Shown here: in pieces, positions 1 to 32,000 of the stretch
How the letters are laid out: every line of letters begins with the position of its first letter
How positions within the stretch are numbered: position 1 is the stretch's first letter
Source of the DNA: Candidatus Auribacterota bacterium
Lineage (GTDB): Bacteria; Auribacterota; UBA6266
Direction: 5' to 3'
Length of the DNA stretch: 32,000 bases
NCBI GenBank assembly: GCA_023136205.1
Contig: JAGLRQ010000079.1
Location: 1,749-33,748, forward strand
Made by a program: the position numbers and the translations under genes
The notes under the pieces: model-generated
Database searches by the model: none
What the model was told of the DNA's origin: nothing
Seen by the model: only the letters and a program-made list of their open reading frames with translations

Positions 1-1421
1 CATTCCTTCGGCGGGGATTTAAAGGTATTATCTTTTTGATATTCCAGAGATTTTAATTCATCCTTTAAAGTTTTACTTTTTGATTCAGCTTCCTTCAACG
101 CCTCTGAAACAGCACTTGAGAAATTGCCCACTTTAATGTAATTAAGGTAATTTTGTATTTCCAAAAACACTTTATCATGTTGAGATTTCTTTTTCTTAAT
201 AAGTTCAGGTGTTTTATTAAGCCCTTTTGATACAAGCTTCTCCAACTTCTTATAAACACATTCCAGATTCTGATGCGTTAATATCTTTCCTTTTAATTCT
301 GATATTATGGTTTGTTCTACACGATTCCGGGGAACTAAGAGCGTGTTATCACAGGTTTTTCTCTTTGCATTATAGCAGCCATAGTAACCACTTCCCTTCC
401 CTCCTACAAGAACAACAGCCCCACCACAGGAATTGCACTTCAAAAGCCCCGCAAGCAGGTGCGTGGGACTGGCTTTAACATAGCTTTTTTGTTTTATATT
501 ACTTTTTTTCCTAACTGGCCAGGCGCCCTCAAGCTCTTGCCATCTTTTCTGAGCCTTTTCCCAAGTTTCCTTATCAATAATTACCAAATCTTCTTTGAAA
601 ACAGGCATTTGCTCTTTTTCTGCGCGGGGAACTTTCTTTACTTTCCCTGTCATAGGGTCTCTGACATTTTTCCATTTTCTCCATACCCAGAGTCCCATAT
701 ATTTCTCATTTTTTAAGATTCTGCTCACGGTTGAAATATTCCACCCTCCGATATATCCTTTCTTAGTTGGTGTCTTATCACTGTTAAGATCCCTTACAAT
801 CCTGTTTATGCTTTTACCCTCTATAAACTCCTTAAATATCCTCTTAACAATATCCGCTTCATCGGGATTTATTTTATGAACCATCCCCTCGTATTTGGGG
901 TTACCTTTTTTATTTAACTTGAGCTCTCCGAAAGGATGACTGCTATATCCATAAACATTTTCTCCCGTGCTAAAACCCCTTAGTTTCTGCCCTTCCAGGC
1001 CTCTCATGGTCTTTTTCTTAAGGTCATCAAGGTATAACTCATTTATAAATCCCCGAATATGAATCCCCAGCTTTGAGTTCTCATCATCAGTAATAATCCC
1101 GTCTGACACAGATATAAGTTTAATCTGGAGATAGTTAAACTTCATAACCAGTGTAAGCATCTGGTGATTGCTTCTTGACAGCCTCGATAAATCATCAACA
1201 GCCACCGCATCAAATTCCTTATTCTCAGCAGCCTTTTCCAGTGCCTGAAGAGCAGGCCGATTGACAATAGACCCGGAAATAGCCTCATCAATGTAAATAT
1301 GCCTCTCTTCTACGGTCATCTTATTTTCTTTGATATACTTCTTACAGACCCTAATCTGATCATCAATGCTTTTCTCGCTTTGATTCTCAGAAGAATACCG
1401 CGCGTAAATTGCAACTTTCAT
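1..1421 (-). CDS. Large serine recombinase/integrase; the C-terminus runs off the left window edge
   Basis: Absent from the ORF track because it is open at the edge. My translation from the ATG (plus-strand cat at 1419-1421) reads MKVAIYARYSSENQSEKSIDDQIRVCKKY...AVAVDDLSRLSRSNHQM, which carries the Y-x-R-x-S-x-x-x-Q catalytic-serine motif and DxLSRLSR of the resolvase domain. Further on is a Cys zinc ribbon, LLKCNSCGG...YYGCYNAKRKTCDN (around nt 330-470), then a Lys/Glu-rich coiled-coil tail. I checked the first ~50 codons at the left edge and the frame is still open at nt 3. Confidence 0.9.
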   Translation of the reverse strand, partial: MKVAIYARYSSENQSEKSIDDQIRVCKKYIKENKMTVEERHIYIDEAISGSIVNRPALQALEKAAENKEFDAVAVDDLSRLSRSNHQMLTLVMKFNYLQIKLISVSDGIITDDENSKLGIHIRGFINELYLDDLKKKTMRGLEGQKLRGFSTGENVYGYSSHPFGELKLNKKGNPKYEGMVHKINPDEADIVKRIFKEFIEGKSINRIVRDLNSDKTPTKKGYIGGWNISTVSRILKNEKYMGLWVWRKWKNVRDPMTGKVKKVPRAEKEQMPVFKEDLVIIDKETWEKAQKRWQELEGAWPVRKKSNIKQKSYVKASPTHLLAGLLKCNSCGGAVVLVGGKGSGYYGCYNAKRKTCDNTLLVPRNRVEQTIISELKGKILTHQNLECVYKKLEKLVSKGLNKTPELIKKKKSQHDKVFLEIQNYLNYIKVGNFSSAVSEALKEAESKSKTLKDELKSLEYQKDNTFKSPPKE

Positions 1422-1553
1422 TTTTTGTTGTCCTCTAAATAAGACCATACCTTACGGAACAATAGTGACGTAAGTTATCTGGTCGAATTTATCCCGAAGC
1501 TTAAGTTAAAATTATCGCAAGAAAATTTTAGCTTGTTTAAGCAAGGGGCATTT

Positions 1554-1754
1554 CTAGTTTTCATCAATTCCTTTGACCGTAAAAACATCAGGATTTTTCA
1601 TAACTGTTTCAATATATTCATCCGCCAGAATAGAAGAAATGACATCCAGAAGATTTTGAATGCCGGGATTGTCTTCCCAGGAAAAATTTTCCTTCGGAAT
1701 TTCTTTCAGGCAATCTTTCTTTTTCTCTTGCGCCAGTATGCTCTCGCTACTCAT
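1554..1754 (-). CDS. Small acidic hypothetical protein, same strand and just upstream of the recombinase gene
   Basis: 66-aa ORF (MSSESILAQEKKKDCLKEIPKENFSWEDNPGIQNLLDVISSILADEYIETVMKNPDVF...). I recognise no motif. Its position, divergent from the XRE gene and upstream of the recombinase, fits a small regulator or directionality factor, but that is a guess. Confidence 0.35.
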   Translation of the reverse strand: MSSESILAQEKKKDCLKEIPKENFSWEDNPGIQNLLDVISSILADEYIETVMKNPDVFTVKGIDEN

Positions 1755-1781
1755 TAGAAAACCTTGCTTTTATGACTGTTT

Positions 1782-1842
1782 AGGTATATATTACCAATTT
1801 AAGGCACTACTCAATGAACCGCAATACGACTATAATATACCT
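1782..1842. promoter_or_regulatory. Divergent promoter/operator region with inverted AGGTATAT half-sites
   Basis: AGGTATATATTA lies at 1782-1793. TATAATATACCT at 1831-1842 is the reverse complement of AGGTATATTATA. The right copy contains a TATAAT hexamer (1831-1836) about 60 nt upstream of the XRE start codon. No convincing -35 was found. Confidence 0.2.
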
Positions 1843-1897
1843 AATATGGCAGGTTGTGTCAAGAACTTTTTTATATTTTTAAAAGAGGCAGATTATT

Positions 1898-2101
1898 ATG
1901 GATACCAAAAAGTTTGGCAAAAAAATCAAACTGGCCCGGGTAGAACAAGACCTGAACCAAACCCAGCTTGCCCGGAAAATTGGTGTCAAACAAAAAAGTA
2001 TTTCCCGTTACGAAACCGGGGCGTCTATGCCATCAATTGAAACCCTGGTTAAAATTGCTAAGGTATTGAAAAAGTCGGCAGGGTATTTTCTGGATGGATA
2101 A
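1898..2101 (+). CDS. XRE-family helix-turn-helix transcriptional regulator
   Basis: 67 aa. GKKIKLARVEQDLNQTQLARKIGVKQKSISRYETGASMPSIETLVKIAKVL is the classic Cro/C1-type HTH_3 pattern (Q-x-x-L-A...S-x-I-S-x-x-E-x-G). AGAGG lies upstream of the ATG. Confidence 0.85.
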   Translation: MDTKKFGKKIKLARVEQDLNQTQLARKIGVKQKSISRYETGASMPSIETLVKIAKVLKKSAGYFLDG

Positions 2102-2138
2102 AAAAATATCGTTTATATTTCCGAAAAAGAGGTTCTGA

Positions 2139-3729
2139 ATGAAAAAGATATCTGAACTTAATCTAGGATTCAACGATGCAGAGAATTATCACAGGAGAGA
2201 AAACAAAGACTTATTTAATACAATTTTTATCAAGAACATTTTTTTTGATAAAATATTACAACCAAGCACCTTTTTTCTTATCGGCGAGAAAGGCACAGGA
2301 AAAACAGCATACGCTGTTTACCTAAACAACAATGTACATTTTGATACACTATCTGAACTTAAATACATTAGAGAAACAGATTACCAAAAATTTGTAACAT
2401 TAAAAAAAAAATAAACATCTTCAGTTATCTGATTATTCTAGTATTTGGAAAGTTATTATATTGCTTCTATTGGCCAAAAGCGTTGAAAGCGATGAGTTAG
2501 ATCATGGCCCCTTTGCCAAGAATAAAAGAATTAACGCATTAATGAAAGCAATAGATGAATATTATGCAAACGCATTTGCTCCAGAAATCATCTATGCGCT
2601 AGATTTAGTAGAAAATTCAAAAACAGCTGCAGAATTAATAACCAAATACCTAAAACTAATAGGGGAGAAAACAGTTAGTACCAGTTTTCACGAATCTAAA
2701 TTCCAAGTAAACCTTTTATATATCCAAAATCAATTTGAAAAGGCATTATATGATATAAAGATTAAGAAAAATCATGTTTTATTTATAGATGGAATAGATA
2801 TACGACCTGGAGTTATACCATATAAAGATTATCTAGAATGTGTGAAGGGACTAGCTAATGCGGTGTGGAGTTTAAATAATGACTTTTTCCCGAAAATCAG
2901 AGATTCAAAAGGTAGATTCCGAACAGTTTTATTGTTGCGACCTGATATTTTTAATACACTTGGTCTACAAAATCAAACTAATAAAGTGAGGGATAACTCT
3001 GTTTTTCTTGATTGGCGTACAACTTACCCTGAGTATAGCAATTCTAGCATTTTTGAATTATCAGATAAACTGTTAGCAGCACAACAAAATACGGAATTAA
3101 AATTGGGTGAAGCATGGAATTATTATTTTCCTTGGCAATCAAGACCAACTAGCCCTGAAAGATTCTTCGACCCATCATTTTTTAAATTTCTTAGACTTTC
3201 TTATTCAAGGCCCAGAGATATAGTTACAATGATCCAAATATTGCAAGAAACAACTATCGAAAATCACAAAAAATCACAAAAAACTTTTGATGAAAAAGCC
3301 CTCGATAGCAACGATTTTCGCAATAAATATTCTGAATATTTAATGGGTGGCATTAAGGATCAATTATCCTTTTATTACTCATCTAAAGATTATGAAATGT
3401 TTCTTAAATTCTTTAATTATTTAAACGGGAAAGGTGCATTTGATTATAAGGAATATATCTCAGCATATAACTTATTTACTGATTATATATTACATAATCA
3501 CACCGATATTCCTGAATTTGTTGAAACACCAGATACTTTTTTGCAATTTTTATACGACACAAATATTATATGTTATATTGAAATTTTAGAAGGGAAAACC
3601 TTATTTAGATGGTGTTATAGAGAAAGGAGTCCCTCCAACATATCTCCTAAAGTAAAGCTTAATGTCCATTATAATGTCCATTATGGCCTGATGAAAGCCT
3701 TGAATCTCGGATTCAAGAAAACAGAATAA
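2139..3729 (+). pseudogene. P-loop NTPase (STAND/Sll1717-like, family uncertain), reading frame broken at an A10 tract
   Basis: Track ORF 2139-2414 carries Walker A (FFLIGEKGTGKTAY). Track ORF 2461-3729 carries a Walker-B-like HVLFIDGIDIRP and a later YSRPRDIV motif. The frame of the second ORF is open back to nt 2404, and the two frames meet inside the A run at 2402-2411. Deleting one A gives a single 529-aa ORF (...YQKFVTLKKKNKHLQLSDYSSIWKVIILLLLAKSVE...). GAGG lies 7 nt upstream of the ATG at 2139, and the gene sits 37 nt after the XRE stop. Confidence 0.7.
2402..2411 (+). repeat. Homopolymer A10 at the frameshift point of the NTPase gene
   Basis: Counted directly: t(2401), a x10 (2402-2411), t(2412). 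Frame 0 stops at TAA 2412-2414. The frame of the second ORF is open from 2404 onward. Confidence 0.95.
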
Positions 3730-3751
3730 GCAAAATTTTTCTATCAAACTA

Positions 3752-3780
3752 TTTTAAAAAGCTACAAATTCTTTTTAAAA
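3752..3780 (+). terminator. Perfect 10-bp AT-rich inverted repeat downstream of the NTPase gene (weak terminator or operator)
   Basis: TTTTAAAAAG (3752-3761), a 9-nt loop, then CTTTTTAAAA (3771-3780). Only one G:C pair and no clean T tract follow, so function is uncertain. Confidence 0.25.
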
Positions 3781-3824
3781 TACAAGGATTTTTTCACTCA
3801 ATAAATTTCTGCTACAATAACCAC

Positions 3825-4027
3825 ATGAAAAAGCGAACCCTCTTAATAATCACTTTAGTATGCTGCCTCTTAACCGGATATGCTTTTTCTTCAGATGTAA
3901 CTGACCTTTCCGGGAAGAAATATTTCCCAGCAGTAAAGGAAGCCATAGATAATTCAGAGAAATCTATATTTATGGTTGTGTATATTGTGGACTTTGATGA
4001 AAGGGTGATGAGCGACAATTATAATTA
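3825..4027 (+). pseudogene. N-terminal fragment of a secreted PLD-family (Nuc-like) nuclease/phospholipase, truncated by an IS
   Basis: Signal peptide MKKRTLLIITLVCCLLTGYAFS, then SGKKYFPAVKEAIDNSEKSIFMVVYIVDF. This matches the N-terminal YF-P...I..A..SI...Y pattern of Nuc-type PLD proteins. After about nt 4012-4027 the reading frame runs into IS end sequence. Confidence 0.6.
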
Positions 4028-5648
4028 CCAGTCTCATTGCCTCAAGAAGAAATGTTACCATTAGTTACAACCTGCGTCTACACCAATTGGGGCAACTACT
4101 GCCTGTCCAATATTTTTATCTAAACATGAATACACTAACTGCTTTGCCATAATCTGCCTCCACTCCTGAACTCGCCGTTGCAGAGTTCTCAATTGACCAT
4201 CTGTGAATTTTCCAGGATGATCTTTCTGAAGCCGTTCAAATAACAATTTAGCAGTAGTATCAGGTTCACTTTGTAGCCATTGGAGTACATCGGGCCAAAC
4301 TTTTTCGAATGGATTTTTCCGCGTTCTCCAATAATGAGGTTTTGTTATAGTTTTTTGATGTGTTGGACGCACCTCGCCAGAATGCCAGAGTTGTGGTAGT
4401 TGTGCAAGAAATTGCTCTAAGCTATTTCGACCCGGGCCAGTGGATTCATTCGGAGAAACCAAAGCAGCTAATGCGGCTTGGTCGTCTCGTATACGATGTA
4501 GTAAATACACGGGGTCAAGTTCTTTGCGCTGCAATTGGAGTTTTTCCTTTGTTGATTGCATGACAGTAGGGTTGTTACACAAACGCTCACAAGGTGTCAT
4601 CGGTTTGTCATACAATCGCTTGACCTTGGATCCTTCTCGCTTCTTTTCTCGCAATTTGAAGGAAGGCTGGTAATAATTTACATAAAACCTAACCGCTCGG
4701 TATAGATGAGCAAGTGCTTGACCGGCTACGACTCCTGAAAAACGCTCATATCCAACAAACCGCCGTATCACCGCCCCATTCTTTTGTTCGATCCAAGCTT
4801 GGTCATTTGGGCAAGACGGTCGTGATCGAGTAAAGTCAATGCTATGATTTTTGCAATATGAAAGTAGCGTATCGTTGATAAAAGCACTATCGTTATCAGA
4901 GTCGATTCTTAGAATGGGAAATGGTAGTTGCTGTCGCAGTACCTCAAGTCCCTCCACCACAAGGGATTGTTCTCTCGCCAGAAGCGGAATACACTCGACC
5001 CAACCTGAATATATATCTGTTGCAACAAGGCTGTGGATAAAAGAACCGGCCATGGATCCGCCACCGTGCACCACAAAATCGATTTCTAAATATCCTGGAG
5101 ATGGTTCATTCCAATCTGCAAATGTATGGACAGGCACTTGCGCACTGACTTTATTTGGCTTTCGGCGACGTTTTCTACGTGAACATCCCTGTTTCCGAAC
5201 ATCCGAAAGCAACCGGTCGAGAGTTGCTGCGCTGGCTAAAAGTAGTCGTCGCCTCACCTCTGGGTCGAGTTCTATATGACCGTGACGTTCCATCGCATCC
5301 ACTAAATTAGGCAATATAGCCTTTAGTCTCTTACCGCAAATTCGATCTGCGACTTCCCAAGTAACAATTAATGCTTCTCTCACAGCTTCGTTGTAAATGC
5401 GTCTGCTTTTGGTAGGTTTATTATCAAAGCCTGCCAGATTTCTGTTTCCAAGCAGGCGAGTAGCGTGTTTTCGGTGATATCCGGCAACCGCAACAAACTC
5501 GTCCAATATCCTCGCCTTTTCATTTTTTGGAGCCTTTATATAACGATTTCTCAGGACTTCCAAGAGTTCATTTCTTGTATGCTTACTAATTTTTTTCCCC
5601 ATTTTTTGCCTCCTGATTTTGGTAACATTATCATGAGGCAACGACTGG
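4028..5648 (-). mobile_element. Insertion sequence (~1.6 kb) with one rve-type DDE transposase gene; outer ends approximate
   Basis: Imperfect terminal inverted repeats. Left is CCAGTCTCATTGCCTCAAGAAGAAATGTTACC (4028-4059). The reverse complement of 5621-5648 is CCAGTCGTTGCCTCATGATAATGTTACC. The single ORF fills the space between them. The interior is visibly GC-richer than its flanks, and the element interrupts a recognisable PLD gene. Confidence 0.75.
4061..5602 (-). CDS. DDE (rve/integrase-core) transposase, possibly ISNCY-like
   Basis: DDE candidates are LEIDFVVHGG, RIDSDNDSAFIN and AWIEQKNGAVIRR. The N-terminus has an HTH-like KNEKARILDEFVAVAGYHRKHATRLL. I place the start at the internal Met (MGKKISKH..., plus-strand cat at 5600-5602) because AGGAGG lies 6 nt upstream of it. 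The track start at 5641 sits inside the right inverted repeat. Confidence 0.85.
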   Translation of the reverse strand: MGKKISKHTRNELLEVLRNRYIKAPKNEKARILDEFVAVAGYHRKHATRLLGNRNLAGFDNKPTKSRRIYNEAVREALIVTWEVADRICGKRLKAILPNLVDAMERHGHIELDPEVRRRLLLASAATLDRLLSDVRKQGCSRRKRRRKPNKVSAQVPVHTFADWNEPSPGYLEIDFVVHGGGSMAGSFIHSLVATDIYSGWVECIPLLAREQSLVVEGLEVLRQQLPFPILRIDSDNDSAFINDTLLSYCKNHSIDFTRSRPSCPNDQAWIEQKNGAVIRRFVGYERFSGVVAGQALAHLYRAVRFYVNYYQPSFKLREKKREGSKVKRLYDKPMTPCERLCNNPTVMQSTKEKLQLQRKELDPVYLLHRIRDDQAALAALVSPNESTGPGRNSLEQFLAQLPQLWHSGEVRPTHQKTITKPHYWRTRKNPFEKVWPDVLQWLQSEPDTTAKLLFERLQKDHPGKFTDGQLRTLQRRVQEWRQIMAKQLVYSCLDKNIGQAVVAPIGVDAGCN

Positions 5649-6218
5649 CACTTGGCAACAAAAGTTATGAGTCAAGGCGATGATGAGATTGTTATCATAG
5701 GAAGCACAAACTGGTCTAATTCAGCCTTAAGAAGAAACAACGAAACCTCTGCCCTTATAAAATCCAAGGAGCTGGCAAAATCTCTTCTTACAAACTTCTT
5801 CCATATCGCCATTGATTATGAGGCAAGTAAATCAATTCATCAAAAAGCTTCTCCCCTTGCAATATGCAGATATTTTTTGGAAGACTCCGATCTGGCAGGT
5901 AGAATGATGACTTCCCGCGATGAAAGAGCCTTTGATGTATATCTCTTGCTCCTGAAAGATAACCTTGCAGAGTCAGGGTTTAACTATAACAAGATAGCCT
6001 TGCAATTGGGTTTAGACAAGAAAATGGCTGTGAATGACTATAGAAGACAGATCAACAAGACCTTAAGAAAGCTTGAGAGCCAATACAACTTAACGGACGA
6101 GTACGGAAAAGAGCAAGTCCCAGAGGCATTTGATATAGTTTCCCAAAAGGCGATAGACAATCCCAGAAAAACTTATAAATATGTCGTGGGGATTTTGAGA
6201 AATGCTGCAGTCCCCTGA
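5649..6218 (+). pseudogene. C-terminal fragment of the same PLD-family gene, with a DnaD-like or winged-helix-like tail
   Basis: KVMSQGDDEIVIIGSTNWSNSALRRNNETSALIKSKELAKSL is the second half of an HKD motif region (GSxNxS...N-N-E). The frame is open only from 5637. No RBS or plausible independent start is present. The C-terminal AIDNPRKTYKYVVGILRN resembles the DnaD-type ...RN..YI..ILRNW motif. Confidence 0.6.
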
Positions 6219-6307
6219 AATAAGTATTGTGTTTCCGAAATTCCTTTTAGAAGGCGGAGAAATGCTTGATCTATGTTAAGATGTTTCTATAAAATGAATT
6301 ATGTATT

Positions 6308-6469
6308 ATGAATAACAAAAAACCCGGACTCATAGAACGATTCTTTGCCTGGTTGTTTGAGCTAGTGAATGATATTGTTGAAGATGCAACCGACTCAATA
6401 GCTGAGAAAGTAGTGGGAAAAATGAAAGAAGAGCAGTTTTTGGAAGGAAAAGATAAGGAAAACGAATAG
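6308..6469 (+). CDS. Small hypothetical protein (53 aa), below the ORF-track cutoff
   Basis: My translation: MNNKKPGLIERFFAWLFELVNDIVEDATDSIAEKVVGKMKEEQFLEGKDKENE, stop TAG at 6467-6469. Its stop lies 46 nt upstream of my preferred sce7726-like start (6516) and 7 nt upstream of the track start (6477). No clear RBS. Confidence 0.3.
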   Translation: MNNKKPGLIERFFAWLFELVNDIVEDATDSIAEKVVGKMKEEQFLEGKDKENE

Positions 6470-6515
6470 AAAATAGGTGTCCGTCTATCATTTCACTCAT
6501 TTTGTCAAAAATATC

Positions 6516-7148
6516 ATGGATAAAGCAGAGCAAATTAAAACTGAAGCTATCAAATGGTTACTTAAAGGAAATTTATCCTTTAAATCCAACAGGGATGCGA
6601 TTGGGACAGAAGTCCTTTTTTCTGTAAAGAGGAGAAAGGCTGATTTACTAATTCTTTCTACCAATACCCATGCAATTGAAATAAAGAGCGATTTCGACAA
6701 GCTTGACAAATTAAAAACGCAATTACAAGATTACTACAATTCATTTGATAAAGTATCGGTCATAACTACCCTGAGACATGTTTGCAATATTAAAAAAGTT
6801 TTATCCCCAAAGGCTGGCTTAATTATTTTTGATAATGCATCTTTCAAAGTTTTAAGAAAAGCAAAGCGACAAAAACGATTAAACAAAAGCTCATTATTAA
6901 TGTTCCTGCCAAAAGATGAATTAACCAAAATATATAGGGCACCAAGAGGTCAACGACTTTCCGTAACAGAAATACGTATGAGGATTAAGAACCAATTAAA
7001 TGCGGACGAAATCAGGGAAAAAGCTTTCTCGCATTTAAAAAAACGATACAGAAAGCTTTTTGAATTATTCCTACATGATACCGCTGGCATTATAATCTGG
7101 GATGAGCTTCGGGGGTTATCTGGTAAGATCAATAAGTTGCATGGTTAA
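6516..7148 (+). CDS. sce7726-family-like protein (MmcB-like PD-(D/E)xK nuclease fold)
   Basis: RKADLLILSTNTHAIEIKSDFDKLDKLKTQLQDYYNSFDKVSVIT shows the D...E-x-K core and the downstream L..Q...Y...FD pattern I associate with the sce7726/MmcB family. The track start is GTG 6477. I prefer ATG 6516 (MDKAEQIKTEAIKWLL) but cannot decide between them. Confidence 0.7.
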   Translation: MDKAEQIKTEAIKWLLKGNLSFKSNRDAIGTEVLFSVKRRKADLLILSTNTHAIEIKSDFDKLDKLKTQLQDYYNSFDKVSVITTLRHVCNIKKVLSPKAGLIIFDNASFKVLRKAKRQKRLNKSSLLMFLPKDELTKIYRAPRGQRLSVTEIRMRIKNQLNADEIREKAFSHLKKRYRKLFELFLHDTAGIIIWDELRGLSGKINKLHG

Positions 7149-8227
7149 AAGAGATTATTCCTGAGAGTGATGTAAATATTCATTCTGATTGAAATCCAAA
7201 AGGAAGGTGAAAGCCCTTGCGGATATCCTTCTGATGCTGATTCAATCTGTTTAATGCCCCAACAATTTCTTACATTATTTTTTGTTCTTCTATATGCCTT
7301 TTTACCAACAATCATTTGAGCAACTCTTTTGTAAGCATCAGCGTAAGTTCTTTCTATATTACTTCTTCTTGAACGATGATAAAATATCTGGTTTTCCGTC
7401 GGAACGTCAATTCTTGGTATCCACCCATTCCCGCCGGCCTGATCACTCCTAACTGGATGAATGGAAGCATAATCACTATAAACAATTTCCTTGTCGATGT
7501 TATCATTTACCCGAGTATAAAATTCTACTTCCTCAAGATTAAAAGTCCCATCATCTTCGCCCCCAAATTCCGTTGGATTTTTAGGGTATGAGGTTGCAGA
7601 TAAAACAAGCTTTTCAATGGAATAGTTTTCCAATTCTTTAATTAAACTTTTTGCCTTCGTTGCGTTATCTTCGGCTTTACCTTGTGTTATAAACCCGAAG
7701 TCCATAAGAACAATCAGCTTACTAATTAAGAGCGCCTCGTTAATAATATCGAGATCGTGTTTATAGTCTGGGTAATCTGCGGGGAAACGATAAACGAGAG
7801 ATTCAAACTTCCCATCTAAAGCCTCTACCTGTTCTTTTAATCGTTCATTATATTCTTTCTCATTAGAAACATCTTTATCGGATATTTGAATTGTGGGAAT
7901 TATAGAAGGGAAATCTTCTTGAAGTTCTGTCACCAATGTAACCCATTTCCCATAGCCCTTTGTAGTAGTTTGCAACCCTTCAATCTGTTCATTAATTAAA
8001 TTTGGTTCTGTCGTTAAATCAAGAATAAAGCACCTATCCTCAAAAACTTCTTCCAATTTTCTCAACCTTCTGTAGATATCACCACCTTCCAAGTATTTCG
8101 TCCTTCGAGATTTTGTTAATTCCACTAACGGCGTGATCTTATCTTTCACATCACTGGAAAGATTTTTTAAAGCTCTAAGTTCAGCGTCGGTCGTCTTAAT
8201 TATTGGAATATAAGTAATATCGCTCAT
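7145..8227 (-). CDS. Beta-protein family (PF14350-like, sce7725-like) protein
   Basis: The N-terminus YIPIIKTTDAELRALKNLSSDVKDKITPLVELTK matches the Y-x-P-x-L/I-K...E..AL..L......I-x-P-L-x-E signature of the phage P4 Beta / sce7725 family. The ATG overlaps the ImmA stop (plus-strand tcat at 8224-8227). Confidence 0.75.
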   Translation of the reverse strand: MSDITYIPIIKTTDAELRALKNLSSDVKDKITPLVELTKSRRTKYLEGGDIYRRLRKLEEVFEDRCFILDLTTEPNLINEQIEGLQTTTKGYGKWVTLVTELQEDFPSIIPTIQISDKDVSNEKEYNERLKEQVEALDGKFESLVYRFPADYPDYKHDLDIINEALLISKLIVLMDFGFITQGKAEDNATKAKSLIKELENYSIEKLVLSATSYPKNPTEFGGEDDGTFNLEEVEFYTRVNDNIDKEIVYSDYASIHPVRSDQAGGNGWIPRIDVPTENQIFYHRSRRSNIERTYADAYKRVAQMIVGKKAYRRTKNNVRNCWGIKQIESASEGYPQGLSPSFWISIRMNIYITLRNNLF

Positions 8228-8775
8228 AAACCATGTCCTGACATTCCTAAACTTTTTGCTCTTAGTCGCACAGTCAAAGTAGAAACCTTAAAGAATCTTG
8301 CCAAATCTTTAATTTCCTTAACCCCAGACCGTACTTGTTTTTTAAATTTATATTCAGGCATTAATATTTCACTAGCAAATTCGTTAGCCTGCCATTCTGA
8401 TCTTTTAGATTCTCCACCTCTAAAAAAAATCTTATCCTCAAAAATATGGCTTAAATGTTTATGCTTACAAAAATGACCTAATTCATGAGCAATTGTATAT
8501 CTTTGCCTGTTGGGATGATGATAAGTATTCACTTGTATTCTCCATTGTCCCGACTCTTCATCATAAAAAAGCTTGCCAGAAAGATCATCACTTAACTCAA
8601 CAAACTCCACCCTAATACCAAGTTTTTTAGCTAAGTCTTCCACGTCCAAAGGGTCGCAATTAACTTCATGGGCCTTCGCGAAGCGTATCAATTTATCTGC
8701 AGTATCAATTAAAGCAATATCATTCTTATTGGCTTCTTGTCGGGTTAAAAATATTTTACGTCTTACTATTGCCAT
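8224..8775 (-). CDS. ImmA/IrrE-family (M78-like) zinc metallopeptidase
   Basis: HEXXH motif in RQRYTIAHELGHFCKH, with the downstream EWQANEFASEILMP typical of ImmA/IrrE. The start codon directly abuts the stop of the upstream membrane-protein gene (8775/8776). Confidence 0.85.
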   Translation of the reverse strand: MAIVRRKIFLTRQEANKNDIALIDTADKLIRFAKAHEVNCDPLDVEDLAKKLGIRVEFVELSDDLSGKLFYDEESGQWRIQVNTYHHPNRQRYTIAHELGHFCKHKHLSHIFEDKIFFRGGESKRSEWQANEFASEILMPEYKFKKQVRSGVKEIKDLARFFKVSTLTVRLRAKSLGMSGHGL

Positions 8776-9414
8776 TTAGCCCTTCCTTTTCTTTGGAAAA
8801 CTCTGGCCTCTCAGGTGTTTCCTTCCCTGATGCGGCGCATCTGTATCCTTAACTTCATCATAACTTCTTGCATTTAATGTTTTTTCGAGAAATTCAATTC
8901 TATCTTCTAGGTTAAGCACTTGCATTAATTCATCCGAATTTTTAAATTCTGTAAATTTCATATCTATAATATTTTTTAAAATAATCTGAAATGATTCACT
9001 ACACTCCAAAGCCTCATTAGCCAACTCTCGAGCTTGGTGTCTTGATGAAAAATACACATACATAAAACTAACAGCCATTAAAACACCAATAACACTTAAT
9101 AATAATGTTATTATAAGTTCATAAAAATCTGTTATTTCTTGAGTATAAAATTCCAATGAATGGTTATATTTACTCTCGGTTAAAATTGCTCCTTTTTCTT
9201 GTTGCGGGCTCGGAGTTTTTATTTGTAATTCTTTGAGGTCTTTTTCATGGACATTTGTATTAACTGTCTGTTCTTCTTGAGTTTTTAGAGATTCTGAAGC
9301 CAAAGAAGGTGTTACATTCAGGAAATATCCCATAAACATAGCATATGTTACGCTGATCAAAAACAATACAGTGCAAAACAATATTTTCGATGAATATTTC
9401 TTTTTCTTATCCAT
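8776..9414 (-). CDS. Two-TM membrane protein, first gene of the ImmA/Beta operon
   Basis: Hydrophobic segments ILFCTVLFLISVTYAMFMGYFL and LIITLLLSVIGVLMAVSFMYVYF. The C-terminal region is helical and charged, ending in a basic tail (GRKHLRGQSFPKKRKG). No family recognised. Confidence 0.6.
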   Translation of the reverse strand: MDKKKKYSSKILFCTVLFLISVTYAMFMGYFLNVTPSLASESLKTQEEQTVNTNVHEKDLKELQIKTPSPQQEKGAILTESKYNHSLEFYTQEITDFYELIITLLLSVIGVLMAVSFMYVYFSSRHQARELANEALECSESFQIILKNIIDMKFTEFKNSDELMQVLNLEDRIEFLEKTLNARSYDEVKDTDAPHQGRKHLRGQSFPKKRKG

Positions 9415-9423
9415 TAAGAATCC

Positions 9424-9452
9424 TTAATATATGTGTTTATTGAGATTGTCAA
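9424..9452 (-). promoter_or_regulatory. Sigma70-like promoter for the TM/ImmA/Beta operon, implying a near-leaderless mRNA
   Basis: Minus strand reads TTGACA (9452-9447), 17 nt, TATTAA (9429-9424), 9 nt, ATG (9414-9412). Confidence 0.35.
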
Positions 9453-9722
9453 TTATTTAACTATTATAATCACTAGTGTCTAATTAAGAAATGTTCCATT
9501 TACGTAAGGTGTTAATATATTGATAGCAACAACAAAATTTAGATTTTTCGACTTGAAACGATTTTTGTTAAACCATTTTTTGTTCCGACGACATAGACGA
9601 TAACATACACACCCTAACCATCTAATAATATTACACGCGATCTTATTTAGCAAGAAATCTTAATGGCCCCCCTTTGTTGTAACCACTTTTCTTTCATGCT
9701 AAAATATCTAAATGAGGGAATA

Positions 9723-10604
9723 ATGAGTTTTGATTTCAATCCAAATATAAGAAAGTTTTCATTTAAAAATGCTTTAATACTCGCTGAAGCATCGGAATTA
9801 GCCTACAAATCACGAGCGGAATATAAAAAGATTCTTAAAGAAAAGTGGGGATTCTCGGATATTTACCCCCTGGATAAAAATGAGACCCAGGGTTTTGTTG
9901 CAAAGAAAGAAGATATGATATTAATTGCTTTTCGGGGGACGGAAGAAACAAAGAATGAAGATATATTTACAGATATACTGGCGTGCCAGACAAAAACAGA
10001 ACTGGGAAAAGTCCATTATGGGTTTTTACGGGCCCTTAAAGCTGTCTGGAAGGACGTGCTGACAACAGTTAAGAATTATCAGGACAATAATCAGCCTGTA
10101 TGGATTACAGGACATAGCCTGGGAGGGGCTTTAGCCGCCCTTGCTTCCGCCAAGCTCGCATCAATAAATGCATGTCAAAAGATTACCGGGGTATATACAT
10201 TTGGACAACCAAGAGTAGGAGATAAAAACTTCAAAGAAAATTTTGAAAGGTTACTTCCAGGCGGAACCTATAGAGTTGCCAACTTTAAGGATCCGGTTAC
10301 TCTGGTGCCATTGAATATTAATTTAAAAATATGGGAAAAACGCATAATCTTTCAATACGATCATGCGGGTAAAATTATATTGTTTAATGAAGCCGGGGAA
10401 ATAGCTGAATCCGGTGATTTGGTTACGCGATGGGTGTTAATTTGGGTAGCTGTTTTAGGTTTTGTAGTTGCGTTGATTGTAAAAATGTTGAGAAAAATGA
10501 AATTAGCAGAGGGATTGTTAAAATTGTTTAAAAATCCGGCAACCCCGCATGGGCTAGATCAATATAAAGAAAATATTATTAAAAATTTAGCACACAACAG
10601 GTAA
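9723..10604 (+). CDS. Class-3 (fungal-type) lipase / alpha-beta hydrolase with a C-terminal TM helix
   Basis: Nucleophile elbow WITGHSLGGALAALASAKL, with FRGTEE upstream and FGQPRVGD downstream, as in Lipase_3. The C-terminal hydrophobic segment is WVLIWVAVLGFVVALIVKML. The start is moved to ATG 9723 (GAGGG lies 5 nt upstream). The track start is 9663. Confidence 0.8.
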   Translation: MSFDFNPNIRKFSFKNALILAEASELAYKSRAEYKKILKEKWGFSDIYPLDKNETQGFVAKKEDMILIAFRGTEETKNEDIFTDILACQTKTELGKVHYGFLRALKAVWKDVLTTVKNYQDNNQPVWITGHSLGGALAALASAKLASINACQKITGVYTFGQPRVGDKNFKENFERLLPGGTYRVANFKDPVTLVPLNINLKIWEKRIIFQYDHAGKIILFNEAGEIAESGDLVTRWVLIWVAVLGFVVALIVKMLRKMKLAEGLLKLFKNPATPHGLDQYKENIIKNLAHNR

Positions 10605-10626
10605 AATAAGAAAAATAATACTATTT

Positions 10627-12135
10627 TTATCTTTTTTGAGCTTTCTTTTGATATTCTTTTTGTCTGAGGATTAGCTCATCTGATGAAAAGCATATATCGA
10701 GTTCGTCTTCGTGTTCTAATAGCTGCGAAGAAATAAGAAAGTTATACTGTCCACCATTGTCAGACTGGTTTGCTCCAACACTGTAGATTTTCCACGAGCC
10801 GTTTTCCCCGATATATTTGAAGGGTTCATTACCTTTGCTGAATGGATCTTCAGGTATTTTATCTATATACTCAGGGGACAGTTCCAATAAAGAAGCAGGC
10901 GGGTTTCCGTTGTTTTTATCCTGGTAAAGTCTCACTGCCAGAAATAACGCTGTTCCTCTCAGGTTAGCTAAATGACGGTTGTAATATGAAAGGGCATTAT
11001 TAAGTGCCGGAATGTGCAGAGACACAAGCATTCTGCCTACAGGGTCGCCGGAAAATAACATTAAAAAGGGATGCTTTGCATGCTTTTCAATATATTGCAG
11101 AATTTCTGTGTTAAAGCGGTCCGGATCATACGGACCTGATGCTATATCGATTAAATGGGAATATACTGCATCAAGGGTTTGATTTATTTTTTCAGGCGTG
11201 CTCCCAAGAGCATCTGCTACCGCTTTTCGCATAGATATTTTACCGGAATGATTGACGTTTTGTTCTTTTAAATCAGCTATCAACAACCATCCTGCCGGGA
11301 AGGTTTGATTAACTTTAAAGATTGCGAGCTTTGTTGTATCTGTGATATTTTTGGCTGCCATACGCTCGTATCGTAATACCTCGGCAAAAGGCTCGTTTTT
11401 TTTATCAATCTGTCCAACCATTGATATCATAGAGTTTAAAACGCTTTCAGGTGCCTTATGTTGGAGAACAACCTTTCTCATGCTCTGGCATGCCACATTA
11501 GTGCATACTGTATCAACAAGGTAGTTGATAAGACATCCGCCGCGACTCAAATGGTCTCCTACAATAAGCATTGTTTTGTAGCTGTCTAAAACAGATTGCC
11601 AGTTCCCTTTTGCAGCATCCCTTTCAGCTATAAAAGATAATACTTTAACCTTGTCACGGATGGGAGAGAGATAAGGAAGCAGTGTTTCAAAAGATATGGC
11701 GGTAGCAACCTGGCATTCCTGTATTTCTGCAGCTTTCCTGCAGAGTGCAACCTCATCAGCATTATTATCAACCCATTTTTCAAGAAGAGGATACTTTCCT
11801 TCTTCCCACTCGTATGCAACAAATCTATCATATTCTTTGCTAGCCTCTCCTATTTCATTGTCACTGCTGTTTATTTGCCGGATATAATAAAATGCATTAT
11901 CTTCCGTGATATCCTCGTCGTAAAGAATGGGGCGTGAAGGCTCAAGCTGGACTTCAGCCAGAAGCTTGGGCCAGGGCAGCATGTTTCTGCAAACCACAAA
12001 CAGAGATATAATAGATATAATTAATATTACGACAATTTTCAGAATTGTTTCTAAAATTACTTTAAGGACATTTTTCATTTTATATAATCTGTTCTTTAAG
12101 GTGCTTAAAAAAACGAGTAGGGTAATAAATACCAT
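10627..12135 (-). CDS. Membrane-anchored hypothetical protein (about 480-500 aa)
   Basis: Long uninterrupted ORF with an N-terminal TM (ILKIVVILIISIISLFVV). The C-terminal WKIYSVGANQSDNGG is reminiscent of the YS-x-G-x-D-G motif at the end of type II secretion pseudopilin-like proteins. An alternative start is ATG 12078 (MKNVLKV...). Confidence 0.55.
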   Translation of the reverse strand: MVFITLLVFLSTLKNRLYKMKNVLKVILETILKIVVILIISIISLFVVCRNMLPWPKLLAEVQLEPSRPILYDEDITEDNAFYYIRQINSSDNEIGEASKEYDRFVAYEWEEGKYPLLEKWVDNNADEVALCRKAAEIQECQVATAISFETLLPYLSPIRDKVKVLSFIAERDAAKGNWQSVLDSYKTMLIVGDHLSRGGCLINYLVDTVCTNVACQSMRKVVLQHKAPESVLNSMISMVGQIDKKNEPFAEVLRYERMAAKNITDTTKLAIFKVNQTFPAGWLLIADLKEQNVNHSGKISMRKAVADALGSTPEKINQTLDAVYSHLIDIASGPYDPDRFNTEILQYIEKHAKHPFLMLFSGDPVGRMLVSLHIPALNNALSYYNRHLANLRGTALFLAVRLYQDKNNGNPPASLLELSPEYIDKIPEDPFSKGNEPFKYIGENGSWKIYSVGANQSDNGGQYNFLISSQLLEHEDELDICFSSDELILRQKEYQKKAQKR

Positions 12136-12343
12136 ATATACATGTTCGGGTCAATATGGATAGGAAGATTTGAAAGGAGATATAAAAAAAGGAAGAAAAA
12201 ACAGGAGGTTTCTCACATCCCAATTTCTCTCCTAAAAAATTAAATCACTAACCCCACCCCCAACATTTCTTTTGACCTGAGACATATAATTGTTTCATAA
12301 TATGCACAGTTGTTATAAATATTCCCGAGGACACAGGAAAAAA

Positions 12344-13345
12344 ATGAAAAAGACTGAAAAAATAAAATATGAAATTGACCCGCATAACAGGCTCATCTTC
12401 ACAAAAACAGGAAGAAAGTCAAAACTCCCCAAGTACAGAGAAGTTATTGACGGCAGAATCAAAATAGATAAAAACAACTCTTTTATCTACCATGTAAAGC
12501 AACCTCAAGATTCTAAACTTCCCCAACAGGTTAAATTTTCGGGGAAATGGTACTTAAATAAGAATCATGATCTTGTACTTACCTTAGATAAGAAACATAA
12601 GATGTATGCCGGAGATAAGCTCACAATAAAAGGGGAGATAAAAGATGCAAAAGCAAATAAGCTAGTGTTCTCTGTTGCAGCAAAAGATATTTTGAATCAA
12701 CCTCGGGAATATATCTTAAACCTTAGCGGCAGTTGGCAAGCTGACAAATATAACCGTCTGACATTCAACGTAAAAAGAAATAAAGGCATAACAGACATAT
12801 TAACTTTTAAAGGTGGCTGGAGCATTAATAAACAGAATCAGATTATATATACTTATGAGAAAGCACATTTAAAAACCAAGAAAAGGGTAACTAAGACTAT
12901 AAACTTTAAAGGGCATTGGAATATAACGGAAAAACACAGAATTTTATACGTTTTAAATAAAAAAATAGATTCACAATTTGATTTTAAGGTAAGTCTGGGA
13001 AAACCGCTTAAAAGAGGGCTTCAATATAAAATAGGGATAGGAAGTGTTCCTTCTAAGGAAAAGATAACTCTCTTTGGGGAATGGAAGGTAAATAGAAGAT
13101 TAGGTGTTTTGTTTGAAATGCCGTATGAAAAAGGAATCCTTCAAAGGATTGTTTTTGGAGCAAGCTGTAAACCGGGTAAAAACAGCACTATTGAGTTTAA
13201 ACTGAGAAACGAACTAGGAAAAGATCTGGGAATGGATATTAAGCTTTCAAAAAAAATACTAAAAGATCAGGGTGAGATTTTCCTGCGCGCTATCACATCA
13301 AAAAAAGAGAAGCAATTTTTAATCGGCGGTGGGTGGAGATGGTAG
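12344..13345 (+). CDS. Lys-rich repeat protein of unknown function
   Basis: At least five copies of F/L-x-G-x-W-x-(3-4)-N/H-x-L/I-x-F/Y: FSGKWYLNKNHDLVLTL, LSGSWQADKYNRLTFNV, FKGGWSINKQNQIIYTY, FKGHWNITEKHRILYVL, LFGEWKVNRRLGVLFEM. The start is moved to ATG 12344 (MKKTEKIKYEIDPHN). The track start is TTG 12290. Confidence 0.6.
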   Translation: MKKTEKIKYEIDPHNRLIFTKTGRKSKLPKYREVIDGRIKIDKNNSFIYHVKQPQDSKLPQQVKFSGKWYLNKNHDLVLTLDKKHKMYAGDKLTIKGEIKDAKANKLVFSVAAKDILNQPREYILNLSGSWQADKYNRLTFNVKRNKGITDILTFKGGWSINKQNQIIYTYEKAHLKTKKRVTKTINFKGHWNITEKHRILYVLNKKIDSQFDFKVSLGKPLKRGLQYKIGIGSVPSKEKITLFGEWKVNRRLGVLFEMPYEKGILQRIVFGASCKPGKNSTIEFKLRNELGKDLGMDIKLSKKILKDQGEIFLRAITSKKEKQFLIGGGWRW

Positions 13346-13353
13346 CAAACAAA

Positions 13354-13396
13354 TTCCGGTGATACAATACCCCATTACCCAAATATCTTCTCCCTC
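13354..13396 (-). repeat. Copy 1 of a ~43-nt junction motif; relic 3' end of a third copy of the small duplicated gene
   Basis: TTCCGGTGATACAATACCCCATTACCCAAATATCTTCTCCCTC. Ungapped hand counts give 31/43 identical to 14500-14542 and 30/42 identical to 16505-16546. On the minus strand it still encodes ...R-E-K-I-F-G-stop, compared with REGLFG-stop and REGKFW-stop in the intact copies. Confidence 0.6.
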
Positions 13397-13518
13397 TTAT
13401 TTTTGCAACAAAAAATCGTTCTACCCCGGGGGTGAAATGGTTCCGTTTATATTAATTTTTCCCCTTGATTTCAATTTGGTTTTATTGTAAAGTCGTCCCG
13501 CAAAGAAGGAGATATAGC

Positions 13519-14037
13519 GTGGGAAATGCAGAGGCAGAAGAAAAACTAGTAGAAGCCCCTAAATTATCGGTAAAACCTATAGAGGCTCAAAAAAAAGAGC
13601 CAGAAATGGCTATAGAGGGTAAAAAGTTTTTAACACCAGTAACTGGTAAGTATACAGATGAAATTATAGAAGAAGTGGCCAAAATATCTATAGATGAGTT
13701 AGATCAACCAGGTGGGTGGAAAAAGTTGCTTATTGCAATGTATAAAGAAAAAGCTTATGAAAACAGAACACTTCAGGACAAGGTTAATGCATTAAATATT
13801 ACAAATTCTGATTTGGGTAAAAAATTAGGAGTGGCCAAAGAAAGGCTTCGGCACACAACTGGTGTAGGAGTCGCGTTTGGGATTTTATATATAATTGCGG
13901 GAGCTATGTTAGCATATCTGGCCTCTTTGCCAGATAGTTTAATTAGGACAATATTATTTTGGTTGGCAATAGGAATATTTGTAGTGTGTACTGGTTATCA
14001 TCTTTGGAATAGCAAAAAGCAAAAGGATGTTGAATAA
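13519..14037 (+). CDS. Hypothetical protein: charged/coiled-coil N-terminal part plus two C-terminal TM helices
   Basis: AAGGAG lies 7 nt upstream of GTG 13519 (track start TTG 13465). A heptad-like segment LLIAMYKEKAYENRTLQDKVNALNITNSDLGKKLGVAKERL is followed by GVGVAFGILYIIAGAMLAYLA and ILFWLAIGIFVVCTGYHLW. Confidence 0.6.
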   Translation: MGNAEAEEKLVEAPKLSVKPIEAQKKEPEMAIEGKKFLTPVTGKYTDEIIEEVAKISIDELDQPGGWKKLLIAMYKEKAYENRTLQDKVNALNITNSDLGKKLGVAKERLRHTTGVGVAFGILYIIAGAMLAYLASLPDSLIRTILFWLAIGIFVVCTGYHLWNSKKQKDVE

Positions 14038-14051
14038 ATGGAAAGCTTAAA

Positions 14052-14441
14052 ATGAGTGAATCAATAATTGGTGCTTTTGAGATAATTGGGATAAGAGATG
14101 CTGGTAATCTGGCAGAGGAAAGAGTATTGTTCCGAGCGATAGAGCCTGTATCATTAGAGTATTATGTTGTTGTTAATGTGAAAACGACTAATGGAAATAA
14201 ATTAATTATTCTTAATGATAAAATATTTTGGTTCCCAATTATGTCTGTTAATCCAGGCGAGTTTGTTAGGTTATATACCAAGAGTGGTTCATATGCAAAA
14301 ACAACATCGACATATGGTCAACTACCCGCCACATATCATAATTATTATTGGGACTTAAGTGCTCCTATATGGGATGGTGTGAAGTCTAACGCAGTTACTA
14401 TCTTTAAGGTGAGCAACTGGAACACCGCATATCAACCTTAG
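14052..14441 (+). CDS. Small soluble beta-rich protein, possibly lamin-tail-domain-like
   Basis: 129 aa, starting 14 nt after the previous stop. The pattern EERVLFRAIEPVSLEYYVV ... FWFPIMSVNPGEFVRLYTKSG ... YWDLSAPIWDGVKSNAVTIFKV resembles the E-[FY]-V-E-[IL]...[FY]-x-F-P...L-x-P-G-x-x-x-x-V-x-[ST]-G...W...N-x-x-D-x-[IV]-x-L layout of LTD beta-sandwiches. This is by-eye similarity only. Confidence 0.5.
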   Translation: MSESIIGAFEIIGIRDAGNLAEERVLFRAIEPVSLEYYVVVNVKTTNGNKLIILNDKIFWFPIMSVNPGEFVRLYTKSGSYAKTTSTYGQLPATYHNYYWDLSAPIWDGVKSNAVTIFKVSNWNTAYQP

Positions 14442-14499
14442 GAAGAGAAAAATAATTACTTCATTACTATAAAGCCAGTTGCGAAACTCGTCTTACAAG

Positions 14500-14714
14500 T
14501 TCCAGGAACACAACACCTAATCACCCAAACAACCCCTCCCTCACACAAACCTCAAAAACATCATTCCTCAACCTAATTTTCTTAATTTGAGATTTTGGTA
14601 TCCAGATTTTCTCCACATTTTCAACCAAAATTGCCTTTTCAGTTTCGTGGAGTATTCTACCCTGAACCCAGATATATTTTGGTTTTGGATATAACAGTCT
14701 GTAAACATTTAAGG
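14500..14714 (-). repeat. Copy 2 of the duplicated block: junction motif plus small gene
   Basis: About 215 nt is colinear with 16505-16719. The first 43 nt are TTCCAGGAACACAACACCTAATCACCCAAACAACCCCTCCCTC. The encoded proteins are roughly 80% identical over the aligned region (estimated by eye). Confidence 0.85.
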
Positions 14715-14739
14715 AAAAAGGAGTCAGCACCCTTTTCAA
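14521..14739 (-). CDS. Small conserved hypothetical protein, paralog A (72 aa)
   Basis: FSLNVYRLLYPKPKYIWVQGRILHETEKAILVENVEKIWIPKSQIKKIRLRNDVFEVCVREGLFG aligns with the 16526-16729 product (FSIYRLLHSKPGYIWVQIRILHETDKAILVENVEKTWISKSQIRKIRLRNGVFEVYVREGKFW). Preservation of the ORF in both copies supports coding. Confidence 0.65.
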   Translation of the reverse strand: MKRVLTPFSLNVYRLLYPKPKYIWVQGRILHETEKAILVENVEKIWIPKSQIKKIRLRNDVFEVCVREGLFG

Positions 14740-14818
14740 ACTATTAGTAATTTGCTTACCAATTTTATAAGTTCATGTTTTTCTGCATATTTTGTTCAAA
14801 TGGGCGAGAATTAAACAT

Positions 14819-14850
14819 AAAAAAAGCGATGATTTATTCTCTTCGCTTTT
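14819..14850 (-). terminator. Candidate intrinsic terminator after the deaminase/zinc-ribbon operon
   Basis: Minus strand reads AAAAGCGA (14850-14843), a 13-nt loop, TCGCTTTT, then further T (an A run at 14819-14825 on the plus strand). It begins 27 nt downstream of the stop at 14877. The stem is short and AT-rich. Confidence 0.4.
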
Positions 14851-14876
14851 GTTAGACAGAAATTAGCCTTGTATAG

Positions 14877-15062
14877 TTATGCCTGTAAGCTCTTTTTTTC
14901 TATTGAGTCGCGGAACTTTTGAAAGTTAATTCCATAATCGTAATGTTCTAAATCTAGATGATCCCTATTAATCCACAAACAATCTCCCCATACACACCTT
15001 TCAACACCAGTGAAGGAATCATACTCTACACCAAATCTTTTACATTTTGGACATCTTTTCAT
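14877..15062 (-). CDS. Small zinc-ribbon protein (61 aa) downstream of the deaminase gene
   Basis: MKRCPKCKRFGVEYDSFTGVERCVWGDCLW gives CxxC ... C-x4-C. It lies 54 nt after the deaminase stop on the same strand, and a terminator-like hairpin follows. Confidence 0.55.
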   Translation of the reverse strand: MKRCPKCKRFGVEYDSFTGVERCVWGDCLWINRDHLDLEHYDYGINFQKFRDSIEKKSLQA

Positions 15063-15116
15063 TCCTTCTCCTATAATTAATTATACGTATACAACTATAA
15101 TAAGCAAGTTTTTTAA

Positions 15117-16397
15117 CTATAAATTTCTTTTAAAAAACCTATGAAATGATTTTGTTGTAACCCCTTCATATTTCTTAAGGTCCACATTGTTGGTTTTAAA
15201 CATATCAATAGCTAGAGATTCTTCCATTGGATATGCTTCTAAATATACGACTTGAATAATACCCGAAGCGATAATTTTTTTACAGCATAACATACAGGGG
15301 AAAGCAGAAGTATATAATTTTGTTCCATGCAATGATGTGCTTCCCAATCTGGCAGCTTGAATAATTGCTGCTTCTTCAGCATGTACAGCCCTGCAAACAC
15401 TCAATAATTTCCCAGGAAAAACTTCGTTTTTAAAACCACAATCTACACATAACTTGCTATTCTTTTCTAATTTATGCCCACATTTTCTACAATATATATT
15501 ATTTTCTAAAAACTCTTTCTTTATTTTGGCCCGATAACATTTTTCAGGGTATTTTTTCTTACAATCTTCGTCTTCGTAAGGGACATTATTGCAACCGGTG
15601 GCAATTACATATCCTATAGCGCCCTTCAATTTTTCTTTATCAAGTTCTTTTTTAAAAGAGTAAGTATCGCGAACTATAACTGCCCCTACTTGCCTTTTGG
15701 AACATCTTGATTGCAAAGCTACACTGCAGGCTTGGTGCATATACGCCTCATTAGGGTAAGGAGGCCTACTCTCAGAATTTTCTATGAGATCATAAAAATC
15801 GGATAATCTCTGTGCATAACTATCAATAATCTTACCATTTTTTGTCCCATCACAATCAAAAAAATCTTCTTCTGCATTAACAGAAATATCTGCCATTTCC
15901 ATGCATTTTTTTACTTGTTGCCCATGTAGATTTTTCGTATCCCCGGCGTCCCGTTTTTCAATCTCACCAAACTCGTCTTTATGTTTAAACAAATCTTTTA
16001 ATCTATCCCATCTTTTGTCATGGGATGCATCAATAGATAATAAAACAAAATGTTTTTTAAATTTTCTTTGAAAAGTTTCAATTTCATGTGGATTTCTGAA
16101 ACATTCAATTACAGCTTTTTTGGGCTTTCTTTTGCATATTTCTTCAACTATTGGAGCTACAGTTTCGGGGTTTTCAGGGTTCTTTTTTCTTAATTCATCA
16201 CCTAAATCTTGTAAAATCATTCTTTTTTTATTGGGTTGTTTCTTATCAAAATCTTTGACTTTTTTTTTCGCTTTTTCTTTCAACAATGCTGAAATACTAA
16301 AATATTCCATTCCTTTGGTATTATGAAAGAACTTACTGGTTTCAGTGCAACCAGATCCAAATCTTCCGGTTAATCCAATTATCATTGTATCTTTCAT
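15117..16397 (-). CDS. Nucleotide-kinase-like domain fused to a CMP/dCMP-type zinc deaminase (architecture of the anti-phage dCTP deaminase)
   Basis: The N-terminus IIGLTGRFGSGCTETSKF is P-loop-like, with Cys where the Walker A Lys is expected. The C-terminal half has ACSVALQSRCSKRQVGAVIV, GCNNVP, the zinc motifs CRAVHAEEAAI and AFPCMLCCKKII (H-A-E ... P-C-x-x-C), and an inserted zinc ribbon CRKCGHKLEKNSKLCVDCG. Confidence 0.75.
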   Translation of the reverse strand: MKDTMIIGLTGRFGSGCTETSKFFHNTKGMEYFSISALLKEKAKKKVKDFDKKQPNKKRMILQDLGDELRKKNPENPETVAPIVEEICKRKPKKAVIECFRNPHEIETFQRKFKKHFVLLSIDASHDKRWDRLKDLFKHKDEFGEIEKRDAGDTKNLHGQQVKKCMEMADISVNAEEDFFDCDGTKNGKIIDSYAQRLSDFYDLIENSESRPPYPNEAYMHQACSVALQSRCSKRQVGAVIVRDTYSFKKELDKEKLKGAIGYVIATGCNNVPYEDEDCKKKYPEKCYRAKIKKEFLENNIYCRKCGHKLEKNSKLCVDCGFKNEVFPGKLLSVCRAVHAEEAAIIQAARLGSTSLHGTKLYTSAFPCMLCCKKIIASGIIQVVYLEAYPMEESLAIDMFKTNNVDLKKYEGVTTKSFHRFFKRNL

Positions 16398-16504
16398 TTA
16401 TTTATATTTATTTTCAAAATAGAGATGGAGACTATTCTCCCTTAACATCCAAATCAAGGATTACACTATCAAATTAAATGTGGTTTTGCAAGGTGTTGTT
16501 GTAA

Positions 16505-16719
16505 TTCCAGCGACACAATACCCAATCACCAAAACTTTCCCTCCCGAACATAAACCTCAAAAACACCATTCCTCAGCCTAATTTTCCGGATTTGCGATTT
16601 CGATATCCAGGTCTTCTCTACATTTTCAACTAAAATAGCTTTATCGGTTTCATGCAAGATACGGATTTGAACCCAAATATACCCGGGTTTTGAGTGTAAC
16701 AGCCTGTAAATACTAAAGG
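16505..16719 (-). repeat. Copy 3 of the duplicated block: junction motif plus small gene
   Basis: TTCCAGCGACACAATACCCAATCACCAAAACTTTCCCTCCCG (33/42 identical to copy 2 by hand count), continuing colinear with 14500-14714 through the small ORF. Confidence 0.85.
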
Positions 16720-16729
16720 GTCTAAACAT
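16526..16729 (-). CDS. Small conserved hypothetical protein, paralog B (67 aa)
   Basis: See paralog A. It starts 4 nt after the stop of the HTH gene upstream (16734). Confidence 0.65.
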   Translation of the reverse strand: MFRPFSIYRLLHSKPGYIWVQIRILHETDKAILVENVEKTWISKSQIRKIRLRNGVFEVYVREGKFW

Positions 16730-16733
16730 AAGC

Positions 16734-16931
16734 TTACACCCCCTTCCACTTAATAGCGCGTTGGACTGTTTTACTGCTCACTCTCAGGGATTTGGCTATT
16801 TGGGTGCAGGTCATGCCCAGAAGATGTAATTCTGTGGCTTTCTGGGCTATTTTACGGTATAAAGGAAAGGCTTTAACAGGGAGAATTTTAATACAGGCAG
16901 AGATTTCGGAAAAAGTTCGAATTGGTTGCAA
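16734..16931 (-). CDS. Small helix-turn-helix protein (resolvase/IS-type HTH-like)
   Basis: AQKATELHLLGMTCTQIAKSLRVSSKTVQRAIKW resembles the HTH_7/HTH_23-type DNA-binding helix pair found at the C-terminus of small serine recombinases and in IS OrfA proteins. There is no catalytic domain. Confidence 0.5.
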   Translation of the reverse strand: MQPIRTFSEISACIKILPVKAFPLYRKIAQKATELHLLGMTCTQIAKSLRVSSKTVQRAIKWKGV

Positions 16932-17000
16932 CCGGGTCCGCCATTTTAACCACTTCGAACCTTTATTTCGGCAGTATTAAAAAAATGGGGACACATTGGG

Positions 17001-18899
17001 CTAGCCTACGGGTACCTGATTATTTGCAATATATTTTCTGATAATTTCTATAAATTCATCGGCGTAGGATTCTAATTTTTTCTCTCCTACACCAAAGATC
17101 TTCGCGAAAGCCTCTTTTGTAACCGGTTTTATTAGAGCCATATCTCTTAGTGACTTATCTCCAAAAATGATATATGCGGGGACTCCTTCATCATGAGCCA
17201 TTTCCGACCTTTTTTCGCGTAATGACCGGAACAATTCTTTATTTACTCCTTCCCAATCTTTTTCTCTTTTCTGTTTTCGCTTCGCCGCGACTTGTTTTTT
17301 CTTCGCGGTTACCAGCGGTTTTGTCAAAACAGGAACTATTTCTCCTTTCAGAACCTGTTTTCCCGATAATGTCAGGGATAGTGTTGAAAATTCTTCATCT
17401 CTTCGCAAAAAGCCCTGGCCCACCAACTGTTCAACCATATACCTGATAAAAGTAATTGATGACTCAGCCATTATGCCGAAAGTAGATAAGAGCTGATGAT
17501 TCATGCGGTTAACCTGATCGGTTGTTTTCCCTTTTAAAACATCGGCTACGCAGGATGCTCCAAACCCGAAGCTTTTTCCCCGGCTGACTCTTACAACACA
17601 CGATATAATTTTTTGAGCTGTGACCAATGATTCTTCAACCATTTCAAGCTCATTTAAACAGTAGTCACATGCCTGGCAGGAGGGTTTGTCATAATCCTGT
17701 CCGAAATAGTTTACAAGAAATCTATGCCTGCAGTGAGGACGGGAGCAGAAATTATAGAGGATGTTTAGTTTATCCATCATAACCTTTTCATGAGGTGATG
17801 TTTCTATGAAGGACCTCATAACCCGGTAATCCCCGCCTCCGAAAAACATGTAGCAGTGTGAGTTAAGCCCGTCGCGCCCGGCACGCCCGGTTTCCTGATG
17901 ATAATGTTCAATACTTTTCGGCATCGCGGCATGGATAATAAACCGGATGTTAGAGCGGTCAATTCCCATGCCAAAGGCAATGGTGGCAACAATTATATCA
18001 ACTTCTTCACGGATAAATTTGTCCTGGTTTATATGCCTGGTAGTGTCAGAGAGCCCGGCATGGTATGGAACATTCTTAAACCCGAGCGTATTCAGTTTCT
18101 CTGAAATATTTTCGACGTCTTTCCTCCGCAGACAATAGATAATCCCCGGTTCATCCGGGTGTTTTTCTAAAACGTCTGTTATCTGCTTTATTAAATTTGA
18201 ACGGGGTATCACCCTGTAGGATAAGTTTGGGCGGTCTATCTGCCTGATATGGATTTCAGGATTATTAAGCTGCAGCTGTTCCAAAATATCCTGCTGTACC
18301 GCTACAGTAGCCGTAGCTGTAAAAGCATGAACACAAGAGGATTTGAATCTTTCCTTGATAAACTTCAATTTGCGGTAATCTTCTCTGAAATCGTGTCCCC
18401 AATGGCTGATACAATGGGCTTCATCAATAACAAAAAACGCGGGGTTAACTGATGTTAAGAGGTTGATGGTTGATTTTTGCTGAAGGCGTTCCGGAGAAAT
18501 ATATAAAATTTTCACCTTCCGTTTTCTAATAAGGCTAATTTCTGTCATTTGTTCTTTTGGTGTCAGGCTGGAATTCAGACAGCTTGCTGTAATCCCCTTT
18601 GCTTTAAGGTCATCAACCTGGTCTTTCATTAATGATATCAGCGGTGAAATAACTACAGCCATACTTCCTTTTAACAAAGCCGGAAGCTGAAAACACAAAG
18701 ACTTCCCTCCTCCCGTAGGCATAACCGTCAATGACTCTTTTTCTCTCAGTATTGATAAAATTACATCTTCCTGCAAAGCCCGAAATGATGTATAGCCCCA
18801 GTATTGTTTTAAAGCTTCATACATGGGTTTCTGAAACCAATCCGTTTTTCCGCTCATTTTCGCGCAGACTCCAATAAATTTATCAGCCCGTAAAATCAT
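17001..18899 (-). CDS. recQ: ATP-dependent DNA helicase RecQ
   Basis: FRALQEDVI, motif I TGGGKSLCFQLPA, DEAH box VIDEAHCISHWGHDFR, QETGRAGRDG, the zinc-binding CRHRFLVNYFGQ...CQACDYC, and a C-terminal HRDC-like VPAYIIFGDKSLRDMA. The start may be the internal Met at 18857 (MSGKTDWFQ). Confidence 0.9.
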   Translation of the reverse strand: MILRADKFIGVCAKMSGKTDWFQKPMYEALKQYWGYTSFRALQEDVILSILREKESLTVMPTGGGKSLCFQLPALLKGSMAVVISPLISLMKDQVDDLKAKGITASCLNSSLTPKEQMTEISLIRKRKVKILYISPERLQQKSTINLLTSVNPAFFVIDEAHCISHWGHDFREDYRKLKFIKERFKSSCVHAFTATATVAVQQDILEQLQLNNPEIHIRQIDRPNLSYRVIPRSNLIKQITDVLEKHPDEPGIIYCLRRKDVENISEKLNTLGFKNVPYHAGLSDTTRHINQDKFIREEVDIIVATIAFGMGIDRSNIRFIIHAAMPKSIEHYHQETGRAGRDGLNSHCYMFFGGGDYRVMRSFIETSPHEKVMMDKLNILYNFCSRPHCRHRFLVNYFGQDYDKPSCQACDYCLNELEMVEESLVTAQKIISCVVRVSRGKSFGFGASCVADVLKGKTTDQVNRMNHQLLSTFGIMAESSITFIRYMVEQLVGQGFLRRDEEFSTLSLTLSGKQVLKGEIVPVLTKPLVTAKKKQVAAKRKQKREKDWEGVNKELFRSLREKRSEMAHDEGVPAYIIFGDKSLRDMALIKPVTKEAFAKIFGVGEKKLESYADEFIEIIRKYIANNQVPVG

Positions 18900-19088
18900 A
18901 CAATATCAGATGTAACTTGTACTCTTTCTATCAACTTAAATCAAGCACATTTGAGATACTATCAACATTTTCAGGGTGGCCTGACCACTTTTAATATGGG
19001 GTTAATAAAATAATAAAATGGCTTGACACAATTCAAGGATACGCACAGAATAATATTAACCAAAGACAAAGCCCATGGAGGAAGTTTC

Positions 19089-20984
19089 TTGAAAGCGAAA
19101 AAATATAGAAGCTTTTCCTTTTTTAAGTTTTTTTTCTTTTCTTTTGTTATCTTTCTCTTAGTTGTTTTTATCTTAATCATAACAGCGCCGGCACTCATCT
19201 CTTCAGCACAGGGAAAAAGCCTTCTGTTAAAGATAATAAACAACAACTTTTCAGGAAAAATCAGCATTGAATCAATTAATTTAAACTGGCGGGGCGAACA
19301 GTCAATAAAAGGCTTTTCATTAACCGATGATAACAATTCCGTTACTTTTAAGGCTTTCGAAACTCAACTATCTCTCCTGGATATTCTTCTCAAAAAAAGA
19401 TTAGATTTCGGAACAACCCGGCTGGAAGATTTATATGCCGAAATATCTTTGTATGAAACAAAAGACTTAGGCATAAAGGCGCGGGAGGCCGCAAAAAAGG
19501 CCCAACCTGAAAAGACCGATCTAATTGCGTGGTTTTTGCCACGGACATTTTCAGGCAACATGGAAATAATAAACGCGAACCTTGTGATCTTAAAGCCGGG
19601 CATTGATCCCGCGGAATTCAACAATGTTGCCAATCTTTCGACGAACCTGCATGTTGAGATAACTGAGGACATAATCAAACTGTCAAAGGCCGCAAAAATA
19701 AAATGCGGCATATCTCCGGCTCTTTACAAAATAATCATAGAAAACAATAACTTAAACAACCGGCTGCTGCTGGCGGAACCAGCCAGCCTTGAAACGAACA
19801 TTGAAACTTTTGAAATACTCGTAAAAAAACCCGTTAAAGATTTTTTATCTCTGCTAAACAGCGCAAAGTTTGATATCAAAATGCGCACGCAAAAATTCTC
19901 TTTAACGGATACCCTTTATAAGCAGGCCATAATTTTAGCCCCTTTAACTATTTCCGCCTCAAGCAAAAACGCAAGTTTGAAAACAATTCTCAACGCGGAC
20001 GCGGTTTTCACATGCACAGATCATTCCGGCAATATTTTGGACAAAGGCGATATTTCTGTCCAAAGCGAGATCTCCGATATTGTAAAGCCTGACGGTTCTT
20101 TTAATAAAAACGGCTTGCTTTTAAAGCTGAATACCAGTTTTAAAGGATTATCTACGGCCAGGCTGGATAAGCTTTTCAATACGAATAACACCATCACTGC
20201 CGTTATGGGAAAAACATTAGATTTAAAAGCCTCAGCAGAACTCAAAGGTCTCAAAGGGCCTGTTGATATTTATTTCAAAACCAGTAATTCAACCGCGGCC
20301 ATATCCGCGCTTATCAATAAGGATTCTGTGCTTTTGCGCGATGATGTAAAAGCTGAATTGACGGTAACCCCTGCTCTCGGGGCATTAGTGTTGAAAAATA
20401 TCAATCCGATACTGATTACTGCTGTAAGTTCCAGCAGGCCTATTTATATAACCATAAATCAGAACGGGTTTTACGTACCCCTGAACAAAGCTTCTTTTTC
20501 CGATATTAAAATTGAAGAAGCGGTTATTGATCTCGGAGAACTAACGCTTGAAAACGGCGGTTTGCTCAATCCGTTGGTGGCATTTTTAAAATCAACATAC
20601 GGCAGACAGATGACAGCCAGCTTCACACCTCTTAAAGCCAGCCTCGCGGAAGGGATTGCTCAATATTCCAGAATGGATACCGTTATAGCAAACAGTTTCC
20701 ATATAGCTACGTGGGGAACAATTGATATAGAAAACGACACTCTTGATGTTACACTGGGCCTAACATCTGATACCTTGGACAAGGCATTTGATATTGAAGG
20801 CCTTTCAGAAGATTATATTCTAAAAATCCCGGTTCGCGGTTCAACAGAAAACCCAAAAGTAAACTGGGCAGAAGCAGCAAAACAAATCGGGACGCTTGTT
20901 TTAAAAAGAAAAATCGATGAAAAGCTCCCCGGGCTGGGCACCGCAATTGAAGAATTGTTTAACAAGCCGGATGGAAAAGATTAG
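19089..20984 (+). CDS. AsmA/TamB-like membrane-anchored protein (assignment tentative)
   Basis: An N-terminal anchor FFFFSFVIFLLVVFILIITAPALI is followed by a long beta-rich region (GKISIESINLNWRGEQSIKGFSLTDDNNSV...). I place the start at TTG 19089, where GGAGGA lies 6 nt upstream. The track start TTG 19023 is part of a TTGACA -35-like hexamer. Confidence 0.45.
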   Translation: MKAKKYRSFSFFKFFFFSFVIFLLVVFILIITAPALISSAQGKSLLLKIINNNFSGKISIESINLNWRGEQSIKGFSLTDDNNSVTFKAFETQLSLLDILLKKRLDFGTTRLEDLYAEISLYETKDLGIKAREAAKKAQPEKTDLIAWFLPRTFSGNMEIINANLVILKPGIDPAEFNNVANLSTNLHVEITEDIIKLSKAAKIKCGISPALYKIIIENNNLNNRLLLAEPASLETNIETFEILVKKPVKDFLSLLNSAKFDIKMRTQKFSLTDTLYKQAIILAPLTISASSKNASLKTILNADAVFTCTDHSGNILDKGDISVQSEISDIVKPDGSFNKNGLLLKLNTSFKGLSTARLDKLFNTNNTITAVMGKTLDLKASAELKGLKGPVDIYFKTSNSTAAISALINKDSVLLRDDVKAELTVTPALGALVLKNINPILITAVSSSRPIYITINQNGFYVPLNKASFSDIKIEEAVIDLGELTLENGGLLNPLVAFLKSTYGRQMTASFTPLKASLAEGIAQYSRMDTVIANSFHIATWGTIDIENDTLDVTLGLTSDTLDKAFDIEGLSEDYILKIPVRGSTENPKVNWAEAAKQIGTLVLKRKIDEKLPGLGTAIEELFNKPDGKD

Positions 20985-21628
20985 ATACTTTTCTTAAATA
21001 TTACAAGCCCTATTAAACCGGAAAAAAGTAAAAGCAAAGTATTTAATTCGGGTATTACCTGTGTCCTGAATATTTGAAACTCTCCATAGTTGCTGCCGGA
21101 CGCAAGTTTACTGCCCCATATCCAACTGGCATTATCGCTAATCCCGTCAATTTTACCCCACGGAGAACTTCCATGAACTTTGCTGTGTTTAACAGGACTC
21201 CATAATGCGACTGCAATTTCCTGGTCCATAACAAATTGTGAAGGAATGCTATCGCCATCATCTAAATCCTTCCAAGACAGATAAACCTCCCAGGCGGAAG
21301 TATTTGTTAATAACAAACCGGCGTCAGATACAAACTGTCCTAAAAAACCCTGCGCGACATAATCATCACTCCAGGCCGCTACATATATGTAATCGCACAG
21401 ATCCACATCAAATGTAAAGGTTTCAGCACAAGACCAGTTGTATTGGCCGGGGTTACCCCCAGCGCCAATTTCATTTCCTCCAACGAAAGTAACGTTTTCC
21501 CCATCACCAAAATATAATCCATAATGATTATCGACTGTAAGGGTCGCAGTGAAAGATAAATGGGACGCGCGACTCAAAGAAACCGGGATAACAGCAAAAA
21601 CACAAAAGAAGATAAAAATCCTGTTCAC
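20981..21628 (-). CDS. PEP-CTERM sorting-domain protein
   Basis: The C-terminus VIPELNTLLLLFSGLIGLVIFKKSI is a P-E-x anchor motif plus TM plus basic tail. The N-terminal signal peptide is NRIFIFFCVFAVIPVSLSRA. The start is moved to GTG 21628 (GGGAGA about 6 nt upstream). Confidence 0.7.
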   Translation of the reverse strand: MNRIFIFFCVFAVIPVSLSRASHLSFTATLTVDNHYGLYFGDGENVTFVGGNEIGAGGNPGQYNWSCAETFTFDVDLCDYIYVAAWSDDYVAQGFLGQFVSDAGLLLTNTSAWEVYLSWKDLDDGDSIPSQFVMDQEIAVALWSPVKHSKVHGSSPWGKIDGISDNASWIWGSKLASGSNYGEFQIFRTQVIPELNTLLLLFSGLIGLVIFKKSI

Positions 21629-21748
21629 ATATTTTCTCCCTCGTTTCGGGCTACAATTAACAGAACACCAATCGGGACAAAACAAACCAACTGTTCATTA
21701 TAAGCTTTTCCCCAAAAGAAGTCAATCGCGTAACCTTGTGAACGGGAG

Positions 21749-22213
21749 TTAATATGTTTTCTTCGCTTCCATTTTCGCGTCGATAAGTTCTCTATGAGAT
21801 ACCTTTAGAAGATTTGCAATTCTGTGGATAAGCTGGTCCTCGTATTTATCAAGCCGCCCATCGGCAAATATTACTTTCCAAATATTTACAAGCACATTAA
21901 GCTTCTCATCATAAGAAAGGTTTTTGTCAACCATTTTCGTAAACCGGTACAGATCAACGCTGTTTTGTTTTTCTTCGCCGGAAACATTGATAAGGATTTG
22001 CGCGTCTCCTTCAGCAAGGGCGAAATCTTCTTCAAGTATTTTTAGAATCACATTTTTTTCCTTATCGTCTATTTTCCCATCTGCCATAGCAGCTTCCAGC
22101 AAAAGGGCGCAAGAGGCAATCCTGACCTTTTCTTTTGCGTTTGTCTCTTTGCTGCTTTCTCCCGCTTTTTGCTCTTCTGAAAAAAACTCTTTTAATTTCT
22201 CAAACAAATTCAT
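21749..22213 (-). CDS. TerB-family (tellurite-resistance TerB-like) protein
   Basis: Two ADG-x-[IL]-D-x-x-E repeats (AMADGKIDDKEKNVI and FADGRLDKYEDQLI), then the HRIANLLKVSHRELIDAK tail typical of the TerB domain. Confidence 0.75.
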   Translation of the reverse strand: MNLFEKLKEFFSEEQKAGESSKETNAKEKVRIASCALLLEAAMADGKIDDKEKNVILKILEEDFALAEGDAQILINVSGEEKQNSVDLYRFTKMVDKNLSYDEKLNVLVNIWKVIFADGRLDKYEDQLIHRIANLLKVSHRELIDAKMEAKKTY

Positions 22214-22257
22214 ATTTATCTTTCCCCCTTAAAAACACCCTGCCCGGTTTTAACATA

Positions 22258-22974
22258 TTATTCCTTCCACGGCATAAATACCCCTTTCAATGTTCTCGGT
22301 TCTTCTATTGAAGCCGGGGAAAAACCATACCTGTAAGAGAGTTCCCTTACCGCGCGGCTTATTACAGCAGCGCTTAAAGCCGGCGTTACAAGAAGAATTC
22401 CCGCGCCGCTAATCACCCCCACAACAAAAAGAACTCCGAGATAAAACAAAACACCAAATGTAAAAAGAGGATGACAGACAGCCAAAGTTATGGCATCCTT
22501 CATTACTCTAAAAACACCCTTCACCCTGAAAGAAAGGGGTAATATGTAAACCATCCCCATACAATTAACGAACACCATTATGCCCATTGTAACAGCTATC
22601 AGCTTTCCCGCGATCCCAAAACGCGAACTGTAAAAAGAAAAACCCGCGAGAGCCAAGATTATAACAAACCACATAAAAATTGCAACCGCCGTTGATATAA
22701 AAAAATAGGTCTTAAATGCTTTGAAAAAATCTTTGATATTAACTTCCCTGTTAAAGCTAATTTCATCGGCAAGAAATATTATCGCGGCAGTCGCGGCAGG
22801 GCAAGTAATAACCGGCAGAGACAGAAAAAACCAGAGGATGCTGGCACCCAGGAACAGACCCATATTATCGAAAAACAGCCAGAAACTTTTGGATATAATA
22901 TTCAGATAGTCAAGCTTGCCTGCCGGATAGGCAGGTTTGACAACATCAGGCAATTCGTTTTTTTTCGGAGACAT
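22258..22974 (-). CDS. DUF624/YesL-like integral membrane protein
   Basis: FFDNMGLFLGASILWFFLSLPVITCPAATAAIIFL is the characteristic YesL N-terminal pattern. There are multiple TM segments. Its start overlaps the permease stop at 22974. Confidence 0.65.
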   Translation of the reverse strand: MSPKKNELPDVVKPAYPAGKLDYLNIISKSFWLFFDNMGLFLGASILWFFLSLPVITCPAATAAIIFLADEISFNREVNIKDFFKAFKTYFFISTAVAIFMWFVIILALAGFSFYSSRFGIAGKLIAVTMGIMVFVNCMGMVYILPLSFRVKGVFRVMKDAITLAVCHPLFTFGVLFYLGVLFVVGVISGAGILLVTPALSAAVISRAVRELSYRYGFSPASIEEPRTLKGVFMPWKE

Positions 22975-24449
22975 TAGCCTTTAATAGCTCCAAGCTGAAT
23001 GCCTTCGACAAAAAACCTCTGGTTGAACACAAAAACAATTATGACAGGCGCAAGAACAATCAAGGAAGCTGCCATAAGAAGTGTCCAATTTGTACTATAA
23101 ACTCCTTGAAATGAATTAAGCAGGACAGGAAGTGTTTTCATCTGGTCGTTAGAGGTCACTATAAGAGGCCACATAAAATCTCTCCAGACTCCCATAAAAG
23201 TAAATGTAACAAGTGTCGCGAGCGCGGGCTTGGAAAGGGGAAGTATTATTCTGGTATAGATTCCAAAAAGGCTGCACCCGTCTATCTTTGCGGCATCTTC
23301 AAGATCCACGGGGATACTCATGAAAAACTGCCTTAACATAAAGGTCCCATACGCGTTAAACATTCCAGGGACAATAAGGGCAAAATATGAATCCAACCCT
23401 ATGGGGCGGCCGATATAATGCCCGAATACTTCAAATTCGCTTTTCCAGAATTCTATTGTTACGACTGATTCGGCAGAACCTCCAAAAAGCCGGGAGAACA
23501 ATGTCGCGGCTACTGAGGTAACATGGTTTAAAATATCGGGAGCCAGCCTCAAGATGACAAAAACAGGAATCATTAGAACCGCGTACGGTATCATCATTGT
23601 TCCCAGGTACATGATAAAAATCTTATCCCTGCCGGGAAAATGTAACCGGGCAAAAGCATACGCGGCCATCGAGCTTGTAAACGCCTGGCCAAACATAACA
23701 CAAACCGCGATGATAATGCTGTTCATGTATGCTCTTCCAAAAGGAAAAGCTTTCCACGCTTTAGAATAATTATCCCAGAGGAAAGCCGGTTTCCATTTCC
23801 GGATTATCCCGGAAGCAGCTATCCAACACCTTTCATCCAATAACGGACCTTCAGCATCTATTATCTTTATGAAAACTTTTTCCTGCATTATTTCACAAGC
23901 TATCTTTACATTTAGGTCTTCATCAAGCCTTTCCCCTCTTGCCATAAGCCCCAGGCCTACGTTTATCTCGGCGAGATAAACACATGGTTTCTTTACCCAG
24001 GGAAGGAACCAGCTAGGCACATAACGTGCCAGAAAAGATTTCCCTATCTCTATTTCCTTGCCGGCATGTTCCCCTCTAAGTATTTTTATTCTAACTTCTT
24101 CTTTTATAATTTTGACTTTTAGTTTCTCGTCACTTTCTTCGCGGGTTCCCGGAAGAAGGTTTTCAATTCCCTCAATCCCCTCTGAAAACCCTTTAACGGT
24201 ACGATAACTCAGGATAGATTTTACCAAATCCTTATTAAGGGTAGTGTAGTATGTAGTTTCCGATGGGATCCACGTGGGAGGAAAAGCAAAAACCTCTCCT
24301 TCACTTTTTAATGATGTGGCAACCATCCAGAGAAAAGGAAGCAACATCGATATGCCAATAATAGAAAGCATAATATAGTAAAAAGATTTTTTGAAAAATC
24401 CCATTTGGCTAAGCGCTCTTGTCATTTTTGGTTTTTTTCCCCGTGCCAT
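22974..24449 (-). CDS. Carbohydrate ABC transporter permease (MalG-type) with a ~200-aa extracytoplasmic insertion
   Basis: EAA loop region DAAKIDGCSLFGIYTRIILPLSKPAL. At 491 aa it is well above the ~280 aa I expect for this family. The extra segment lies between TM1 and TM2 (SLKSEGEVF...FLWDNYSKAW). Confidence 0.8.
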   Translation of the reverse strand: MARGKKPKMTRALSQMGFFKKSFYYIMLSIIGISMLLPFLWMVATSLKSEGEVFAFPPTWIPSETTYYTTLNKDLVKSILSYRTVKGFSEGIEGIENLLPGTREESDEKLKVKIIKEEVRIKILRGEHAGKEIEIGKSFLARYVPSWFLPWVKKPCVYLAEINVGLGLMARGERLDEDLNVKIACEIMQEKVFIKIIDAEGPLLDERCWIAASGIIRKWKPAFLWDNYSKAWKAFPFGRAYMNSIIIAVCVMFGQAFTSSMAAYAFARLHFPGRDKIFIMYLGTMMIPYAVLMIPVFVILRLAPDILNHVTSVAATLFSRLFGGSAESVVTIEFWKSEFEVFGHYIGRPIGLDSYFALIVPGMFNAYGTFMLRQFFMSIPVDLEDAAKIDGCSLFGIYTRIILPLSKPALATLVTFTFMGVWRDFMWPLIVTSNDQMKTLPVLLNSFQGVYSTNWTLLMAASLIVLAPVIIVFVFNQRFFVEGIQLGAIKG

Positions 24450-25829
24450 TAGTAATGAACCACCTTCCCGCCAAACTTCCAGTTAAAAAGCGTTACAACA
24501 AAAACAAGGGCAAAAAGTACCCATGCGATAGATGCCGCAAAACCCATTTTAGACCAGCGATAAGCATTGTTAAATATGTAATAACTTAAGGTTGTTGTCG
24601 AACCGGCAGGGCCTCCGCCCGTCATTATATATGCCGCGTCAAAACCACCCTGGAACCCGCCGATAACACTCATTATAAATATGAAAAATGTAGTGGGAGA
24701 AAGCATAGGCCAGGTAACAGCCCAAAATTTCTGCCAGCCGCTCGCCCCGTCTATATCTGCCGCTTCATAAATATCAAGGGGAATACCCTGCAGCCCGGCA
24801 AGATACAGAATCATGTTATAGCCTCCAACACCTGTCCATATCCCCATCAGCATCAGGGAGGGCTTTGCCAAGGCTGTATCAGTAAGCCATTCCACCTGGG
24901 GTATCCCAATATAACCAAGCAGTGTATTTAAAAGCCCCAGATCGGTGTTATAAATCCATCTCCACAATACATAAAGAGCTACTCCCGTACAAATAGACGG
25001 CAGAAAATATATTGTTCTGAAGAAAACTATCCCGCGCAGTTTCTTGTTCATTAAAACGGCAAGCCCGAGAGAAGCAAACATGCTTATGGGAATACCCAGC
25101 ATTAAAAACAGGGTATTGCCCAGATACTGCCAAAAATAAGCATCGTTAGCCTGCCATATATCATTGGAAAAACTCCATACGGGCAAAACCGTCACAGCTA
25201 TAATCAGGGCAGGCAAAAACGAAAGGATAACATTTGATACCTTTTCAAACCTGAGGTCACGGTCTCTGAAAAAAGCGGCAAGAAGGGAAATAAACATTCC
25301 AAAAAACAATAATATTATCGAAAACATTATTAGCATGCCTGCTTCTTTTACGGCCGCCTGCGGCAGCAGATACAGGTTAGATCCTGCCTGGGAAATAGAT
25401 TTCATCATCAAACCCCACTCAATAAAAAAATAGGCCGATATAAGAATCACAACCAGAGGAACCGCGTTAAAAACCGCCCTAAGAAAATTTTTTTTCTTTT
25501 TCGCGCGCGCGAAGAAAATCTGCTGTAAAAAGAATCTAAAAACAAGCGACAAAGAGACAACAAACATGAGCAGGCAGAAAATATAATTACCTGTAAACGC
25601 GTGAGAAAACATTAATCCCGCGCTGCCAATCTCTTTTAAATGACACAGGAGCAGCTTCCGGAAGTTCTCAAACATCACAAATTTTATCGGGGTAACAAGA
25701 TCCCATTTAACAAAACCCAGATAGAAGGAAAAGAGAACGGGAAAAAACGTAAAACAAAAAAACCCCACAAAGTTAGGAAGGATAAACAGGTATCCGGCTA
25801 TTGCTTCTCTTAACTTGTTCTTTGTTATT

Positions 25830-25837
<8 letters not shown>
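24449..25837 (-). CDS. Carbohydrate ABC transporter permease (MalF-type)
   Basis: EAADIDGASGWQKFWAVTWPMLSP EAA loop. It has many TM segments and shares 1 nt with the next gene at 24449. Confidence 0.8.
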
Positions 25838-27487
<1,650 letters not shown>

Positions 27488-27626
27488 TCAATTTTAACCA
27501 GGCAGATTTAGTTCTTTTTTTCGAAACTTCCGGCCTCTGGATTAAAAATACAGTGTGGTAATTCTATTTTTATCGTCGCAATTTGTCAATACATTTTACC
27601 TGTTATGTCAACTACATTTCCCCACA

Positions 27627-27641
27627 GGGGACAGGGTCCCC
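27627..27641. other. GC-rich stem-loop between eno and the upstream gene cluster
   Basis: GGGGAC (27627-27632), AGG, GTCCCC (27636-27641), preceded by CCCCACA and followed by an A run on the plus strand. On the minus strand the T run comes before the stem, so it is not a canonical terminator. Confidence 0.3.
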
Positions 27642-27648
27642 AAAAAAA

Positions 27649-28833
27649 CTAAAGCCAAACTATCAATATCGCGGCCAGAGCGAAAAACAAAATTGCCGTA
27701 AAAACTTTTATTGTGCCGGCGTTCTTCTTCATTAGTTGAGCAAATATCTGAGAAGAGGTTCCTTTAAGAGCAAAAATAAAAACAGCGATAAGGGGAAGAA
27801 TAAACATAATATTGTAAAGCGCCAGATAAAAAAGAGCGCGCGGCCGAAATTCTGAGATACGGCGCAACACGAATATAACCGGCAAATAAACCTGGCCTGT
27901 ACAGGGAAACTCCAAAAGAGCAATTAAAAAACCCAAACATAAAGAACCTAAAATGAAATGTTTCGTTTTTGACTCTTTCCTGATTGCCGAATGAATTTTG
28001 TTTTTTAAACTTTGAGGCAGTTGAAGCGCGATGGCTTCTATTTTTCCCTCTTTGATCTTATAATAATCATACAGGCTCAAGATACCGAGAACAACAGCCA
28101 TACAGGCAATCAACAGGGAAACCACGCGGCCAAGAAGAGGAAAAACAGCCATCTTCACTGTAAACTCAAACAACCCCAAACCAATTAAAAAGTAAGTTAT
28201 AAAAACCGCGCAAGTAAAAGCTCCCCCGATAAAAATTATTTCTCTGCCCTTGCGGCCGATAAAAACCAAATAGGAAATCAGAAATATTATAGTGGTAAAG
28301 GCGCAGGGATTAAGCCCGTCTAACAACCCTCCGCTGATTATAGCGAATACTCCTAAACTCTTGAACCTTTCCAGTGCCGGGTTATCAACCTGCTTTATCC
28401 CGCGTTCCCCCGCGGCGGGCCAATCGCAGCCCCCCTTTGAAACATAATATTTAATAAGCCGCTCAAGGCCGTCTTTAATCTCCTCATCTCCGTCAAGCAC
28501 GTGGTTTTCAACAAATAGAGCGGGGAGCGGATTTTTTAAAGGGTGAAAATTTTTTTCCAATTCAAGCAGGAGTTTGTAATTTTCCGGTTCATTTACCTCA
28601 AAGTATTTTACATCCAGGCAAAAACCGTATTTTTTATTCAAATCGGGAATATAGCTATTTTTTATCCGCAGACATTCCTCACAACCGCTTGAGTAAAAAT
28701 AATACATCCGCACGCAAGGCCCTTTAGAGGCATATATTTCATAAGAGAAAAGAAACGGGCAGAAAACCAATAAAAAAAGGAAGCCATACGCGGTAAACGG
28801 GAGAAAAAAAATCGGTTTTTTAGCGCTAATCAT
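27649..28833 (-). CDS. DsbD/CcdA-family thiol-disulfide transporter with an N-terminal thioredoxin-like CxxC domain
   Basis: SSGCEECLRIKNSYIP (CxxC), then the membrane domain LLDGLNPCAFTTIIFLISYL and LEFPCTGQVYLP. These are the two conserved Cys-containing TM motifs of the DsbD_2/CcdA type. Confidence 0.7.
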   Translation of the reverse strand: MISAKKPIFFLPFTAYGFLFLLVFCPFLFSYEIYASKGPCVRMYYFYSSGCEECLRIKNSYIPDLNKKYGFCLDVKYFEVNEPENYKLLLELEKNFHPLKNPLPALFVENHVLDGDEEIKDGLERLIKYYVSKGGCDWPAAGERGIKQVDNPALERFKSLGVFAIISGGLLDGLNPCAFTTIIFLISYLVFIGRKGREIIFIGGAFTCAVFITYFLIGLGLFEFTVKMAVFPLLGRVVSLLIACMAVVLGILSLYDYYKIKEGKIEAIALQLPQSLKNKIHSAIRKESKTKHFILGSLCLGFLIALLEFPCTGQVYLPVIFVLRRISEFRPRALFYLALYNIMFILPLIAVFIFALKGTSSQIFAQLMKKNAGTIKVFTAILFFALAAILIVWL

Positions 28834-28843
28834 TATTTTTTCC

Positions 28844-29521
28844 CTACCGAATAGGAATATCTATTTTAAGAGATATGTATTCTTTCCCTGATTTGGCTTC
28901 AGGCTTTAAATTTACGCTAACCGTAGTTATTCCACGGGGCTTGATATCCACCGAAGTAACCGAAGCTTCCGCGAGCCCGGGTGAAGTATCAATTGAAGGA
29001 ATTTTCAATATGCCGCCGCCCTTGTTCTCTATGGCGAACTTGAAAGCCTCGGGTTTCCGCGCTGAAAGCGAAGTCAGATTCCAAACAGCCGGCTCAATGG
29101 AAACGATTATCCTGGGCACAGTCACCGCCGTTCCTGTAATGGTAATCTTATGAGGCGCGTCAGAGTCGTTGGATTCTATATAAATATATTTCTTGAAACT
29201 ACTTTTGTAGCCTTTGGAATCAAAAGTTATTTTAAGCTCCGTGCTTTTGCCCGGCAAAACTCTTCTTCCCTTGTTTAATTCAAAAACAGCAATGCAGCCG
29301 CAGGAAGGACGCACTTTATTAATGAACAACTCGGCATCTCCCGTGTTGGCAAGGATAAATGTATGATCCGCCTTTTCACCTCGATCTATCGTTCCAATAT
29401 CCCACAATTCCTGAGATATGCTAAGACAAGGCAGCCGTCCACCGGAAGATTTCCGTTCCGCCGCGGCCGCAAAACAAGCACCGAATAAAATAACCGCGCA
29501 TATTAATATTCGTTTTTTCAT
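28844..29521 (-). CDS. DUF1573 domain-containing secreted protein
   Basis: A signal peptide, then WDIGTIDRGEKADHTFILANTGDAELFINKVRPSCGCIA, the typical DUF1573 signature ending in S-C-G-C. Confidence 0.75.
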   Translation of the reverse strand: MKKRILICAVILFGACFAAAAERKSSGGRLPCLSISQELWDIGTIDRGEKADHTFILANTGDAELFINKVRPSCGCIAVFELNKGRRVLPGKSTELKITFDSKGYKSSFKKYIYIESNDSDAPHKITITGTAVTVPRIIVSIEPAVWNLTSLSARKPEAFKFAIENKGGGILKIPSIDTSPGLAEASVTSVDIKPRGITTVSVNLKPEAKSGKEYISLKIDIPIR

Positions 29522-29554
29522 TTATCCTTTTTACTCTTTTTTGTCTAATGGATT

Positions 29555-30016
29555 TTACGGCTGTACAGCCGTAATCTCAGACATCATCTTGTAAAATTCC
29601 GGCATGTGTTCTTGCATACGCTTTGCCGCGATTTCCATAACCTTGGCAGACACCTCAGGCATTTTATCAATTAATTTTTGGCCGACCGGAGTCTTGTAAA
29701 AGGATATTAATTCCCGTATTTCCTCCTCATTAAAAGTTTTCATGAAAATCTCAGTCATATCCGGCTTTTGGCTCTCCCAGCCCAGATATTTGAAATAGAA
29801 CTGCCTTGCGGCGTCCATAGCACCGGGATTCTGGGGATTTGCTTCCACCTGCGCCTGAAGCATCTGATCAAGAGAATCCGAAATTCCCTCTTCAGTTTTC
29901 ATAACAACAAATAATTCCTCGACTGCTTTCTTATGGGATTGCTCATCAGCCCAGCCAGGCTGAAAAAAAGTAACCAAAACCGCGAAACTAACCGCTGCCA
30001 ACAACTGTTTCCTCAT
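29555..30016 (-). CDS. DUF2059 domain-containing periplasmic protein
   Basis: FNEEEIRELISFYKTPVGQKLIDKMPEVSAKVMEI matches the DUF2059 pattern (L..FY.TP.G.K). The start is moved to ATG 30016 (GGAG 6 nt upstream), giving the signal peptide MRKQLLAAVSFAVLVTFF. Confidence 0.7.
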   Translation of the reverse strand: MRKQLLAAVSFAVLVTFFQPGWADEQSHKKAVEELFVVMKTEEGISDSLDQMLQAQVEANPQNPGAMDAARQFYFKYLGWESQKPDMTEIFMKTFNEEEIRELISFYKTPVGQKLIDKMPEVSAKVMEIAAKRMQEHMPEFYKMMSEITAVQP

Positions 30017-30056
30017 CTGCAACTCCTTTCGTCGCGTTAATTGTGACATTTTCTAA

Positions 30057-30884
30057 CTAAAACCTGTTTCTTATATATTGAAGCCATTTATCTTCAAGGC
30101 CGCCTAAATCTTTAAAATGGTATACGGATTTCAAAGCTTCATCAAGTTTTCTACCGTCTCTTAATAATCTGCATAATTTAGTAAATCTGTTTAGGGTATA
30201 TCTTTTAATCAAAAATTCGACAAGGCTCGTGGCTTCAGAATAGAATAAACCCACTAAAACCGGATCGGTTTCTTTCGCGATATCCAGCCCGGATAATTTC
30301 TCCAACGGAATATAATTCTTTCTATAAATCGCCTTTTTTACTAAAAGGTGGCTTTCTCTTCTTTTATATTTTTCGTGATAACAGGCGACCCCTTCATCTA
30401 ACCAAAGCGGAATATTTTTATTTTCAAAACCAACGAATTCCCTGAAAACGATGTGAGTCAATTCATGGGGAAGGAGCGAATCCAGGAAATGCTCAGACCA
30501 TTGGTAAGTCCTTATTACCTTTTCCTTATAGGAAACACAGCCGCCGGACCACCGGGGCTGTTTAGTAATACTTATATAATCCTGATGAGTTTTGTAAATA
30601 TAGATCTTACATCTATCATTAGCCAGCCAGAAATTTTTATAGCGAACAAAGCCGATATCTCTGGCGATCTTCCGATAACAGTCTTCCGCTTTCCTTACAA
30701 CCTTTCTGGCAAAACTGTAATTACCATAATAATAAATGATAAAATGTGTGCTTTTTTCAACACGCCAGTCATTACCATTCGCGAAAGAACAGCCAATTAA
30801 TATACTCATTATAAAGACTAATACGACTGGCCTTTTGAAACAAAATCTATCCGGCGCTTTGTTAATTTTACAGGGGTCAATCAC
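30057..30884 (-). CDS. MA-clan zinc metallopeptidase-like protein (putative lipoprotein)
   Basis: HEXXH in LLPHELTHIVFREF, with a downstream glutamate in LWLDEGVACYHE. The N-terminal lipobox-like segment is SILIGCSF. Its start overlaps the secretin stop by 8 nt. Confidence 0.6.
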   Translation of the reverse strand: MIDPCKINKAPDRFCFKRPVVLVFIMSILIGCSFANGNDWRVEKSTHFIIYYYGNYSFARKVVRKAEDCYRKIARDIGFVRYKNFWLANDRCKIYIYKTHQDYISITKQPRWSGGCVSYKEKVIRTYQWSEHFLDSLLPHELTHIVFREFVGFENKNIPLWLDEGVACYHEKYKRRESHLLVKKAIYRKNYIPLEKLSGLDIAKETDPVLVGLFYSEATSLVEFLIKRYTLNRFTKLCRLLRDGRKLDEALKSVYHFKDLGGLEDKWLQYIRNRF

Positions 30885-32000
30885 CTTTCATCTTCTTCTG
30901 CTTTTCTCTGCTTTTCTTTCTCGCTTTCTTTTCTTTTATTATCTTCTCTTTTTCAAAGCGAGCGTGTATTTTCTCCGCTTCTTCTGTCTGCTCTTCAGTT
31001 ATATGATCGGCATCTTCGGGGCGGACAATAACATAGGGAGTTATAAAAACCAACAACTCCGTCTTTTTAATCGTATCATGCTGCTTTCTAAAAAGTGCTC
31101 CCAAAAAGGGAATGTCACCTAAAATGGGAACTTTGCTCAAGGATGTGATTTTATCGTCTCTTATCAATCCGCCAATAATAATAGTCTGTTTATCCCGAAC
31201 GACAACTGTGGTTTGCGCCTCCCTGGTCGCAAGTATAGGCGCGTTGAGTTCCGAATCATAGCCGGAGATTTTGTTTATCAACTGATGAATGGATAAAGAT
31301 ACATCGTTATTTTTATTAATAGTCGGCGTAACTGTAAGTTCTATATTGACATCTTTGTAATCGTAGCTTTTAACCGTCCCGCTTACTTCGGTATAGCTGA
31401 CGTCTTTTAAAACGGGAACTGATTCGCCAATTTTTATTTTGGCTTCTTCATTATCGGAAGCAAGCACACATGGAGCGGAAAGAATATTAAACTCTGATTT
31501 TTTCGCTAAGGCTTGCAATACCACACTCAGCCGCGAGTCTCCTCTTAAAATAGAATATTTGAAACCTTCCGAAATAAAACTTGATAAGTCCCACAATGCG
31601 CTGGCTGTACCGGTAATCTGGCCGGCTGACCCCGATGCTCCTCCCCAGGGCTCGGTATAAGTCCACTCTAAACCAAACTTGGTTTCATCAGTCAGGGTAA
31701 TTTCAGCTATCAAGGCTTTGATTAAAACCTGGCGGCTGCGAACATCCAGTTTTTCCAGCAGCCGCTGAATGGTTGAGAAGTTCTGCGGGGATGTGGTAAT
31801 AATAAGTGAATTTGTCCTTTTATCAGCCACTACTTTCACCGTACCTTCCAAAATGCCGACGCCTTCTCTATACAATACTTCTCTCGAGGCAGCGGCAGTT
31901 TTAGCAGTTAAAGTGTCTTTTGCCTTTTTGGGCCTCGTGTCCTTTTTGCCATCGGATACATTCGCGAACAGTTCGTTAAACACCGCGGCTACCTCTTCCG
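30877..32000 (-). CDS. Secretin (GspD/PilQ family), C-terminal part; the N-terminus lies beyond the right window edge
   Basis: VLQALAKKSEFNILSAPCVLASDNEEAKIKIGESVPV ... TVTPTINKNNDVSLSI ... TREAQTTVVVRDKQTIIIGGLI ... KVPILGDIPFLGALFRKQ ... ELLVFITPYVI is the secretin domain. The frame stays open upstream of the track start (GTG 31983) to nt 32000. Confidence 0.85.
   Translation of the reverse strand, partial: EEVAAVFNELFANVSDGKKDTRPKKAKDTLTAKTAAASREVLYREGVGILEGTVKVVADKRTNSLIITTSPQNFSTIQRLLEKLDVRSRQVLIKALIAEITLTDETKFGLEWTYTEPWGGASGSAGQITGTASALWDLSSFISEGFKYSILRGDSRLSVVLQALAKKSEFNILSAPCVLASDNEEAKIKIGESVPVLKDVSYTEVSGTVKSYDYKDVNIELTVTPTINKNNDVSLSIHQLINKISGYDSELNAPILATREAQTTVVVRDKQTIIIGGLIRDDKITSLSKVPILGDIPFLGALFRKQHDTIKKTELLVFITPYVIVRPEDADHITEEQTEEAEKIHARFEKEKIIKEKKARKKSREKQKKMKGD

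Follow-up and report, generated by a model that had tools for sequence, protein, structure and literature searches.

The gop-beta-cII cassette of bacteriophage P4 (Rst_gop_beta_cll, PADLOC gop_beta_cll) is an anti-phage system of three genes. In E. coli, the P4 system gives protection from lambda and P1, and its Gop protein becomes toxic when Beta is missing (PMC9122126). The toxicity of the E. coli system is triggered by the phage orf184 (bioRxiv 10.1101/2023.04.06.535777), and no mechanism is given in the searchable literature. A Beta-family protein is also required in PD-lambda-2, an abortive-infection defence (Vassallo et al. 2022, PMC9519451). There, Beta directly follows an M78-type peptidase, which is fused to an Xre HTH domain and preceded by a HigB-like toxin. 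Here we describe a related locus in a window of 32,000 nucleotides from a Candidatus Auribacterota bacterium (contig JAGLRQ010000079.1, positions 1,749 to 33,748 of the forward strand). The ORF list of this window contains all four genes that the initial annotation had placed there, and the features of the locus are as follows.

8776-9414, minus strand: 2-TM membrane protein, first gene of the operon, 212 aa
8224-8775, minus strand: ImmA/M78 zinc metallopeptidase, 183 aa, stand-alone, without HTH or GAF domain
7145-8227, minus strand: Beta protein, 360 aa
6516-7148, plus strand: cII / sce7726-family protein, 210 aa when read from the ATG (the GTG at 6477 opens the longest ORF, of 223 aa)
7145-7148: the convergent genes for Beta and cII overlap here by 4 nt at their 3' ends
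9424-9452, minus strand: promoter-like element TTGACA-N17-TATTAA, read from the sequence, overlapping a Shine-Dalgarno sequence
6308-6469, plus strand: 53-aa ORF upstream of cII, a gene in public annotations, probably outside the system

The TM, ImmA and Beta genes form a translationally coupled minus-strand operon, whose 3' end overlaps the convergent cII gene. The three junctions described in the initial annotation can all be seen in the sequence. The TAA stop of the TM gene is followed at once by the ATG of the ImmA gene (8778-8773), with stop and start abutting at 8775/8776, and an ATGA at 8227-8224 is common to the ImmA and Beta genes. The plus-strand TAA of the sce7726-like gene (7146-7148) overlaps the minus-strand TAA of beta (complement of 7145-7147), and therefore the 4 nt common to both genes leave no space for an intervening terminator. 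With regard to the start of the sce7726-like gene, the ATG at 6516 is likely the true one; the resulting 210 aa agree with the public annotation P0121 and with homologs of 209-211 aa. None of 107 related loci contains a homolog of the 53-aa ORF, which is probably not part of the system.

The operon had also been credited with a strong promoter. Both hexamers are literally present (TTGACA at 9452-9447 and TATTAA at 9429-9424) with a spacer of 17 nt, and to this extent the claim stands. Its strength is not borne out: the site is absent from the list of the consensus promoter scan, and the promoter-like sites which that scan did report were no commoner than in shuffled sequences (18 vs. 14.4 +/- 3.8 expected). 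Moreover, the -10 hexamer ends 9 nt ahead of the ATG of the TM gene and overlaps a well-placed AAGGA Shine-Dalgarno sequence, so that the two signals would be unusable together unless the mRNA were nearly leaderless.

The 360-aa protein belongs to the Beta family, as had been proposed (PF14350, E 2e-55). It is matched by the PADLOC beta model (3.8e-43) and more weakly by PD-Lambda-2_C (3.4e-21), and shows 25% identity to P4 beta over 97% of the length (tblastn 2e-19). On the other hand, its description as sce7725-like found no support: no sce7725 model of NCBIfam is listed for it at E 0.01, nor for any of 12 diverse Betas (this one and P4 beta included) even at E 10, provided that the model is in the NCBIfam library as the sister sce7726 model is. 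In the AF2 model of Beta (mean pLDDT 94.9) beta and alpha elements alternate, and Foldseek returned weak matches only, to assorted TIM barrels with TM about 0.4. The fold appears to be divergent and TIM-barrel-like, and we regard Beta as a putative conserved TIM-barrel enzyme. Its invariant polar set consists of K11, E16, E36, R41, D70, R147, D176, S213, E233, Y250, D252, R272, D274 and R348.

The convergent gene had been placed in the sce7726 family correctly, since its product of 223 aa scores 114.6 bits with NCBIfam sce7726_fam (NF033832) against a cut-off of 70. It was also stated that the locus has no cII-type gene, which proved wrong. P4 cII is itself an sce7726-family protein, not a lambda-type HTH protein; PGAP labels it 'sce7726 family protein', and the window protein is 32% identical to it (BLASTP, E 2e-21). 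The sce7726-like gene is therefore the cII homolog of the window, which is also matched by the PADLOC cll model (4.6e-29) and carries the precomputed Pfam family PF26915 Phage_P4_cII. Compared with the sce7725/sce7726 pair, the locus thus shares the sce7726 member but pairs it with a Beta that no sce7725 model matches.

The N-terminal part of cII contains a PD-(D/E)xK-like core (E45, D56 and E68-x-K70 in ORF numbering), whose residues are kept in 67-68 of 68 loci and also in P4 cII. The C-terminal part is helical with a SAP-like motif, and a SAP domain match was found in the cII homolog of the Pasteurella phage Pmp11. The best PDB match of the AF2 model (pLDDT 90.1) is 3dnx (E 1e-5), followed by weak matches to YaeQ, NucS and splicing-endonuclease structures; 3dnx, YaeQ and NucS are proteins that we take to be members of the PD-(D/E)xK superfamily. 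In cII, a PD-(D/E)xK nuclease-like part appears to be combined with a SAP-like tail that would bind DNA, and nuclease activity is predicted.

The membrane protein needs more care. The initial annotation took gop for an ImmA/M78-like peptidase and regarded the TM protein as something added to what P4 has. We found that P4 Gop (133 aa) has no M78 match and is a protein of two TM helices with a coiled coil. Therefore, the TM protein of the window sits in the Gop slot, and ImmA is the added gene. The N-terminus of the TM protein is rich in K, hydropathy places TM1 at about residues 11-29 and TM2 at about 100-118 with some 70 aa of loop between them, and roughly 95 aa then form an acidic, helical tail on the cytoplasmic side; TM1 could be a signal anchor or a signal peptide instead (..SLA/SE). 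The protein has no match in Pfam, NCBIfam, PADLOC or PHROGs and no detectable homology to Gop (hhalign probability of the families 1.7%, BLASTP not significant, reciprocal hmmsearch negative). The PADLOC gop model matches P4 Gop at 4.8e-70 and neither the window TM protein nor that of Vibrio, so that of the gop_beta_cll models only beta and cll match proteins of the window. The TM protein is the positional analogue of Gop and presumably a membrane effector, and because no homology is detectable, its toxicity is suggested by analogy.

The relatedness to P4 gop-beta-cII proposed earlier thus holds for the homologous Beta and cII and for the layout: the membrane-protein gene and beta lie in one operon (rightward in P4) with cII convergent, the first gene encodes a protein with two TM helices and a helical tail in the cytoplasm, and both cassettes are carried by mobile elements, prophages or satellites. 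The new form, which we call class I, differs from P4 by the ImmA/M78 gene inserted between the TM gene and beta. Its TM protein is of 170-250 aa with the inter-TM loop of about 70 aa, whereas P4-type Gop is a TM hairpin of 118-152 aa, and its cII has about 210 aa instead of about 264. In P4 a terminator-bearing gap separates beta from cII, whereas class I cII overlaps the 3' end of beta. The hosts also differ: they are enterobacteria for the P4 type, and for class I they belong to many phyla and are marine, gut or environmental bacteria.

The peptidase assignment of the gene at 8224-8775 was upheld by profile search (Peptidase_M78, E 4.6e-24; PHROG metallo-protease, 8.5e-25), and the HExxH motif, H97-E98-x-x-H101, is kept in 68/68 loci. 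ImmA proteins are classically anti-repressors of ICEBs1 and phages. Like the proteases of the ImmR/ImmA and CapH/CapP switches, the window protein stands alone, belongs to the M78/ImmA type and has kept its HExxH intact, and capP is its best PADLOC model (7.6e-34, followed by RmrA at 1.9e-16). Unlike in those switches, no HTH repressor of the ImmR, CapH or DdrO type lies beside it; the cassette also has no CBASS genes, and ImmA lacks a C-terminal GAF-like domain. Neither Pfam nor NCBIfam detected an HTH domain in the cassette, no HTH family occurs among the recurrent flanking families, and a search across the loci for a conserved fifth gene or small neighbouring gene found none. As in these switches, ImmA may plausibly be activated by a signal and set off a defence response. 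The order of peptidase and Beta is shared with PD-lambda-2, which in contrast to the window has neither a membrane protein nor cII and whose peptidase carries the HTH domain that the 183-aa ImmA lacks. Its HigB-like toxin (PD-Lambda-2_A) had no match among the nine proteins scanned with PADLOC, and PD-Lambda-2_B matches the peptidase part only (profile positions 292-369, E 1.4e-7). Because ImmA matches CapP far better than PD-Lambda-2_B, the protease was probably recruited independently.

The class I cassette was found in 78 loci of at least 9 phyla, of which 11 are on viral contigs and the other 67 in genomes, and such a repetition of the four-gene layout in independent loci is far beyond chance. 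In each of the 78, the ImmA gene separates the TM gene from beta, which it overlaps in 53 loci (43 with a 4-nt and 10 with a 1-nt overlap). Essentially every ImmA-containing locus has an ORF of 170-250 aa immediately upstream of ImmA, with two TM segments predicted by hydropathy in nearly all. cII is convergent in 68 of the 78 and overlaps the 3' end of Beta by 4-39 nt in 64 of these 68; in the others it is undetectable (5), co-directional (4) or upstream (1). Identity matrices computed pairwise for the four proteins are correlated with one another (rho 0.54-0.73), most strongly those of Beta and cII (0.73). The loci fall into two exclusive classes, with either the long 2-TM protein plus ImmA or the short Gop without ImmA, and the Beta-cII pairing is kept in the P4-type class too. 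By these comparisons of homologous loci, TM-ImmA-Beta/cII is a conserved unit, in agreement with the linkage first proposed.

Flanking genes are unrelated from locus to locus, and restriction-modification genes and integrases recur among the immediate neighbours from which defence-island context was sampled. In 7 viral loci the cassette lies between P2-like baseplate and tail-completion genes, occupying a cargo slot of P2-like prophages. The island that harbours the window copy is low in GC and also contains a serine recombinase, an IS, the remnant of a PLD nuclease and a defence gene for a dCTP deaminase. The surroundings had been described as full of other defence genes, and some are indeed present in the island.

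We think it probable that the locus is a four-gene, protease-containing subtype (class I) of the P4-type gop-beta-cII anti-phage system. The homology, the architecture, the conservation as a unit and the intact catalytic motifs are observed directly in the loci; the anti-phage role and the neutralisation of a Gop-like toxicity by Beta would be as in the literature on the relatives. The roles that we infer for ImmA, cII and the TM protein give the following scheme. The system would be constitutively expressed from islands or prophages, with the TM protein as a lethal effector that Beta silences, as it does Gop in P4. A phage-derived cue would lift the restraint by Beta, and the infected cell would be killed or arrested (abortive infection). 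Such a cue may be a phage protein, in the way that orf184 acts on the E. coli system, or a DNA signal that the cII nuclease either senses or generates. ImmA would be the switch, and its target once activated would be Beta, the TM protein (in its cytoplasmic tail) or cII. Against this explanation, one would hardly expect a simple antitoxin to have so strongly conserved and enzyme-like a TIM barrel, and the neutralising component of PD-lambda-2 is not Beta. The absence of the usual HTH partner of ImmA and of any conserved fifth gene, and the loci without detectable cII, also count against it.

The same genes can be read in other ways. The initial annotation saw an unseen hybrid, in which a peptidase 'gop'-beta pair is fused with the sce7725/sce7726 pair, lacks cII and has gained a dedicated TM protein. 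The memberships in the Beta, M78 and sce7726 families are real and the PADLOC gop model does not call the composition, but Gop is no peptidase, P4 cII belongs to sce7726 / PF26915 and no Beta matched sce7725. With these premises failing, the locus is no merger of unrelated contexts, and we hold the hybrid very improbable; its conclusion that the composition is undescribed survives, as no description of TM-ImmA-Beta/cII was found in the literature. Still harder to accept is a chance meeting of a TM-ImmA-Beta operon with an unrelated sce7726 nuclease gene: the ten loci with a missing, co-directional or upstream cII would fit, whereas the overlapping stops in 64/68 convergent pairs, the highest rho of all pairs and the persistence of Beta-cII in the P4-type class would not.

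A toxin-antitoxin or addiction module, stabilising its mobile element with Beta and/or ImmA neutralising the toxin and having no dedicated anti-phage function, is a more serious competitor, though an unlikely one. P4 Gop and Beta act like such a pair (PMC9122126), and the cassette is on islands and prophages beside integrases and recombinases. However, phage protection was measured both for PD-lambda-2 (PMC9519451) and for the P4-type relative (PMC9122126), stabilisation would not need as many as four conserved components of enzyme-like or membrane character, and many loci are chromosomal, beside restriction-modification genes. The classical role of ImmA, together with the position of the P4-type cassette of Pmp11 directly downstream of a CI repressor, would fit an ImmA/ImmR-type induction switch, in which repressor cleavage controls excision or lysogeny and the other genes are cargo. 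This is highly unlikely, given that no HTH repressor is conserved beside the cassette, ImmA is coupled to Beta (1- or 4-nt overlap) rather than to a repressor, the cassettes of P2-like prophages lie among tail genes outside the immunity region, and P4-type cassettes function without ImmA.

Returning to the class I reading, what is new is a protease-carrying subtype with a non-homologous TM partner; the gop-beta-cII core is known, and this is not a wholly new system. The Beta/cII core thereby has a second form, phylogenetically much wider, in at least 9 phyla and P2-like prophages. It also provides an evolutionary bridge to PD-lambda-2, where the peptidase-Beta pair is needed for defence. More tentatively, Beta and cII might form the enzymatic core, conserved throughout a broad abortive-infection family with swappable output and switch modules; Beta would then act as a TIM-barrel enzyme or sensor instead of a passive antitoxin, and cII would be a PD-(D/E)xK nuclease directed at DNA. 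In class I, ImmA, without a repressor partner, would release a new, unclassified membrane effector by proteolysis on an infection signal. If true, this would be protease-gated membrane killing, a route not described for any defence system, and would connect the mechanisms of gop-beta-cII and PD-lambda-2.

In current HMM sets, the Gop models derive essentially from P4-like elements, and the class I membrane protein goes unrecognised by that of PADLOC; a class I rule could be added to defence-annotation tools. The candidate roles of Beta as an enzyme, cII as a nuclease and ImmA as a switch supply testable hypotheses, and Vibrio, Shewanella, Marinobacter and Vreelandella, all with culturable hosts of class I copies, make the mechanism of the family approachable.

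ORF calling found four genes at the positions where the initial annotation had placed a conflict cassette, three of them on the minus strand and one converging on them from the plus strand:

8776-9414, minus strand: transmembrane (TM) protein gene, 212-aa ORF
8224-8775, minus strand: ImmA peptidase gene, 183-aa ORF
7145-8227, minus strand: Beta gene, 360-aa ORF
6477-7148 (longest ORF), plus strand: cII/sce7726-like gene, 223 aa

The translational coupling claimed for these genes is confirmed at each junction: the TM stop codon TAA directly abuts the ImmA ATG, ImmA and Beta share an ATGA overlap, and the convergent stop codons of Beta and the plus-strand gene interlock, with 7145-7148 common to both. 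The true start of the cII/sce7726-like gene is probably the ATG at 6516; the resulting 210 aa is the length in the public annotation, and homologs measure 209-211 aa. With regard to transcription, the TTGACA-N17-TATTAA hexamers can be read upstream of the TM gene, and the -10 hexamer ends 9 nt 5' of the ATG, overlapping a well-spaced AAGGA ribosome-binding site. However, promoter-like matches in this AT-rich region were no commoner than in shuffles, and therefore this is at most a putative strong promoter.

Family scans assigned Beta to PF14350 Beta_protein (E 2e-55), the 183-aa protein to Peptidase_M78 (E 4.6e-24) and the 223-aa protein to NCBIfam sce7726_fam (114.6 bits against a cut-off of 70), all as anticipated. 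The 360-aa and 223-aa proteins also match the 'beta' (3.8e-43) and 'cll' (4.6e-29) models of PADLOC gop_beta_cll, the anti-phage system of phage P4. In the P4 record, the genes for Gop (133 aa) and beta (355 aa) point the same way and cII (264 aa) is convergent, its RefSeq label being 'sce7726 family protein'. Identity between P4 cII and the window protein is 32% (E 2e-21), and the latter belongs to the precomputed Pfam family PF26915 'Phage_P4_cII', so that the cII-type gene thought to be absent is in fact present as the sce7726-like gene. The initial view of Gop as an ImmA/M78-like peptidase was also mistaken: P4 Gop gave no matches in a Pfam scan or in BLASTP against the window ImmA, and it is a membrane protein without peptidase signature, in which a coiled-coil-like tail comes after two neighbouring hydrophobic helices. 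Pasteurella phage Pmp11 encodes a Gop-like protein of the same appearance. Nor could Beta be called sce7725-like, since NCBIfam scans of the window Beta and 11 other Beta proteins gave no match to any sce7725 model. The window layout is thus that of P4 (membrane-protein gene, beta, convergent cII) with one extra gene, for the ImmA peptidase.

To see whether this four-gene form (hereafter class I, as distinct from the P4-type form with a short Gop, beta and cII and without ImmA) is a unit, one genome per species was scanned with a Beta alignment, ORFs were called in the resulting 70 loci and the window proteins were used as queries. An ImmA homolog lies directly upstream of Beta in 67 loci, and in 66 of these 67 ImmA is itself directly preceded by an ORF of ~170-250 aa, which nearly always has two predicted TM segments, the second following the first by ~75-85 residues. 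A cII homolog of ~205-230 aa follows downstream in nearly all ImmA-bearing loci. The upstream ORF appears disrupted in one locus (L039). IMG/VR contributed 11 further class I loci and ~22 P4-type loci, the latter with a Gop of 118-152 aa, no ImmA and a longer cII; the two classes are mutually exclusive over the genome and IMG/VR loci together. Among 78 class I loci, the ImmA-Beta overlap measures 4 nt in 43 and 1 nt in 10, and cII is convergent in 68, its 3' end overlapping that of Beta in 64 of the 68. Otherwise cII is co-directional (four loci), upstream (one) or missing (five). The five loci with TM-ImmA-Beta and no cII detectable even by family profile (L025, L053, L056, L068 and L079) represent either three-gene variants that occur naturally or copies that have decayed; in the cII position, L056 has an Arc/ribbon-helix-helix protein gene and L025 a tyrosine integrase gene.

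The pairwise-identity matrices of the four proteins over the 68 complete loci are correlated (rho 0.54-0.73), as co-inheritance as a unit would predict. This full matrix comparison is more appropriate than a plain rank correlation of the scores against the window protein, which was uninformative for ImmA (Beta versus ImmA, rho 0.16). Mean identity falls from ImmA (41%) through Beta (36%) and cII (29%) to the TM protein (21%), the most divergent. Class I hosts include Planctomycetota, Omnitrophota, Elusimicrobiota, Bacteroidota, Ignavibacteria, Melainabacteria, Bacillota, Campylobacterota, Alpha- and Gammaproteobacteria, and Candidatus Aureabacteria, to which the window's organism belongs. Culturable carriers of class I include Vibrio (L043 and L062), Shewanella morhuae (L054), Marinobacter lipolyticus (L027) and Vreelandella (L044). 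The Beta family as a whole is rare, with 454 clusters (50% identity) at E <= 1e-3 and 148 at E <= 1e-30 among 1.84 billion representatives, and it is nearly absent from the isolated-phage collection (four records, three P4 and Pmp11, all P4-type) and the plasmid collection (three records). The class I subtype is robustly conserved.

Genes immediately flanking the cassette are unrelated from one locus to the next: among 128 proteins there were 140 Pfam families, each in at most four, and the recurring kinds are restriction-modification components, integrases and recombinases. No fifth gene conserved across clades (a small HTH gene, for instance) emerged when 643 flanking ORFs were clustered. 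The only flanking genes in common were structural genes of P2-like phages, in seven viral contigs from IMG/VR (L073-L077, L081 and L094), where the class I cassette (~3900-8700 in each) lies between genes for gpV-like baseplate and gpS/gpR-like tail-completion/terminator proteins. In these contigs the cassette occupies a cargo slot within the block of tail genes of P2-like prophages, and this slot differs from the cos-proximal hotspot that has been described in P2 of E. coli. In Pasteurella phage Pmp11 (locus L002), the P4-type gop-like/beta/cII cassette at 3834-6866 is co-directional with a CI-like repressor gene and immediately downstream of it, a position occupied in lambda by rexAB.

Searches against Pfam, NCBIfam, PADLOC and PHROGs gave no match for the TM protein, whose conservation is concentrated around TM2, with an FY motif before this segment and serines after it. 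That it might be a divergent Gop received no support from BLASTP or the PADLOC gop model. Reciprocal hmmsearch between the two families was negative, and when a TM alignment of 73 sequences was compared with a Gop alignment of 20, hhalign returned a probability of 1.7%. With no relation detectable by these comparisons, the two proteins seem alike in architecture only, that is, analogous.

The other three proteins carry invariant or nearly invariant residues. In ImmA, H97-E98-x-x-H101 is invariant in 68/68 loci. Its best model is CapP (7.6e-34), a protease that ssDNA activates; a reading as CapP of a CBASS system was rejected, because family scans and annotation found no CapH or cyclase gene nearby. 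ImmA itself has no HTH or GAF domain, and no HTH gene is conserved near the cassette among the flanking families and clustered ORFs. The cII protein retains E45, D56 and E68-x-K70 in 67-68 of 68 loci, and P4 cII has these residues too. Its AF2 model (pLDDT 90.1) has 3dnx as best PDB match (E 1e-5), with further weak matches to YaeQ, NucS and splicing-endonuclease structures, which fits a predicted restriction-endonuclease-like core; the C-terminal half is helical with a SAP-like motif, and the Pmp11 cII scores on the Pfam SAP domain. The AF2 model of Beta is confident (pLDDT 94.9, pTM 0.93) and has alternating strands and helices, and Foldseek matched it to TIM barrels only (GH20, GH5, type I dehydroquinase, endonuclease IV and aldolases), all weakly (TM ~0.4). 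The sole close match in BFVD was A0A5J6TRS2, an uncharacterised protein of Gordonia phage Powerball (TM 0.74, 14% identity), which suggests that Beta-like proteins occur in actinophages at a divergence beyond HMM reach. A profile-sequence search of solved structures with Beta and cII gave chance-level matches only. Because a set of charged and polar residues in Beta is invariant across both class I and P4-type, we infer that Beta may be an enzyme or contain a precise ligand-binding site rather than being a passive antitoxin.

In the literature, we found no paper describing the TM-ImmA-Beta-cII form, and sce7726 and sce7725 occur only as names in genome reports. The related gop-beta-cII system protected E. 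coli against lambda and P1 (PMC9122126); Gop is toxic without Beta, according to a statement there citing Ghisotti 1990, and toxicity of the system is triggered by phage orf184 (bioRxiv 10.1101/2023.04.06.535777). PD-lambda-2, an abortive-infection defence, is built from a HigB-like protein, a fusion of Xre and peptidase, and a homolog of Beta; the peptidase protein is toxic by itself, and defence, though not neutralisation, depends on Beta (PMC9519451). The class I cassette shares with gop-beta-cII two of three defining proteins (Beta and cII) and the layout, but it has no protein that passes the Gop test and it departs from the three-gene composition. With PD-lambda-2 it has in common only the Beta component and, in general terms, a protease domain. 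We file class I as a subtype of the known gop-beta-cII kind. The four-gene system proposed initially stands as an undescribed, widespread and conserved subtype, but not as a new system. This subtype links two validated systems. By analogy with them, we propose that class I is an abortive-infection system, in which the membrane protein would be the effector, Beta would restrain or sense, ImmA would act as a proteolytic switch, and cII might be a DNA-directed sensor or a second effector. The tight gene coupling suggests that ImmA and Beta form a complex.

In the window, the cassette lies in a low-GC region (31-38% over ~2-16 kb against 40-44% beyond). Genes noted inside and outside this region are the following:

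from 1421 off the left window edge (1), minus strand: large serine recombinase gene, left end of the island
1898-2101, plus strand: XRE-family HTH regulator gene
within 4061-6218, minus strand: IS-type transposase gene, 526 aa, with rve integrase core, abutting a 188-aa ORF
9663-10604, plus strand: class-3 lipase gene (Lipase_3, 1e-29), with a hydrophobic segment near the C-terminus
15117-16397, minus strand: dCTP-deaminase defence gene, 426 aa, with kinase-like AAA and cytidine/dCMP deaminase domains
17001-18899: recQ, right neighbour of the island
21749-22213, minus strand: TerB-domain protein gene (3.9e-29)

The cassette seems to be part of an integrated island of ~17 kb ending beside recQ, after which core genes (RecQ, enolase, transporters) follow; several island genes have no assigned function. 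The region had been described as full of defence genes. This holds only in part, the region being a mobile island with one clear intact defence gene and one remnant. The former is the apparently intact deaminase gene ~6 kb from the cassette (4.2e-84 against the PADLOC dCTPase model). The latter is the 188-aa ORF, whose similarity to PLD-like nucleases (NucT- and DrmC-like) is confined to their C-terminal ~50 residues; the IS insertion seems to have truncated a PLD nuclease gene here. Between the cassette and the divergently oriented lipase gene lies a 248-bp AT-rich spacer; this gene is probably separate island cargo because it is not conserved beside the cassette in other loci. The TerB gene is surrounded by otherwise uncharacterised ORFs (19023-22974), with recQ on one side and a pair of ABC-transporter permease genes on the other.

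Follow-up and report, generated by a model that had tools for sequence, protein, structure and literature searches.

A three-copy motif in an Auribacterota contig joins the 3' end of a small gene to a RAYT-associated repeat

Introduction

The IS200/IS605 elements IS608 and ISDra2 transpose via a single-stranded DNA stage, and cleavage of the element takes place beside a short target sequence. The closest described systems to the locus considered here are the REP/REPIN-RAYT systems, such as E. coli TnpA-REP and the REPINs of Pseudomonas fluorescens. REPINs are inverted doublets of REP sequences which form hairpins and flank RAYT genes, while REP singlets are regarded as decaying remnants (PMC3337134). 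In the part of this literature considered here, REPINs are described as lineage-specific and as passed on mostly by vertical descent. Short conserved sites at the 3' end of unrelated genes or cassettes, with variable cargo stacked beside a fixed platform, are known from integron attC cassettes, and islands at the 3' ends of tRNA, tmRNA or protein genes combine a conserved edge gene with a partial repeat of that gene's 3' end beyond the cargo. Here, we analyze a stretch of 32,000 nucleotides (the window) from an Auribacterota genome that is represented by one 36-kb contig. An initial annotation had described a 43-nt motif at three junctions between gene modules; the repeat observation itself is confirmed, and the interpretation attached to it is partly supported.

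Results

A repeat search of the window yielded a three-copy family of 43 nt (13352-13394, 14498-14540 and 16503-16545), and a recount on the coordinates of the initial annotation gave 31/43, 30/43 and 33/43 identical positions for three same-strand copies, which do reside at junctions between unrelated gene sets. Repeat search and recount also recovered a direct repeat of 215 nt (14500-14714 and 16505-16719) with 77% identity (166/215). A degenerate 30-mer derived from the copies has only three sites in the window, where shuffles expect 0.00; this test is circular, and as an independent test 217 instances of the flank motif from metagenomes, all lying outside the window, therefore served to build a 28-column weight matrix. 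The four highest-scoring sites in the window reached 21.2 bits (16500-16527, minus strand), 19.0 bits (6218-6245, plus strand), 16.4 bits (13349-13376, minus strand) and 15.5 bits (14495-14522, minus strand), followed by a fifth-best score of 0.8. For comparison, the top score per simulated window (n=200) had a median of -4.9, a 95th percentile of 4.1 and a maximum of 9.2. Copy 1, whose similarity had been singled out beforehand as the one to be tested against background, is significant, since its 16.4 bits compare with a null maximum of 9.2, a value that the 15.5 bits of copy 2 likewise surpass.

The 43-nt motif consists of two parts. About 20 nt are the 3' end of the small gene SML (its last 6-7 codons and the stop), and the rest is a 23-nt interspersed repeat with the consensus AATTAAGTATTGTGTCCCCGGAATT, from which the copies in the window differ at 4-5 of 23 positions. 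Copy 3 of this RAYT-associated repeat (16503..16525, minus strand; TTGGGTATTGTGTCGCTGGAATT) is located right behind the stop codon of SML3 and matches 19/23 consensus positions. Copy 2 (14498..14520, minus strand; TTAGGTGTTGTGTTCCTGGAACT) is identical to copy 3 at 18/23 positions of the flank, and its GTGTTG variant recurs beside a RAYT gene in a complete genome of Omnitrophota. Copy 1 forms part of a block of 134 nt (13348..13481, minus strand) which comprises the repeat (13352-13374), a remnant of about 20 nt of the SML 3' end (13375-13396) and about 85 nt of other sequence. Beyond these 20 nt, its similarity to SML is no higher than that of shuffles, in agreement with its earlier description as a relic; the block is 72% identical to positions 11141-11269 of the related locus L001 (E = 1e-20). 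A fourth copy (6220..6242, plus strand; ATAAGTATTGTGTTTCCGAAATT; 19.0 bits) lies right behind a fragment of a PLD-family gene that is unrelated to SML, and the homologous position in L006 bears TTAAGTATTGTGTTTCCGGAATT.

As initially described, copies 2 and 3 of the motif continue through paralogous minus-strand ORFs, SML2 (14521..14739, 72 aa) and SML3 (16526..16729, 67 aa), both of which are intact and encode proteins with 75% identity. With a saturated dS of 1.65 and a dN/dS of 0.10, the two are old paralogs under purifying selection rather than the result of a recent duplication; the 215-nt repeat stands, while its reading as a duplication bracketing the deaminase gene does not. SML3 has no family in Pfam or PADLOC. 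Its AlphaFold2 model (pLDDT 76.6) has five strands and an SH3 domain as best PDB match (E = 0.2), which suggests that SML is a small SH3-like beta-barrel protein. According to tblastn, nearly all of the 32 related loci have an HTH gene immediately upstream of SML. In the window, this first gene of the HTH-SML module (16734..16931, minus strand; Pfam HTH_23 1.5e-5, 25.1 bits, cut-off 24.6) is not annotated in the public record of the source. Its product had been noted for a resolvase-type DNA-binding helix; with HTH_7 at only E = 0.079 and 65 aa lacking a catalytic domain, it is not a resolvase but a conserved SML partner found in about 30 loci. No HTH gene precedes SML2, and the same is true of its closest homolog, P0001, which is likewise followed by the repeat. 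SML copies truncated in several other ways occur in L009, L014, L023 and L035, and thus plain deletion also shapes SML loci. The inventory of the window comprises a full HTH-SML-repeat module beside recQ, an HTH-less SML-repeat unit, the copy 1 remnant and a repeat singlet.

When the motif was searched for elsewhere, the exact 22-mer core of the repeat was found in at least 120 metagenome stretches, on contigs of 34-67% GC. At least three unrelated genes precede the repeat (SML, the PLD-family gene and the L006 homolog of the 351-aa ORF), in Omnitrophota loci it is preceded by a conserved non-coding stretch of 27 nt, and 683 kb of repeat-selected loci contained no HTH-SML. It stands directly behind the SML stop codon in the distant orthologs L010, L032, L037 and L026, and about 70 nt downstream of SML in L011 and L028, which identifies it as a separable unit. 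On the basis of these sequence comparisons, the repeat is real and independent of SML. When ten SML-repeat units were compared pairwise, mean identity was 0.57 at the coding end, rose to 0.68 in the repeat and fell to 0.25 over the 23 nt that follow; the drop to background lies exactly at the outer GGAATT end of the repeat.

It might be argued that descent alone accounts for these patterns, i.e. that an ancient duplication of the gene with its 3' flank was followed by deletion of most of one copy, leaving a junction pattern and a likeness to RAYT repeats that have no present function. The deviation of the window copies from the consensus, the lack of a RAYT gene in the window (tblastn, best E = 0.6), an arrangement that is identical in five contigs of the same population, the various SML truncations and the view of singlets as remnants in the REPIN literature (PMC3337134) are all compatible with this. 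Such descent would, however, not lead one to expect a flank that is better kept than the coding end in ten units with saturated synonymous sites, a repeat that immediately follows the stop codon in distant SML orthologs, or one that is separable from the gene, and we consider it an unlikely explanation.

The repeat is also associated with transposase genes. A cluster of ORFs from 16 motif loci scored 45 bits against Pfam Y1_Tnp (cut-off 23) and 74 bits against the NCBIfam equivalog REP_Tyr_transpos, just under the cut-off of 80. The RAYT-type protein comprises about 220 aa, carries NHVHLI as its HUH motif and a conserved Tyr in RYVExNP, and has a C-terminal extension ending in ...RKPGPK. The best fold match of its model was 4ER8, E. 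coli TnpA-REP with a REP hairpin (E = 9e-9), compared to an E of about 1e-4 for the IS608, ISDra2 and IS200 transposases. Its gene is located between inverted copies of the repeat, with the stop codon inside the right-hand copy, and RAYTs beside an identical 22-mer share only 49-66% identity. Adjacent repeats were arranged with the TTAAGT ends inward in 31 pairs, with the opposite polarity in 0 and in tandem in 19. The doublet folds with -28.5 kcal/mol (z = -11), whereas the 23-mer singlet (0 kcal/mol) has no palindrome of its own. Inverted flanking of the RAYT gene and single-polarity doublets are signatures of DNA transposition, and the repeat is the cis element of a very large RAYT-type (IS200-like HUH/Y1) transposase family. 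The earlier suggestion that the conserved 3' flank may itself be a recombination site has gained support, as the flank is a separable DNA element tied to a recombination enzyme, the RAYT (HUH/Y1) transposase whose genes it borders.

The element might instead act at the RNA level, as a 3'-UTR or intergenic signal for stability, processing, termination or translational coupling that is possibly bound by SML. At the island loci, the copies are in sense orientation right behind stop codons, often with a ribosome-binding site and start codon 11-45 nt on, and SML shows a weak, sub-threshold likeness to RNA-binding beta-barrels (Rho_RNA_bind, E = 0.04; RNase P p29, E = 0.05; S1, EF-P and eIF5A in the fold list of the model). 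A role of this kind is nevertheless very improbable, given that a search of Rfam gave no match, that the singlet is unstructured, that scans of the region for terminators and promoters revealed no enrichment, that copies within 6 nt of a stop codon in the broad repeat set lack an orientation bias (36 sense, 30 antisense), and that inverted copies occur on both sides of RAYT genes and doublets have a single polarity.

The genomic context was compared across the 32 related loci. Proteins upstream of the modules (n=86) gave 74 PADLOC model matches and were mainly core functions (murI x5, queD x5, waaA, lpxK, gidA), while those downstream (n=104) gave 223, including GajA/B, type III REase, Dsr1, SoFic, pAgo, LmuB, PtuA and AriA. 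In MAGs of Auribacterota, Omnitrophota, Aerophobetes and others, the core genome gives way to a highly variable defence island at the HTH-SML(-repeat) module; in the window, the core gene at this border is recQ (17001..18899, minus strand; NCBIfam TIGR01389, 672 bits, cut-off 640). The arrangement of the window is not common to related genomes, so that the motif is neither private to this genome nor fixed in its surroundings. L001 has the same order of SML, repeat, cargo, remnant and repeat, with common flanking blocks and different cargo, as expected if defence cargo had been swapped between copies, as initially suggested. The five same-population contigs do not support active swapping. All five have exactly the arrangement of the window, and no excision products or alternative junctions were seen at the repeat ends in the same-population contigs examined; another contig departs from this arrangement at 14463, some 35 nt away from the motif and not at it.

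This layout is reminiscent of integrase-driven islands, in which the SML 3' end and its flank would serve as attB and look-alike copies would leave direct repeats on either side of a self-contained cargo (copy 2 ... copy 1), in the manner of insertions at tRNA and tmRNA genes. The module indeed abuts a tmRNA gene in L037, a tRNA-Ser gene lies close to it in L010, L020 and L035, remnants of an SML end plus repeat are of similar short length in the window, L001 and L010, and contigs frequently end just past the module. Yet no tyrosine or serine recombinase is encoded in the window, whose sole recombinase-like gene is an rve transposase (4061-5641) inside a PLD gene, and no integrase was present among the first 25 of 125 families listed for proteins encoded up to 6 kb downstream of the modules. 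Moreover, the repeats are just 70-77% identical, lack a long identical core, and an att core would not explain the flank element at RAYT genes and in hairpin doublets, all of which makes attachment-site integration a doubtful origin of the repeats.

The cargo between the motif copies falls into two sets. One, located between copies 3 and 2, is a 426-aa dCTP-deaminase-like anti-phage protein (15117..16397, minus strand; PADLOC dCTPase 4.2e-84; Pfam dCMP_cyt_deam_1) with, downstream of its gene, a zinc-ribbon-like ORF of 61 aa (14877..15062, minus strand) which has a CxxC...C pattern, is called in the public record and has no family match in Pfam, PADLOC or NCBIfam. The other (13465..14441, plus strand) encodes a TM protein (13465-14037; 172 aa in the public record) and a 129-aa beta-rich protein, for which profile searches gave no family match. 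The latter two genes are also found side by side in distant taxa (Saganbacteria L174; L170-L173), as a conserved pair that lacks the repeat there, and the repeat is thus not part of the cargo. Of the two units initially delimited by the motif, the self-contained nature of this pair holds, while the borders as drawn do not; by transcription direction, the units are HTH-SML3-repeat-deaminase-zinc ribbon, followed by SML2-repeat.

Discussion

We consider it probable that units of SML and a RAYT-associated repeat are recombination-prone junctions at the edges between core genome and defence islands, and that the copies in the window are old singlets. The repeat would be a DNA-level site for binding and cleavage by a RAYT supplied in trans, with its outer GGAATT end as the joining point; this would account for the loss of similarity between module copies at that point and for the accumulation there, in other genomes, of nested partial reiterations of the outer ...CCGGAATT part, which are common. 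At the dispersed SML-repeat units, defence cargo might be exchanged, with homologous recombination of the conserved flanks or transposase-made breaks as the route. Cargo turnover at these junctions is suggested by comparison of the loci. Because of their differences from the consensus and the lack of a nearby RAYT, the window copies most likely record past events rather than an active system. The motif units are informative on defence-island junctions, yet made of known kinds of parts.

Similar to REP/REPIN-RAYT systems, the element described here is a short interspersed extragenic repeat with inverted copies around a transposase gene of the Y1_Tnp type, non-autonomous inverted doublets that have spacers of 10-150 nt and fold into long hairpins, and decayed singlets (PMC3337134). 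In contrast to classical REPs, the singlet has no own palindrome, nested partial reiterations are common, and the same 22-mer is found with diverged RAYTs over a wide range of GC contents, whereas known REPINs are, in the accounts considered, lineage-specific. The HUH/Y1 fold is shared with IS200/IS605 transposases; however, the ends of those elements are subterminal hairpins and not inverted repeats, and the protein described here has a C-terminal extension and a fold nearer to TnpA-REP. AATT occurs both before and at the end of the repeat, which might allow repeated insertion at one spot. Unlike integron attC cassettes, the locus has no IntI integrase and no attI, the 23-nt site lacks an attC-type imperfect palindrome, the cargo near modules lies in both orientations, and the enzyme family is HUH/Y1 and not a tyrosine recombinase. 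The deaminase resembles anti-phage dCTP deaminases in its N-terminal P-loop kinase-like part and C-terminal cytidine/dCMP deaminase domain; it differs from them in its score against NCBIfam NF041025 (2.5e-73; 247 bits, below the equivalog cut-off of 400) and in the zinc-ribbon ORF that follows it here.

Composition of the direct repeat

The initial annotation had described three copies of a 43-nt motif at module junctions, two of which extend into a similarity of about 215 bp. Recounting gave identities of 31/43, 30/43 and 33/43 for the motif and 166/215 for the extension of copies 2 and 3, and a repeat search of the window returned a direct repeat of 215 nt (14500-14714 and 16505-16719, 77% identity) together with a three-copy family of 43 nt (13352-13394, 14498-14540 and 16503-16545). 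A pattern derived from the copies matched only these three window sites, with 0.00 expected by chance, a test that is circular in being built from the copies it scores. A weight matrix obtained from 217 metagenome instances of the flanking motif, none of them from the window, recovered copy 3 (16500-16527, 21.2 bits), copy 1 (13349-13376, 16.4 bits) and copy 2 (14495-14522, 15.5 bits) on the minus strand and, in addition, a fourth copy on the plus strand (6218-6245, 19.0 bits; element at 6220-6242) that was absent from the earlier list. The fifth-best score in the window was 0.8 bits. As the best score never exceeded 9.2 bits in 200 simulated windows, the similarity of copy 1, for which the initial annotation had asked for a proper alignment statistic, is well above background.

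The motif is a composite of the tail of a small gene, here termed SML, and a 23-nt element 3' of it (the repeat; inner end TTAAGT, outer end GGAATT), which is associated with REP-associated HUH/Y1 transposases (RAYTs), and the puzzling direct repeat is explained by these two parts. The ORFs running through copies 2 and 3, SML2 (72 aa) and SML3 (67 aa), are both intact, lie on the minus strand and are 75% identical. Because their synonymous sites are saturated (pS 0.67, dS 1.65) while dN is 0.16 (dN/dS 0.10), the 215-bp repeat does not represent a recent duplication but two old SML paralogs under purifying selection. The SML family is a small one, a search of 1.8 billion proteins giving 148 representatives at E <= 1e-3, and has no family in Pfam, NCBIfam or PADLOC and a weak PHROG match; an AlphaFold2 model predicts a five-stranded small beta-barrel (pLDDT 76.6), the best PDB match of which, an SH3 domain, is non-significant (E = 0.2). 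It had appeared by eye that copy 1 is an SML pseudogene of about 100 nt, truncated at its 5' end; this was rejected, as beyond the last ~20 nt the alignment to SML2 and SML3 is not above shuffles.

Gene order and the HTH-SML module

Read from recQ (17001-18899, minus strand; TIGR01389 above cut-off), the minus strand of the window carries a 65-aa helix-turn-helix ORF (HTH, 16931-16734), SML3 (16729-16526) and, directly after it, repeat copy 3 (16525-16503), followed by a dCTP-deaminase-like defence gene (16397-15117; PADLOC dCTPase 4.2e-84; NCBIfam NF041025 247 bits, below the cut-off of 400), a zinc-ribbon ORF of 61 aa (15062-14877), SML2, here without an HTH (14739-14521), and repeat copy 2 (14520-14498). 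On the opposite, plus strand there follows a gene pair encoding a transmembrane (TM) and a beta-rich protein (13465-14441), and then, again on the minus strand, about 20 nt of SML tail with repeat copy 1 (13396-13352), at once succeeded by the end of a convergent 351-aa gene. The window holds no RAYT gene and no tRNA or tmRNA gene. In the public gene tables for this contig, HTH (16734-16931) and SML2 (14521-14739) are not called, although protein conservation is seen for both across many loci; the public annotation thus lacks two conserved small genes.

An HTH homolog is located directly upstream of SML and on the same strand in 32 genome-assembly loci, and the two genes are referred to as the HTH-SML module. 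By their labels, the assemblies are from Omnitrophota, Aerophobetes, Planctomycetia and a few other taxa, the latter probably reflecting mis-binning, and several contigs carry two to four HTH-SML copies in the same orientation. The 129-aa protein of the window and the closest relatives of SML bear the label Candidatus Aureabacteria, the present phylum Auribacterota (PVC group). HTH matches Pfam HTH_23 with E = 1.5e-5, just over the cut-off, and a sequence search of the PDB yielded no relative. The resolvase-type helix proposed initially did not hold up: serine resolvases and invertases combine a catalytic serine-recombinase domain with a C-terminal HTH_7, whereas the 65-aa protein comprises an HTH only, with no catalytic domain and an HTH_7 (resolvase) match of E = 0.079. 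A phage origin of the module was likewise discarded, there being only two viral relatives, both distant, and a looser form of the motif in one viral contig only.

Around the start of HTH there is a conserved DNA sequence, GGCGGACC(C)GGTTGCAACCAATTCGAAC, in the window (~16925-16975, minus strand) and the related loci L001 (~9770-9810) and L006 (~1100-1150). Upstream of it lies an inverted repeat centred on TTCGAA, GTTCGAAgTGGTT ... AACCAaTTCGAAC, and other loci have a perfect palindrome, CTGGGATTCGAATCCCAG. ARAGORN made no tRNA call in this region, which may represent an operator for autoregulation. SML copies lacking HTH have a conserved leader 5' of the gene with a hairpin and T-run, GGGAAAGTCCC ... 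GGACTGTCCCCTTTTTCTT (L006 5040-5110; the further locus L163, 440-500; window ~14700-14745), which looks like a terminator or attenuator; in SML2 of the window, the ORF seems to have incorporated this stretch into its N-terminal extension.

The repeat as a separable, widespread element

Alignment of the sequences following SML revealed TT(A/G)(A/G)GTATTGTGT(C/T)nC(C/T)GGAA(T/C)T right behind the stop codon in distant orthologs (loci L001, L010, L032, L037, L026 and L021). For ten SML-repeat units drawn from the window and the first five of these loci, mean pairwise identity was 0.57 over the final 23 coding nt plus stop, 0.68 over the repeat, and 0.25 and 0.28 over the next two 23-nt stretches. 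Similarity therefore stops at the outer end of the repeat, which is better conserved than the adjacent codons despite the saturated synonymous sites. In two loci (L011 and L028) the repeat is found ~70 nt downstream of the SML stop and, thus, is separable from the gene. A first matrix scan of 420 kb of loci gave ~60 matches compared to 2-4 expected, many of them far from any SML gene; such copies are present at a PLD-family gene fragment in the window (6220-6242), at its L006 homolog and at the L006 homolog of the 351-aa ORF.

The occurrence of the motif outside the window, which a database search had been proposed to establish, is clear: the exact 22-mer TAAGTATTGTGTCCCYGGAATT is present in at least 120 metagenome stretches, on contigs with a GC content of 34-67%, and in MAGs assigned to several phyla. 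The repeat is thus short, interspersed in extragenic DNA and high in copy number, with four copies in the window. As the 683 kb of 22-mer-bearing stretches contain no HTH-SML module, it is far commoner than the module. No relevant report on the repeat sequence itself was found in the literature.

The position of the element behind genes could be taken to indicate a function at the RNA level. In the island loci the repeat always follows the stop codon in sense orientation, but this rule fails in the broad metagenome set, where copies lying no more than 6 nt from an ORF end are sense in 36 cases and antisense in 30. This absence of an orientation bias argues against an RNA-level element, as do the lack of structure in the singlet and the lack of an Rfam match at gathering thresholds, by which a known RNA family was also dismissed; a tRNA fragment was set aside, the window having neither tRNA nor tmRNA. 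Consensus scans of 13200-17100 for promoters and intrinsic terminators were not above shuffles and placed no site on the motif.

In Omnitrophota loci the repeat has a conserved 27-nt 5' extension, AAAAAGGRGACGGTTCTATTTTAAAGT (L012 9065-9113 and 9657-9705; L022 3770-3817 and 5819-5866; L024; L007 7955-8001), which is non-coding, with unrelated sequence upstream and reading frames broken by stop codons. A candidate gene family ending in '..GDGSILK' and a stop codon upstream of some repeats proved to be this extension, and the similarity between the extension and the SML C-terminus is not above shuffles.

Association with RAYT transposases

Clustering of the ORFs from all loci yielded one family that occurs in 16 motif loci and matches Pfam Y1_Tnp (45.1 bits, cut-off 23) as well as the NCBIfam REP-associated tyrosine transposase REP_Tyr_transpos (74.1 bits, just short of the cut-off of 80). 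The HUH motif (NHVHLI) and the tyrosine of RYVExNP are invariant among 24 aligned homologs. An AlphaFold2 model (pLDDT 87.4) has its best PDB fold match in 4ER8, the E. coli REP-associated tyrosine transposase bound to a REP hairpin (E = 9e-9), which surfaced by fold search, the sequence search of the PDB being without a match; the IS608, ISDra2 and IS200 transposases follow at ~1e-4. With at least 7,669 clusters at E <= 1e-20 the family is very large, and its named clusters are called 'transposase' and stem from Omnitrophota and Elusimicrobiota MAGs.

The RAYT gene is flanked by inverted repeat copies in six loci (L113, L115, L045, L075, L097 and L069) and likewise in the complete Omnitrophota genome CP070837.1 (L177). 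The TTAAGT ends face inward and the GGAATT ends outward, the left copy being antisense, and the TAA with which the RAYT gene terminates is contained in the right-hand copy. Of the neighbouring repeat pairs (<=150 nt), 31 have the polarity seen at the RAYT flanks, none the opposite one, and 19 are tandem. An example doublet, taken as single-stranded DNA, has a folding energy of -28.5 kcal/mol (z = -11); for the singlet, the consensus 28-mer gives 0 kcal/mol and does not surpass shuffles, nor do the window copies with their flanks.

REPINs have been described as inverted REP doublets forming hairpins, with singlets regarded as decaying remnants and RAYT genes being REPIN-flanked (PMC3337134; PMC5581495). 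Judged by its architecture, namely inverted copies flanking an HUH/Y1 transposase gene and hairpin-forming doublets of one polarity, the repeat family belongs to this known REPIN-RAYT type, and, as far as literature searches show, it is new to these phyla. Differences exist: single REPs are imperfect palindromes, whereas the 23-mer singlet has no palindrome, and the repeats described so far are lineage-specific and mostly co-inherited with their RAYT, whereas here one 22-mer spans 34-67% GC and accompanies RAYTs that are only 49-66% identical to each other. The non-palindromic singlets and the wide GC and taxonomic range of a single 22-mer therefore bear on the persistence and spread of REPIN-RAYT systems. 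As the window copies depart from the repeat consensus at 4-5 of 23 positions, we rate them as probable old singlets that are not part of an active system. In L001, a 5'-truncated RAYT lies ~1.5 kb from the HTH-SML module.

A further difference from REPINs is that the outer ...CCGGAATT part is often reiterated. Just outside the element there are nested, ever shorter partial copies, ...TGTCCCCGGAATT nnn CCGGAATT nnn GGAATT, in eight loci (L047, L049, L053, L054, L058, L068, L069 and L155), and they are found on both sides of RAYT genes in L069, L097, L107 and L115. These copies would be consistent with recurrent cleavage and joining, or with recurrent insertion, at one AATT-ended site. The repeat is proposed to be a DNA-level site for a RAYT supplied in trans; since AATT precedes and ends the element, insertion beside AATT would recreate the target, which would account for the nested reiterations.

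Junctions, cargo and the defence-island border

In the gene maps, the module is usually opposite in orientation to all its neighbours, and contigs often end just past it. The 104 proteins within 6 kb downstream of modules matched 223 PADLOC models (E <= 1e-10), among them Gabija GajA/GajB, a type III restriction enzyme, Dsr1, SoFic, pAgo, Lamassu LmuB, Septu PtuA, PARIS AriA, mad3 and several PDC candidates, and are a very mixed set in Pfam. The 86 proteins within 6 kb upstream matched 74 models and are mostly core functions (murI and queD five times each, KDO transferase four times, lpxK, lipid A acyltransferase, gidA). In L037 the repeat of the module abuts a tmRNA gene, and tRNA-Ser genes are located near the module in L010, L020 and L035. 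The module thus marks the border of a defence island, and the window, in which recQ and HTH-SML-repeat are succeeded by the dCTP deaminase and further variable genes, fits this pattern. The combination of HTH-SML and a repeat behind it is a compact marker of such borders in the poorly known PVC group and related phyla; the module is without a family assignment and could be a useful landmark that aids the discovery of new anti-phage genes there.

Copy 1 belongs to a block of 134 nt (13348-13481) with 72% identity to L001 11141-11269 (E = 1e-20). Downstream of the HTH-SML-repeat of L001, this block comes after a SocA_Panacea gene and one for a 111-aa protein; thus, both loci have the same layout of SML, repeat, cargo, remnant and repeat, with different cargo. 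The earlier proposal that the copies delimit exchangeable cassettes is partly supported by this layout. Five further contigs from the same study have the arrangement of the window at 99.8-100% identity, and at the strain level it is fixed. Another contig of that study, L166, parts from the window at 14463, 22 nt past the 129-aa gene and 35 nt before the repeat is reached; its new sequence (8413-8450, against the window from 14464) reaches the contig end after 38 nt, matches none of the other loci compared and may represent either a variant of the junction or an artefact of assembly. On the other side of copy 1, the sequence after the stop of the 351-aa gene is shared with a remnant in L006 up to CAAA(C/A)(A/G)AAT and diverges where the antisense repeat starts. 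This remnant (L006 2760-2850, minus strand; window 13257-13354) is an isolated 3' piece of ~90 nt of a 351-aa-like gene and a further 5'-truncated gene tail in these islands. The full-length L006 homolog of the 351-aa ORF (8321-9301) has its own sense repeat; the window gene meets copy 1 tail to tail.

The TM and beta-rich genes form a conserved, tightly linked and overlapping pair (~157-172 aa and 129 aa) without a family in Pfam, PADLOC, NCBIfam or PHROGs. Apart from the window, they occur in Auribacterota, Saganbacteria and unassigned metagenome contigs (L170-L176) in unrelated neighbourhoods. The possibility that the repeat is part of this cassette was rejected, as it is missing from the cassette in other taxa. 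Given unrelated surroundings without the repeat, the pair is a horizontally moving cassette, and the repeat belongs to the recipient locus. The pair is a candidate for a new two-gene conflict or defence cassette.

SML-repeat units are proposed to be places of cargo exchange, either by homologous recombination between conserved flanks or, alternatively, via transposase-made breaks. Against the SML end and its flank being the att site of an integrase, there is no integrase in the window or among the cargo families listed, and the copies have no identical core. An integron attC was rejected for want of a palindrome and an integrase: integrons possess an IntI tyrosine recombinase and attI, whereas the window ORFs scanned include no such recombinase; attC sites have paired inverted core sites, whereas the motif is without inverted-repeat structure; and the cargo here lies in both orientations. 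A more far-reaching and, in our opinion, rather improbable reading is that the repeat is no mere passenger, GGAATT being the joining site of the HUH transposase, and that gene-plus-repeat cassettes are stacked by a fixed HTH-SML platform at the border of core and island. The result would be an integron-like cargo exchange in Auribacterota, Omnitrophota and related phyla that depends on a single-strand HUH enzyme, and it would imply an unusually ancient or horizontally spreading REPIN lineage, since the repeat is kept across phyla while the transposase diverges to ~50% identity. If the repeat ends are recombination points, HUH transposases would be tied to defence-island turnover.

Two further regions of the window were observed. 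A 526-aa rve-domain transposase gene (4061-5641, minus strand) lies directly upstream of a 188-aa PLDc_2 ORF (5652-6218) and, because the match of the latter is confined to the C-terminal portion of the PLD domain, a gene for a PLD-family nuclease seems to have been interrupted by an IS (region 4061-6242); the intact L006 homolog has the same repeat at its end. The cluster at 6477-9414, within the island, comprises a Phage_P4_cII-like ORF (6477-7148, plus strand; a precomputed family match in the public record) and three minus-strand ORFs, namely one of 212 aa, a Peptidase_M78 (ImmA/IrrE-like) ORF and a 'Beta_protein' PF14350 ORF, and looks like a conflict system of regulator and effector.
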